Source: Eutreptiella sp. 'Long Island Sound 2002' (Eukaryota > Protista > Euglenida). From it: a stretch of DNA of 64,000 nt. A program made the position numbers and the translations under genes. Shown here piece after piece: positions 1-64,000 of this stretch; within the stretch, counting starts at the first letter, position 1; the number at the start of each line of letters is the position of its first letter. The notes under the pieces were generated by a model, which worked only from the letters and a program-made list of their open reading frames with translations, ran no database searches and was not told where the DNA came from. The stretch lies in contig OZ038379.1 of the NCBI GenBank assembly GCA_964036045.1, positions 55,056,001 to 55,120,000 on the forward strand. Direction: 5' to 3'.

Positions 1-928
1 GGGGCAAAGTATGCTTCGAAGGGGAAGCTATGGGCCTCATGGTTTTGCATGGATGGTGGGGATGAACATGCTTTTGTGAGAAGCCTGGACATCTCTGCCA
101 ACCTCAACCAAGAGGTGAGGGATGTGGAGGAGGACGTTGTCCTCTTTCAAAACCAATTTTTGACTTGCATTGTTATTTTGATCCGGGACGGGAAGGCGGT
201 GCAAGCAACGGGGGGGGCTGAGTCTAAGTGTTGGTTGTGCAAAGACCCCAATGGTATTGTTGAGCAAATGGGGGTGGAGTCCACCTCAAGATGGGGGCCA
301 TTTCTGAGATGTGTGACCCCTGATAGACGGCCGGGGGACTACCAACATGCAGCATGCCGCATTCTAAATGGCATTGCAAAGCGCACTGAGACCACCCTTC
401 AGGCCCTCCCCCCTGGTACCCTTGGTAAGGCCGAAGCTCTTGCAGCTTTGTAGGCTTTCAAACAAGCCCTGAAGGATGAGAGCCGAGGCATTCCTATGAG
501 GGAACGTCTCCTCTCGGCCTCAAGGGCCGACGAAAAAGATTTTGATGTTACAAGCACCAAAGTTTTCCTAACCTCCCCCCCCCTTCCAAAGGCAATTTGT
601 GGATTGCCTCAAAGATCATGTCCCCACAGTGAGGAGCCGTGGTGGAGCTCCATTATGGGTTGTTGTGCATGTCATGGTAACATGCATTGAGGGTTTGTAT
701 GAGCTTTGGAGGGTGAGGGAGATGTACACTCTAACCCAAGTGGAACGCCACCGTGCGTTGACCGCAAAAGTTTCAAAAGCTCGGGGAGACTCAGGTTGGT
801 CCCCCACCAGGTGGATCCATTGGTGCTTGGCACATTCCATTTTTTTTGCCGAGAAATGGAGGAACATTTTTCGGTTTTCGTCCATCCCAACGGAGTATCG
901 GCATGAGCCTTACAAGAGGAGGCTCTAA
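1..928 (+). pseudogene. RAG1/Transib/CMC-like DDE transposase, 5'-truncated, with an in-frame TAG and a frameshift
   Basis: Frames 49..453, 496..690 (same frame, across TAG 451-453) and 599..928 give WASWFCMDGGD, IRDGK (second D), CWLC, GDYQH and WIHWCLAH-x19-E (PTEYRH). This follows the RAG1 D708/C727/C730/H937/H942/E962 motif order. Confidence 0.75.
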
Positions 929-1150
929 AATTGGTTCAAGGGTTGGTCCTTGGTGAGGCCAAGTATGTCCTTCCGCCACATGCACCATTGCATGTCCATG
1001 AACGCCCTGGAGCAAGGGCTTTTGGGACTGGAGGCAGCCAAGGCCTCAGACATTGACGAGTTTGTGTGAAGAAAGACCATAAATGCTCTGTGCCGAGTGT
1101 TTTGTGTTGTTTGTCCTAGTGAGGGATGGAGGAGAGATGCGCGACACTTA

Positions 1151-1262
1151 CCCGCGATAACTGCGTGATAACCGAGTTATCGCGCGATAACTAGTGCTCT
1201 AACTAGTTAGAGCAAGGTGCTCTAATTGTGCTCTAACTTTGTTCTAACTCTGCTCTAACTCT
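1151..1262. repeat. Element terminus TA|CCCGCGATAAC with subterminal palindrome array (GTTATCGCGCGATAAC; TAGAGC/GCTCTA)
   Basis: TA at 1149-1150, then CCCGCGATAAC and clustered palindromic repeats. The TA|CCC terminal style matches other elements in the window. Confidence 0.55.
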
Positions 1263-1407
1263 TTGACCCCCCACCCAAAAACCACCCCTACTATGAGGGT
1301 TGTGTGGGGAAAGAAAGGTGATGGGGGGTTTTTGAGGGTGCCGGATCCATTTTTTTAGGTGGTTTGCCCCAAAATTGAGGCTAGGTGGGTGTTCCGGAAA
1401 TCGTGCT

Positions 1408-1905
1408 CTAACTAGGGGTTCCGCACCACACCCTAGAACGCTGCATCCCACTAACCACCATGGTCCTTAGTAACCCCCCTACTACATGTGTGACACCCTC
1501 TTGTCCCTCTATCTCTTCGCTCAACCTCCCACAATAATTCATTGCCTGTAGATAGGCAATGTCATCCGGGCCATCCATGGCCCACCATGTCCCCCATAGG
1601 GCTGGATTGCGTGCAGCCTCTGGTCCCGCCCATACATCTACAAAAACGTCTGCCCTAGTGGCAGAACTTTTGCATAGTGGGGCTTCATCCGTGCCCACTA
1701 TCACTTTGATAGGGTCTGCAGGGACTTGGAGTCGTCCAGCACCTTTGGCAATCTCGATGATAGTATAAACCACATCTTTCAGGGATACCTTGGCTGCTGC
1801 CCTGTCCCTTTTAGTGACAGTGCTTACAACCACGGGGATGGCATGGAAGGGCCGCAAGGATTGCTTGGTGGTATATAGCTCCTCCTTTGTGACCAAACTC
1901 AACAT
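1408..1905 (-). pseudogene. Fragment of a RAG1/CMC-like transposase (first catalytic D region)
   Basis: VIVGTDEAPLCKSSATRADVFVD and LWGTWWAMDGPDD align by eye with VFCVDATPFWKASATRGDVYID and LWSTWFTFDGSDN of the 55215 ORF. Confidence 0.7.
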
Positions 1906-2227
1906 CTAGGTGGGTTACTTGAGGTTTCTTGATTCAAGGGGCGCTTTCGTACGGGTACCTTCGTGGCACACCACACGGCATCCTCTGTGACTACGAAGTA
2001 AAGGCCCAAAGTGTTTCTCAGGCAAAAACGAGGTAAAAACCAGGTAAAATGGGTAAAAATTCAACAACTTGCTTTGTGCGTGTTTGCTCGCCTTGCCCTT
2101 TGTTACAATGTGTAACGGACACATTTGCATGCAAATAGGTTGAAATATGGATGAACACGGAGGTGTTTTGCCACTTTTCCGTGTCCCGCCCCACACCACT
2201 CCTATGTACATGCAATTATTGTGTTGT

Positions 2228-2392
2228 AGTGGTTTTTTGCGCGTGTAAAAGGGTGTATTTGCATGCGTGGTTACCATAAGTTTAGCCTTTAAGCAAAAAG
2301 GGTCATTTATGCGCGTAAAAGGGTGTATTTACGTGTCATGTGAATTTCGTTGCGGACGCAAATTAGGTCTTTTGCGCACGCAAAATCCATGT
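2228..2392. repeat. Array of TTTGCGC(A/G)CG-type palindromic motifs upstream of a dioxygenase ORF
   Basis: Repeated tttgcgcgtgtaaaagggt / tttgcgcacgcaaaa units. The same motif family occurs at 13310-13475, 15070-15295 and 16905-17030. Confidence 0.65.
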
Positions 2393-2429
2393 AATTGCCT
2401 CTTCACTCTTAAGGGTTTCACTTTTAGGG

Positions 2430-3874
2430 GGCATGCTTTGCAAGAAGTCCAAAGCCAAGGCCGTTGTGCAAGCCCCCGGGGACCCGCATCCGCCGTCCAA
2501 GCCCGCCACTTTGCTCGCACTACCCACATGCCCACCAAGGAGGTTGTTGATGAGTATGCGAAGGTGGTGGGTGTGGAAAATGTGGCGGGAACCGGTATCC
2601 ATTTGTTGGAGTGTGCGCTCTCGGTGAATGATATTAAGGGGTTGCCAGCTATCCCCGTGGATGTTTGCTCAGTGAGACAGCGGCTGCAAAAATTACAGCA
2701 CGAAAACGGTGAACCCTTGAGATATTTGTTGAGGGTCAACCTGTAGGACAACCCAGTTGCTTTGACCAAGGGAGTTTTGAGCACTTTTGCTCTAGGCCTA
2801 TACCACTAGTTGAGCCCTGCCGCAATGGGGATAATCCTGCAACTTAGCGCAGAGACATTAACGGCATTGTTTGCCACAATGCAACGTGCCCAAGGCCCCC
2901 AACGGCAATGTGTGTCGGTGTACCATGTGCCGAATGCGGATGGGGAAAAGGAGGCCGGTAACCGAAGGATGTGGTCAGACCCCGTCAAGGTGAAACATTG
3001 GGAAGAGCACCTCCATACGGACACGCACATTTTTTTTCGGGAGTCCAACTTTTCGGACCGGTCGGCCTACGGAGCGATTCAGTCCGTGGGTCGGCGCCAG
3101 ACCTTGCAAGGACCGGCCATCCCCGATTTGACGCAGCCCACATTGTCATTGACATCGCAGTGAAATACCCTGTGTCGCGGCACCCGTTTCCGGACCCCCG
3201 AGAAGTATGAGGCCACATGCTACCGTTTGGTGGAGGATGTTTTGTGAGTGGACCTGGTGGATGAATTGTGTGCCCTGCAGTTGGAAGGAGTGGAGAATTG
3301 GGAGGACGCTCTTTTCTCCTTCGGGGCCACAACCAAGGTGGTGGGCGCTCGCAAACCGCCCCGGGCCCGGTATGGTTGCGGAAATGGTGAACAAGTGGCT
3401 CCGCTGGGAACTCCGGTGGCTTTTGCTGCGCATTTTGGCAGACTTTCTCCTGGTGCTGGATGACGTGGAGGACAAGGACCCCAGGTCGGTGGAACGGGAG
3501 GAGGCCCCCCCCATGTATGGGCTGTCAATGCCCGCACCGCGACTTCATGCTTACGTTGCGGGATGCCGGTGACACGAGGGTGGTTTTCATATCCCTGCAG
3601 GTTGATCGCCCACAAAAATCTTTGCCAATTGCACCGGGGAAGAGCTACGGCTACCACACGTCCAACACATGGCATGTGGTCCAGCAAAAGCGTGGCAGTG
3701 TTTTGCTGATGGATGGAACGTTGATCCATCGTGGAGCCGGCGGGCCGGGGAGGACAATTTTTTTCGTCTTTGTGCCGGAAAAATTCCGCACACCCCCAAA
3801 ATGCGGTGGAACCGGAGAATGTCTCCGACTTGACCTTCGTTGACACGGAGGTACCTGAGGTGGGAGAGGCGCAC
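2430..3874 (+). pseudogene. Transposon cargo ORF1 with PhyH-like 2OG-Fe(II) dioxygenase domain (disrupted)
   Basis: QCPHRDF (HxD at ~3535-3543) and GSVLLMDGTLIHRGAGGPGRTIFF. N-terminal DNPVALTK and IILQL resemble DTPVALVK and AIVLQL in ORF 4533. Confidence 0.65.
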
Positions 3875-4532
3875 GAAGACGCCCCGGCAACCTCTTCGGG
3901 CAGTGATTTGCAGCCCCCCGCACCACGTGCCCCACGGTTGAGTTGGTCGGCGCCCCTGAAAACGCCCCCAGGAATGGAGAAGATGGTCCCCTACACGGGT
4001 GATGTGTGGGTCACTGGGACTGGGCTTGGGAACGGTGCCATTAGCGTGTGCTCATTCACGATTGATCATGGTGAGCATAACGTGGCATACCAGCAATACT
4101 TGGTAGTATACGGGTAAAAAACGGGGTTCGGGGAGAAAGGTGTATGTGGCATGTACAGGTGGCTACTAATGTACAATGCACAATGCATGCATAGGTGAGT
4201 TGGGGAATACCTCTAGTTTGCCAATTATGATGATCAAAGTTGTGTTTGAAACTACCCCATTTTGGGCTCTTGGGGTATAGGGCCGTGTACTCGAGAGTAT
4301 AGGGCCGTATACTTAGAGTATACGGCCGTATACTGGGAGCACTTGTTTGCACCATGTGGTTGTTTCAACTTGAAAATTTCCATTGTTGTGCCTTTTGTGC
4401 CCATCTTCTTGCATGCTTGACTGACTGAAGAGACTGAAGAGTTGGTGCTTTGCTGTGCCCTGTGACTTAGTTCTTTGCCTTTGCCAAACAATTGCACACC
4501 ACTCGAAACCGATCTAGGCTCATACTTTACTC

Positions 4533-6524
4533 ATGATTGCAATGTATGTCTCCATATGTGTCCATTCCAATCCATATCATGTTGCTTCTTGCTCTCCTAG
4601 GCCCCCTTTTTTTGGCACCATGACTGATACGGGCACTCATGCCTTGCTGAAGAAGTGGGCCGATGCCGTAGCTCTCCGCACAGTGCACACAGGCGTGTAC
4701 AGCCCCGACAGCACACGCACCATGTCTCGGGCTTCTCTTGAGAATTGTGCTTGCTCCACCTTGGACACCCCTGTGGCCCTGGTGAAGGTAACGCAACCCG
4801 GCGTTGCGCAACCCCACGGCCTCACTGACCCTCTGTTGTCGGTGTTTGACAACAACCCTAACCTGCAAGCTATTGTGCTGCAGCTCCATGACACGGATGC
4901 CCACGCTGTCGCGGAGCACGTCAAAAAAAGCTGTGCGGGACCAAATAGGGGGATGAGTTTGTATTTGAGGGAATGTGAGATGCCGGATGGCTCTCCGGGG
5001 ATCCGGGTCTCCGGGGACCTAGCTGCTGGTTGGCGCAAATGGGAGTGCAAGGCCCAACAAGTGCAGCGGGGGCATTGGGAGGACACCGCCCCCCTCTACT
5101 CCCTCCACTCCCAATCGCCATGGTCCTGCCGTGCCGATTTGGAGGGCCACACCCTCCCCACCTGGTACAAGGGTACTGGGATGCACCCCTCCCTTTTCTT
5201 GCCCCTCACCACCACGCCACTTTTTGGTGTTGAACACCATCGTGTCTCCATCCCCGTTGAGGTCGTCGATCATGGACATGTCGACGACCTCAAGGATTTG
5301 ACGCAATGGGGGCATGCTTTCTAAACCGGCTTCATTTCTGTCGATTGGATGGAGTAGCTTGAGGATAAGTATCGGGAACTTAGGGGGGATGCCGGGGTCA
5401 ATATTTTTAATGAGGATTGGCCCGCCGAGACTCGTGCAGGGCACAGTGACACCCGCCGCACGGTGACACCACCACAAGGGGGTGCAATGCACAGTTTTGC
5501 AAGGGAGGTCTATATACCCCACTTGGAGACTCATTTGGGTTGGAAGTGTCCGGTCGTGAATGTCACCACCTTTATTGTGGTGAATGCCGGTACCGTGGAT
5601 GTGGAAAAAAAACAGTGTTGGCACCGTGACATTAACCTCAGCTGTGTTACCGGTCCGGATCAACACCATGTTATTTGCTTGTTCCCGATGTTCAGCCCCA
5701 CACCCGATGATGGTTGTGCTGGGGATTTCGTTGTTGCATCACACACGGGCCTCCCGGACCCTTGGATGGTGGCCCCATTGGCCCCACAGAACATCGGGGA
5801 TGTGTGGTTGGGCAATGCACTTGTTGTGCATCGAGGAGGTATTTGCCCTACTATTTTCCACTAACCCCAATCGGCCCCTTGTTTTTGGCTTCATTTCAGT
5901 TGGTACCTCAAGGTTCGACTAGAACAACACTTGCCCAGTTGTTGTTCCCCCTTGGGCCAACAAAGCGGCCGCATCTCCCCATGGGTCTCAAGGCCCTCAT
6001 GCCACTTGTGGTGCAGTTGGTTGTAAGTTGTTGGTGGACGTGAGTGATGGTACCACAGTTTTTTGTGTTACATGTGGTAATGTGCCATTGTGTGCCGACC
6101 ACAGCATGGAGGGGCAGTGTGCCTGTGTGTGTCAGTGTGCCATGGTGCCTGTTAGGATCGCACTTGGAATCAGGGTGAGACAATGACGCAACACGGTGGT
6201 GGTGCATGGGGTCGCTGTCCGGCCCCATTGCAGTTCTTTATGCCCGCCGATGGGGCTGCTTTTTTTGCAATTCATGAAAATTTGAGCCCCTGCCCCCTTC
6301 GTGTTGATGTTGAGGGTCACCCTTCATATGCGGAGTGCCCATTGCGGCAAATGCATGCTAACCCTTTGCCTTTGGTGGGCCCCGATGGGATCTTCCTTGC
6401 TTGTCCCCCCGCTTCATTGGTGGTTTCGGGCGGTTTGATTGGTGGTGTTGCTTTGGCTTCCACCGATGCCGCAATTGGCGGGGTTTTGCACTGGTTTGCT
6501 CTTGGGCACAAGCACCACCTTATA
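4533..6524 (+). pseudogene. Cargo ORF1: N-terminal domain, PhyH-like 2OG-Fe(II) dioxygenase and Cys-containing C-terminal domain, interrupted by a MITE
   Basis: ORFs 4533..5324, 5463..5864, the 5584 frame end and 6183..6647. KQCWHRD (5622-5630), GDVWLGNALVVHRGG and NRPLVF are PhyH-type HxD...H...R motifs. Confidence 0.7.
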
Positions 6525-7277
6525 CCCTTCGTGAAGTTGCCGTTTGAATGGGAGATTCTTGGTAGCGTGAATGTGACAAATTTTTGCTTTGTTTTGCTCG
6601 TAACTTGGCGCCATCGTTTGCATTTGTTGTGCCATCTTTGTCGCTAAAAATGTCGTGAAATTTGATGTTTTACCTTGTTGGTAGCTTGCGAATGTTCGGC
6701 TCAATCACCGTGAACGCAACACGAATTTACCACATGCACGCATGCGTGAATTTCACGTGAATTCGGGTAGATGTTTGCTGAAATTTGGATTTTTTTTGGA
6801 AATTCGTACGAAATTCGCACCAAATTCGTACGAAATTCGCACCAATTTCGTACGAATATGGAGATTCTTATTAAACTCGCAAATAGCGCGCGCGACATTT
6901 GCAGCAACGTGCGCGGCCTTGGCAGGAATTTCGTACGAATCTGCCGAATTCGCACGAATTTCGTATTCATTTCGTACGAATTTCGTACAAAATTCGTACC
7001 AAATTCGTACGAAATTCGCAAATTCAGGCCCAAAGGTACTGTAACATGTTGCCGGGATTTTTTGGGGGCGCAGTTTGGGCCTCATGGGTCTGTTTGGGGT
7101 GGGACTTTCATTGAATCATGGGGACCGAAAACGGGGCTTGAGGTTTGTCCATCTAATACGTCATATTGAAGCCAAAATTTCCTGTTTCTCTAAAGAAAAA
7201 AAACAGGAAAATTGGGTCAAATTCACGTAAATCTCACGCTCCATTGAAACGGCCACTTAACCCCCTTTCACGAAGGG
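6525..7277. mobile_element. 753-bp non-autonomous derivative (MITE) of the CCCTTCGTGAA family, TA flanks
   Basis: TA|CCCTTCGTGAA at 6523-6535 and TTCACGAAGGG|TA at 7267-7279. Internal AAATTCGTACGAA array at 6750-7020. Ends match those of element 21614-27664. Confidence 0.85.
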
Positions 7278-7587
7278 TACACTCATGGATGTTGCACTGG
7301 CGGACAGCTATGGTTGGGTGATGTGGTGGCCATTGAAGGCCAGCTCAAGAAAGAAGAAGTCGAAGCCAAACCCCAAGCCAAAGTCAAGGACGGGCAAGGA
7401 GAAGGCCGTTGAAGAAGTTGAGGAAGTGGAGGAGGAACAAGAGGAGAAGAATAAGCTGTGGTGCCTCTGCAGTCAGGTATTTCTTGTGGGCTGTGGGCAT
7501 GGGTGGAAGTGTGTTGTTGTCATTCATTAATTGTCATTCATTTAAAAAGGTAGCGTCACCGGTAGGTTTTTTTTGTTTGCCTGTCGT

Positions 7588-7779
7588 CAGCGCCTCTTTG
7601 GGTGGTTGCGGTTCTTCAAGTTGAAGTTTTCATCGATCTTCAACCTTTTCAGCTTCTTTGCAGCATTCTTCAATGGCCTCCACACGTTTTTGCATGTTTG
7701 AGGGCAGTTGGGTTCGAACCAGGGACGTTACGTGCGCAAGTGTAGCATGCATATCTCTCACCCACACGGTGCCATGGCC
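7588..7779 (-). pseudogene. Small CxxC/His basic ORF, putative zinc finger, diverging from a palindrome array
   Basis: PWHRVGERYACYTCARNVPGSNPTALKH, then after a frameshift WRPLKNAAKKLKRLKIDENFNLKNRNHPKRR*. Homologous to 15318-15512 with many synonymous differences. Confidence 0.5.
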
Positions 7780-7784
7780 TTGTA

Positions 7785-7960
7785 ATACGGCCGTATACCT
7801 TGTGTATACGGCCGTATACTCGCGGTATACGGCCGTATACCTCCGATACACGGCCGTATACCGCGAGTACACGGCCGTATACCTGCCCATTCATTCTGGG
7901 TATACGACCGTATACTCGGGGGTATACGGCCGTATATTGCGGGGGGTACGGCCGTATACT
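7785..7960. repeat. Dense array of TACGGCCGTATA palindromes
   Basis: About 9 copies of (a)tacggccgtata(c) spaced ~17-22 bp apart, immediately upstream of ORF 8029. Confidence 0.85.
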
Positions 7961-8028
7961 CATAGTATTTGTTGCCAATTTCAATCTATTTTGACTAGTT
8001 TTTTGTTAGAATTCCACCCCTTCTTTCT

Positions 8029-8814
8029 GTGCAGTTCCATTCTGATCCCTGGCCACTACGGAGCATCAGTGATTATGAAGTGGTCGAGACCGAGGTGGAG
8101 TTGGTGGCGCCGAGGGCTGCCGCAGGTCAAGTGGTCTCCGGTCGGAAGTACCAGGAACCGATTGCCGTGGGGCGGGGGGATGTTGCCTTTGCCCCCTATG
8201 ACCTGGCATGCACCACTGGCAAGGACGCTGGGTACTATTACCGATTGAATGTCCGTGCCAATGGTGCACTGTATGATATTCGACTGCCCACCAGGGTGGT
8301 TGCAAATCTGAAGGAGGGGGCAATTGATGCCTTTTTGGGGGCCGCAGTGTGGTCGAAGAGCTCGGGGAAGGTGCGACTTTTTTTTAGCACCACAGGGGAA
8401 AACGGAGCATTTCGGACTCCATCATGGTGCTCCAAATTTTTAGGTGGGAGCCTGTCCCGCCGCAGCAATGCCAGGCCCTCCATGCCGAGTTGGCCGCGAG
8501 GGCGGGAAAGCAGCTTGGGGGGAGAGGACTGAAGCGGGCTCATGATGAGCCCGTTGAGATGACGGAGTTCAGCCGGACTTCCCTGTCCTTCTTGAGGGAG
8601 GCCAAGGAGGAGCTGAAGGTTGCCCATGCTGAGGGTGACGCCAAGGAGAGGAGGATTGGCCGAGGCCACCTCAAGTGCCCATGAGTGGCATCTCAAGGCC
8701 AAGGTGTTGGAGACGCAACTCCAAGCGGCCAAGGCCAATGAGGAATGCGCAAGGTCCATTGTTGCCCAGAGTGTCACACGGTCTGCACCCCCACGCCAAG
8801 CGTCTGGGAGTTAG
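8029..8814 (+). pseudogene. Transposon accessory ORF2 (globular N-terminus, coiled-coil C-terminus), frameshifted
   Basis: Frames 8029..8532, 8424..8684 and 8620..8814. C-terminal LREAKEELKVAHAEGDAKERR..LETQLQAAKANEE is heptad-like. Position is equivalent to ORF 24231. Confidence 0.45.
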
Positions 8815-10675
8815 GGCAGTGGGAGTCAGGGTAGTCAATCCGCCTCCCCAGCACGTTGCCTGCCCCCAGAGCCGGCATGACTACCCCCTTCCAACCCCGC
8901 CCTTGCAGCTTTGTGCCGGGACCCGGTGTACCGCAAGGTGCACATCTCGGGTGTACATGTGCACAATGTGCAGTTTGGGGCTACAGGAACACACAGGCAA
9001 GGGAAGGATTTCTGCTGTGCCCGCTTGTGCAGCAGGAATGAGAGGCAAAGGGAGCTAACTTGCCTTTCAAATGCACATGCGCAAGCAAATTTTCTAAGGT
9101 GGTTCCATTGGTCCACCATTCAAGTGGTACAATACAGTACCTCACAAAGAATGCCGGGGCATCGCCATATGCAGGATCCTTCTCCTCTTTCCGCCATTTG
9201 CGTTGTCGAGGCGCATAGTAGAGGGGAGGTATGTGTTGAATCAAGGGGAGTGCTCCATAGTCTCACGCAAGGGACCCCGATGCGGTTGGGTGTATATGGA
9301 GGAAGTGTTGTGGATGCGAAGGTTTACAAGGGCCGGGACTGGTTTTTAACTCCAATGCCTACCATGGGCGTGTCCCATGGACGGGCGCGCACTATGCCAT
9401 TGTTTTCTACAATGGGTGCAACCCAGATTATCTCCGTGATGAATCTATTGAAGAGTTACCGGCCTATGGCTTTCGTCCTTGGGGCCACTAGGAAGCACCG
9501 TATACTACTGGTATACGGCCGGCCGTATACCTCCAAGTATACGGACATATACCTGTCAGTATACGGCCGTATACCGGAAGTATACTTCGAAGTATTTGCA
9601 CTAATTCTTGCACGGTGTGTCCCTGTTGCATGCGCTTGTGCGCACGGTCCCATTGGGCAACTAGCCCACATATGACTGGAACATGTTTCTACAGCAATTA
9701 TTCTTACAACTATGTTTACGAATGCCCATCCGATGGAGAAGGTGCTCTGTTTGGAGACTATTGAAGAAGTTTGTGAGGGAATAAAACGCCGACAATTGAC
9801 CCCCTATGCAGTATGTGATCTGCATCCACAAACATCAACGCCACCACATTCTTTTGCTTCACATCATATGGCCCACCCTGTTTTTTTTACATTAGGATTG
9901 CGGGGACAGAGGGCAACGGCAAAGACATTTGTGGATTCAAACGGTTGCATCAGCATCGCTTGGTGATGATGTACTTTTACGACCCCATGCCTCAGGCCTC
10001 ATGATTATTTTAAAAGATGGTGAGGTAGATGCAGCCGACAAGGAGGCAATCAACCTACTCGCATGGATGCGGCGGCACCATCTTTCCATCCGGGCATTGA
10101 AGGGTTGCATGAGGACAACACACCTTACCTGTCCCTGGGGATTGATGTGTTGATTGTACATGTTAGACAACGTGCCCCATCTCTTCATAGCACAGCGGGA
10201 AACCACAACTCTTCCGGCCCGCGGAGGCGGGTTTGAACCCCAAGGGGGGTTGAGACGCACCGGACGTCCCGAACGCCCCCTTTTATCAGAGACCGAGAGC
10301 GCGAGAGAGAGAGGGACACAATGGGGGGAGGTCCAGAACGCATAAGTTAGAGAACGTGAGAAGAGTCCTGTGGATACGCCATGTTATTGGGTAACGTGCT
10401 AAGGGAGGCAGAGTGGTGTAGTCGTTATCATCGTTGACAGTCGTCGCATAGATCGCTGTTTCGAGCCCGGCCTGTAGCAGTGCTTCCTCCCACCGGCCCC
10501 GCCTGACTGGGGACTGGGACCCCTCCCGCTTTTGATTCTTTTCACCACTCCCTGACGGGCAGCTACAGAACACAGGTGATTGACCGCATAGGCGAAGAGC
10601 AAAAAGGAACCCGGCCACCTGCAGCAGTGCGCCCCACCACCGCCCCCGCCCGACGGGAGGCTACCACCCCACCCG

Positions 10676-12432
10676 TTGCTTGCCTTTGCCCGAGCCGCCG
10701 CTCGGGCGGCTCGGACAGCGGGAATCGAACATGGGACCAGCGACGCTGGCATCCAGGGTGCTTCCACTGGGGCAGGCGGCGCAGCATCCGTTCAAGGACG
10801 CGTGAGGGACTGGAGGAGGGATGCCCAACCTTACCCAACCTTCCCACACCGCGCTTCGCTTGGGCGCCATCCATAAGAAACCAAGTGTGCCTAACCGGAT
10901 GTATGTGGAACGGACATGTAGTAGTAGTCGTATGTGGGCAACAGCCATTGGCTTGAGCCTCAGCACATTGCATGGTTACGACCACTACGAACTGATTTGT
11001 GTGGAGCCGGAACCTATGAGCGGGGGTACCCGGTTAGCCAAGTATCCGTCTCTATGCCAGCCTGTCCCAGGGGAGGGTATTGGAGGTGGCCGCTAAAGAG
11101 GGTACACGGACATGTGGGTTGGAGGAATTGCATCATATCTTCACCACCCTGGTTGCATGTGCCCACGCTGAGGACAGCATTCGGAAGTATGAGGAAAATA
11201 GATGTTTGGCTGTTGTAAACTGTTATGATGCCACTGTTTTTCATAATGCCAGCGCCACGCGCGTGTTGTGTTTGTGGACCTATGGGAGGATAGCGGGGCA
11301 CACCATGATGGTCAGGCATGGGCCTCATGGTGGGTTTTTGATGGGGGAGATGATATGGCCCATCTGCAAAGGATGGATGCCGTGAGGATGGATGCCGTGG
11401 GGAAATCGAATGACCAAGTCAAAAAACTTGAGGCAGAGGGCGGCATAGAACTTGGGGGAACTCCCAAAAAATTATTGTGTTTTAAAGGTGGGGATGGGAA
11501 AGTCATGATGTCGGGTTCGTGTGGGAAATGTTGGAATTGCAATCTCAAGTATGACCAATTCGAAGCCCATTTTATTTGCAATGGCAGATTTTCCAATGCT
11601 TGCTCGCATTGGCTCCCTTATGTCTTGCATCCCTTCCGTCCGCAATGTTGGATATGTGGCACATTGTTGTGCAAGGGTGGCGACAGGCATTGGGAAATGT
11701 CTCAAGGACAGTGCCCGCACACGGGGCTCACCAGGAGCCCTCAAGGCCATGTCCCATGTCATTTCTATCCTCCGAGAAGAGGCGAAGCACATCCCTGTGT
11801 CTGAGAGAGTGATACGTGCTCCCTCGAAAGAGAAGGAACACACTCTCGACATTGACGCCTCCCGCCTTTTTTTGAAACACATGAGTTGCACACCGAGTTG
11901 GTGCGCATTGTTGCAATGTATTGTACCAATATTGTTTCGTGGGAGGGCAACATGTGGCTGGCTCAGAACCAGTGCCGTCCTGCACCACATGTTGCAGGCC
12001 TGTTACTATATGCAAAAGATTTGGCGCCATGTGGGTCCTGTTCCCATGGATCAACGCCAACGCTATGCATGCATGGTTGCACAATTCACCCGGGCATGGA
12101 AAGCACTGGGCCGGAGTGTTGCGGTTTGGGTGCATTGGGTGGTCTGCCACAGTGGTGCACACCTCCAAAGGCGGGGTAATTTTATGAAGTTCTCTCCCAT
12201 GCCCACGGAATGGAGGAACAAAAGTTTTAAAATGTATATCCGCCATTGTTTCCAAGGGCGGAAGCTGAGCAAGCCTTATGTCACCCGATGGGGACTAAGG
12301 CATTCTCTGCACCTATATGCCCTTGATTGGGGCATCTGTTTGTGGTTTGGGGAAAAGGGCTTGGGTAGAGAGGGCATCAGGTTTGGCATGCAACGCATGC
12401 GGAGGAAGCAGCGTGCACCAAAACACATGTAG
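10676..12432 (+). pseudogene. RAG1/Transib/CMC-like DDE transposase, frameshifted
   Basis: VVNCYDATVFHNASATR (D1), WASWWVFDGGDD, GGDGK (D2), CWNC, and WVHWVVCH-x19-E-WRNKSFK. The last matches RAG1 YFHKTLAH-x19-E-SGNKLFR spacing exactly. Confidence 0.8.
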
Positions 12433-12949
12433 GTATATATCATGTGATATGATATGATGTGCAATATGCATACGTATGTATATTAAGTATATATGATGTG
12501 CATAAGTGGATCACATTTGACATTTCAGATGGGACGTCAAACAAGGATGCTTCTTGTGGTCTTCTGCTTTGCTCATACGGTGGTCTTTTGTGTGTACAAT
12601 GTGTTTGGTGGTTGGAGAGTCATGAGTACTGACAAGGGGGGGGGGGGGGGCGGTAGTTGATGAGAATGGTGGCATGGGTAGAAGGCAGAAAGTCCCCGTT
12701 CACTCCGAGTATACGGCCGTATACTTCTGAGCATACAGCCGTATACTCCGAAGGATGCGGCAAGAATACTTCTCCAATACTTCGAGTACGCTGACAAATA
12801 CCTCAAAAACTGCAGATTGCCACACACAAGTGTGGATGTATGGAATCGGGTTTGTGGTTGTTTGACCCCCTCACCCCCTATTTTCAGGGTGCCAAACTCA
12901 TTTTTTCATATCCCATGGGCACACGGAACGACTAGGTACATGTGACAAA

Positions 12950-14032
12950 ATGGCTGTTTTTTGGGGGGGTATTGTTGGTATGCCAGGTTATGCTCACTAT
13001 AAGGGAATTGGGCCACATGAGGAGAATACCGAGCAGTGCTGGATGCCCTGGTACCATCGGTGGTGGATCCCCCTTCCCATGGCGGACAACATGGTGCGGG
13101 TCCCCGTCGCCCCGGGCTGCATCTACTTTGGGTTCTGTCCCAGCAGCCTCGTCCTCACGCGCGCAGCCAGCGCCGATGAGATGCAGTGGGCTTCAATGGC
13201 TATTCACTACACCGACTCCTTGCCCGGCATGCAAGCCGAGTCGGACGGCAAAGTGAAGTGGGACGACAAGACGAAGGAATACAAATGTCCGGAGAGGGTG
13301 TGTAATTACCCCTTTTTTGCGCGCGTAAAATGCATCGTTTGCGCACCGGCTATACGCATGGCAAGAACGCAAAATAGGTCATTTACGCACGAAAATTAGT
13401 GTATTTACGTCGTTGCCTGATGTCAACCTGTGACGCAAAATAGGTCATTTACGTGCGTAAATTCATGTATTTGCGTGGTCACCTAATCTCAACCATGGAC
13501 GCAAAATCCGTCATCTGCGCACACAAAATCCAAGTAAGTTCATGCACATTCGTCCTTATCTTTCAGATTCCGGTGAATTTCTTGCCCTTCGCGTTGGTGG
13601 ATCCCAGCCCCGCCGACAACAGTGTTAGGTTTGGAGCCGGAGCTGGTGCTGGAGCCCAACGTGGAGCCAGTGGCGCTCGCCACGGCCAGCAAGTCTGAAT
13701 CGGGTTGGTGTACCCGCGAGAAGAAGCTGCTGGACGAGGTGGAGATTGTGCGTGGGCAGCGTGGGGCGAAGCGCACCGAGCCTTAACCTGTGCAGGACTT
13801 GGGTGTCGTGGAGGACAAGGCCTGGCTGACATAGTGTGCCGTTGAGTTGCGCACGGGACTGCAGAAAGCAACAACGGCCATGGCTCTGCTGGAGGACAGC
13901 CTAAAGCGAGCCGACAAGGAGTTTGCGCCCCCTCCGTTCTCTGCAGAGGAGCTGGACCGCGTGCTCAATAAGTATGAGGTTGGAGACGACCTCCAGCCGC
14001 CGAGGAAGAAAGGGGCAAGCGAGGCCCAGTGA
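12950..14032 (+). pseudogene. Probable transposon accessory ORF (coiled-coil C-terminus), interrupted by a TTTGCGCACG array
   Basis: ORFs 12950..13399, 13453..13698 and 13847..14032 (ALLEDSLKRADKE). Candidate acceptor ccttatctttcag at ~13553-13566. Confidence 0.3.
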
Positions 14033-14079
14033 CGGGGTCGCCGTGGACTCAGGAATCTGGGGCCCGGTGAGGTGGACGG

Positions 14080-14222
14080 CGGTGATCGGATGGTGATGGT
14101 GTTGCCGAGAGCTGGTGATTGGATGGTGATGGTGTTGGTGGGAGATGGTGATTGGATGGTGATGGTGTTGGTGGGAGATGGTGATGGCATGGTGATGGTG
14201 TCTGTTGGAGATGGTGATTGGT
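14080..14222. repeat. ~33-bp tandem minisatellite (ggtgattggatggtgatggtgttggtgggagat)
   Basis: About 4 adjacent degenerate copies. Confidence 0.75.
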
Positions 14223-14421
14223 GACTTGCCGGTCACACAGAGGCAACTGTGTTGTTGTCATTCATTTATTTTCACCCCCAATGTGTCATTCATTCCAGAA
14301 GGGAGGAGGTGGGCCTGCGGGGAATTGTGTTGTTGTCATTCATTTATTTTCAACGTCAATGTGTCATTTATTTCAAAAGTGAGGGTCGCGGATGGGCCTG
14401 GCAGAATTGTGTTGTTGTCAG

Positions 14422-14940
14422 TCAATTCTTCGAGCCGTGGAGCAGCACCCATGAACCCAAAGGTAGACGGCCCCCCAACTCCCCTACCGCAAAGTGCTCA
14501 AGGGAACGTTGCCAAACTTTGGTGCCATCAATGGAAATCCCCACCAAAACTTGGTTCCCTTGTGTTACGGGGGGTTTATTCTGCCACATAAGCTGCAGCT
14601 TCTCCTTCACATTCACCCTAGACGCAATGAAATCACTACCACCGGGAGTGTGCAACACGAAATCAATGGGGTGGGGGGCACCCAAGGTCTTTCGCACGGA
14701 CACGATTTTCGCCCAACGGCAATACCAAATCAAAGGTGACCGGCTGTACCGCAGCCGCCGCACACTTTGCCCCTCCTTCCTCGATTCCCACAATACTGCC
14801 ATGGCATTCAACTCCAAATCGAGTTGATGATCCGTGGGGACATCGGTGTACACGTCCACCACATTCGTAACCCCACTCCGCATTCTTACAGGCCAATCCG
14901 CCCCCATAATATCATTCACCGCACGCTGCAAACTGCTGAT
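14422..14940 (-). pseudogene. N-terminal fragment of a RAG1/CMC-like transposase (D1 region)
   Basis: VLVGISIDGTKVWQRSLEH...LGSWVLLHGSKN parallels WLPIAVDGTSRHEAS...LSSWWQSGGSKNWETL in ORF 25582. Confidence 0.65.
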
Positions 14941-15317
14941 CCGTTCACTATGGTCTTTGCAATTGCCCAGTGCCAGGTGGTGGAACCGCCACGGATGCAG
15001 CGGCATAATATAGAAAAAACATCTGGGACGCATGTGGCACAAGCGCGTTGCATTGCAGGTAAGAGACACAATTACCGCGTTTTTGCGTGTGTAAATGAGC
15101 CTATTTGCGTGCCCACCGTACTTTCTTTACGGGCGCAAAAAGGGCCTTTTGCGCACGCAAAAGGGTGTTTTTGCGTTCTCGCTCGAAAAACAAGCGACGC
15201 GCAAAAGGTGTGATTTGCGCACACAAAAGGGTGTTTTTGTGTCCCAGGTGCAAAGTTTGCAAACGCGCAAAAGGCGCGTTTTACGTACGCAACAATGGGG
15301 TAAAGGAAGCATTTGCA

Positions 15318-15512
15318 ATGCCATGGCACCGTGTGGGTCACAGGTATGCATGCTACATTTGCACGCGCAATACCCCCGGTTCAAACCCAACTGCCTCAAA
15401 AGTTGAAACATGTGTGCGGGTCATTGAAGAATCCTGCGAAGAAGTTGAAAAGGTTGAAGATCAATGAACAGTTCAACTTGAAGAACCGCAACCACCCAAA
15501 GAGGCGCCGACG
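15318..15512 (+). pseudogene. Small CxxC basic ORF, putative zinc finger (duplicate at 19471-19665)
   Basis: ATG at 15318: MPWHRVGHRYACYICTRNTPGSNPTA, then after a frameshift SLKNPAKKLKRLKINEQFNLKNRNHPKRR. Lies directly downstream of a TTTGCGCACG array. Confidence 0.5.
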
Positions 15513-15639
15513 ACAAGGAGATGGCAGAAACGCCACCACTGACCATCACTTTTGAAATGAATGACACATTGACGTTGAAAGGAGACCACCCAAATTCTTC
15601 GCGACGTGGCCTATCCCCCCGCAAAGCCAGCACACATGT

Positions 15640-16660
15640 GCCAAAGGGTCGTTACACTTGAAATTGCGACACCCTGAGAGGGCAACTTGCGCCTTGGTGT
15701 CAGCTATAATCGCACACACAACGGGAGTTGCAAACCCTCCCTCATTCAAAACCGGCATCTCATTCACTGCCAACACATAACTGCCTTCATTGTTTGGGTG
15801 CGTTCCGGCATGGAATCTCAATTTTGCTCAAGGTTTGGCAATGGGGGGGGATGACATTGCCAGCAGTCCTTCCTTTCCAATGACCACCGGACTTTGGACT
15901 CCATGGGATGCACCATTTCGTGCATTGTGCGGGCAGTGGGTTGGTTAAGGCTTTGATGCATCACCATGGGTGGAAGAAGGGGAGGGCATTGGTTTGGGTG
16001 CAGTGGTTTTGGGATGACATCAGGGTTGAGAGCCCTACGGCCACGGCGGCCGATTGTGAGCAAGAGAAGGTGGGAAAGAAGGCCCTGCGATTGGAGCAAA
16101 CTGCCGCGGGGGCATGGGTGAAAAGGCAAGGGTGGGATTGCATTGTCGACTACTTGGAGGGGAACAATCTTTTACAAGTCCCAGTGCAAGTGGGGGGGGG
16201 GGGGGTTACAATGACATGGACTGCTTGTTGGCGTTTGTGGGGAGAGAAATTTGCAGTGACTTGTGACCTTGTGTGGAAGGAGCGGAGGTTGGACCTTCGC
16301 GATTTGGATGTTCTGAAAGGTGCTTTGTCCGAGATGGGGAGTGCCCACAAAGCTTGTGGGTTTGTGGTGACCCACCTGTGGGTGGACCACATGTGGGGGA
16401 TTGCGAGGGAATGGGGTACCGTGTCCGCATTCGGTGCTTTCAGGGGTGAAGGGAGGCATTAGTCGTGGTAGAGTGAGATTAGGAAGAGGAGCTTCAAGGG
16501 GGGAAGTAAGAAACGGGGGTCTCGCCTACGGGGGGCATGCCGAGCACTGAGGAACGGGTGGGTCGAGGTGCTTCGGAACAACAACCTGGACTGGGGCTCG
16601 TATGCCAAGGGGTTCAACGTCTGGCAGCCTTCGTGGACCCGACAAGAGGTAGATGGTAGT
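15640..16660 (+). pseudogene. C-terminal half of a RAG1/CMC-like transposase (copy 1)
   Basis: CLHC, DFGLHG, THLWVDH-x19-E (GEGRH). In-frame TAG stops. Confidence 0.7.
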
Positions 16661-16904
16661 GCTATGAAGTATTGGGAAAGGGTGATGCGTAAGGGGAAGT
16701 TGTAGGGTTTCTTACATGTTTGTCTTGCATACTTTGGTGATTTCGTGGTGGAATCCCACTTGGACACGTGTGACTGAATGATCGGAACAATGCAACGAAA
16801 GATCTCAGCAATTGCCTCCATGTTTGCTTGGATGCATGGCATGCATTGGACCCGGGATGTGGGTTTGTGTTTGGGTGTAACGGGCAGGGGGGGGGGGGGG
16901 GTAA

Positions 16905-17086
16905 AGCAGGCATTTGCGTGGGTTTTGCGTATGTAAAAGGGGTATTTTGCGTCCCCAGTGAAAAAATACATGGTAAGTAAAAAGGGCAATTTACACGTGC
17001 AAAAGGGCCCTTTTACGCACGCAAAAATGAAGTAAAATACCTGAAGGATAATACCGGACCTCGAAAGCACAAGAGAACACTACGGG
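16905..17086. mobile_element. Right end of a TTTGCGCACG-family element: subterminal array and terminus ...CACTACGGG|TA
   Basis: Array 16905-17030, then tacggg (17081-17086) and TA (17087-17088). Repeated in the duplicate at ~21056-21239. Confidence 0.5.
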
Positions 17087-17462
17087 TAGGGGTAGGGGAC
17101 CACCACGGGTGTTTCCAACGTACAACCCAAGCCATGGGGGTATTTTTCGCATGCCGGATTCGAATTTCATACTCATTTTTTACCAAAATGGTGTTTTCCA
17201 CCAATTCCTCATTTTTGCCCCATTTTTACCTCCTTTTTGCGGTGTTTAGTTACATACATGACATCCACCAAATCATTCAACATCTCTATAGTCGTATATT
17301 ATATCCTATTTCTATATCCTATATTATAAACCCCCGTCATCCCTCCATGCATTCTCAACAACACGCACCGCTGCATGGAGGTGCCCAGCGTGATTGTCTG
17401 GTACCTTTGGAATAAATTTTTTGCCTTGAGCTACATCTTGGTTTGTGGTGAAAGCCTTTGTA

Positions 17463-19077
17463 CCCTTCGTGAACCGGCCGTTTGAATGGGAGATTCACGG
17501 CAGCGTGAATATCACAAATTTTAGCCGTGTTTTGCTTGTAACTGGGTGCCATCGTGTGCGTTTCTCGTGCTATCTTCGCCCAAAGTGAGATCCAACGAAT
17601 GTGTGCAAATTAGAGGTTTTAAGTAGCCACATGGTTCAACATATTCGGTGAGAATTGGTCAAATCTGAAATTCACGCACCCGAATTCACACATAAATTAG
17701 GTTACGGTTAGGGTTAGGGCATAAAGCTAGGTTCACAGATTCACGAGACTGTGAAATTCGCACGAAATTCGTACGAATTTCGTACGAATTTGCCCCAATT
17801 TCCACTGTTTCACTTTCTCACGGCTCTGAAAGCCTTTCTTTGCTTCTTCTTGTGACCATGTCCCAGCAGTCCCGCCCCGATCCTGCTGCCGACACCCTCG
17901 CGCAGTACCAAGCCCTCCCCGTCGCCCACCACCAATTGGAGCAGGCGACCTACCAGTCGGGGGCACTGGGGGTGGACGATGTTGTGGGCTAAAGAGCATC
18001 CCTCGACCCCTCCCCCGATGTCATTCACATCGACCATCGCAGCCCCACGCGCAACTCCTATCTTGGGGGGAGGGCTTGGTCCACAACTTTGTGGAGGGAA
18101 CTCCGCCGCCAACTCCCCTCTCTTACGTTTTTGCATCTGACCCCTTAACCCGCCACCATTGACCAACTGCTCAATTCCATGCGTACGAACTCGGTGGGGA
18201 AGCCAAAGGACGCCCACGTCCAGGTGTACCCCACCACTAACCTTGTGTATACCCCCCCCCCCCCCAACTGCGACATGTTGTGCCTGCACGATCTTGCTGC
18301 AGGGGCACCATCTGACCGCTCCTTTTTCCCCTTCTCCCGGCACCTTGCCAACCCCCGGTTGTGTCACAATTTGGGCATCGCCCCTTTCCATCCCACCATC
18401 CCCCCACAGGTGCACATCCCCGACATCACCCACCCCACCTTCTACAGTACAAGTTCTTTGCAATGGTCCCGTGGTGCCTCATGTGCCCCCCCCTTCGTTT
18501 CGAGTGAACCCCACCTCCGCACCGAACACCTTCCCGAACCCCCTTATGGGGTGATGGGCAACCACGACCCCGCCCCGGACACGGTTGGCCCCTCCCAGCC
18601 GCCCCTCAACTTTGTTGATGGGAAAGGCTACATTGTGCTTTGGGGGCGTGTGGAACCACGAGATTGTGAGGTGGGGTGGAACAAGGTGATGAAGGCGTGG
18701 GGCAACGGCGACGAAAAAGTCGTCCCAACAAATTTTGGGCTGCTATTCAACGCCGGGCGGACTGAAGATGAGGCAAGGGATCCGGATCTCCCGCGGCGCT
18801 GGCAAAGCAAAAACTCCTTGGGGTCGGGCGTCGGCGGGCCTCTCTTCAAGAAGTCCCCCCCCCCCCCACCGTAAGTGTACCTCAAGTTGGGGACCTCCAC
18901 CCAGTGACGCCGGGCAGCGTCATCGTGGCGAGTGTGGGGAGTGGGGCCCAGCTCCCCCACTCCGATCTCGCCACCCACCCCGAGGGCCTCCCCCCCGACA
19001 GTAGGGACATCTCGGGGTGCCACCTGAGTAGCTTCCTCTGCGTGTCACAGGACTACCAGGTGGCGGTGGAGGCGGGG
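17463..19077 (+). mobile_element. Truncated left part of the CCCTTCGTGAA element, produced by the tandem duplication
   Basis: TA|CCCTTCGTGAACCGGCCGTTTGAATGG at 17461. Near-identical to 21614-23226 and ends inside the dioxygenase domain. Confidence 0.9.
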
Positions 19078-19789
19078 ACGGCCCTGGGGGAGGCCGTTCA
19101 CTATGGTCTTTGCAATTGCCCAGTGCCAGGTGGTGGAACCGCCACGGATGCAGCGGCATAATATAGAAAAAACATCTGGGACGCATGTGGCACAAGCGCG
19201 TTGCATTGCAGGTAAGAGACACAATTACCGCGTTTTTGCGTGTGTAAATGAGCCTATTTGCGTGCCCACCGTACTTTCTTTACGGGCGCAAAAGGGGCCT
19301 TTTGCGCACGCAAAAGGGTGTTTTTGCGTTCTCGCTCGAAAAACAAGCGACGCGCAAAAGGTGCGATTTGCGCACACAAAAGGGTGTTTTTGTGTCCCAG
19401 GTGCAAAGTTTGCAAACGCGCAAAAGGCGCGTTTTACGTACGCAACAATGGGGTAAAGGAAGCATTTGCAATGCCATGGCACCGTGTGGGTCACAGGTAT
19501 GCATGCTACATTTGCACGCGCAATACCCCCGGTTCAAACCCAACTGCCTCAAAAGTTGAAACATGTGTGCGGGTCATTGAAGAATCCTGCGAAGAAGTTG
19601 AAAAGGTTGAAGATCAATGAACAGTTCAACTTGAAGAACCGCAACCACCCAAAGAGGCGCCGACGACAAGGAGATGGCAGAAACGCCACCACTGACCATC
19701 ACTTTTGAAATGAATGACACATTGACGTTGAAAGGAGACCACCCAAATTCTTCGCGACGTGGCCTATCCCCCCGCAAAGCCAGCACACA

Positions 19790-20810
19790 TGTGCCAAAGG
19801 GTCGTTACACTTGAAATTGAGACACCCTGAGAGGGCAACTTGCGCCTTGGTGTCAGCTATAATCGCACACACAACGGGAGTTGCAAACCCTCCGTCATTC
19901 AAAACCGGCATCTCATTCACTGCCAACACATAACTGTCTTCATTGTTTGGGTGCGTTCCGGCATGGAATCTCAATTTTGCTCAAGGTTTGGCAATGGGGG
20001 GGGATGACATTGCCAGCAGTCCTTCCTTTCCAATGACCACCGGACTTTGGACTCCATGGGGTGCACCATTTGGTGCATTGTGCGGGCAGTGGGTTGGTTC
20101 AGGCTTTGATGCATCACCATGGGTGGAAGAAGGGGAGGGCATTGGTTTGGGTGCAGTGGTTTTGGGATGACATCAGGGTTGAGAGCCCTACGGCCACGGC
20201 GGCCGATTGTGAGCAAGAGAAGGTGGGAAAGAAGGCCCTGCGATTGGAGCAAACTGCCGCGGGGGCATGGGTGAAAAGGCAAGGGTGGGATTGCATTGCC
20301 GACTACTTGGAGGGGAACAATCTTTTACAAGTCCCAGTGCAAGTGGGGGGGGGGGTGTTACAATGACATGGACTGCTTGTTGGCGTTTGTGGGGAGAGAA
20401 ATTTGCAGTGACTTGTGACCTTGTGTGGAAGGAGCGGAGGTTGGACCTTCGCGATTTGGATGTTCTGAAAGGTGCTTTGTCCGAGATGGGGACTGCCCAC
20501 AAAGCTTGTGGGTTTGTGGTGACCCACCTGTGGGTGGACCACATGTGGGGGATTGCGAGGGAATGGGGTACCGTGTCCGCATTCAGTGCTTTCAGGGGTG
20601 AAGGGAGGCATTAGTCGTTGTAGAGTGAGATTAGGAAGAGGAGCTTCAAGGGGGGAAGTAAGAAACGGGGGTCTCGCCTACGGGGGGCATGCCGAGCACT
20701 GAGGAACGGGTGGGTCGAGGTGCTTCGGAACAACAACCTGGACTGGGGCTCGTATGCCAAGGGGTTCAACGTCTGGCAGCCTTCGTGGACCCGACAAGAG
20801 GTAGATGGTA
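19790..20810 (+). pseudogene. C-terminal half of a RAG1/CMC-like transposase (duplicate copy 2)
   Basis: Duplicate of 15640-16660, with THLWVDH...EGRH*. Confidence 0.7.
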
Positions 20811-22008
20811 GTGCTACGAAGTATTGGGAAAGGGTGATGCGTAAGGGGAAGTTGTAGGGTTTCTTACATGTTTGTCTTGCATACTTTGGTGATTTCGTGG
20901 TGGAATCCCACTTGGACACGTGTGACTGAATGATCGGAACAATGCAACGAAAGATCTCAGCAATTGCCTCCATGTTTGCTTGGATGCATGGCATGCATTG
21001 GACCCGGGATGTGGGTTTGTGTTTGGGTGTAACGGGCGGGGGGGGGGGGGGGTAAAGCAGGCATTTGCGTGGGTTTTGCGTATGTAAAAGGGGTATTTTG
21101 CGTCCCCAGTGAAAAAATACATGGTAAGTAAAAAGGGCAATTTACACGTGCAAAAGGGCCCTTTTACGCACGCAAAAATGAAGTAAAATACCTGAAGGAT
21201 AATACCGGACCTCGAAAGCACAAGAGAACACTACGGGTAGGGGTAGGGGACCACCACGGGTGTTTCCAACGTACAACCCAAGCCATGGGGGTATTTTTCG
21301 CATGCCGGATTCGAATTTCATACTCATTTTTTACCAAAATGGTGTTTTCCACCAATTCCTCATTTTTGCCCCATTTTTACCTCCTTTTTGCGGTGTTTAG
21401 TTACATACATGACATCCACCAAATCATTCAACATCTCTATAGTCGTATATTATATCCTATTTCTATATCCTATATTATAAACCCCCGTCATCCCTCCATG
21501 CATTCTCAACAACACGCACCGCTGCATGGAGGTGCCCAGCGTGATTGTCTGGTACCTTTGGAATAAATTTTTTGCCTTGAGCTACATCTTGGTTTGTGGT
21601 GAAAGCCTTTGTACCCTTCGTGAACCGGCCGTTTGAATGGGAGATTCACGGCAGCGTGAATATCACAAATTTTAGCCGTGTTTTGCTTGTAACTGGGTGC
21701 CATCGTGTGCGTTTCTCGTGCTATCTTCGCCCAAAGTGAGATCCAACGAATGTGTGCAAATTAGAGGTTTTAAGTAGCCACATGGTTCAACATATTCGGT
21801 GAGATTTGGTCAAATCTGAAATTCACGCACCCAAATTCACACATAAATTAGGTTACGGTTAGGGTTAGGGCATAAAGCTAGGTTCACAGATTCACGAGAC
21901 TGTGAAATTCGCACGAAATTCGTACGAATTTCGTACGAATTTGCCCCAATTTCCACTGTTTCACTTTCTCACGGCTCTGAAAGCCTTTCTTTGCTTCTTC
22001 TTGTGACC

Positions 22009-23882
22009 ATGTCCCAGCAGTCCCGCCCCAATCCTGCTGCCGACACCCTCGCGCAGTACCAAGCCCTCCCCGTCGCCCACCACCAATTGGAGCAGGCGAC
22101 CTACCAGTCGGGGGCACTGGGGGTGGACGATGTTGTGGGCTAAAGAGCATCCCTCGACCCCTCCCCCGATGTCATTCACATCGACCATCGCAGCCCCACG
22201 CGCAACTCCTATCTTGGGGGGAGGGCTTGGTCCACAACTTTGTGGAGGGAACTCCGCCGCCAACTCCCCTCTCTTACGTTTTTGCATCTGACCCCTTAAC
22301 CCGCCACCATTGACCAACTGCTCAATTCCATGCGTACGAACTCGGTGGGGAAGCCAAAGGACGCCCACGTCCAGGTGTACCCCACCACGAACCTTGTGTA
22401 TACCCCCCCCCCCAACTGCGACATGTTGTGCCTGCACGATCTTGCTACAGGGGCACCATCTGACCGCTCCTTTTTCCCCTTCTCCCGGCACCTTGCCAAC
22501 CCCCGGTTGTGTCACAATTTGGGCATCGCCCCTTTCCATCCCACCATCCCCCCACAGGTGCACATCCCCGACATCACCCACCCCACCTTCTACAGTACAA
22601 GTTCTTTGCAATGGTCCCGTGGTGCCTCATGTGCCCCCCCCTTCGTTTCGAGTGAACCCCACCTCCGCACCGAACACCTTCCCGAACCCCCTTATGGGGT
22701 GATGGGCAACCACGACCCCGCCCCGGACACGGTTGGCCCCCCCCAGCCGCCCCTCAACTTTTTTGATGGGAAAGGCTACATTGTGCTTTGGGGGCGTGTG
22801 GAACCACGAGATTGTGAGGTGGGGTGGAACAAGGTGATGAAGGCGTGGGGCAACGGCGACGAAAAAGTCGTCCCAACAAATTTTGGGCTGCTATTCAACG
22901 CAGGGCGGACTGAAGATGAGGCAAGGGATCCGGATCTCCCGCGGCGCTGGCAAAGCAAAAACTCCTTGGGGTCGGGCGTCGGCGGGCCTCTCTTCAAGAA
23001 GCCCCCCCCCCCCCCCACCGTAAGTGTACCTCAAGTTGGGGACCTCCACCCAGTGACGCCGGGCAGCGTCATCGTGGCGAGTGTGGGGAGTGGGGCCCAG
23101 CTCCCCCACTCCGATCTCGCCACCCACCCCGAGGGCCTCCCCCCCGACAGTAGGGACATCTCGGGGTGCCACCTGAGTAGCTTCCTCTGCGTGTCACAGG
23201 ACTACCAGGTGGCGGTGGAGGCGGGGGAGACGCGCTGGGACACCATTCAGCTGCAGAGGGAGGACATGCTGCTGATGGTGGCCACTAGCCGCCACCATGG
23301 GTTGCATGCCCCCCCCAACTCCAAGGATGGGCTGCAGGCGGTTTTTTTTTATTTTGTGGACCCCCCGTCCCCGGCACCGCCACCACCAGCCCAACACCAC
23401 ACACCTGGACCTCACCCCCCCCCCCCCCCCCCCAAGAGGCCCTGGCCGTTGCCGGGGATTTGTCCAGCTGGGACTTCCCTAGCGTGTACGAGGTGTTGTA
23501 GGTGGCGAAGGGGGTGGTTGGGAGGGTGGGGTTTTGGGAGGGGGGTGCTGCCCAGGCCCTCTTCGCCGACGCCCTCGAGGCGGTCTCAGCAGGCCCCTCG
23601 ACCTGCCCCTTCCACCCCACCTTCCTCTCCCGCTCCGCCCCGAGCTCCAATCTTGGCGTCATGGAGATCGCCAAGCAGAGCATGCTCTTCTTCGTGGGGA
23701 GCGTGTACCAGATCGAGATCTGCAAGGGGCACAACGTCGATGCGGGGTCGGAGATCCACTTCGCCATGTCGGGCGTTGCCCCCCCGATGCAGCCGACCAC
23801 GATGTGGCATCTGGTCAACACAGCGCCAGCGTGGCGGTCGCCCAAATGTAGGAAGGCTGGGGCATGGTCAATCACATGTTGA
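22009..23882 (+). pseudogene. Cargo ORF1 with PhyH-like 2OG-Fe(II) dioxygenase domain
   Basis: ATG 22009 is in frame with ORF 22330 across two TAA codons. GYIVL, AQLPHSD (H 23107, D 23113) and EDMLLMVATSRHHG. The C-terminal frame 23502 (LFADAL..PSTCPFHP) resembles ORF 6183. Confidence 0.7.
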
Positions 23883-24230
23883 TGTGATTGCAAGGTGTGC
23901 TTGCTTGTGTGTTTGCTTCCTTTATTGCCAAATTGGACGAAATTCACGTGAAATTCATACGAATTTTGTACCAATTTCACGTGAATGCCTGGGTGTGAAT
24001 AGAGAAGCTTCTGTGAAATTCGCACCCATTTCGTACGAATTTCTGTGAATTTCGTCCACTTTGTTCGTTTTATTGTTGCATTGCCCCATCTTCGCTCCCC
24101 CTTTCTCCATTGGTGCCTTGCACATTTCTCCCTGTCTATAGGTCCCGTTGCACGCGTGGTCGCCCGACATTCGGCGGCAGGGCGGGGGCAGGGGGGGGCG
24201 TTGGGGGAGTGGGTGGAGCAGTAGCATCAA

Positions 24231-24805
24231 GTGCAGTGGGCGGGTGCGTGGGAGGTGCGCGCGATGAGCGCGGAGGCCGCCAACGGCGACCTCGAGGCCC
24301 GCCTGTCCAGAGCCAATGAGGACAGGCGGGGCGCCGAGACGCGGTTGGCGGACCTTACCAAGGAGAGGGACCGCTTGGCCGCGAGGGTGAAAGCCCTGGA
24401 GCGCGACTTGGGGATGGCGCGCGAGGCCGCGGGGGCACCGGCAAAGCCAGTGGCACAGACAGGGAAGGGCCTGAGGGTGCCGAGGGCCCAACAGTGGAGA
24501 CGGCGGGGGGGGGGGGGGGGGGCAATGCCTCCGATGTCCGGTACCTTCTGGCCGGCGCGCAGGCGTGGCATGCCCAGGCCGAGTGGCATCCCCAGGCGGA
24601 GGCATGCGCCGGCCAGATGTCGGCCGTGTTGACGGGTCTCCGGATGGCCCTGCTAGTGAGTGGCCAGCAGGTCGAGGTGGACACCGTGGCGCCCGACGTT
24701 GCCAAGGTCAGTGCCGCCCACGATGTCGTGGGCCGGCAGTACCCCCCGCATCGCCTCACGTCAGCGGCGATGGACGCCTCCTTCGTTGAGGCAGTGGTGG
24801 AGTAG
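24231..24805 (+). pseudogene. Accessory ORF2, coiled-coil protein (frameshift at G-run ~24506-24522)
   Basis: LEARLSRANEDRRGAETRLADLTKERDRLAARVKALERDL heptads, continuing in frame 24494..24805. Confidence 0.55.
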
Positions 24806-25359
24806 AGCTCCCAGGGCTCCGCTGGCCGGAGCTCCGCTCCACGGGGGGGGGGGTAGCTCAACCTTTAACTTCGGGACCACCCGTCCCTTCTAGCCTGGAC
24901 GGATGTTAATTGTACATGTTTATATATGAATACATGTAAAAATATGCTGACCCCCCCCCCGGGCATGGGGAGTTTGAACGACATGTGGGGTACCCCCCCC
25001 ACTTTGCGAAAGTTCCTTCAACACTGTTTGTATTTTAGTTGGGGTCTCCTGTGCCAGTCGATCTGTTACACTGCTGAGGGTCTCAACTGAAATGATGAAA
25101 AAAGTGGACATTGGTCCGGGTGTGCGGTAACCCCTGAGCTTCAGCCCGTGCTTGCTTTGTGAGGGCCAACGAGGGCAAAAGGATGACTCAAATCTTTTTT
25201 TTGAAATAATTCGCTCGGATCCACGTGAAATCCGTACGAAATTCGTGCGAATTTCACGGAACCTTTAGTATTCACACACATTCATTCACGTGAAATTCGT
25301 ACGAAATTCGTACGAATTTCGTACGATTTTTGACGTGAATCTCACCAAATTTAGTCACC

Positions 25360-27211
25360 TTGGGCATGGGGATGGTAGAAACCTCCGAAAAAAACCTCCC
25401 CAATTCCACAGGCTTTCTACCAAACACCATGCTGCGTGGTGATGCAGCTCGGCCCAAGGCACCATTCCATTTGGTGGCCGATCGTACGCAACGGAGGCGC
25501 CTACAAGAGCTCCAGCAAGTTGTTACCAAGGAGCTTGCGACACCCTACACCGTCAAGTAGCTGCCCCACACCGGGCAAATAGTGCTTACCCTAGAAACAA
25601 GAGTTGTAGTGGCCGTCACGCCTGAGCCCACCATGGAGGAGAGCTTGATTATGGCCGTCTGGCGGATCTGGTCATTGCACCTCTCTAGGACTGAGGCGCG
25701 GTGCCTAGTGGGGAGCATGACGCACGGTGTGGTATGGGACCAAGTGTACAACATGCTTCGGCAGCTAGCGTTACCGGAGTCCCCGGCGTTCACTACCTAT
25801 ACGGGAGACGACACGACCATCCATGGTGCGGCCTGCTACCTACCCGACCGCATCGGCCACCTGTACAAGTGTCCACAAACCCCACCCTCGGACATCATGC
25901 AGCCCGGGGACCCACGGCTGCATTGGTTGCCTATTGCGGTGGATGGTACATCAAGGCATGAGGCCTCGTACGTCCATTGCACGCTTGGTGGCACCACCAA
26001 CCCTAACCAACTGTCTAGTTGGTGGCAATCGGGGGGCAGTAAAAATTGGGAGACCCTCTACGTGGCCTCCCAAGAAATTGATTTTGATGTCGAGTTGCGC
26101 AAGGCCGCAACCGTAAGTTTTAAAGATATGGAAGGGAACGATAGGCAGTCCCCCCCTTTTTTTTCTGTGTGCAGATGGGAAAGCACAGGTGCTCATGGCG
26201 GGCTGCCACAACTGGAAGGCAGAATCCCCTGGTGCCAGCGTGTGTTGGGTCTGCATGTGCAACCGTGCTGTTTGCCTTGCTACCTTTGGCAGAACAAGTG
26301 CAATAGACGGCAACTTGGAAGGGACTATTGCCATAGGTGCTGTATAGAGGACCATTATGAGTGATAGGCGAGTGCTTGATTACGTCCTCCATGGGGTCCT
26401 CCGTGTCCTGTTGTGTGGCATCAACGGGACATGGGACCGAGTTTTACAATCAACAGGTAAGGCACCGGCCACTGTGGCACGCACCATTCTCCAACCAGTT
26501 CTAGATGAGGCACGGCTTGCAGCACGAACTTGCACCCGTGCCTCATTAAACAATGACAAGGCAAATAGCAAGGGGAAGGTAAGGATGGAGTGTGCTGCTG
26601 CCATCCATTTCATGCGGAATAGGGGTTCGGAGAAGATAATAGATGCTTGCCTACAACACCCTAGTGTGAGGCAACATCAAGTAGGAGGAAAAAGTTGGGA
26701 GTCGGTATGCAAAACATGGTGGGAGAATTTTGCAAGCATGTGTGTATACGCTTGGCGTTCCGCATGGTTCTCCGGGGCCGAGTTGGGGCGGCTCCGGAAC
26801 CATAGCATAGCCATGGGCACCGCCCACAATGAGCTCCAGTGGGGCAATTTTCTGTGGATTCATCTTTGGATCGACCACATTCATTATTTTGCAAAGAAGT
26901 GGAGAATCTTGTCAAAGTTCTCCTGCTTTGCCATGGAGGGAAGTCACCAGAGGCTGAAGCGCATGTTGCGCAACAGCGGGGGCCTAAGCCTCCTCCGGGG
27001 GAGACTAGGGGTGCAAGTGGTTGTGGACAACCACACCATTGATGATCGCCTTTGGTCGCATGGGTGGGATGCGGCCAAAAGGGCACAAAATTGGCAAGGG
27101 CCCATAAGTGTACAAATGTATTCAAGCCGTACAAGAAGACGGCTTCTAACCGACATGCAGCACCTTCGGACTCTACAGCGGCGGTTCCGGTGTCGCAAGA
27201 AACGGACATGA
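25360..27211 (+). pseudogene. Near-intact RAG1/Transib/CMC-like DDE transposase (2 in-frame TAG, 1 homopolymer frameshift)
   Basis: D1 IAVDGT (25942), GGSKNWETL (cf. RAG1 DESDHETL), D2 CADGK (26174), CWVC (26243), LDYVLH, H26861-x4-H26876, and E26936 exactly 20 codons after the second H. Confidence 0.85.
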
Positions 27212-27986
27212 GGTCACCACACAAACCCAGACCATTGTTGCCTATGGCCAGGGTGCATGCAGGGATGCACCGGAGAGCGTACCTGGGTTGTTAGGACAAA
27301 TCAGGGGGTGCACACCGGTAACATTTGTGTAGAATCGCGTGAATTCACGTGAAATTCGTACGAAGTTCGTACCAAATTCGTGCGAATTTCGTACGAATTC
27401 ACGTGAATTCACGCCTATGAACTGGCTACAGGCTTGCCGGGTTTTGGCACCTCTCGTTTGGGGCGTGGTCATGGTGGATGCTTTTGGGGCGTGACCTTCA
27501 CTGGATGATGCGTAATGAAGCCGGGGGAAGAATTTTTCCCCCTCAAATCCCTCGGAAGGAACCAAAAATATGGCGTTTCCCCCCGAAAACCTCAAAATTT
27601 GGGTCGATTCACGTGAATATTCGCGCCCCATCCAAACGGCCACTTATCCCCCGTTCACGAAGGGTACATTGGCGCTTGTGAGCCTAACCCAACTAACATC
27701 TGTTTGTGCCCTTGAGCCACACCAATGAGTTTGTGGTCAAAGCCCTAGTGCTTGTGCCACAACCCCCACTTCGCATCTCTTTGTGCCTGTGAGCCAAAGC
27801 AATCTGTTTGAGTTTGGAGCCATAGCGCTACTGACACAAACTCTTGCATAATGGTGTTTGGTGGACAAGCTAGTGAGCCCGAAGAGAAGCAGTCCTTCCA
27901 CCTCTATTGCCACGTCCCTGCACTTGACCCCCCCCCCCCCCGGCAAGCACCAAAATCATCATCTGTTCTTGTCTAGCACCCTCACA

Positions 27987-28280
27987 ATGGACCAGATTCT
28001 TGAGGGGCTGCTGGAAAATGCATTGGAGAAAGTGAAGCTGAAGTATGGTCTGATGTTGGCTACTGGGCATTTGCGATGGAAAGCCACCCGTGAGGTGCAG
28101 GCAACGTTTTGGAGAACGTTGAACGACCACATGGCTACTTGCGATTTGAATGTGGTGCATGAGGAGGGTGTTCGAGTATATTGCCGCCTCATGTACACTA
28201 AGCATGGCTTCTGTCTACCCACACGGGGCAATGGGGGCCCCAGCGTGAAGTACGTTGAGATTTCCGGTGCATTTTGGTAG
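27987..28280 (+). CDS. Hypothetical protein or exon, function unknown
   Basis: 97-codon ATG-initiated frame (MDQILEGLLENALEKVKLKYG...) preceded by a pyrimidine tract and AG. No recognisable motif. Confidence 0.2.
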   Translation: MDQILEGLLENALEKVKLKYGLMLATGHLRWKATREVQATFWRTLNDHMATCDLNVVHEEGVRVYCRLMYTKHGFCLPTRGNGGPSVKYVEISGAFW

Positions 28281-28959
28281 CGTGAAGCTGCGCCAAGTAG
28301 GTGTTGCTGGTGGCCGCCTCGGGGCACCAGGGGGGTTGGCCAGGTAATGTGAAGCCCACACAGATGAGGCTTGTCTAGTGCTCATTGGTGCGTGCCTTTC
28401 CAACGTTGGATAATTAGCACTTTTGGATAGATAGCACTCCATATTCCACCTTTACACTGCAGCACTTTTGCAGTTTGCGTGCCAGAAAATTGGGGTGAAG
28501 TTGTCCCCATATGTATGGCCTCAGGCAACAGGTGGGCATCAACCGGTTGTTAGTTATCTGGTCCCCCCTCCCAAGATTCCAAAGGGGGCTAAGGCACCAG
28601 CATGTAGTAGTGTTGCCTAAAGCAGCATCACTAATCCGCGCAACTCATTGTTGCCTGAGGCATCTGTCCCAAAAGTGCTAGCCCAACCCGTGCCACATGT
28701 CCATGTGCCACTGACAAGGCAACGGCGCTTTGACCAAGCTATGATGCAGGCTTGCCCATGGAGTTGCGTGTTGCCTGACCGTTGCGTGCCAAGGGATGCA
28801 AGAGCAACACAACGTGCCCTTGAGTGGGTCCAGCCTTGTGGCAGCCTACTCGTTCAGGCTGCATTTTGCAACCAGCACGCGGGTGCCCATGCAGGTTTGC
28901 AATGGCCTGTTGATGTGTTGCACCCCTTGAAATGAGGTGGCCTGTTTGTAAAGTGACAC

Positions 28960-31900
28960 TTGAGGGGCTGCGATGACACTCAGGAGCTTATAGCTCATCA
29001 TACACATCACCGCTGCCCCTAGAGACAACATTTTCTGTGGCTGTGGTGATACCCCATACCTTGTTGATGTTGTTACATGTCACCGGTGCCCATGGAGACA
29101 TGATTTCAAGGGCTGTGGGCAATATCCAACACCTTGTTGATGATGTTACATATCACCGCGGCCCGCGAAGACATGATTTCAAGGGTTGTGGTGATGTCGC
29201 ATACCTTGTTGATGATACACATCCGCGCTGCCGGTGGAGACATTGTTTTAGGGGCTGTGATGATACCACACACCTTGTAGATCATTAAACATATCAACGC
29301 TTCCACCGGAGACATCATTTCGGGGGCCGTGGTAATGTCCTAAAGGGTAGGACCCGTCTTCCTTTCAAATCGTGAAGCTGTAGCTTGAGAAGTCCAAGAC
29401 CCCCCCCCCCCTCCGGCTGAAGCCGCCCGACGAAATCTGCAAATGGTTGCTTACCACCTTTGCCTATTCCTTTAATAGCCAGTGTTGCGCATAGATGCCG
29501 AAGCAAATGCACCCATTAACGTGTACCAATCCCTTTTTGCGGGGCCTGCCGGTGTGGGCGGAGGCACCACACTAGGGTTTGGCCAGATCAGAATTTCCTG
29601 GCCTTCTATCATCCACCAGAGTCATCCTTGTTTCCGAATGGTGTCCTAATTGGCAACTGGATAGAACTAACACTATTAGCATCGATGTTAAGGTCGTCCA
29701 TGGGCTGGCCTGCTGTGAGCACGCCGCCAGAAGCCAGGAAGCGTGCCGCCAGCACAGGCCCCAAAACACGACAAAAATTGGGGTTGCAACAATTTCTCCA
29801 GCTTTGAAGCTGGCCCTAACCCCCCCCCCCCCTTCTGAAGCTACAGCTTCAGGATTTGAAAAAAAGACGCGTCCTTATGGATGATTGTACATACCACCAC
29901 TGTCCCTGGAAACATGTTTTCGAGGGCTGTGGGGATACCCCACACCTTACAGACCATCATACACATCACCGCTACCCCCTGCTGTCATGGTTTCAGGGGC
30001 TGCGGTGACAACCTAGACCCTGTAGACCATGATACATATCACCGCTGCCCTTGGAGAGATGATTCCATGGGTTGCGGTGATGTCCCATACCTTGTTGATG
30101 ATCATACATATCACCGCTGCCACTGGATATGGTTTCAAGGGCTGCAGTATGTCCTACACCTCGTAGACCATCATCGTCATACATATCACCGCTGCCCCTA
30201 GAGACATGGTTTTAGGGGGTGTGGTGATACCCTGCACTCTATAGACCATGATACATATCACCAGTGCCCCTACAGACAGGATTTCAAGGGTTGTGGTGAT
30301 TTCCCATACCTCGTTAATGATCATCCATATCACCGTTGGCCCTAGAAACATGGTTTCAGGGGCTGTGGTGATGTCCCACACCTCGTACACCATGATATAT
30401 ATAACCAGCGCCCCTGCAGACATGGTCTTAGGGCCTGCGGTGATGTCCGACAGCTTGTTGATGATGTTACATATCACCACTGCCTATGAAGATATGACTT
30501 CAAGGGCTGCGGGGATACCGCACACCATGTAGCCCGGGACACATGTCACCGTTGCCCCTAGAGACATGAATTGTTGTTGTGATGCCCCATGCCTTGTTGA
30601 TGATCATGCATATCACCGCTACCAATGGAGATATGGTTTCAGGGGCTGCGGTGGTTCCCCACACCTTGTAGATCAAAATACATATCACCGCTGGTTTTAG
30701 GGGCCGCGATGATACCCTACACCCCACACGGCATTGTACATATCACTGCTACCCTTGGAGACATGATTTCAAGGGCTGTGGTGATGTCTCATGCTTTGTT
30801 GATGATTATACATAGGAACAATGCCCCTAGAGACATGGTTTCAGGGGCTGCAATGATGTCCTACACCTCGTAGACCATCATCATCATACATATAACCACT
30901 GCCCCTAGAGACATGGTTTCAGGGCTATATTGATGCCTATACGCCATGATACATATCACCGCTGCCACTGCAGACATGATTTCAAGGGCTGCGGTGATGT
31001 CCCATACCTTGTTCATGATCATACACATCAATGCTGCCCCTAGAGACATTGTTTCAGGGGCTGCGGTGATGTCGTATACCTCGTACACCATCATACTTGT
31101 CACCGCTGCCCCCCAAACATGGTTTCAAGGTGTGCGGTGCTGTCCGACAGCTTGTTGACGATGTTACATATCTTTCTTGCCCCTGGAGACATGACTTCAA
31201 GCTGCGGTGATGCCTCAAACCCTATAGACCACAATACATATCACCACTGCCCCTAAAGACATGATTTCAAGGGCTGTGTTGATGTCCCATACCTTGTTGA
31301 TTGATGATCATATGTATCACCACCGCGCCTGCAGTCATGTTTGCATGGGCTGTGGTGATGTCCTACACCTCGTAGACCATCATACATATCACCGTTGCCC
31401 CTGCAAACATGGTGTCAAGGCGCGCAGTGATGTCCCACGGCTTGTTGATGATGTTACATATCACTGCTGCCCCTCCAGACATCATTTCAGGGGTTGCGCT
31501 GACGCCGTATAGCTTGTAGATGATCGTACGTATCACTGCTGGCCCTAGAAACATAATTTCAAGGGCTGCGGTGATGTCCTACGGCTTGTAGGTGATCATA
31601 CATATCACCGTTGCCCTCCAGCCATGGTTTTAGGGGCTGCGGTGATACCCCACACGGTGTAGATCATCATACATATCAGCGTTGGCCCTAGAGACATCAT
31701 TTCAGGGGCTGCGGTGATTTTCTACAGCTTGTAGAGGATCATACATATCACGGTTGCCCTTGGAACCATGTTGTCAAGGGGTGCGATGATGTCCTACACC
31801 TTATGGATCATCATGCATATCGCCGCTGTCCTTGGTGACATGGTTTTGGGGGCTGCGGTGATACCCTACACCTTATAGACCATGATACAAATTACCGCTG

Positions 31901-32230
31901 CCCCTGGACACATGATTTTAGGGGCTGCGGTGATGTCTTGTGTTTTGTAGATGATCATACATATCACTGCCGCCTCTACAAACATGGTTTAAGGGGCTGC
32001 GGTGATACCCTACACCTTGTACACGAGGATAAATATCATCGTTGCCCCTAGAGACATGATTTCAAGGGGTGCGGTGATATCCCATACCGTGTTGATGATG
32101 TTACATATCACTGCTACCCATGGAGACAAGGTTTCAGGGGTTGCGGTGATATCCTTTACCTTGTTGATGATGTTACATATCACCGCTACCATGGAGACAT
32201 GATTTCTAGGGCGCAGGTGATGTCCTACGC
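28960..32230. repeat. Degenerate ~72-bp minisatellite (ctgcccctagagacatgatttcaggggctgcggtgatgtcc...catacatatcaccg), ~37 units, interrupted at 29349-29875
   Basis: The gcccctagagacatg core recurs about every 72 bp (e.g. ~30192, 30265, 30337, 30409, 30481, 30553). Confidence 0.9.
29349..29875. mobile_element. ~527-bp MITE-like insertion with ~44-bp imperfect TIRs inside the minisatellite
   Basis: Left aggacccgtcttcctttcaaatcgtgaagctgtagcttgagaag versus reverse complement of right aggacgcgtctttttttcaaatcctgaagctgtagcttcagaag. TSD not resolved. Confidence 0.75.
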
Positions 32231-34959
32231 CTTGTAATCGAAGTCCAAGGCTAGGAAGAGCCACAATGTTGCCATTTACCACCGTGGAGCCAAAAAGTGT
32301 CAAACACACCCAAGGTATGCTAATTTTGATTTGTGGATTTCCATGGTAACTGATTATTTGTCACAGTGGCGAGTAGTGCCAATAACGTAAAGAATGACCC
32401 TCCCGAGAAGTGCAAGGTGTGCTGCACGGGATGCTAGATTTGGAGCTACGACCTTTAATGAAGGGGTGAGTTCCCGGAGGTGGATGGCCCCGCGGGGTCA
32501 CGTCAAGAATGCCATTACGGGTTTATGGAACCGGAAGGGGGGTCCACTGCCCGCCAATAGGTGCACAACCAACTTGTCTAGATACCGAGGATTGACCGGA
32601 GCATATCGCCTAAATACGGGCGCTGGAGAATGAGGGCAGGGGCACCAAGTGGAAACTGGGGCGTTGGGAAGATTCTTGCAGCAGAATTGGTGTTGAACAG
32701 TTTCGGATGGCCTAACATCGCTACCATGGTCTCGGAAGATATCACTTCTGGAAACATTCTAGCCGCGGTTACACGAACTTGGCACGAGGCACATCGCAAC
32801 ACTCGAGAAGTTTGATTGGGAGGTATTGGAGGAGCACGTCAAGGACGAAGTGGACCGTGGACAAAGCGCCAACGACATGAAAACCGGTCTTTGGGCAACG
32901 ATTGGGGCGGTGTTAATGAGAATCCCCAAACACTAAGTGTGCGGGCTCTTCTGGAAATGAAAAGCGCCAAAAACAAAAAAGAGAGAACAGAGGGTTGTGT
33001 GAGGATCGGATAGGGCTCTCCAAGTCATGGTTGTCAAGGCTTGGACCTACACTTAGTGCGTGATTGGTGCAGCGGCGGTATTATGAACGGTAATTGGATT
33101 TTGAGTGGTGAAAATGGCCACATTCCAGGTCCCGAGGCTTGAAAGGGTCATGGGGGGCACCATGTCATGTGGACAAGAAGGCGAACACCCATTTCTATGT
33201 CCACAAAGTGGGATTGTGGGCGAGGCGGTGGCTCGGATTCCTCCACTGCACGACGCTCAACTATAACTAGGCTTTGATCAGTGCCACATGTCCCCCCGCA
33301 TGCTACAACATGGAGGCCGCAAGTCCTCGCCAAGTGTACCATGAGACAACCTTCCACCTCACCTTGCCAACAATCTCGGTAGCACACGCTCTAGGGGGGC
33401 GCCCTTGCACTGTGCACGCACTACATGCACATTGTCCGCTAACTTTTTAGACCAAGTTACCCCCAAAGAGTCCCCAAGGACACCCCTTCCAAACGCTCTT
33501 ATGTCACCCCTACCTCAGGAGCATGTCCCACTGTAGACCCTGGGAGACCTCCTTCAGTGGGGGCGGGAGGTGGTCCATCTTCCACAAATGGGGGCGGCAC
33601 GATGGACCCGGGGGTGCTGGGTATGGCTGTCTAGCATAGCCCCGTTGCCGACCGTCTCGGGATGACGGCATGGTACTTGGCTACCACGAAGGATCCTTGG
33701 CCTTGATCAAGCTCATGAGGTCACCTTCGATTATAGCACTTGGACGTGATACAACACTTGGAGAGGATGCTGGATTGTCCCTCGGCCTTGATCATGATAC
33801 TGAGGTCCCACATCAGCCGTGCCTGCTCGGGGTCCCCATGATGGGGGGGAAACAACATGGATACATCACCTCTACCTTCTTGGGGTCCCATGATGGGGAG
33901 AAATCAACCTAGGAAAGAGTGGGTGTGGTGGAAATGAGCAAAAAATGTGAACAAAGGTGGAAATGGGTGAAACTAGGTGAAAATCCAAAAATGCCATATC
34001 CCCAATGTGGAAGAAGTATCAAAACCTACTCTCAAACAACAATGATGCCTCCCTAGTATCACAAAGTATGGGTCTCTAGTACGGCCACATGCCCAGATAG
34101 TTGCAGTGCGCCTGCACTGCGCTAAGTGCGCCCCCTAGGAGCCATGCCCCAGAAAACGGAGGCAAAGTTTCCATTTCCAACTTTTTGGACCGTGATGCTC
34201 ACAAACAGCCGTAAAAATGAGCGACAACATGCAAACACTAGTGTGGGGGCTACGTGTGATCCAGCATAGGAACACCGTATGCAGTGCCAAAGTACCGGAC
34301 TATCTTGGTGGGCTATCGTAAGTGTAGAACGTTAGCGTCCAGGATTCGTAGAGGAGTGGCTGATGGGCGGTCATTATCCCTGCATTTGTATTTCACGGGC
34401 GACAAGGACTGCTAGTGTATTATAAAGCTGCACTGTGGATGTAGCTCCTTGTGGAGCATGATGGAGCGCTTGACACAGATTGATTGGGTCGTATTGGATG
34501 AGGAATACAATGGGTATAATGGTGAGCCTAGGGAGGGCAAGGTGACCGACACGCTGCGGGAGGCTGGGATAGGGTGGTTTGGAAACTATGATACACTCGA
34601 ACACCTTTGGAGGGATTGTGTCCAGGAAAGTGAGGAGCTGCTGCTGCAATCATGGAACGAAGAGACCTCAAATTAACCGGCCCATCTGCTCACGGACATT
34701 CTCAATACTTGTTGTAAGGCGTTACTTAGTGATGGGCTATCACTAGACATGCTGCTAGCGTCTGGCACGGAAACTGGTTCTCAGTAGGACATGGCCCCGC
34801 ATCAAAAGCCACTCAATCACACCCGCCCCCCTCACTACTAGAACGCAGTAGGAACGTGCCGCGTCCAGTGTGTGGCCCATTTGGCCTAGTAGGACCCTGC
34901 CCCATCCGATCATGTCTGAGCTGGCAGACGCTAGTGGCAAGTCTGGCTATCACATCCGG

Positions 34960-35400
34960 TGTCCAGCGACGAGCAGAAAAACGGTTGTGCCTTTCTGAAA
35001 CCTAAGTGGTCACAAATGAGTGCCTTCATTGTAGATATGAGGAACCTCATTGCGAACACTGATCAAGCCTTGACGCTTCCCTCTTCCCAAAAGTCTTGGA
35101 CATTTTTCAGAACATCGAATAGATGAGACTCAGAGGCCCTTTGTATGGAACCATCATCGACCGCACAAAATTTTCTTGGTTGCTACAAATGCCCAAAAGG
35201 CACTGGTTCTTTTTACGGTTGGACAGTGCAGAGTTTCACTGCTTGCCTTTTGGGTGCAATCACTCACCCTTGATTGTGCAAGAGTCGGACCCGCTACAAC
35301 ATTATATGCCTTCGGAGGTTGTTTGCACTGTTTTTTTTCATTACATGGACGGCATCCATCTATTTGGTCATGACAAGGCCGTCCTGAAAATATTCACCAG
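34960..35400 (+). pseudogene. Degenerate reverse transcriptase (DIRS/YR-retroelement-like)
   Basis: AFLKPK..FIVDMRNL, IDRTKFSWLLQMP, FHCLPFGCNHSPLIVQ and FHYMDGIHLFG correspond to RT motifs 2-5, with YMDD degraded to YMDG. Confidence 0.65.
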
Positions 35401-37945
35401 AAGGCCATGGGAATTTTTTTATCCGGAAAAACGGGGGAATTCCCATGCAAAAAGTCGAAAAATGTTGTTTTTGGGTGCACAAGTACCATGAGGGGTGCCA
35501 TGAGGGTGGGCAATGTGGAGGGAAAAAAGTGGGGAAATGGGGGTGAATGGAGGAAAGATTGGGTACAATGGCATGGTAAATTGTCCTTGTGGCTCGTTTA
35601 GGAGTTCCTTGTGCTATTCTCCTTGTATAGATGTCCCTTTGCTTCTTTTCTTTGCTTTTTGCCTCTTCCACTTGACCATGCATGATGTACACATTTTTGA
35701 AGGTGTTCATTACATCATGCATAACTTTATTAGGGACAAAGATGGAATTGAGTGTCCGCCCGTTTATTGAGGTGCAACAGATATTGGAGAAAGATTTTAC
35801 CACGTTGAGCCTGAAATTTTGAAAATTAGCTTTTTTGGTGTACCGTGCAAAGTTCATTTTGACTTGGTGTATCTGGTGCAAGTGGCCGTGGCTCCCACAT
35901 GGCAGACTTCTTATGGTCAACCACAACAACAATTGCACAGGGTGTACAACCAGTTACAGAAATTGCATGTTGAGCTTGAAGATGGGGAAACTAAAAGCGG
36001 GGAGGGTGGAAGGTGGCAATGAGACTCGTGCAACCGGTTCCCAATGTCCGGGCATGGCGTAGGTGGGTACCCAAGGAGCCTACTATTTCCCCCCATTTCC
36101 CCCCATTCCCCCCATTTATCCTATTTCCTCTTTTTTTTTTTTTTTGAGAATTTTACCGGGAACTCCAGGTGCCACCTGGGCCGGGATATTCTGGACCTTC
36201 TTGAAGTGTCCATCCACCGTGTGCACACTGCTAGTGTCCTGTATTCCTGTACCCAAGCCTTTTTGGACCCGGACTCTGATCTTGAAATAAGGAGTGAGGA
36301 ATGTTCGGCTCGTAGCCATCTTGCACAATCTTGTTGGTTGCACCTCGAACTGTCCGCATCTCTGCAGAAAGCTTGAGCGCAGGCAGCCTAAATCTTTTGC
36401 ATGTACTTGATTGCTTTGTCATTGAGGACTGGAACTGCAGGTCTGAATTGACGGAGGAACAGGCTGGGAAACACTTCCTTGATGTCATCCAAGATGGTTT
36501 GGGATGTGCCCCATGCTGGAAATGATTTTTCGAGCTAGTGTCTCATACCCCACCGTTTTGTCATATGAATTCAACAAATTGATGCTATCAATTTTAATGC
36601 ATTTAAGGGTGAGGTAAGGCTTTTTGTGTTACATAGCTTGAGAGAACAATCCCCCCATTGTGTAAAGCTTGGGTCTCCATTTCTTGGTGCGCTGCAAAAC
36701 CCCTTCTGCCATGACAGGCAAGTGACATCACGAGGTGTATTGCACAGTGGCAATATAATGTTGGGAAGGATCCCAAACACCAAATTCATGCATTTTTCCT
36801 TGTCCATGATGCCACGTTCCTTTGATCTATAGGTTTTCTGCTTTTTCATGGCGGTTTTTGGATTATTGAGTTCTATTCTTCAGGTTTGTTGTGTTTTGTT
36901 ATTATGTAGTGATTCTAGCTGCAGCTCTACAATTGGTGCACCACGAAGAGGAGGAGACCCCCCGCACCCCCCGCCCCCCGCTGCCACACAACCAAGCCAC
37001 GGCGGAATGGCATTGTTTGCACAGACCCCCCTCCAAAGACCAAAATGGTGAATGGTTCGTCATGGGGGTCTTGGGGAACAGGCACTGAGGGGTGGTGGAG
37101 TGGAGTTCGGGAGGTTTGATCATCGATCCACACCAATCCTCAGGGGGAGGAGGTTGGAGGGGTTTGATCCTCAATCCGCGGAACAGAAGGGGTATTTTTT
37201 TAAAATGCATGGACCGTTGACTACTCCTTGTTCTGGAAGGGCCCTATTGTTGTAAGGCAGCTTGGAAATTTTTTTCAAAAATTTGTTGTGGTTTTTTTTG
37301 CTTTATTCTTGCGTGCCACATCATTGCACCGGTTGTGTGTGCTCTTTTCATCTTTCTTTGAGTGTTTGAGATTGCCTATGGAATCGCAGGATGTTTTTGA
37401 TTTGTTGATTCTTTTGTGTACACGTCCGTTGATATGCATGAGAGTATGTGCATTGTGATGTGTATGATGCTGCAACAATTGGAGTGTACATGTCTGACCT
37501 TTTCCTTCCCTGAGCATGTGTGTGCATGCATACTTGGAACAAGGTGTATCATGCTCGAATGTGGAGGTATGAGTGAATGGAAAGCAAAAGGTGGGGAACA
37601 CAAGCTAAGTGTGTGAGCATGTGACCATGGTTCATGGGCCTGATTTGGACATCAAGATCTAGTTACGTTCTGCCCCTTGCCTTCTGCAGCCTCCAATGCA
37701 TTTATGAGCAGTCTTCTTGCTTTCATCATTCCCTCTGTCTTGTAATTTTTCTTTTTCTTTTATGATTGGTCTCCTTTGGTGTTGTACATCCAACCACACC
37801 ACCAGGTGCGCTTTGCAATTTTGTTTGAGAACACATTGCATTGCATTGCATTGCATTATTTCACTTTGCTGTTTTTTTTTCAAGAACACATTGTGACACG
37901 ATTTCCTCGTTCACAATTCATGCCCATTGCTGTGTCACATTGAAG

Positions 37946-38111
37946 GCGTGCACCCAAAGGTGAACGACAAGAAAGAAGTACCCCCATTGTCCTGCCCCAC
38001 CCCTTGTCCTTTGCTCACTTTCACTGAAACGGAACTTGACAGCACAACCATGTTTACCCCTGGGACGAATGTAATGTTCATCTGCTTCACAGGGAACCTG
38101 TTTTGGCACAG
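37946..38111 (+). CDS. AAAS: Probable N-terminal exon of Aladin
   Basis: AG|...|GT exon. PLLTFTETELDSTTMFTPGTNVMFICFTGNLFWH resembles human [34 protein letters not shown]. A linking exon to 40645 (phase 2 to 0) was not found. Confidence 0.45.
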
Positions 38112-38905
38112 GTCGTTGGACATTCAAGTTTAGATTCTACCATAGATTCTACCGATGATGACTCTTCCGGTGGTGGGTTCCCAAAAATCTGCTTGCACCT
38201 GCCAAGCCTCCTACCAAAAGGGCAGTGCAATTTTTGTGCCTAAAAAAGTGAATGTACGGTGGTAGTACGGTTCCCCAGGGGGTAGCGGGGGACTGTCTTT
38301 CCTGGGGTGGGGCAGGACAGTGGGGGGGGGGAGGGCAATGTAATTACATCCCATTTGAAGCACAGAAGCTGTTCAATCAAATTGGGAGGGCTGGTCATTG
38401 CATCCTCATAAAGACTGGTGTCTCATCTTCTGCTTATTTCTAGCCCGTGCCTATCTGCGTGATGAGTACATTACACATGACCAAGAAAGAATTGTGGATA
38501 GTTTCGTCCCCTCATCCCATTCCAACACCACATGTAAAACAACATTGGAGCTTGAGGCTGCAAGTTGCTGACAGTGAGGCTACACTTGAGCCCAAAATCC
38601 AATGCCATGCAACTGGACGAACAATTTTAAGTTGGGCAAACCATATCATTGTGGAGTGCGCTGCGAATAAATTTCCGTGTAACATTGCACGTAACAGACT
38701 CAAACAGCACCTACAAGGAGCTGTGTCAGCTGTCCACCACGGGGGGAAGGGGCTATGACAGGCTGGTCAACCATGGCCACAGACAATGCAGCCAACACCA
38801 AGCCTTAGTAGCAAAGGTGTGTCAAAATGGTCAGAAAGGGCTTGGCAGGATCAGTTGGGGAATACCATTGGAGCATAAGATGTCCAATCCCCTGACACCC
38901 CCTTG

Positions 38906-39773
38906 CAGGGATGGATATAATTTTGGCACCACTTGGGGGGTCCGGGTCCGGGGGGGGGGGGGGGGGGGGCTCATTTTTTGTGACTGGTCACAAAAATTAT
39001 AAAGGGCCATAGTGGGAAAGTGCAAACCCGAAAAATATCGTGACCAAATAAGGTGTCTACGGTGGAATGTCGTGTGTGCCTGTGTGTGCCTGCCGGTGCG
39101 GCAAATTTACTCCAACTACTGGTTTATTGTGACTGCTGGTAGTTGTACACTCTTTCTGTATGTCACAATGGGCCGCAAGAAAATTCCTTGCGCGTGATCC
39201 AACCTCCAAGAGTGATGCTGCATGCAGGCAGAAGCGTACCAAAGCAAAGTCGTGGTGCCACACCGCGCAGGAGGAGGCACACTTCACAGAATGTGCGCAA
39301 GCCACGCAAGGATACGGGTGGGTGGACGAAGTACAGCAACACACTGCCCGCACCAGGTGAATGTAATGATAATCTGGCGGACATGTGAGATGGGGCAAGC
39401 TCCTTGTCCTCCTTTGCATTTATTACTACAGATTCATCAAGTGGCAGTGTCAGTGATAATGAGACGTCAAGTAGTGGTAGCTGCAGCGAGCAAGACAATT
39501 TTGTGACTGGGAGTGATGACAGTGAATGACATTGAATGACCCTGAATGACATTCGTAATGGTCCATACACAATGCACTGTGCGTGTCAAATGTGCTGTTT
39601 ATCCCATGTTGCATCATCCCCCCCCCCCCCATGCACATGTACGGGCAGAGGGCTGCCCAAAATGGCCAGTTGTGGGTCACGTTTTTTGTGACCAAATATC
39701 ATGACCTTTTTTGTGGTCAAGGGGGGGCTGGGGGGGGTCTGGCCCGGACCCCCCCCCGTTATATCCATCCCTG
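38906..39773. mobile_element. 868-bp non-autonomous hAT-like element, 15-bp TIR CAGGGATGGATATAA, 8-bp TSD CCCCCTTG
   Basis: Perfect TIRs at 38906-38920 and 39759-39773. Identical CCCCCTTG at 38898-38905 and 39774-39781. Subterminal ttttgtgacc repeats. Confidence 0.9.
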
Positions 39774-40644
39774 CCCCCTTGAACAGTGTGTAACTGTTCC
39801 AAGGCATGGAGGTTTTTTGCACTAAAACTATATGTTGTGGTCCAAGTGGGCTTTTGGAGTTGGAACAAACAGTCCAAGTGATCAAAGCCTGAACCAAACA
39901 AACATAAAATCTTCGTACAAACAGGGTGTTCATTTGGCCCTGCCAATACCGCTCTTCATTTGCCATCTGTTTCACATATTTTCAGGGTATGCCACCTTGC
40001 CAGCCAACCAGCCAGCCGAGCAGGGTGGGGTGGTGGCACTGCAAAGGCTGCCAGTGGCAGCTAGCCGTAGCTTGGCGCAGCTCCAAAGGATCATATGAGT
40101 TGCGACAAAGCGAATCAAACAAGCGAATCTAGTGATGTTGCATGCGACCATATCAAAAATAGAACAGCACATTTGGCAACATTTGGCATATTGCGCTCTA
40201 TTTTTCATTCAACGTGCCAGTGCTATCATGGTGTCGTAGACCATCACTAAGTAAAAACCACTCATTAACAAACCTCAGACAAATTTCTGTCCAGAATTTT
40301 TTGGTAAAGTTACTATATATGCCAATCTCAGATGGCAGATAGCACCCAATTGTTCCATTTTAAGTAGGTTTTGCTGGGCTGAGAGGAGGAGACCCTGTTC
40401 CGCCAGTCCACCCCGGTAACTTGACGTCTTGGCGGCGAGCAGAGGACCCCATCCTCCCAACTCTGCCCCGGCCCCCCGCCCCTTGATTCAAACTACATCG
40501 AGAATGACTTCCTTCTTTTGACAAGATCATTGGCTCATGCTGAGTTGCTACGTTCTTTCTTGTCTTGGAGTTATGTCTTTGGTAGTACAACAATAAAGTT
40601 GGCACTGATGTTGGTTTGAATTGATGTTGCTTTTTATTTTGCAG

Positions 40645-40850
40645 GGTTGGAGTTGGGCGTTGTGGCGTGTCTCCCGGTTGGCATCATGGGGTCCATTTCA
40701 CTTCCTACATTTAATGGTGAAGCCGTACAACCCTGTGAGGCTTGGTTCCTCATCACAAGGCCCGGCTGTTTGGCATCCCAGTCGGTTTCTCATTGCCTCG
40801 GTCCTTTCTGACGGCCAAATTGCATTGTACAATCATGAAATCGAGAAATG
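40645..40850 (+). CDS. AAAS: Aladin exon (start of WD40 region)
   Basis: ttttgcag| acceptor. GWSWALWRVSRL...AVWHPSRFLIASVLSDGQIALYN resembles human GWALALCRWASS...[23 protein letters not shown]. The TG|gtac donor joins the G at 47679 to form Trp. Confidence 0.85.
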
Positions 40851-41713
40851 GTACATACCCTTTGCTCCCCATGCGAATCTTCATACTTACAAGCTACCCG
40901 TGACACACAGCCGTGGGGCAAGATGTCAAAATTCTTGTTGCAAAGGAGGGCAATTTTGATCGTCGGGGGGCGTTTTGTTTTCGGTGCAACGTACCTCCTC
41001 TTTCCTACATTTATACCCCAATGGAAAGTAGCAAGCGCTATAGGTTCCATTGCCGAGTCCCAGCAGAATTTCTTTAATGTTTCCCTTGCCGTGCCGGCAA
41101 TCAGATGAGGGTTCCTCTGTTGAATCTGGTTTTCAGACACTGATGCAGCACGAAGCATGTGCTTCTTCCCCCTTTTCACAGTTGTATGGTAAATTGACCA
41201 CCCCATTAGCACGCTCACAGGAACCATGAACTCCCCAGATGTGCGTAGTCAGGGATGTATGCGCGTACATCGTGACATGGCCATGGTGACCATACATCGT
41301 CCAGAGCTTCTCCTCCTGGTGGCAACCTGTGGACGCTTGTCTCCCCATGATTAGTTGATAATGATCGCATGCTTCCCGAAAACCCCACGCATGGTTGCAA
41401 ACCGCGGTCAGAAGTTCGAAGGGCAATGTAAATTTGGCCACAACGATGCCATGATTGGCCTCAAGGAGAGATCATAAGGCCAAGGAGGGCGGCCGGGCCC
41501 AGTCCTTGGATGCGACCTTCCCCCCATCCCCCCTGCTAGGTTTTGAGAAATAGTGGTCTAGGTGTGATGGCGCCAACGGCGCCAGAAAGTTTTTTGTGGG
41601 GTAGTTTTTTGTTTTGCCCCCCAATGTGTATACTTAACATGCTCAACGTTTTCGAAGAATTCAAATATCAGGAAAAAAATGTCAAACTTTATTTGGCCCA
41701 TTTCCCCACCCCG

Positions 41714-42200
41714 AGACAGCAGGGGTTATGTAGCGCTACATAACCCCTGCCGTCTGGAGGGTCACAAAGGGGACAAAATCAGAAGTGGCTACATCAACCC
41801 TCCCTTCTCGGGGTGCCCAAAAGAGGGCGGAACGGCTACATAACCCCTGCCGTCTGGGGGGTCCCCAACAAGGGGACAAAATCAGAGTGGCTACATCACC
41901 CTTGGGTTCTCGGGGTGCCCATAAGAGCTTTTTGATTTCTCCTCACTCTGGGAACCTCAAGATGGCAGGGGGCATGTAGCCCTTTTGATACCCCCCTCCC
42001 CCACTCTAGGGACCCCAAGATGGCAGGGGTCAGGTGGTCACTTTGATTCCTCCCCTCCTTGGAGACCCGGAGATAGCAACGGTTGTGTAGCCTTGTTTTA
42101 TTCGCCCCCTCTCTAGGGACCCCAAGATTGCAGGGATTATGTAGCCCCTTTGACCCCCCCCCCCCAGCTGCTTCCCCCCCTTGCCTGGTGGTCGGGCGGG
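41714..42200. repeat. ggctacataacccctgccgtct / ggggacaaaatcagaagt repeat array beginning with a 32-bp perfect palindrome
   Basis: 41719-41750 gcaggggttatgtagc|gctacataacccctgc. Same repeat family at 44130-45530 and 62930-64000. Confidence 0.85.
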
Positions 42201-44129
42201 GAAGGACACCTAGACCTGAGACCCTATCCCAACTCAACGCAACCCTTGGTCATCTTCATTGCACTTGACTATCCAAGCCAACCATCTTGGTTGTGTTAGA
42301 AAACGAAATGCCTATGATACTGCACAACACCCTCATGTGCTGCACATTGCAGGAAGGTAAAATCGGGTTGGTACACAAGTCAAACAAAAAAGAAGGCTGC
42401 CCCATCTAGTGCAGTGAGCTCACTTTCTTCCTCCCCACCTGTGAGCATTGCTTCATTAGACACTATGTCACTCCTCCCCAACCTACGTCAAACACTCAAC
42501 CTACCCCGCTTCCAACCAATTCGGAGGCAACAACCTCTTGCGCACAGTGTACTCATCCTCGTGGAAATGTGGGTTGCCGCGACAAGAAGAGGTAAGAGGA
42601 GGCCGAAAAGGAGCTTTCAGCGAGGCTAGCATGAGGCCATCCTCTTCCTCTTCCTCTTCCTCAAAGGGACTTTTTCAATGGGGGTGCTTCCCCTGCATGG
42701 CGCGCCTTGCGACACACCCTGCAACGCACCGGACGAGCAATCTACGAGTATTAGGTGCATATATTTTTTGGTGACCTACCATTGAATTTGTTCTCCATGT
42801 TGACTACTACGAGACTAGTAGTGGTCAATGTTGAATTTGCACACACATATTGCATTTACAAAAGTAGTTGCAAATGAACTCCTCATTGTAGGGCCCACTG
42901 GGTTTGCAAGACTTGCTTGTGGTTGTGGACGAAGGTGGTGAGACGCTTCACACTTTGCAAATGTAGACCTAGAGTTGGACGATTGGTAAACACTAGCCAC
43001 AAAAGTGTCATCCACCTCAAGTCAACAATAATTGGACCTCTCGGGACGACTTGAAGGAAAGGCCCAAGAAAAATGGTAGCGGGCACACTTGGAAATCCCA
43101 AGCAGTTGAAGTTTGATGCCTATAGTGCCAAACACAATGTGGTTGAGAAAACTACAGTTTAGGCCATGGTCGAAAGCATTGGTCAAATTGAAGCAAAAGT
43201 TGAAACAAATGTCCAGTGGTTACATTTTGAAAGTGCATTTCGGAAAGGCACATGTTTCTCTTCCCCTTGGGCACACATGTAGCGCGCAAGAAGCATGCCC
43301 AAAGACCTATGAGTTTTTAAGATAGATAGATAGATAGATTTATCCTCATAAGGAATTCTAAGCATGAATTCTCAATCTAGCCAAAAGGAATTTAATTTTC
43401 ATCCCCTACGTCTAACCTTTAGGGTTCTTTCATGCAACCTAATCTTGAGGAGGATTTCATGCAACAACTTACCCTAACTTTGAAGAATAGTTGATGCAAC
43501 AATCAACCCTAACATTCAAGAATGTTTCATTTGCGATCGAAATCTGATCTTCACCAGCCAAGCCCCAAAGTAGCACAAGAAAAATGCTCCACACTACCCT
43601 TGTTATGTTGCCCTCCTACATTTCCTATGGGAGGGGACTTTTTAGCCATGAAACATGCCTAGTTGGGACACATGCTACTATTTTATGGTAGCATGCCCGA
43701 AATTGACTAGAGGTTGATGTGCTCTTAATCAGAAATTAGAGCCGCCGTTGCTTTTTGATGGATAGTTTGTGGGTGGTGGCATCCGGACTGCTCCCTATCA
43801 CCCGTGGTCCAAGAGGTACTATCTTGTGTCAAGTGTAAGTCGCTCAATTTTTTTCATGAGGGTTGTGTGCATTTTTTTTTGGTGTAAGGCACACGTGGAA
43901 AAAAAAACAAGAAAAATGCTACGGGTACGAGACCCATGCCAAAAAAAAAAGAATGAGCTATTTATGCTTTCTTTAGTTACGCGACCTACATCCCCTCCAA
44001 AAAAAGGTGCACGCAACCTGCCGCCAAAAAAAAGTGCATGCCATTTACTTTTTTTTTCGCACAACCTACAAAGTGCACGCAATTTACACCAAAACAACAA
44101 AAGTGAATGACGGCAACCTTTCTCTATTT

Positions 44130-44536
44130 TGAGAGGGCTATGCCGCCATTTTGAATCCTCCCTTCTTTGGGCATGCCGAGACGGCACAAGTATCGTAGCC
44201 ACTTGGATCACCCATCCCCCCTTTTTGGGGGGTTTCCGAGACGGAAGGGGTGATGTAGCCACTTCTGATTTTGTCCCCACATTGGGCACCCTGGAGAAGG
44301 CGAGGGATATGTAGCCTTCTTGCCCACATGTGGCCTCCAAACGGCAGGGGTCATGTAGCCACTTTGATTCAGTCTCCGTGCTAGGGGCTACCAAGATGAT
44401 AGGGGTTTAGCCACTCCGCCAACAAGAGCAACAACCACCACCACAACAACAAGCAACAACAATAACAACCACAATAACGGCAACAACACCAACAACGACA
44501 ACAATAGCAACAAAAACAACAACAAGCTCAAAGACG

Positions 44537-44587
<51 letters not shown>

Positions 44588-45530
44588 GCAACAATAGCAA
44601 CAATAACAACAACAACAACCACAACACACCAACAACAACAACCATGACAACAACGACACATGCGGGCCCTCAAGACGGCGTAGTCTAAGTGGCCACTTCT
44701 CATTTTATCCCCGCGGGAAGCGCTAGGGACCCCTGAGATGGCAAGGGTTATGCAGCTATTTCTGATTTCCTCCGTGCGCTAAGGTTTGGGGACCCTAACA
44801 CGGCAGGGGTTATATAGCCGATGTGCCTAACTTTGGACCCCCAAGAGGGCAAGGCCTAAGTAGCCAGTTTGAATGTTCTGCCTGTGCCGAGCGCTCCGAA
44901 CCCCTAAGGCGGCAAGGGTTATGTAGCCACTTCGCCCACATATGGACCTGGAGGTGGCAGGGTTCAAGTAGCCAATTCTGATTTCCTCCCTTCGTCTAAA
45001 GCAGCAAGGGTTATATAGCCATGTCACCCACATTTAGGCCCTTCAGGCAACATGAGTTATGTAGCCACTTTGGGCCCCTGAGATGGCAGGGCTTAAGTAG
45101 TCAGTTGGAATGGTTTCCGTGCGTTGAGTGCTTTGGATCCCCCGACGGAAAGAGTTATGTAGCCCCTCCGAGACGGCACGGGTTAAGTAGCCACTTGTGA
45201 TTCCCTCCCTACGCCGGGCTTTGGGTACCACTAAAACAGCAAGGGTTATCTTGCCATTTCACCTACATATGGCCCCCTGGCGGCACGGATTATGTAGCCA
45301 CCCCACCCAATTTTGGGCCCTCAAGACGGCATGGCTTAAGTAGCCGGTTTGAATGTTCTCCGTGCGCTGAGCGTCTGGGACCCTGAGACGGCAAGGGTTA
45401 TGTTGCCCCTTCGCCCACATATGCCCCCCTTAGACAGGCTAGGTTAAGTAGCCACTTTTACTTTTGTCCCTGTGTTGAGCGGTGGGGACCCTCAAGGCGG
45501 CAGGGGTTAATAGCAATTTTGTCCTCCTTT
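44130..45530. repeat. Degenerate ~60-bp-subunit repeat array (ggcaggggttatgtagccacttctgattttgtcccc) with an embedded (AAC)n tract
   Basis: Multiple gtagccac / ggcaagggttatgtag units. (AAC)n-rich microsatellite at ~44420-44657. Confidence 0.85.
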
Positions 45531-47678
45531 AAGGGGGCCATTTTGATTTTCTACGGTTTCTATGCAACCTATGCCTGAAAAATAAAAGTGCATGCGAACC
45601 ACATCTCAGAAACAAAGTGCACGCGGTCAACAAAAAGTGCATGTGGTTTACGGCAAAAACCGAAAAAGAACGGGGCCAACCTTTCTTTCGGCTCAATAGG
45701 ATGGTGCCTCATCTCATGCCTTTGAGGGTGTTGTGACAGTGCCCTCCAACGCTAATTCTGCCCCGCATAGGAAGACGTGGCACTTGTTAAACCTTTTCCG
45801 CCCCACTTGGATATGTGGGCCGTGTGAGAGGAAGTGTGCTTGTGGTGCATGCACTGCGAAGGGAGTCGCTTTTGCTCATCACAGTTGAGTGTCTGGCTCG
45901 TGGCCGAGTATCTATGGATGACGACACATTGGAAAACGGAGGTTCACACGGATTCCCTCTCAGAAGTCATCTTGCCCCCTGGTTCCGTTGAAGACAAGGA
46001 GGACACATACGAGGCTATCGCACTAGCCGGTAGGGTTAGTGTGGTGGTGGATGAGGAGCCCTCCTTGTTTGATGAGGAGGATCCTCTGTCCCCGCCCAAA
46101 GTAGCCCAGGCGTCGGATGCCGGCACTCCCGAGGAAGATACCGCTTGACTTGTCCCCATAGCATGGAGGCGCACCCGCGTGTGGATGAAACAACACTTGT
46201 TTTTGGAGGGAGATTGATTGAGTGACAAGGATATCCTGGGATGGCTTACCGACAAGTTGTATCACAATCACTGAGCCACAGGCCATGGACCATAGCGGTG
46301 ACATATGTTTTGTTCCGTCTACAAGAATGAAGGACTATGAAACCACCCAGGCAACCCATGGTGGTTTGGCATGGAGGTAGCGAGGCACAAAGCAGACACA
46401 AAGCACCAAGCAGACACAAAGGAGACACAAAGCGGAAACACACGCCTCTGACAAAGTAGACACACATTCTGCACATGCTCGTGCTTTGGGTTTTCAAAAT
46501 GATGGTTGGTCATGTGGCTATTAATCCTTGCATTTTTGCGATGAGGTGATTGCCCATTGGAAGAAGTAGGTAGATGCTTGTCGCGATTTGGGTTTGTGCC
46601 TGGGGAATGATGCTCTCCATTTGCCCTAATCGGCCTCTGGGTGGCTGTGGGTTTTACCAGGGAACGCATTGTTCCATTTACTTTTTGACCCACACTCATC
46701 CATTGTTGTATGCATTGTACCTATGCCAGATTCAGTCCTGTGCCCGCCTAGGGCAAACGGACTACACATTCTTGTGTGGTCCGTATGCCCTCTGTGGGCA
46801 TGGAAATTGATTGTGGCTTGCCGAATTATACGACGATGATCATTGACTAAATCACCGCAGCTTGTAGGACATTGATGTAGTTTTGACGCCTTTGCTAAAA
46901 GGATTCATTTGTGAAGCAATGCACAATATCAATCGGAGCGCTCTGTCCAACTCCGAGGCGCTAACCGAAAAAATGGATGGGGGCAGGACCTGACTTGCTA
47001 GAAAGCCGGAAAATCTCCTCTTGCACCAGCCTCCAACTCTGAGTCCCCGCCCCCATCTATTTCAACCCCCCTTCTTGAAGAAGAGGATCCTCTTTCACAG
47101 CCCAAGCACAATATTGCTGCCACCCCCTCATTGGAGCCGAAAGCTAGACAATCTCCTTCCTCGCCACGCTCCAACTCCGAGGACCCACCCCTCGATGGGT
47201 GGTTGGTGAAGGACAATGTTGACGCCCACCCGCTAGCAATGCTCGGAAGGGCGGGTGCTAGGATTTGTTGTGGTGTGTTTGCTTCTTTAATGCCCATGTG
47301 TGCCATTCTTTATTCGGTGCCACGTTCCAGTGGTGTTATTGGTGTCTTAGGCTGATTTTTCTTGGATTTGGTGGGTTTCGAAACCTCATCCTAGGCACTC
47401 ATGGCAGACGCTTATGTGCCACCATTCATTCTCACACACTTTTACACAAAATGTGTGGTGCACATTACAAGACATGGCCCACCATTTGGGGCTATCACGA
47501 TGAGGTGCAAGGATGCGTGTTATCAGGCTCCCATGCCATTGGACCCAGCATCGTGCTCTGCGACATCACTGACAAGTCCCTAAACCCTCTCCGCCTTCCC
47601 TTTCTGAGCAGTATCTTGCGGGCTGCCAATGTTGCATCCCGTTCCTATGAATTGGCACTGCTGGATCCATGTTTGTAG

Positions 47679-47811
47679 GGAGGACTCCGTGCTGTTCCAT
47701 CAGTTTCACCAGGAGGTGTCCGCAATCAAGTGGAAACCATTGTCAAATTCCGTTCTCGCAGTTGCATGCTGTGGTGGCGTGTGCCTTTGGGACACAGAGA
47801 GGAGTCTGCAG
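47679..47811 (+). CDS. AAAS: Aladin exon (WD40)
   Basis: LFHQFHQEVSAIKWKPLSNSVLAVACCGGVCLW resembles human [33 protein letters not shown]. Boundaries gtttgtag| and CAG|gtgctg. Confidence 0.92.
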
Positions 47812-48310
47812 GTGCTGATGTGTTTGGCTGATGATCTCCAGAGCACATCTGTCTTCTTGGCAACCCCACGCCATCGACTCCTTTCTGTTCCATCTCTGAT
47901 TTTACAGCTGACAAGGAGGGAAGGGGCGTAAGGATGTGAGCACTGCCGCCGAGGAGGGGTTGCAGTGGATAGGAAATGGGAAGATAAGAGTGACGGACTG
48001 ACGAGACAAGGAAAGGGACACAGGAGTCCACATAGTCGTTTCAGCTCAGCGATGTAGGCACATCAAACCGCGTTTGTTGCACCCCAACACCAACAGTATA
48101 ATCACTGGCAAATGCGGACAGCCAAGGCAATCTTCAAGAGCACAAAATTTTTCCGCATCTTGATCCATTTTCTTCGTCCATTTCCATGCTTTCACCTCTC
48201 ATGCCCCGAAATGGGCCGTTCAGGAGTAGTCCACATTTGACATTGATCGGCCAATCTGCACTTGATTGTATGTGTTATTTTCAGTGGGCTTATCATCATA
48301 TTTTTTGCAG

Positions 48311-48427
48311 GATTTGATGGGCCCGTCTGCAGTGGTGCCAGGTGATAAGGACGAACCTGGGGTACACGATTTGTCTTTCTTCACCAACGAAAAAGGCTGC
48401 ATGATCTTTGTGCCACACCCAGATCAC
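48311..48427 (+). CDS. AAAS: Aladin exon
   Basis: ttttgcag| ... CAC|gtatgt, phase 0/0. KGCMIFVPHPDH joined to VTIHTMDFSPTG aligns with human [24 protein letters not shown]. Confidence 0.78.
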
Positions 48428-48619
48428 GTATGTGCACAGTCACCGCTGCCTTAGTCCAACCCCCAGGGGTGACAGGTCGGGGTGATTATTCTTGAGCGAG
48501 GCCCAGGACGCACGTGTGGCTGACAGCCCCTCGTTCCTGCCTTTTCCTGTCATGGCTTCTGGCGGGGGACCCCTCTAACAACCCCGTTTCCTTCGCTTCC
48601 CCCTCCCAAGGACTCAAAC

Positions 48620-51600
48620 CAGTAGATACTTCAGTGCATCGCCGCATTGCACGTGGCATTGAGCAACGGGCCTCCTTCAGTACACCGCCGCACTGCGGCT
48701 GTAGTGGGTAGTGGGCCTGCTTGAAGACACTGTTGCACTACGGTGAGAAGCCGGGCCTAAGTATGGATATAACCGCACAACAAGGGGTGGTGGGAAGTGG
48801 CCCTCCTTCATTACACCGCTGCACCACAAGGCGTAGTGGCCACTTGGCAATGGCAGTGGACAATGGGTCTCCTTCAGTACATTGCCGCATGGTAGGGGGC
48901 ATTGATCATTGGAGCTGCTTTACTACATGCCAAGGGGTATTGGACAATGGGGCTCTTTTTAGCAAACAGCCGCACTACGCGGGGCAATCAGCAGTAGGGC
49001 CTCTTCAGCAGACCACCACACTGCAAAAAGATGTGGTCCCTGGGCCTCGTTTGGCACACTGCCACACTCAAGGCGGCGTTGGAAATGGGGTAGTGGAGTT
49101 ACTTCAGTACATTATGGGACTGCAAGGGGCATTGGGCAATGGGTTTGCCGCAGTATCGTGCCGCCTTGCAGGGGGCAGCGGGCAGTGGGTATTTGTTAGT
49201 ACACACACGACCACACTACAGGTTCTAGTCAGCAATTCGGCTCCTAACATACAAAGCCGGACTATGGCAGGCAGAAGCAAGTGAGGCTGCTTCACGGCAC
49301 CGCTGCAGTACAATGAGCATTGGGCAGTGGGCCTCCTTTAGTACATAGCCACTACAAGGGGCAGTCGGCAATGGGCAGTGTATATCCTGGAGTACACTGC
49401 CGCATTGCAAGGGCCCTTTGTTGTTTTCTTTGTGGAGGTAGGGCCTCCATAAGGACTCTCCCCTTGCGGCGTGTGGCACCAGTGGGCAAGCACCAACGGT
49501 TGAAGCATGCCGCAGCATGCCGCTGCACATTTTTTTGGGGATAGTTGGTGGGGGGTTTGAAGCATGCCGCAACATGCCGCCACATGCTGCATCATGCCGC
49601 AGTACGCTGAAAATTCGGCACCAAGCGGTAAGCACCCACGGTTGAAGCATGCCGCAGCATGCCGCCGCACATTTTTTGGGGATAGTTGGTGGGGGTTTTG
49701 AAGCATGCCGCAACATGCCGCCACACGCCGCATCATGCCGCAGTACACTGAACGGTGGGGCCTTTTTGGGGAAAAAACATCGGACCACATTGTCCATACC
49801 ATACCTGTGCCGTCATTCATCAGAGATGGACAGTTCTCTTGTGGTTAAATGGTGCATCTGTGATTGAGAGGACTATGGTTTCATTCCTGGCAGTGGCGAT
49901 CTGCAACAACCCTGGCAGGGGCAGGAGCAAGGGCACATAGCCCAACCTAGTTTTTTCCTTTTTTTTTTGTTGTGCTGTGCTTTGACAGATCATTATTTTC
50001 TTCACTTTGTCTTCTGATGTCTATTGTTGAACCCAATGAGGAGGGGACAACACAACCCAAGAACTACAGACTGTTTGCAGTGGGCAATTGGAGAAGGCAT
50101 CGGGCAGTACATATGTTGTATGGACACCCTGGGTGAAGCTCAAAATGGGAAATTGTATTATTTTGTATGTGCAGTTTGGCTGTCATCACAGGCGCCATCT
50201 TGAAGGACCATGTTTTGGGAAAAAACAAGACACAACCAAATGGTTCCCATGCCCGCCATCCTCAGTTTAGGGTTAGATTTGAGCTTCTAGAAAATTTGGA
50301 TACCCCCCACCCGTGGCTTGAAGCATGCTGCCGCATGCTGCAGCATGCCGCAGCACAGCAAAATTTTCTTGGGCCTTCTTCTTTCTTTCTTCTTTCTTGG
50401 CGCCTGCCCATGGCCCCACATACCCAGGCCAATGATACCCTGATTATAATCAGGGGCGGTGTGAATTGTTGGTTAACAATGGGGCCGCAAAACCAACTAT
50501 TCACAGGTGCCCAACACTTTTTTCTTTTGTTTTCCCTAGTTTTTACTGCTTGCCTTTGGGCCATATGGCTTTGCTATTTTCTCCAGCAATTCATGTAGGT
50601 GCTCCCTTAAGGACATCCCCTCATAAGTGCCCATAATTTCGCATGCACGTCGTGTAGGTGCTGCGTTCAAGAAGACCCGTGTAAGTGCCCGTAATTTTAC
50701 CTGCTGCTGGTGTAGGCTTTGGCTACACGGGGCAGCGGCCATTGGGCCTCCTTTAGCACACAGCTGCACCGCAAAGGGTAGTGCATAGGGTAGTCCACCT
50801 TGGTTATCTTGCCAGCCACTGTCACAATGTTAACGGTAGTGGGCAAGTGAAGGAGGCCCCATGCCCATTGCCTTTTGTATTGGGGCACTATTTTAAGCGA
50901 GACACACTGCGCATTGCCCGTTGCGCTGCACTGGTGCACGTGATGATCCCCACGGCTCACCGCCCTTTGTAGTGCGGTGGTGCACGTGAGGAGGCCCGCT
51001 GCCCACCTCCCCCAATAGTGGGGCGGTGTACCAATGGAGACTCCCTGCCATATGCCCGTGCAGTGCACGGCCACCCTATGAGGAGAAGTGGGCAAAGGGT
51101 CTCCTACACTCTAGCACCACACTGCAGGGGGCGGTGGGCATAGGTCCTGCTTCCATCCACCACCGCAATGTAGTGCGCAATGGGTACTGGGTACTTGAAG
51201 TACACTATCACACTCCAAGGGGCAATAGGCACCGGGTCTCCTCCACGATACCACCGCACCATAGGAGGTAGTGGGCAATGAAGTTCTGTTGTACACCGCT
51301 GCACTTCCAGGGGCAGTGTGCAGCGGATGTCCTTCAGTACACCGTCCCAATTCAGGGGTTTTTGGCAATGGGCCATTGTGCGTCCAATGTCTCACTGCTA
51401 GGCGCAATGGGCTGAGGGTATTGTGTCGCCACATTGCCGCACCGCCGGAAGTAGTGGGCAATGGGTATCCTGCAGTGTAGTGCTGCGCAACAAAGGAGTG
51501 GGGGGTTTTTTCTCTTTGGTACGCCGCTGCGGTGCAAGCAGTGCAATCCCGCAGGGTTCCTTTTGAACATTGCCGTACTACAAGGGGCAAGCGGTAATGG

Positions 51601-51830
51601 GCCTCCTCAACCACACTCCTGCAACGCAAGGGGTAGGGCGCACTTGGCCCCCTTTAGTAGACATTGCGCAGTGCCTAGTATCAAGTGCACCACTGCAATA
51701 TGGCGGACAATGGGCACCGAGGCCTCCTTCAAGACACCTCTGCATTTTAAGCGACACTAGGAAGGGGGCATGCTATAGTAGCGTGCTACCTTGCAAGGAG
51801 GGTTGTTGTTAAGCGGCAAAAAAAGGCCTT
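48620..51830. repeat. Degenerate ~40-45-bp satellite (gtagtgggcaatgggcctccttcagtacaccgccgcac) with an internal GCATGCCGCAGCATGC block
   Basis: Units at 48620-49410 and 50690-51830. ~140-bp direct repeat at 49492/49633. GCATGC clusters at 49500-49745 and 50320-50350. Confidence 0.75.
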
Positions 51831-52342
51831 CATAGTAGCAACATAAAGGAATGTTCACAGGAATGCTCTCCGCTTTACCGCCATACAAGTTTTTCCTTTT
51901 TCTTCATTTGCTCTTCTATGTTTGTCACACATCTTTCCACATTAAGGAGCTGTTCGTCGACTAGTTCTCATTTTGTCAACTACTTTGTATTTGGCTCTCC
52001 TCTTTCTAAATTGCAAGATGTTTTGTGTGCCAATTGTCATTATTCTCAACCCCTTTGACTCATGTGGAACATTGCATGACAATATTTTACAATACATGTG
52101 CAGATATTGCAAGCTACACACAAGGCCACACGCACGCCATTCAATAATTTGCTAGGGACAAAAGACATCTTCATCTTTGGGCAAAGGCGTGAAAATGGTT
52201 TTTCACCCTTTTGTACAGCTTTGCCTTGTTCTCATGCATTGGCGTGTTGTGCTTCTGGCAAACTGCCTAGACTTAACGCATGCTCGAATATTGAAGAGAA
52301 TTCCCGCACATAGCTCTCATAATGGCGGCATACACATGAAGC

Positions 52343-52500
52343 ATGATCTTCGTCCCCATCCCCTCCGAGCTGGCAAGGGCAAGAGGCGGGGCAACGGCTC
52401 TTCCTCAGGCTCTTGTTTTGGCATTCCTGAAGGAAATCATGCGCATCTTCGACCTCTTTGGAACGGTTACCCACATGAGGTACACTTCAGAGCCCTTGCA
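52343..52500 (+). pseudogene. C-terminal remnant of a tyrosine recombinase
   Basis: HPLRAG, a frameshift, then GATALPQA...MRY resemble the YR consensus HSLRxGGATAL...Y. Confidence 0.45.
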
Positions 52501-53364
52501 TATATGCATGGAACATGTGCTGTGAACTTGGAAACAAAAATGGCCAATGAGACCCATCAAGATGCCGTCGTCCAGCTCAACGGTATTCGATGGCTTCCGC
52601 TTTGGGGGCCTAAGGGGGCCATGAGGTACGGCATTGGAAGCTTGATTTGGACACTAGCATTCTGATGTAGCACTATTGCAATGCATCAATCGGGCGGCCC
52701 ATATCCTCTTTGTGAGTTGCCCAAAGTCGGTGGTGGTTGCGTCGTTGGATACTTTTTCAAAGGCATAGATGAGGCCTCCACCTCCATGTTCAGCTATGCA
52801 CTGTCTATTATCTAACCCATGGTTCGCAACTAAAATGCAAGCGCACTTCATGCACAAGTATATGCAAAAAATCACCACACCTCTTTTTCATGCGGTAAGA
52901 TGCCATGTCTACTTCCAAAGGTGCTTCCCAACCGCCAAGTTGTTATCCGTATGTTGCGACCCCCGCCTACGGCAGGCATCAAGACAGCCCCCTGTCCCGC
53001 GACAGCCCCTCACGGCAGCCCTGCCGATAGCCCCCCTGTCCGATGACAGACCCTGTCTTGTACCCTGTCTTCATGCCCTGTCCCACGACAGTCCCCCTGT
53101 CTGGTGCCCTGTCCTAAGTCCCTGTCATACGATAGTTGCCTGTCGCGGTCTCTGTCATGCCCCCCTGTCCTTACGTGCTCTCTCACTTCAGGCCTCAGTG
53201 GATGTTCTTCTAGCCATTGGCGTGACAACCCCTGTCGCCCCCAGAGTTCGCCGTTTCGTTCCGTTCGTCAGCAACAAGGATCAGGGGGAGAAGGATGCGG
53301 GGCAAAAGGATGTGGGGCAGAAGGATGGGCCGCCGCAGGCCGCCCCCTCGCGGGAATTCCCGCT

Positions 53365-54230
53365 CATGTCAGGCGAGGAGGCCACGGACCCCATGCCGTG
53401 CAGCAGTGCAGTGGCCCGGACACCGTCGGATGCCGCATGGGACTCGAAGGGGGCGACCGTGTACTACACGAGAGCCGTCATAAACTTCTGCGACAACGAG
53501 GGCCATCTCAAGCCGCGCGACGTGAAGATGCCCATTGCGGTCAACAGCCGTGGCTGGGACGCAACTGGTACACTCGGAGCAGTGGTGCGGTGCACAACTC
53601 AACCTCGCAGAGGGGGTAAGATGCAGATCAAGGAGCGATTCCTCGTGCAGGCCCCTTTGAACTACACCTGGAACCACAGCCGTTGGACCAGCTTGTCGAA
53701 GTTCACGACCATTGGGGGGGGGGGGCAATCGCGAACCACGTGCGCACGTCGTTGGAGAATGAGTTCCGGTCACGGGATCGAGAGGCGGTGCAAGTCAAGT
53801 CAGAGAGGCCGGAGACCCAAGACACACGGATTCGGACTTGGACGTACACCCCACAAAAAAGCGGAAAACCACCAGGGGCCTCTTGGAGGAGCTGGTGTTG
53901 TCGGCGAGGAGCGACGCAAAGGCAGAGCAATCACCACGCCCCGCAAAGGGGGCTGTGTCCACGGAGATCAAGGCGCTCAAGGACGCACACGCCACGGATG
54001 TCCGTGCACTCAAGAAGGAGCACCAAGCTGCCCCGAAGGAGGCAGTTTTTGAGGAGCGCCGGAACCATCAGGACAAGCAGCAAGAGGTTGTAGGCCCTTT
54101 GAAGGAAGCGCTCGAGCAGGCCAAGAAGACAGCCGCGGAGGCGCAGGTGGAGGTCTCAGACCTCAAGGTGCAAGTCAAGCAGGAGAAGGCTCTCCGAGTG
54201 GAGCTCGGACGCCGGCTAGCCCAAGGATAG
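53365..54230 (+). pseudogene. Accessory ORF2 (globular domain plus coiled coil), frameshifted at a G-run
   Basis: MSGEEATDP...KERFLVQAPL, then frame 53838..54230 IKALKDAHATDVRALKKEHQAA...LKEALEQAKK. Confidence 0.5.
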
Positions 54231-55214
54231 AGCCAGGCTGACAGCCTGAGGACGCAACTCGATGCACAGAAGGAGATGACAGCAAAGTGGCGGGAGCTGT
54301 ATCAGTCCATGGCAGTGAAGGGCAATTCGACCCACTCCTAGTCACAGTCCCAATAAGGCCAATCCACTCCGATGCAAGGTTGTCCCTTTTGGGTTTTTTC
54401 AGCATTGGCATTGTCCCCTTCCACCCACAAACACTTTGCCATCACCCCCTGTCTGGGGTTCCTGCAGGCTCTTTACGATATAGGGAGTTGACCAACCCTC
54501 CCCCTGTACCGGGGGGGGGGGGGGGTGCCAATGCATCGGTCCCAGTATAAATGAGTTGCACAGAGTGTGCACCACTCTCCATGTGTGGGCGTGATTTTCA
54601 TTTGAAATTGTATCACTTGGTCATCACGTGGCTCCCCTGTGTGAGCCTGATATTCATTTTCTTCCTTTTGTTGCAGAGGTGGCGTGATGGCCAGCAGACA
54701 GCCGAATTCGTTGTGCCAAAGTGCTCAGTTTCTTTTAAAGACCATAGAAGCAATATGAACTGAACCTGAGTTGCAATGTGCAAGTGAAGCACGGTATCAC
54801 AATCAATGCGCCATGCAATGGAATGTCCGCAGCACTGATGCTTGCCGTGATCACTATGGAGGAAGGGTGTATGCCACCGTAATGCAGGGGGGGTAGAAGT
54901 TTGGATCCGCTACATCAACCGAGAATGAAGGTGATGGGATAGCACAACAGGATACCGAGACAGGGGTCACGACAGGGGTATGTCTCAAGACAGGTTACCA
55001 AGACAGGTACTAAGACAAAGGGGTTGTCCGGCGATAGGTTACCAAGACAGGTATTAAGACAGGGGGCTGTCCGGCGACAGCCCCCCTGTCTTAGTACCTG
55101 TCTTGGTAACCTGTCTTGAGACAGACCCCTGTCATGACCCCTGTCTTATTAACCTGTCTTGAACACAGTTCGTGAGACACTTATGGGTTTCGTTGCCTGC
55201 TGCATGGTGTTGCA

Positions 55215-56882
55215 TTGTTTGTTGACAGGAAAATGGCCTCTGGCAGCCTGTCCGAGATTCTTGACACCCTGTGCTCTAGTGTGGCCAAGCTCCACTTGGC
55301 ACCAAATCGGACTTTGTCCAACCGATGGCGCCATGAGCGCTTGCGCATGCTGGAGAAAGCCGCTACGGCAATTTTGCGGGAACCCACCCGGATCATCACG
55401 GACACCAAGGGGCATCACACCCTGCGGCTAGAGGGGCAGTTTGAGGACTGCGATGAGAGTGAGGAGGAGGCTGTTTTGTTGGTGGGCCAGTTCCGAAAGA
55501 TGAAACGTTCTGTCCTCAATTTGGACAAACTCCTGAGGACATGTAGGAGGGCCACCCTACGACGGGTGCGCCAAGCCCTCATCCCCTACCGGTCGAAGCC
55601 GGTGGTGTTCAAGCCCAGTGTGGGACGGGCTCGTTGCGGGGCCCTCTTCAACCTCCGGGACGTGGCGGAGCAACGTGTGAAGTTGCACTACATGCAACAA
55701 CCCCAAGGCCGCGTACCTCCGAAGTTTCCGATTGTGTTTTGTGTGGATGCCACCCCCTTTTGGAAGGCAAGTGCCACACGTGGGGACGTGTACATCGACT
55801 TAGCAGATAGTACACGCAACGCGGGGAGGCCTAGTTTGTGGTCGACGTGGTTTACATTCGATGGATCAGATAATGCCGACGCCTTGCGTCTAGCCAACAA
55901 ATTGGGGCAACTAGATGCCCAGCTGGTTGCGCTACAACGTGATGGGATTGCCAACCCCACCGTGACCGTTGAGGTGGAATGTTTCTTAACGCGAGATGGG
56001 AAAGGGATGTGGTTGGGCACACGAAACTTAAATGCCGTTGTTGGCATTGTGACCTCGCATTCGAGGACTTTGGAGGTGACAACCTCCGTCCTAGTGATTG
56101 TATAGATTTCCATCCGATGGGGGGCTTTCCTCCGCTCCATACCCCCAACACGCCGTGTTGGAGACATGGTGCATTGCTGTTGTAGAATAGTAAATGCAAT
56201 TTTCAAAAGGTTATGCTCGGATGGCCGGATTTCACAAGCCCGTGACCTCGGCCCTTTGCTGCGGAGTGTAGTGCAATCCGTGATGCAAGCGGCTGCCCAC
56301 ATCCCGTCCGAAATTAGGGACGCACCGCGGCCCACTAAGGACAATAATTTTGATTTAGCGGGGGGAAAGTGGTTTGCCCGAGATCAGGCGAAGCACGCAA
56401 AAGCTGTGCAACTTATTCAACAGCATGTGGGGCCTCTAGAGCGTGTGGTTGTAGGCGGGGCAGGCATCCCCCTGCATGCCGTGATCCAGCGCATGCTCCT
56501 AAGTTTGTGGTATATGGGAAAATGTTGGTCGAACAAGATTGGTTTGACCAATAAGGAGGTGGAGTCGTATAGGCGGGCTGTGGGGCAGTTTGCCGGTGAT
56601 TGGCATGCGTTGCAGTGGCAACCCACAGTGTGGGTATATTGGACATGTGTCCATTCTGGGTGGTTTGCGGCTGAGTACCGCAATTTTTATATTTTTCCCA
56701 CTATCCCCACCGAAAGGCGGAACGTGGAGTTCAAGATGGACATCCGACATTCATTTCTAGGTTATAAAATATCGCGCCCCTATTTTAGTGCATGGGCATT
56801 CACCCACATACTGGAGCTTGATGCTCTTGACGTGGGCTTGCAGATGTGGCATGCGTTGCATGACACGAAGGACAAGAAGTGA
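55215..56882 (+). pseudogene. RAG1/Transib/CMC-like DDE transposase, two frameshifts
   Basis: VFCVDAT (D1), LTRDGK (D2), CWHC, GDMVH, and WVYWTCVH-x19-E-RRNVEFK. Confidence 0.85.
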
Positions 56883-57269
56883 CGCATCGGACGACGAAAG
56901 GCCTAAGGAGATGAATGAAATCCAAAATGTTGCTTTGCGATACGGCTATGGGACAGGTGTCGAGACAAGGGGCTGTCTTAGGATAGGGGGTCGCAACACG
57001 TATCAAGATAGGGGGGTGTTGTAAGACAGCTGAACCAAGACAGGGGGGTTGTTGTGAAGACAAGGGCTGTCTTGGGGCTGTCGTGGGATTTTACGAAATG
57101 GGCACGGCGCGTGCGCACATGGCGGCACCGGTGTCCACGGGGTCCCCTTGGCATAGGGAACATGTTTTAGTACCTAAAAGTCATAGGATGTGAGGGGGTA
57201 TGGTGGAGGAATACACCACTTTTTGGGGGGGTTTGTTGGCCTCATCCTGTTTGGCTGCACCTCAGGGGC

Positions 57270-57540
57270 CTATGGGGACCTATTGGGACCCATGGGGACC
57301 TATGGGGACCTATGGGTGCCTTTGGGGACCCATTGGCACCTATGGGGACCTATGGGGGCCTATGGGGACCTATGGGGTGGGGGGCATCAACTTTTTGCAC
57401 ACCCATTTTGACACCAACCCCCCCCCCCTTCCTCCAAGCATCAGACCCATGTCAGACATGTCACACATCTTGTTGTATACACTGCAAAAACAACATGCCA
57501 CATCAGACATCAGACATCAGACATCAGACATCAGACTTTA
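57270..57540. repeat. Short tandem repeats: (tatggggacc)n at 57270-57375 and (catcaga)n at 57501-57536
   Basis: Directly visible tandem units. Confidence 0.8.
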
Positions 57541-58270
57541 TACACAATCCTGCCATGGCCCTGTCAGGATTCTTTTCTTCGGCCTGATTTTGTGTCTAGT
57601 GCCAATGACTCCATGTGAAACTATGTTATGTTGGCCGAGTCCCAACTAATTGGTGGCCACGCAGAGTACTATGTGCTTTGTGGACTCGGCGTCCCATCGT
57701 GAAGGTCGCTATGGGGTGCCGTACGGAACCGGCAGCTGTACATATTGCGCATGTATTGCAAAGGTTGCATTTCTTTCAATTTTTCAATTTTTTTTATAAT
57801 TTACACGACTTACTGCAAAAACAAAAAAATTACACGCATTTACCGCAAAAAAAAAAAGACACGACTAGACGATTTTTTCATACACAACTTACATTTTTCA
57901 CGGCGCGTGATGTATGAATCAGTGTGCCGTGTGTTTTCTGCCTCTCTCTGGCACTGCAAGAACACTATGCACACAATCTATGCCATTACTAGCCAGGCAT
58001 CATGTTGTGGCTATTGGTTTTAGCTTTGGTTGACATGGTGGGCTTGCTGACTTGGCATGGGCTAGTCCAACCATGCAATTCCCCTACAGCATCAACCAGA
58101 AGACTACACCAGTGCATGGATTTTCCCATTCTGTGTGTGTGTGTGTGTGTGTGTGTGGTTTGCAACACAGATTGCTACAACATGGTTCATGCTGGGTTGG
58201 GAGTGTGGGGGCCGGGCTTGCTTCATCAGACAGCAGTTGGTGGTGTTCTATGCACCGCCTGTTGCTGCAG

Positions 58271-58384
58271 GTGACCATACATACAATGGATTTCTCGCCC
58301 ACTGGGCATCGCTTGGCGTTTGGTAGCCGTGACAGCTGCACAATCCTTGTGTATGATACAGCGCTGCCGCCAACCCACAGAGAG
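58271..58384 (+). CDS. AAAS: Aladin exon (WD40)
   Basis: gctgcag|VTIHTMDFSPTGHRLAFGSRDSCTILVYDT...E|gtgtgt resembles human [28 protein letters not shown]. Confidence 0.9.
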
Positions 58385-58940
58385 GTGTGTGTGCGTGTCA
58401 GGCTGCCGGTGGGGTTTCCAATATTTTCATCTTCTGACTCTGTCGCCCTGCAATCCGCTTTGCGATGAGAGGCACGCAATCAGTTCAGCGGCTCGATAAC
58501 CTTGGCTTTCAAGTGTGCAACGTCATGAGCCTTACAAAACTACACATTCACCACGCAATCTTAAGGTTTCTATCGTCTTAGGCAATCGAAGTGAAACGGA
58601 TATGAATGGAGTCAGCCCAGTCCATAAGGATCAAAAGAGCTGATTGTCATTGTCCCGCTCGACCGCCGGTGGGGGGGTTCAAGAATGGGAGCCACTGCGT
58701 CACGAACAAAGATGGGCACATGTTCTGTTTTTGGGCAGGCGTTTACCGATGAGATCATTCCACTCCCTGAATGCAGCGAACACACCGAACGCCAGCCCCC
58801 ACCCCTCCCCCCTTGGCGCCACAAGCCAGCTGCACAACAAAAATGCCCTAGAGAACACTGCTCCGCATACACCCTATATGTGATTTGTTGGGGGAGATCA
58901 ATATTCGGATCTGCGTGCGTTCTGGTCTCTTCTGTGCCAG

Positions 58941-59155
58941 GCCATTGTGAAGCGCCTTGTGCGCGCCAGCGGTGGGGCACATATCATCTCGTGGAGCCAG
59001 TCCGGGCGGTTCCTGATGGTTGCAGGGACCGTGTCCCGGTCCCTGAGCATCTACAACACCGAGACATGGGAGTCCGAAGTATTCATCCTCCGCCGGCCAG
59101 TCCGGCATGCGCTATGGGGCAGCAACGATGTGGTTTGCTACGTCCTGGAAGGCAG
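58941..59155 (+). CDS. AAAS: Aladin exon (WD40)
   Basis: tgtgccag|...GGAHIISWSQSGRFLMVAG..SLSIYNTETWESE..VRHALWGSNDVVCYVLEG|gtgtg resembles human GGVTNLLWSPDGSKILATT..FRVWEAQMWTCE. Confidence 0.9.
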
Positions 59156-59259
59156 GTGTGTGTCGCGGTTTGCCGAGGGTTCTCAGAAATGTCGCTTCCG
59201 TCACCTCTCACTGACCCTCTACAGCGCTCTACATTCCTCATTCCTTCTACTCTAAACAG

Positions 59260-59301
59260 CACAGATTCAGCCCAGTTGCAGTTTCACGACGGCGCAGGAG
59301 A
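59260..59301 (+). CDS. AAAS: Possible 42-nt Aladin mini-exon
   Basis: ctaaacag| ... GA|gttata preserves phase 2 (TDSAQLQFHDGAG). The donor is weak, and direct 59155-to-59640 splicing also keeps the frame. Confidence 0.3.
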
Positions 59302-59639
59302 GTTATAGGGTTGATTAGGAGTGTACAGGAGTGATGAGGAGGTGAAACCGAGTCATCGACGTGTTGATGAGGGTTTCATGGCTGTAGGGAGATGGTGAAA
59401 GTTGTAGGGGGTTGTAGTGCACCCCCATGGCCCAGCAGTAGGTGAATACTGAGGGTGACAGAGCTTACATACCGGAGGGTTGCAGAGGGGTCAAAGCATG
59501 ATGTTTCAAGTCATTGAGGTCCGCAGAAGGGCCACATGTTCAGATGTTTATGCTGCATTTCTGTTAAACCTCGCGATTTATGCTAAGGTTGCCCCCATTG
59601 TGGCTTGTCAGTTTGCGTCTCTCACCGTGTGCGTCTCAG

Positions 59640-59805
59640 TTCTGACGTGGATTTCTTGAAGGTGGAGCACCTCCCGCGTCACTGTCAGATCTTTGGCAGT
59701 GTGTGTGGCTCACACCCCTTCTCCACAACCCAGGGGGCCCCAAAGCTGCAGCACATTCTCTGGGACCCCTCCTCCCAGGCCCTGGTCACAGTTGAGGGCG
59801 ATCAG
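59640..59805 (+). CDS. AAAS: Aladin exon
   Basis: cgtctcag| phase 2. LQHILWDPSSQALVTV resembles human AHSMVWDPSGERLAVL. Donor CAG|gtattg. Confidence 0.8.
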
Positions 59806-60032
59806 GTATTGGACGCTGCTATGTGCATTTGCCGAGCCGGGGTCTGTGGCACTGTCGACCTAGTCTGGGTTGCCATTGTCGCTATGCGTGTACTGTTGCC
59901 TTTTGCCGCAATTTCATCGCCTCCAAATGTTTTTGGTCCGGATCACATGCAGGAGATAGCACAGGAAGGAGGAACACAAATATACACCAACAACATCAGT
60001 TGGGATCGAAACTTTGCGATTTACGTGTTGAG

Positions 60033-60212
60033 GTCACCCACGAGATGAGCCGGAACCCCAATCTGAAACCGAAAAGAGCACTGTTCTTCACAAATCATCA
60101 ATTAAAGCTGTTCATACCATCAGCAGAAAATGTCGTGCCACAGGCGCTCATGGACAGCATTTGGTGGCTGGCTGACAGCAGTTCGCAATACTGGACAGTG
60201 TTTGGTGCTTAA
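60033..60212 (+). CDS. AAAS: Probable last Aladin exon
   Basis: gttgag| phase 0. RALFFTNHQLKLFIP...SIWW...VFGA ends in TAA. Position is consistent with the human C-terminal blade. Confidence 0.6.
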   Translation, partial: VTHEMSRNPNLKPKRALFFTNHQLKLFIPSAENVVPQALMDSIWWLADSSSQYWTVFGA

Positions 60213-60328
60213 TGGACAAAATCTGGACAGTAGCAGAAAGTGAGGCAACGAAGAAAGAACCAAGGTGGCTTGAAGATGAGACACATAGTTGTAGGGGCGA
60301 CCCTGTGGGGCCGTCCGCAGGACCAAAA

Positions 60329-60835
60329 CAGGGGGGGGGGGGAGTGCAAATGTTCTTTTTTGCATTTTTTTGCACTTTTCACTTTGAGCCATTTTTTGCA
60401 CTTTTTGCACTTTTTTGCATTTTTTTGCACTTGTTTCCACTGCCCTGTCAGAGTTGTTTTCGCTCTTTTAATGTCTGTGACGCAGCCAGAAGCTGGTGCG
60501 CAGGTGCATACAAATGATGAGGAAGAGGAAAATGAACCTGGAAGGTAGGTTCAAAGTGGCGTAATGCCGAAACCAAGAGCACTATCCTCCTCCACAGTAT
60601 CCGTATTTATAGGTACGGAGCCCCGGAGAGCAAAGGTGTCCTCAGAACCATATCACTAGTTTCAATGTTACGTTTGGAGCGCATTGTGTAGTGCACTGTT
60701 GTGTATTGTGTTGCCTTGTCATTGCACTTTTATGGTTGCATTTTTTTTTGCACTTTTTTGCACCTATTTGCACTTTTTTGCATTTTTTTGCACTGCATTT
60801 TTTGGATAGTTCATTTGCACCCCCCCCCCCCCCTG
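60329..60835. mobile_element. ~507-bp MITE with CAG(G)n..GTGCAAATG TIRs and ACCAAAA flanking duplication
   Basis: Left caggggggggggggagtgcaaatg, right catttgcacccccccccccccctg. accaaaa at 60322-60328 and 60836-60842. Confidence 0.7.
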
Positions 60836-60929
60836 ACCAAAAAAATTGCATGACCAGCACCTGTCCTTCACACCCTGCTCCCACCATGGTGTTTGCGATT
60901 CATGAAATCTCTGACAGCTCTCTGCTGTG

Positions 60930-61130
60930 TTGCTTCTAATGAGCGGCATTTTGCCTTGCCGGTTGAAGTCAATCGCCTGCTTGACCCCGGCATGATATAA
61001 TTTTCTGATGGGGAAGAGGCAACTTTCCACCGGCAAGAGGCTAACGATGCCCGCTGAGACCAACTGGTGCACCATAGGTGCTACCACACGGTCCAACTCA
61101 CGCTTTTGCTCCTTAGATGGGTACACAACA
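60930..61130 (-). pseudogene. Short degenerate reverse-transcriptase fragment
   Basis: LVSAGIVSLLPVESCLFPIRK...QAIDFNR resembles the RT N-terminal (GI..FxxxK..DxR) region. Confidence 0.4.
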
Positions 61131-62929
61131 CTAGCAACTCAAAAGCCAACCTGTTGTCCTGCCCCAAACACGCAGACCAAAGCCCGTTTCTAATCTGAAA
61201 ATAGCCAACCTGCCCCAACCTCTTACCAATTTGCTTGAAATATGTTGCAGTGATTGTAGTTTTTGGAGGGTGGTGAATTGGTGAAAAGGTACACGCCAAC
61301 TACACAAATTGGACTCCTTAGGGCTCCCTTTAAGACATCTACTGATTACATAAGGCAACAATCCTCCGCCACCAAAAAAGCCTGCAAAGGGAATAGGTGT
61401 AGCCTATCCAAACGGCACGCAAACTAGCAGGAACAAGTGTACCAATGGCTTTGATGTGTGCAATTTTGGCACCCCAAGACAAGGGTAACCCCCTACAAAG
61501 GACCAGCCCAAACAGAATGCCACGTTGCAAACGCAGCCTCCTACTGCAAGCACTAGCCCAACCCATCACCTTGCCACATGGCAAACTGCCTCACAGACGA
61601 GCAATCACGAGGCACATGGCGTTGTTCCCAAACCCTCTCCCGTGGTTCTTGTTTATGTGTTTTGAGACGCCCCCACAATGGATTTGTCCCCATTGAGTGC
61701 AGAGTTTTCATGCCACTGGCCATCAAAGCCTTGGGGGACTCCCTATGCCAAGTGGGTGGGCAAGTCCTAACTACAGCAGCACGACTTGTCGGGCACCGTT
61801 CCTTAGGGTGTCTCCTCCTTGTCCACAGCATTGCAAAAAGCCCAGTCTTCACAAGGTGAAGTTTCGTTGACGTTCCATTTCGTTGATTTTAGTAGTCACA
61901 TTGGTAAATCGCTAAAGAGTTTGCCTCTTGCAACATCACATTTCAGAATGCATTTGCACCTCAAGAGCGCTTCCCGTAGTTTCCAACTCCCGTGCAAGGG
62001 TTTTGAATTATGCTTCCACTCAGATCCTAGCCCCTCAATGTCTTGAATGGATCTCCTTTTTTTTTTCAGTTAGAGATTTTTACCTTTAATGGGTGAAGAG
62101 GCACTGGAAGACATAGTGAGGCCCTAGTGCCACCATAGTGTGTCTTTCCTTAAACCTTAGATGATTTTTGGATTTAAGGGTCCAAGGGTCCAATTCCAAG
62201 GAGTTGGTGAAGGTTCCCCAGAGGGAAGTGGACGGTTGAAAGGGGGCTGAACTATTGGTGTCATTTGCGAGTGCCCTAGACCTTGTGCATTCTGTATTCT
62301 TGTTGGAGGAGTGTGTGATGTCGAGGAGTCATGCCGTCTTTGTTTTCGGGGGGGGGGGGTGACCATAGGCTAGTTTGCCTTTTTGCAAGTGCAACATGCC
62401 ATAGCTCATGCTTGGGGGGCAACGGTGGCTGGGATAGTTCATCGTGGTGATTAGTGCCATGGTGTCAAGCGTAATTCGCTTATTTTTTTATTCCACGTAA
62501 GCCGTTTTTTTTTTGGGGTCCGGAAAAAAAACCTTGAAAATGTACGGCACACGACGTACACTTTTTGTGTGACGCGATCTACACCTAAGAAAAATAGCTA
62601 CGGGACGTACCCTTTTGTAAAACAAGAAAAGCGAGTTGCACTTTTTTTGTTGTGCGATCTACGCTTTTTTTTTATACGCGGCCTATTGCCGAAGAAAATA
62701 AGTGGGTTACCTTTTTTTATAAAACAAAAAAAGCAAGGTACACTTTTTTTGTTGTGTGACCTACGCTCTTTTTGATGTGCGGCCTATGTCAAAGAAAAAT
62801 TAGCGATTTACGCTTTTTTTGTCGAAAAACAAAAAAGTAAGATAGGCTTTTTTTGTTACGAGTCGTGCGCCTTTTTTTTATACGCGACCTATTGACAACA
62901 AAAACAAGCGAGTTACGTATTTTTTTGAT

Positions 62930-64000
62930 GCGCCTTTTCTGATTTTCTTCCCCGAGAAGGCAGGGGCTAGGCACCCACTTCGGATTTTGTCCCCTTTTTC
63001 GGGGACCCACGAGAATGCAGGGGTTATGCGGGGACTCTTGTATTTCCGTGGCACGGAAAATTGCGCAAATCACGGAAATAGCCCGGAATTGAAAATCATG
63101 GAAATCATAGAAAATCACGGAAAATCACGCAGCTGGAAATGAGTGTTCCGATTGTTTTTTATTGTTGTTGCGAGCCGCTAAGTGTGGGAGTGTGTATTTC
63201 TTTGTGTCTTTTCAGTTGTGATATGTCTTCCTCTTATGAGAATTCCACTCCCGCTGCCAAGAAATGAAAGGTTTGGCAACGGGGGTCAAAGATGAGAGCA
63301 TGTCAGTCGCGCTGCCACTGCCCCTGCATCAAGCACAACGAGCACATCATCCGCAGCAGCAAAAACATAGGTCGATTTGAAGGCACTGTTGGATGGAATT
63401 GGTCAAAATCAAGCAGTTGGAGACGTGTCTTGCACGTGTCCAGCAGAGGCCAAGGCTATGCATAAGGAAAATTTTTGCCACGCAAATTCCACGGACAATC
63501 ACGGGAAATCACGGAAAGCTTTTGTCATCCAAATCATGGAAATACCACAAACCCTGTTGTGTAGTGTTTCCGCCCACTTGTGCGCCCCCGAGAAGGCAGT
63601 GGTGAGATAGCCACTTCTGATTTTGTCCCCTTGTTCAGGGACCCCCAAGAGTGCATGGGATACGTACCACGTCCTCCCACTTGTGGGCACACGAGAAGGC
63701 AGGACTGAGGCGGCCAGTTCTGATATTTCCCCCTCGTGTGGGGAGGCCCGAGAATGCAGGGGTGACGAAGCACTTCCGCCCACTTGTCGGCCCCCGAGAA
63801 GGCGGTGGTGAGGCAGCCACTTGTGATTTTGTCCACTTGTTTTGGGACCCCAGTGAATGCAGGGATTACGTAATACTTCCGCCCCCTTGTGGGCCCTTGA
63901 GAAGGCAGGGGTGAGGTAGCCACTTGTGATTTTGTCCCCTTGTTTGGGGACCCCCGAGAATCTAAGGGTTGCGTCGCACTTCCGCCTGTCTTTCCGGCCT
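62930..64000. repeat. gtagccacttgtgattttgtcccc / gagaaggcaggggt repeat array with aaatcacgg clusters
   Basis: Same family as 41714-42200 and 44130-45530. Preceded by tttttttgtgtgacgcgatctac repeats at 62550-62900. Confidence 0.8.

Follow-up and report, generated by a model that had tools for sequence, protein, structure and literature searches.

The window analysed here, a stretch of 64,000 nucleotides from contig OZ038379.1 of Eutreptiella sp. 'Long Island Sound 2002', contains a transposon unit of 6059 bp at positions 21610-27668 of the window. The unit is bounded by 16-bp terminal inverted repeats (TIRs; TGTACCCTTCGTGAAC) with the termini 5'-TGTACCC...GGGTACA-3' and is flanked by a 2-bp target-site duplication (TSD). 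Three coding regions lie on the forward strand in the order given in a preliminary description of this DNA, and a 10-bp palindrome (TTCGTACGAA) repeated with a period of 11 bp forms an array before each of the three co-oriented genes and a fourth array after the last. The features are as follows.

21608-21609, no strand: left TSD copy (TT), matching the TT at 27669-27670; in 8/8 copies a matching dinucleotide, differing in sequence between copies, occupies this position, and the empty-site proxy is consistent.
21610-21625, forward strand: left 16-bp TIR (TGTACCCTTCGTGAAC), 5'-TG...CA-3' termini; inter-copy alignments begin at 21610.
21627-21641, forward strand: left subterminal box (GGCCGTTTGAATGGG), separated from the TIR by 1 bp and kept at both ends in all copies.
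21895-21951, no strand: array 1, TTCGTACGAA repeated every 11 bp, lying ~60 bp ahead of the start codon (ATG) of ORF1.
22009-23882, forward strand: ORF1 pseudogene, probable Fe(II)/2-oxoglutarate (2OG) dioxygenase, from its translation and intact relatives including P0190 (526 aa).
23930-24055, no strand: array 2, TTCGTACGAA-type repeats separating ORF1 from ORF2.
24172-24805, forward strand: ORF2 remnant, coiled coil and C-terminal part, its frame shifted within the G-run at 24505-24521.
25218-25340, no strand: array 3, preceding the transposase gene.
25429-27211, forward strand: ORF3, transposase pseudogene, 80-88% identical to P0122, with TAG at 25558 and 26345 and a frameshift at 26153-26167.
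27337-27414, no strand: array 4, beyond the 3' end of the transposase gene, mirroring the position of array 1 at ~255-330 bp from the end.
27627-27641, reverse strand: right subterminal box, the reverse complement GGCCGTTTGGATGGG, separated from the TIR by 11 bp.
27653-27668, reverse strand: right 16-bp TIR, reading GTTCACGAAGGGTACA on the forward strand.
27669-27670, no strand: right TSD copy (TT), from the copies compared and the empty-site proxy.

The window copy carries private stops and frameshifts in ORF1 and ORF3 and lacks ~0.8 kb of ORF2. ORF1 is interrupted by TAA at 22141 and 22297 and by one or more frameshifts around the poly-C run at 23411-23433, the stops being private to this copy (22143/22144 A>G and 22297 T>C versus other copies), and ~770 bp of the 5' coding sequence of ORF2 is deleted at ~24172 relative to canonical copies. 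In ORF3, the two TAG codons and the frameshift, located in the C7T8 run, were found as originally reported; the same positions are intact in other copies (26347 G>T; 3-4 bases absent at 26150-26154) and these breaks are therefore also private. Intact copies, for which a search of the genome had been proposed, were identified in the form of a 587-aa transposase (P0122) and full elements of ~6.95 kb (L004, L006 and L007; 6.93-6.98 kb). P0122 represents 203 member sequences and P0001 represents 248, and the summed depth of the family in the organism's sequencing runs is very high. Substitutions counted by codon position displayed a third-position excess in all three ORFs (68/57/106 in ORF1 and 33/25/51 in ORF2) and a profile that was flat across the non-coding ends, indicating coding selection on all three ORFs. 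RNA was represented by environmental metatranscriptome data only, in patchy contigs of 85-95% identity that also covered the non-coding ends. With good confidence, the unit at 21610-27668 can be regarded as an autonomous DNA transposon of the cut-and-paste type that is inactivated in this copy and belongs to a high-copy family of the CACTA-Mirage-Chapaev-Transib (CMCT) clade.

ORF1 had been described as a PhyH-like dioxygenase. This reading holds at the level of motifs, with an HxD motif near 23110 (PHSD) and a distal HHG near 23300 in a context resembling the PhyH type (a hydrophobic strand after HxD; GD-hydrophobic-x-HHG), but profile and PDB sequence support was not obtained: ORF1 of either lineage gave no match in Pfam, NCBIfam or PHROGs, none to 2OG oxygenase profiles at E values up to 10, and none in a PDB sequence search. 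We favour, as the somewhat more probable reading, a Fe(II)/2OG dioxygenase of the PhyH-like group. A possible though less likely alternative is that ORF1 encodes a conserved accessory protein of unknown fold, in which HxD...H is coincidental or non-catalytic. Besides the lack of oxygenase profile and PDB sequence matches, this alternative draws on an hhalign comparison of ORF1 with the PhyH-like domain of a fusion ORF (probability 0.2%) and on an AF2 model that was unusable (pLDDT 29, pTM 0.19). However, residues H375, D377 and H445 (P0190 numbering) are kept in ORF1 of the relative L009, which is 28% identical to P0190 over 378 aa (E=2.6e-29) and lacks the N-terminal 165 residues, L009 ending at the contig end. 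The PhyH-type motif context also argues against the alternative, as does a language-model search, whose neighbours are leads only, in which PhyH is present in 68 of the 100 closest Atlas clusters (score 0.94). Furthermore, the genome encodes, in a remote branch of this transposase family, a 1060-aa fusion ORF with a weak, below cut-off match to PhyH/2OG-FeII_Oxy_3 (E=0.021-0.034). If it acts like the TET/JBP proteins carried by fungal transposons, the ORF1 product might modify nucleic-acid bases or chromatin and help the element to escape silencing, a role that we propose tentatively.

The cargo is integral to the element, as first supposed, rather than a separate nested insertion, since canonical copies keep it, as does a relative whose transposase is 40% identical. 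In this relative (L009, from another sample), the order ORF1, array, ORF2, array, transposase is the same, with arrays at 1646-1812 and 4888-5042 and a transposase of 592 aa; since order and arrays are kept at this distance, the cargo is considered an old, selected part of the element. It is highly improbable that a single subfamily acquired the dioxygenase gene by recent capture or through a nested insertion: dioxygenase genes are passively exchanged among transposons (PMC12730594) and copies with internal ORF1 deletions exist (L005), but the same layout is found at 40% transposase and 28% ORF1 identity, ORF1 is not surrounded by TIRs or TSDs of its own, and it is under codon-level constraint.

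For ORF2, the coiled coil of the original description was observed, whereas the complete protein was not: the window retains a 3' remnant of a larger ORF2, whose L009 homologue is a single 506-aa ORF combining a globular domain with a basic stretch and a coiled coil. The product would be a nuclear, dimeric coiled-coil protein. In En/Spm, TnpD is the transposase and TnpA binds subterminal repeats; by analogy, ORF2 could bind the palindrome arrays, a function that we propose tentatively. Alternatively, the arrays might be the promoters of the three genes. Their motif and period are common to L008, L009 and L010, relatives with 40% transposase identity. A 478-bp deletion derivative (L003) has a TSD and no arrays, and its junction is present at high depth; as it appears to have spread without arrays, these are probably not needed in cis for transposition.

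The sequence motifs reported for ORF3 were all located: the catalytic-type residues D (25942-25944), D (26174-26176) and E (26936-26938, 19 residues after the second H), the zinc-type motifs CxxC (26243-26254) and HxxxxH (26861-26878), and DxxH (H at 26390-26392). In the numbering of the intact relative, D167, D243, C266-x2-C269, H472-x4-H477 and E497 are conserved in two family alignments (A2 and A3). From their order, spacing and secondary structure, D167, D243 and E497 appear to be the counterparts of RAG1 D600, D708 and E962 and would form the catalytic triad, and CxxC (266/269) and HxxxxH (472/477) would make up a RAG1-like zinc site. Members of the family keep the CxxC and HxxxxH-x19-E spacing, but this is not, as had been suggested, a RAG1-like feature special to one lineage. 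The transposase gave no Pfam match at E values up to 10 (for 6, then 28 family members) and no PDB sequence match; none of the current Pfam transposase families recognises it by sequence, and sequence-profile methods provided no link to RAG1, Transposase_21, Plavaka or DUF1280. Its assignment therefore rests on predicted structure and motifs.

The fold comparison with RAG1, HzTransib and EnSpm proposed in the preliminary description yielded a match to the RAG1/Transib/EnSpm fold. The AF2 model (pLDDT 86.9, pTM 0.80) matches RAG1 over its entire core (residues 460-1007) as well as HzTransib, and agrees equally with models of EnSpm and Plavaka transposases. In a Foldseek search of the PDB, the top 49 matches were all RAG1, HzTransib or BbRAGL (best E=4.4e-10), followed by the P element (5.6e-3); this ranking cannot discriminate within the fold, as EnSpm and Plavaka structures are absent from the PDB. 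Among ESM-Atlas models, those with Transposase_21 and Plavaka were matched with a TM score of 0.65 over 457-470 residues and one with DUF1280 with 0.60; the Plavaka cluster (0.65/0.53, 470 residues) is no better than the Transposase_21 cluster (0.65/0.60). Language-model neighbours of the transposase were RAG1 clusters and DUF1280. Judged by this predicted structure, the element belongs to the CMCT clade. Of the features described for the clade (PMC12730594), the fold shared by RAG1/Transib and EnSpm/Plavaka and a TSD within 2-5 bp (2 bp, in eight of eight copies) are present, whereas the termini are 5'-TGTA...TACA-3' rather than the 5'-CA...TG-3' of most lineages.

The element is not Transib proper. 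A placement within Transib or the RAG-like (RAGL) transposons, which would make it directly related to the ancestor of RAG1, is very unlikely, even though its best matches among solved structures are RAG1, HzTransib and BbRAGL and CxxC, HxxxxH and E are spaced exactly as they are in RAG1. Identity to Transib, the RAG1 core and BbRAGL (PDB IDs: 6pqx, 4wwx, 6b40) is ~10-12%, the spacing between the first and second D is 76 residues instead of 108, and the match to EnSpm and Plavaka models is at least as good. The Pfam RAG1 domains (RAG1_RNase_H, ZnC2 and ZnH2) are not matched, the similarity to RAG1 being structural only, and a RAG2-like gene is absent from the element. Transib has a 5-bp TSD and TIRs that contain a CACAATG heptamer and a nonamer rich in A (PMC1131882); here, the TSD is 2 bp and the ends, without a CAC heptamer or nonamer-type TIR, consist of TGTACCCTTCGTGAAC and a GGCCGTTTGAAT box.

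The limits of the unit were established by comparing copies. The element had been placed at 21614-27664 (6051 bp), with CCC ends and an EnSpm-like TSD. The perfect inverted ends (CCCTTCGTGAAC) at 21614 and 27664 and the TA adjoining each were found, but TA is not the target duplication: TGTA/TACA is conserved within the inverted repeat of all copies examined and extends the TIR by 4 bp on each side, to actual ends of 5'-TGT...ACA-3'. Outside it lies a 2-bp TSD without fixed sequence (TT, CT, CA, GT, TT, AC, CG and AA), a matched pair in all eight copies; the flanking TA is therefore the element's own sequence. Copy-to-copy alignments begin and end at exactly 21610 and 27668, and an empty-site proxy with a single TT and no TGTACA aligns gap-free to the adjoining tandem-repeat unit of ~90 bp. 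The matched outer dinucleotides and the empty-site alignment thus place the unit at 21610-27668, between TT at 21608-21609 and 27669-27670. An element of 6051 bp that ends in CCC and duplicates TA, representing a RAG1-like lineage comparable to fungal ESTA, is scarcely tenable: TA does lie directly outside CCCTTCGTGAAC in every copy and ESTA elements do combine TA TSDs with RAG1-like transposases (PMC12730594), but the conserved TGTA/TACA, outer dinucleotides equal within and different between copies, the alignment limits and the paralogous repeat unit all contradict it. Across copies, the right-end subterminal box lies 9-11 bp from the TIR, versus 1 bp at the left end. The transposase would cut at the TG...CA ends and insert them with a 2-bp stagger.

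Among known systems, EnSpm/CACTA elements have CACTA (CAC) termini, a 3-bp TSD and a Transposase_21 domain. The present element resembles En/Spm in the match to the Transposase_21 model cluster, in its multi-gene layout, in short repeated motifs inside its ends and in a second protein that could bind them; it differs in lacking CACTA ends, a 3-bp TSD and a Transposase_21 sequence match, in having arrays between genes as well, and in that an array-less derivative appears to have spread. Mirage is characterised by a 2-bp TSD, the length seen here, and by a Mirage-type transposase; clusters bearing DUF1280, a domain that may mark Mirage, are among the nearest neighbours of the transposase.

The combination of a RAG1-like core with enzyme cargo, initially suggested as a possible mark of an undescribed lineage, has precedents: fungal transposons with 2OG dioxygenases have been described (Kojima 2025, PMC12730594), with TET/JBP genes carried by KDZ, hAT, Harbinger, EnSpm, Plavaka and Helitron elements and, among RAG1-like transposons, by ESTA, EnSpm and Plavaka (PMC12730594). 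Like these, the present element is a DNA transposon with a (probable) 2OG-dependent dioxygenase, an enzyme thought to counter silencing. In contrast, ORF1 gave no TET/JBP signal in the tests applied, and the association is old (40% transposase identity) and in one lineage takes the form of a fusion protein, whereas the fungal genes are exchanged among superfamilies. ESTA, an EnSpm-like group of rust fungi (PMC12730594), is likewise a CMCT member carrying a 2OG dioxygenase gene, with a transposase that is RAG1-like only by remote or structural comparison. However, its TSD is TA instead of any 2 bp, its cargo is TET/JBP whereas ORF1, if a dioxygenase, looks PhyH-like, its host belongs to a different kingdom, and ORF2 and the arrays are additional here. 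PlavakaA differs from the present element in its host (a basidiomycete, not a protist), in the absence here of a Pfam Plavaka (PF18759) match at E values up to 10, and in the three-gene layout and phased palindrome arrays found here; the dioxygenase carriers in Plavaka are PlavakaB, with TET/JBP. Nevertheless, the ESM-Atlas cluster with Pfam Plavaka is matched over 470 residues, and PlavakaA, itself an exception to the usual CMCT ends (PMC12730594), shares with the element both the 2-bp TSD and the 5'-TGT...ACA-3' termini.

The perfect 12-bp inverted ends CCCTTCGTGAAC at 21614 and 27664, with TA adjoining, had led the preliminary description to delimit a TA-flanked unit of 21614-27664. Within the window, CCCTTCGTGAAC with at most one mismatch occurs five times against 0.38 expected. 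The full inverted repeat was identified as TGTACCCTTCGTGAAC in every copy, both in the window and among the copies fetched from other loci (L001-L007), which were taken from an assembly containing a 100% identical ORF (P0189) and, for that reason, apparently derived from the same organism. In 8/8 cases the two bases immediately outside this repeat are the same on both sides, and they vary from one copy to the next:

Two-base duplications flanking the inverted repeats of family copies (L001 and L003-L007, loci outside the window)
Window element: TT
Window short element: CT
L001: CA
L003: GT
L004: TT
L005: AC
L006: CG
L007: AA

The agreement in all eight cannot be due to chance, and a TA duplication would leave it unexplained. 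Copy-to-copy alignments start at 21610 and stop at 27668. The host site is a ~90-bp tandem repeat (window 21530-21609 and 27669-27860), and as a proxy for the empty site the two flanks were fused with a single TT, yielding a gapless alignment to the next ~90-bp repeat unit. Therefore, the element was defined as 21610-27668 (6059 bp), with ends 4 bases further out on each side than first drawn, termini of the form 5'-TG...CA-3' and a 2-bp duplication without fixed sequence in place of the TA duplication initially proposed. A conserved box, GGCCGTTTGAAT, is separated by 1 bp from the left terminal inverted repeat (TIR) and by 9-11 bp from the right one (window 21610-21641 and 27627-27668; L001, L004-L007); this asymmetry of one helical turn is kept in all copies and is reminiscent of the 12/23 asymmetry at Transib and RSS ends. 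Short telomere-like runs (GGTTAGGGTTAGGG) were also observed within the left subterminal region (window 21855-21878), as well as downstream of the transposase gene (7150-7200) in L009, a related element described below.

Translation of the window bore out three coding regions in one orientation, in the order already reported: ORF1 (probable Fe(II)/2OG dioxygenase), ORF2 (coiled-coil protein) and ORF3 (transposase). Substitutions between the window copy and the L004 copy were counted by codon position, giving 68/57/106 for ORF1, 33/25/51 for ORF2 and 24/18/40 for ORF3, with a flat profile in the non-coding ends. The third-position excess in all three indicates that each is, or was, a real gene; frame changes were needed in ORF2 of every canonical copy read. 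Pfam searches with all window ORFs, the intact relatives and 28 family members gave nothing informative save coiled-coil noise in ORF2, and NCBIfam and PHROGs searches and an hmmsearch of two family profiles against PDB sequences were equally uninformative. Estuary metatranscriptome contigs are 85-95% like ORF1, ORF3 and also the non-coding ends, and do not establish transcription of the element. Dinoflagellate and Euglena spliced-leader sequences had no match in the window.

Canonical elements measure 6.93-6.98 kb (L004, L006, L007), and relative to these the window copy is without ~770 bp of ORF2. Its ORF1 is interrupted by TAA at 22141 and 22297, ORF1 and ORF2 both contain frameshifts within homopolymer runs, and ORF3 carries the three lesions reported earlier (TAG at 25558, TAG at 26345 and a frameshift in a C7T8 run). 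Sense codons occupy the corresponding positions in other copies, and the damage is accordingly confined to the window copy. C/G homopolymer runs of up to ~20 bases are present in the coding regions (22406-22416, 23003-23016, 23411-23433, 24505-24521 and 24950-24958); they coincide with frameshifts, some of which may be long-read assembly errors and not mutations. Intact copies, which the preliminary description had proposed to seek elsewhere in the genome, were found: elements of ~6.95 kb and an intact 587-aa transposase (P0122) that represents 203 sequences at ≥90% identity, a second relative (P0001) representing 248. These intact relatives served for the analysis in place of a repaired window frame. 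The summed contig depth of the family in the organism's runs is enormous, and the window copy is the remnant of one member of a large family that was active recently. Being dead, it contributes nothing on its own; the natural intact material comprises the 587-aa transposase, the elements of ~6.95 kb, and short derivatives whose ends are defined and which carry 2-bp target-site duplications (TSDs). In the organism's runs, summed contig depth across the ORF2 region (window 24088-25281) is ~10x below that of ORF1 and ORF3, reflecting either greater divergence of ORF2 between subfamilies (under the 85% limit used) or its frequent deletion.

The residues expected of a transposase were read from the ORF3 frame at the positions first assigned to them:

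Catalytic-type and ligand-type residues in the ORF3 frame of the window
25942: first catalytic-type D
26174: second catalytic-type D
26243-26254: ligand-type CxxC
26390: ligand-type H
26861-26878: ligand-type HxxxxH
26936: catalytic-type E

No sequence-profile method (Pfam; PDB sequences) provided a name for this protein. Searched against 1.84 billion proteins, a profile of 15 relatives retrieved 663 representatives of 50%-identity clusters from public (meta)genomes (E ≤ 0.001), and the 10 clusters looked up contained only nameless or 'hypothetical protein' entries, mostly on short contigs. An AlphaFold model of the transposase was calculated from a 28-row alignment (pLDDT 86.9, pTM 0.80) and compared with the PDB using Foldseek; the first 49 matches, down to E 2e-5, were all RAG1, HzTransib or BbRAGL, the next being the P element (5.6e-3). 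In the model, the first strand of the RNase H sheet carries D167, the fourth strand is closely followed by D243 and a helix bears E497, this being the usual DDE arrangement. The second D is followed by the CxxC after 23 residues, by the HxxxxH after 203 more and by the E 19 residues later, a spacing close to that of RAG1 (D708, C727/C730, H937/H942, E962). However, the model also matched ESM Atlas clusters carrying Transposase_21 (TM 0.65/0.60), Plavaka (0.65/0.53) and DUF1280 (0.60/0.62), and the PDB is not known to include a structure of either EnSpm or Plavaka. Because EnSpm/Plavaka-type models are matched as well, the predicted fold places the transposase in the broad CACTA-Mirage-Chapaev-Transib (CMCT) clade, and not specifically among relatives of RAG1/Transib. 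The transposase type originally proposed is upheld, its specificity to RAG1 having been overstated. The RAG1/Transib/EnSpm transposase clade is widened by a lineage which current profile libraries miss and which is very abundant in this genome.

The order ORF1, ORF2, ORF3 is kept in canonical copies. L009, a 7.3-kb contig from another sample whose transposase is 40% identical to that of the family, contains in order a homologue of ORF1 that is 28% identical across 378 aa (E 2.6e-29), a palindrome array, a 506-aa ORF2, another array and the transposase. This ORF2 combines a coiled coil with a globular domain and a basic stretch. Therefore, cargo and arrays are older than this divergence and the cargo is integral to the element, as initially suggested; a nested insertion of the dioxygenase gene was rejected, ORF1 and arrays being conserved in L009 at 40% transposase identity. 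H375-x-D377 and H445 of ORF1 are kept in both lineages, and a language-model search with ORF1 ranked PhyH clusters first (68/100, score 0.94). Profile libraries and PDB sequence searches returned nothing for ORF1, and its AlphaFold model (16-row alignment) had a pLDDT of 29. On balance, ORF1 is somewhat more likely than not to encode an Fe(II)/2OG dioxygenase. Indirect support comes from a 1060-aa ORF (L003 2658-5837, minus strand; second copy L002 1983-5496, minus strand), which looks like a fusion of dioxygenase and transposase and belongs to a distant family branch. Its residues 243-423 match PhyH/2OG-FeII_Oxy_3 weakly (E 0.02-0.07, under the Pfam cut-off) along positions 11-202 of the 213-position profile, HRD and a distal H being present, and residues 716-1068 clearly match the transposase profile (E 4.6e-19). 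The L002 copy of this ORF is nested within a canonical element. Neither hhalign of the ORF1 profile nor a permissive BLASTP linked ORF1 to the PhyH-like domain of the fusion in L003, and phage genomes, queried by tblastn with the core of ORF1 and with this domain, gave chance-level matches only. In L003, the ORF at 6447-7643, which lies upstream of the family-B transposase, has no similarity to ORF1.

The arrays consist of the palindrome TTCGTACGAA, which contains CG and TA steps, repeated at an 11-bp period in both the family and L009. Blocks are located ~60-120 bp upstream of each start codon, with one more after the last gene, and the outermost blocks mirror each other at ~275-330 bp from the two ends. 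Their retention in 40%-diverged elements argues for a function, plausibly as promoters or as binding sites for a dimeric element protein, for which ORF2 is the obvious candidate. A 478-bp internal-deletion derivative (L003 7970-8447) comprises the left 240 bp and right 230 bp, no arrays and its own GT duplication, and its junction (21849 joined to 27438) reaches a depth of 2,467-3,761 in the organism's runs, which suggests that this short element has been amplified. Movement therefore seems not to require the arrays in cis, so that a role in expression is favoured.

Further elements and rearrangements were observed in the vicinity. A 761-bp non-autonomous, MITE-like relative (window 6521-7281), bounded by a pair of CCCTTCGTGAAC matches, has ends TATACCC.../...GGGTACA, a CT duplication and two palindrome arrays, and shares ~83% identity with the main element's ends. 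A 4.14-kb tandem duplication at 99.3% identity (window 14941-19077 and 19094-23226) takes in the element's first 1.6 kb together with the left flank, leaving a truncated second left end at 17459-19077 with a CCCTTCGTGAAC match at 17463; it arose either through genuine segmental duplication once the element had inserted or as an artefact of assembly. Diverged relatives of the transposase were detected by profile at 1-925, 11247-12429, 14425-16702 and 55176-56879 (E 1e-56 to 8e-3), that at 14425-16702 being duplicated at 19702-20854, rearranged with pieces on both strands and 48% identical to the relative P0183; the window holds at least five lineages of the transposase family. The 'second diverged element' at 4270-12790 has no ORF1 homologue by the ORF1 profile, and weak transposase-profile matches alone (11247-12429). 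An intact 546-aa piggyBac-type transposase ORF (Pfam DDE_Tnp_1_7) adjoins these elements at L002 12136-13776, and LINE reverse transcriptases are present in L004 and in the diverged relatives L008 and L010.

Base-J type DNA hydroxylation is known in Euglenozoa. It is conceivable, although we consider it improbable, that a widespread, unnamed lineage of protist transposons with a RAG1 fold has carried an Fe(II)/2OG dioxygenase since before the 40%-identity divergence, with fusion to the transposase in one branch, and that this enzyme would modify the element's own DNA, for example at the TTCGTACGAA arrays, shielding it from silencing or marking it for the transposase. If true, and if the host is a euglenid, a mobile element would be linked to this hydroxylation.

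Among described elements, the whole CMCT clade has C(2)C and H(3-4)H in common (Kojima 2025, PMC12730594). Transib proper was ruled out, having a 5-bp TSD and heptamer/nonamer ends (PMC1131882) versus the 2-bp TSD here. ESTA elements have a TA TSD, are RAG1-like by HHpred and carry TET/JBP genes, and PlavakaA shares the end features of the present element, namely 2-bp TSDs and TGT...ACA termini (PMC12730594). The pairing of a transposase of this type with a 2OG dioxygenase has so far been described for TET/JBP genes in fungi (PMC12730594), and in view of these cases its novelty had been overstated. The description that suits the family best is a transposon of the CMCT clade bearing a 2OG dioxygenase as cargo, a variant of a described sort, notable for its host range, stable three-gene design, phased palindrome arrays and the dioxygenase-transposase fusion in a sister branch. 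In contrast to the fungal TET/JBP-carrying transposons, it occurs outside fungi, with a different-looking enzyme and in an old, stable partnership rather than a recent capture, and a link between transposition and oxidative modification is therefore worth testing.

Follow-up and report, generated by a model that had tools for sequence, protein, structure and literature searches.

A TA-flanked transposon family with a 10-bp offset between its two terminal repeats and a transposase predicted to resemble RAG1 and Transib

The two ends of the transposons described here differ by exactly 10 bp. In the first family, an outer terminal motif and an inner box are separated by a short gap at the left end and by a longer one at the right end; the additional 10 bp form a conserved unit within a long terminal inverted repeat. 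The same offset occurs in a second, diverged family. The elements lie next to TA, and their transposase is predicted to share the core fold of RAG1 and Transib. On balance, we lean towards reading them as a TA-inserting cut-and-paste family of a microbial eukaryote, related to RAG1 and Transib, whose ends would be offset by one helical turn and would enter each complex as one short and one long end.

Terminal repeats in the window and in related loci

The window, i.e. the whole 64-kb stretch of DNA analysed, is repeat-rich, has about 52% G+C, and is eukaryotic in appearance. No Pfam match was obtained for its long ORFs, and no match was obtained in an Rfam scan of the window. It contains two independent elements of family 1, with the following parts.

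21614–27664, + strand: family-1 element of 6051 bp, non-autonomous and internally deleted, with TA at 21612–21613 and 27665–27666
21614–21683, + strand: left (short) terminal inverted repeat, with the motif at 21614–21624, CCG at 21625–21627, the box at 21628–21640, and then the shared inner region
27585–27664, − strand: right (long) terminal inverted repeat, with the motif at 27654–27664, CGGGGGATAAGTG at 27641–27653, and the box at 27628–27640
6525–7277, + strand: miniature non-coding element of family 1, 753 bp, with GTT at the left end, AGGGGGTTAAGTG at the right end, and TA on both sides
17463–19093, + strand: duplicated left end and first 1.63 kb of the element, from a tandem duplication
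25429–27211, + strand: transposase pseudogene, with in-frame stops at 25558–25560 and 26345–26347 and a frameshift near 26152–26160
22300–23400, + strand: remnant of accessory ORF1 (about 400–420 aa in intact copies)
21893–21957, no strand: left subterminal array whose 11-bp units are based on the palindrome TTCGTACGAA, in direct and inverted repeat families
23928–24046, 25216–25345, and 27329–27400, no strand: further 11-bp arrays, which bracket each coding block
6777–6863 and 6934–7031, no strand: 11-bp arrays of the miniature element, repeat families in two inverted blocks

The 6-kb element shares 74–84% identity with an intact element at locus L137 and is shorter by about 0.8 kb. The C-terminal piece of its pseudogene has about 90% protein identity to the intact transposase P0155. 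The ends of the 753-bp element and those of the 6-kb element are 83% identical, and both elements are bordered by TA.

Scanning of the 64-kb window located the outer motif CCCTTCGTGAA exactly at 6525(+), 7277(−), 17463(+), 21614(+), and 27664(−). When one mismatch was allowed, seven matches were found, against 1.2 expected from shuffles. At the three + ends, 3 nt separate the motif from the inner box GCCGTTTNNATGG; at the two − ends, the separation is 13 nt. In both elements, the gap between CCCTTCGTGAA and the inner-box sequence GCCGTTTnnATGG is 3 bp at the left end and 13 bp at the right end. An earlier note on this DNA had reported these two spacings for 6525–7277 and 21614–27664, and they were confirmed, with a difference of exactly 10 bp. 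The note had also stated that the spacers vary in sequence between copies. This is true of the left spacers, which are completely different (GTT at 6525 and CCG at 21614), but the right segments, AGGGGGTTAAGTG at 7277 and CGGGGGATAAGTG at 27664, vary little and are identical at 11 of 13 positions.

MAFFT alignment of the ends (A3) showed that the similarity between left and right ends of the window family continues for about 60–70 bp beyond the inner box. A gap of 10 columns is the sole real indel between the left and right ends of family 1 over about 70 columns. Two boxes with a free spacer are one description of these ends; they can also be described as an extended inverted repeat in which one of the two arms carries a single insertion of 10 bp.

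The fifth end, at 17463, was missing from the earlier note. It belongs to a tandem duplication (14941–19093 and 19094–23246; 4.15 kb, 99.3% identity over 4061 bp) that includes the left flank of the element. The duplication junction is inside the transposon, 1.63 kb from its left end, which leaves a spare left end at 17463. Because the duplication copied the flank together with the first 1.63 kb, this end is not independent. The duplication could be a true rearrangement or an assembly effect.

The window also contains repeats of other kinds. At 28960–32280, tandem repeats of 72 bp form a long array, in which the units have diverged to 60–80% identity; it may encode a protein of 24-residue repeats. 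Two arms of an inverted repeat of about 260 bp are found 7.5 kb apart, at 7529–7785 and 15313–15570; between them are clusters of the palindrome GTATACGGCCGTATAC (7785–7966, 9522–9581, and 12702–12769), and this region may represent a further transposon that has subterminal repeats of its own. Repeat families of about 103 bp and 45–60 bp are common to 41700–42165, 44170–45490, and 62950–63979. At 44427–44651 and 57245–57386 there are also a microsatellite rich in CAA and tandem copies of a 10-bp unit, GGGACCTATG.

With two independent elements in the window, the conservation of spacer length rests on related loci. These additional loci were fetched around homologous transposase genes and then scanned for ends, and almost all of the additional copies came from one ENA metagenome assembly, ERZ25074135, which has megabase contigs. 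Family 1 was defined by transposases about 90% identical to that of the window. Tabulated by side, all 10 independent left ends have 3 bp and all 10 independent right ends have 13 bp, so the proposed conservation of the two lengths was upheld. The complete family-1 elements, 0.75–9.2 kb in size, are all of the 3/13 type (8/8). No element with 3/3 or 13/13 ends, which would speak against an obligatory short-long pair, was seen among only about ten complete elements. Judged from these sequences, the geometry of each end is constrained, which by itself implies no pairing of short with long ends.

Short patterns of this kind match readily by chance. When public metagenome and viral contigs were scanned for the outer motif followed by a gap of 1–30 and GCCGTTT, the result was chance matches only; their spacer lengths had a flat distribution, and none contained the complete inner box. 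For the elements themselves, chance co-occurrence of the motifs or an assembly artefact is hardly credible, as the motifs form the tips of 60–70-bp inverted repeats that bound TA-flanked elements, and 10 further loci with homologous transposase genes show the same architecture around these genes.

TA is found beside all 20 family-1 ends and TGTA beside 16 of the 20; no duplication longer than TA was detected at these 20 ends. Judging by these flanks, the target looks like a preferred TGTACA in which TA is duplicated. Empty target sites were searched for both window elements, and none were found. A nested insertion at L141:2469 was considered as proof of TA duplication and did not stand. The two insertions found within related copies belong to different transposon families. 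One is a 2.25-kb transposon at L146 4115–6365, inside a family-1 element, with the tips CAGGGGGG...CCCCCCTG and bordered by CTACCG; the other is a 422-bp insertion at L142 11558–11980, also inside a family-1 element, and rich in AAAGTAAGACC repeats. Four tips were seen across the ends examined (CCCTTCG, CCTGCGG, CTTGCGG, and TCTACGG). The termini are CC...GG and not 5'-CA..TG-3'.

One transposase, P0295 (587 aa), is identical at three loci, each time within a 3/13 element. Since the protein is identical at three loci, recent activity is likely, and family 1 is probably active in the genome represented by ERZ25074135. The three elements are on three contigs (L145 5510–10223, 4.7 kb; L146 1008–10222, 9.2 kb; L147 3230–10211, 7.0 kb), and their different lengths suggest a variable cargo.

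The 10-bp insert and the second family

Within the long segment lies a conserved unit, which reads GGCCGTTAAG in the first family and GGTGGCTAAG in the second. Its consensus is GGnnGnTAAG, and the two families agree at 7 of 10 positions. In intact family-1 copies, the 13-nt segment is CGGCCGTTAAGTG; at the long end, GGCCGTTAAGT precedes GGCCGTTTGAAT, so that GGCCGTT occurs in tandem at a distance of 11 bp. At the short end, GGCCGTT occurs once, at a nearly equal distance from the tip (+14 vs +13). Compared in this way, the long-end unit looks like one extra copy of the inner repeat. The conserved long segment may act as a binding site instead of a spacer.

The tandem GGCCGTT of the intact long end, compared with the one copy of the short end, supports an account in which the two ends carry n+1 and n binding sites and no pairing rule exists; like-with-like pairs would still transpose. 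By recruiting one more subunit of the transposase, or another protein of host or accessory origin, the additional site would make the ends differ in strength or in cleavage order. Mu, Tn7, the P element, and Sleeping Beauty are models for ends that differ in these ways. Further points in favour of this account are the likeness of the family-2 insert GGTGGCTAAG to the units that lie downstream of it, GGGGCTCATTT and GGGGCTAAGT, and the conservation of the insert, which equals that of the boxes in alignment A3 and in the census. We regard this account, the main rival of the short-long reading, as possible, if on the unlikely side. Against it, the first GGCCGTT copy in the window subfamily has diverged to GGGGGwT while the length is unaltered, and in both families the offset amounts to exactly 10 bp, although the repeats recur about every 11. 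Moreover, the relatives RAG and ProtoRAG favour unlike ends by experiment (PMC8289069).

The transposases P0162 and P0287 have about 40% protein identity to family 1 and define family 2. The family-2 ends read TA|CCTGCGGCTCACT and then TGGAAATGTGAAGTTGGGGCTCATTT, a sequence unlike that of family 1. In the complete family-2 element at L143, the end at 4056 has GGTGGCTAAG between the blocks, and the end at 12154 is without the insert. Both of these end types are present at L138, and L144, a subfamily with 62% identity, is consistent with them. The family-2 spacing is 0/10 bp, with one 10-column gap in the alignment (A4).

Relative to the transposase gene, the long end is 5' in family 2 and 3' in family 1. 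The subterminal sequences past the repeats weakly track gene orientation (z = 2.9 and 1.7, vs 0.4 for the cross-comparisons). The switch of side between the families needs an extra event, for example an interior inversion, and this weighs against the preferred reading. Recombination between the inverted inner repeats could have inverted the interior, which would bring the long end to the opposite side of the gene and would fit the weak subterminal signal.

Uniform spacing within one family is to be expected anyway, because all copies share one ancestor. The shared ancestry of the family-1 copies would suit a neutral accident, in which one ancestral 10-bp tandem duplication was tolerated and inherited and had no role in the choice of ends. 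The terminal repeats are also nearly free of indels, so the conservation of length is not peculiar to the spacer. We nevertheless consider a neutral origin quite improbable. The offset was kept despite diverged terminal motifs (CCCTTCGTGAA vs CCTGCGGCTCACT) and transposases that are only about 40% identical; the insert is itself conserved between the families at the positions given above; and the offset is retained even by subfamilies that share just about 83% identity at their ends. As far as the alignments can tell, an exact 10-bp offset kept across two diverged lineages argues for constraint and against neutral accident.

More distant families were also encountered. The transposase of a third family, at L139, is 27% identical to P0005. 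This locus has two third-family transposase genes (1041–3077 and 10001–11587) 7 kb apart, followed at 17880–21587 by a 149-bp satellite array. No recognisable ends were found in L139 or in L148, and L140, which is from another sample, is too short to include its ends.

Transposase, subterminal arrays, and accessory genes

The intact transposase has about 590 aa. When the last 287 codons of the window pseudogene were used as a query against 1.84 billion proteins, 261 relatives were identified, and the full-length ones have about 550–600 aa. Intact copies on the ERZ25074135 contigs were obtained by a second search. No annotated fungal genome proteins were among the transposase relatives found. 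Pfam searches of the transposases gave no match even at E up to 10, and nothing relevant was obtained with the family profile against PDB sequences.

Alignment A1 showed several nearly invariant residues (P0155 numbering): D167, D243, C266-x2-C269, H472-x4-H477, and E497, the last located 20 residues past H477. The pattern in RAG1 structures is D600, D708, C727-x2-C730, H937-x4-H942, and E962. An AlphaFold model built from alignment A1 has a mean pLDDT of 80.9. The Foldseek search of the PDB with this model gave 49 matches with E below 0.001, all of them RAG1, HzTransib, or BbRAG1L; the best E was 2.4e-10, with TM of 0.5–0.57 across about 590–690 columns. The RAG1 entries are mouse or zebrafish RAG1 cores, the Transib is from Helicoverpa, and the RAG1-like protein is from amphioxus. 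The next match after these 49 was Hermes (E=0.02). From the predicted structure, we conclude that the transposase may be placed, very remotely, in the fold group of RAG1, Transib, and CACTA (CMCT). To our knowledge, no CACTA-type structure has been solved. RAG1 could be just the available representative of a wider fold group, and 'RAG1-like' in the model may mean 'CMCT-like'.

Other transposon superfamilies were also considered. The usual TA-duplicating superfamily is Tc1/mariner, which has a DD(34-41)E/D transposase and paired-like helix-turn-helix domains. It was rejected, as no Pfam transposase matched and the fold search gave RAG1, and not Mos1 or Tc3. PiggyBac was rejected as well: the flanks are not TTAA, and there was no match to DDE_Tnp_1_7.

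Arrays on the palindromes TTCGTACGAA and TTCACGTGAA flank every coding block, and in the miniature copy they occupy the central part. The arrays at L136 (46–243, 6604–6895, and 8877–8963) have the same layout, which is also found with other palindromes in other families: GCTCAsTGAGC (L138), ACGCGTACGCGT (L139), and ACTTCGTACGA (L140). The terminal motif includes a half-site of the array palindromes. In family 1, TTCGTGAA corresponds to TTCGTACGAA and TTCACGTGAA; in family 2, the terminal half-site GGCTCACT corresponds to the array palindrome GCTCACTGAGC. The arrays may be transposase sites, like the subterminal repeats of CACTA, or promoter elements (with CACGTG and GTAC cores).

Intact elements contain two or three extra ORFs, of about 400–420, 244, and 170–233 aa, which are without Pfam match. 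They are located at L137 5667–9206 and L141 6394–9469, and in the window at 22300–23400 (ORF1). More than 100 relatives of ORF1 were found, all from one ENA sample. ORF1 itself had no Pfam match, and its structure prediction, at pLDDT 30, was unusable. On both counts, two candidate assignments of ORF1 were unsupported: a 2-oxoglutarate dioxygenase, suggested by an HxD...H pattern, and a RAG2-like propeller. No RAG2-like gene was recognised in the element.

Comparison with known systems and a proposed mechanism

Asymmetric bipartite ends are known for the RAG-related clade, with separators of 12/23, 27/31, and 4/13 bp (PMC8289069, PMC9435367). In ProtoRAG of amphioxus, asymmetric ends with fixed 27/31 separators are needed, as shown by experiment (PMC8289069), and AanRAGL, a RAG-like element of the alga Aureococcus, has 4/13 separators (PMC9435367). 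As in the RAG-like and Transib elements, the ends described here have terminal and inner elements, which are close together at one end of the transposon and farther apart at its other end. Between the two ends the separation differs by 10 bp here, compared with 11 bp for 12/23 and 9 bp for 4/13, i.e. about one helical turn. The pattern of D, D, CxxC, Hx4H, and E(+20) and the predicted core fold are apparently shared with RAG1. There are also clear differences from RAG1 and Transib. No sequence similarity to them was detectable in Pfam or PDB sequences. The flanks are TA here, whereas a 5-bp duplication is found there; the tips are CCC, CCT, or CTT here, whereas a CAC-initiated, heptamer-like sequence is found there. 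The repeat-like, conserved long segment and the 11-bp palindromic arrays around every gene are further distinguishing features of the present family.

The earlier note had compared these ends to the 12/23 rule as an analogue. The comparison gained from the asymmetric ends and from the RAG1-like predicted fold; on the other hand, the long 'spacer' proved to be a conserved unit, and the idea had already been published for this clade. Because of the RAG1/Transib predicted fold and the motif spacing, the likeness of the ends to 12/23 is probably homology, beyond mere analogy, provided that the model is right.

The CMCT (CACTA-Mirage-Chapaev-Transib) clade includes ESTA of rust fungi, according to Kojima 2025 (PMC12730594). 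As described there, ESTA elements are EnSpm-like and have TA duplications, and their similarity to RAG1 is visible only by HHpred (PMC12730594). TA duplication together with a transposase remotely like RAG1 is the same combination that is apparently present here, if the predicted fold is accepted. The tips differ: CACCAC...GTGGTG in ESTA, and CCCTTCG or CCTGCGG here. In three Melampsora consensus sequences shown there (ESTA-10_MLP, ESTA-4B_MLP, and ESTA-2_MLP), the first shared inner block seems by eye to be set 10 bp deeper at the 5' than at the 3' terminus, which is a lead only (PMC12730594). No mention of asymmetric ends in ESTA was found in the available parts of that paper (PMC12730594).

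Subterminal arrays of short motifs in both orientations are common to CACTA/En-Spm and to the present family, and the layout of the zinc/histidine motifs is alike. CACTA elements have CACTA tips, a 3-bp duplication, and transposases of Pfam Transposase_21/24, and the En/Spm arrays are TnpA-binding sites. In contrast to CACTA, Transposase_21/24 was unmatched here, and the arrays are located between internal genes as well. Ends with short and long spacers are also found in two other systems. PiggyBac has 13-bp terminal and 19-bp internal repeats with spacers of 3 and 31 bp, and its tips start with CCC; it uses a TTAA target and has the DDE_Tnp_1_7 fold. The P element has 9/21 spacers, a THAP/RNase H transposase, and an 8-bp duplication. 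Although their short and long spacer ends are alike to those described here, these features of target, fold, and duplication were not found in the present family.

The preferred short-long reading could work as follows. Each 60–70-bp repeat consists of a terminal, presumed cleavage motif, inner units of about 10–11 bp, and further shared sequence. The extra 10-bp unit at one end places the inner region one helical turn farther from the presumed cut, on the same face of the DNA. By analogy with RAG, ProtoRAG, and Transib, the active site residues D167, D243, and E497 might cut at the TA|CC boundary, the terminal 11–13 bp might act as the counterpart of the heptamer, and an N-terminal DNA-binding module might read the inner units. 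The one-turn offset would then make the ends non-equivalent, and a productive complex might consist of one short and one long end, as experiments have demonstrated for RAG (12/23) and ProtoRAG (27/31).

A stronger form of this reading would be a so far undescribed, still active, superfamily-level branch of the RAG1/Transib fold group with a true short-long synapsis rule homologous to 12/23, in which the asymmetry is ancestral to the CACTA-Transib-RAG group and did not originate in the RAG lineage. The weak 10-bp hint in ESTA would fit a one-turn asymmetry of such ancestry. We find this stronger form rather doubtful.

The principle of asymmetric bipartite ends is already known from RAG-like and many Transib elements. 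Published work has followed such ends back through ProtoRAG, the algal RAG-like elements, and some Transibs. What is new is a lineage with TA duplication, non-CAC tips, no detectable sequence similarity to those elements, 11-bp arrays, and no Pfam model. Such a transposase family, being without a Pfam model, would improve the annotation of transposons in protist and metagenomic assemblies. The natural, seemingly intact copies, with one 587-aa transposase at three loci, are small enough to test. These findings bear on how the 12/23 rule arose as V(D)J recombination evolved. If unlike ends are needed here too, the geometric basis of the rule would predate RAG and Transib.
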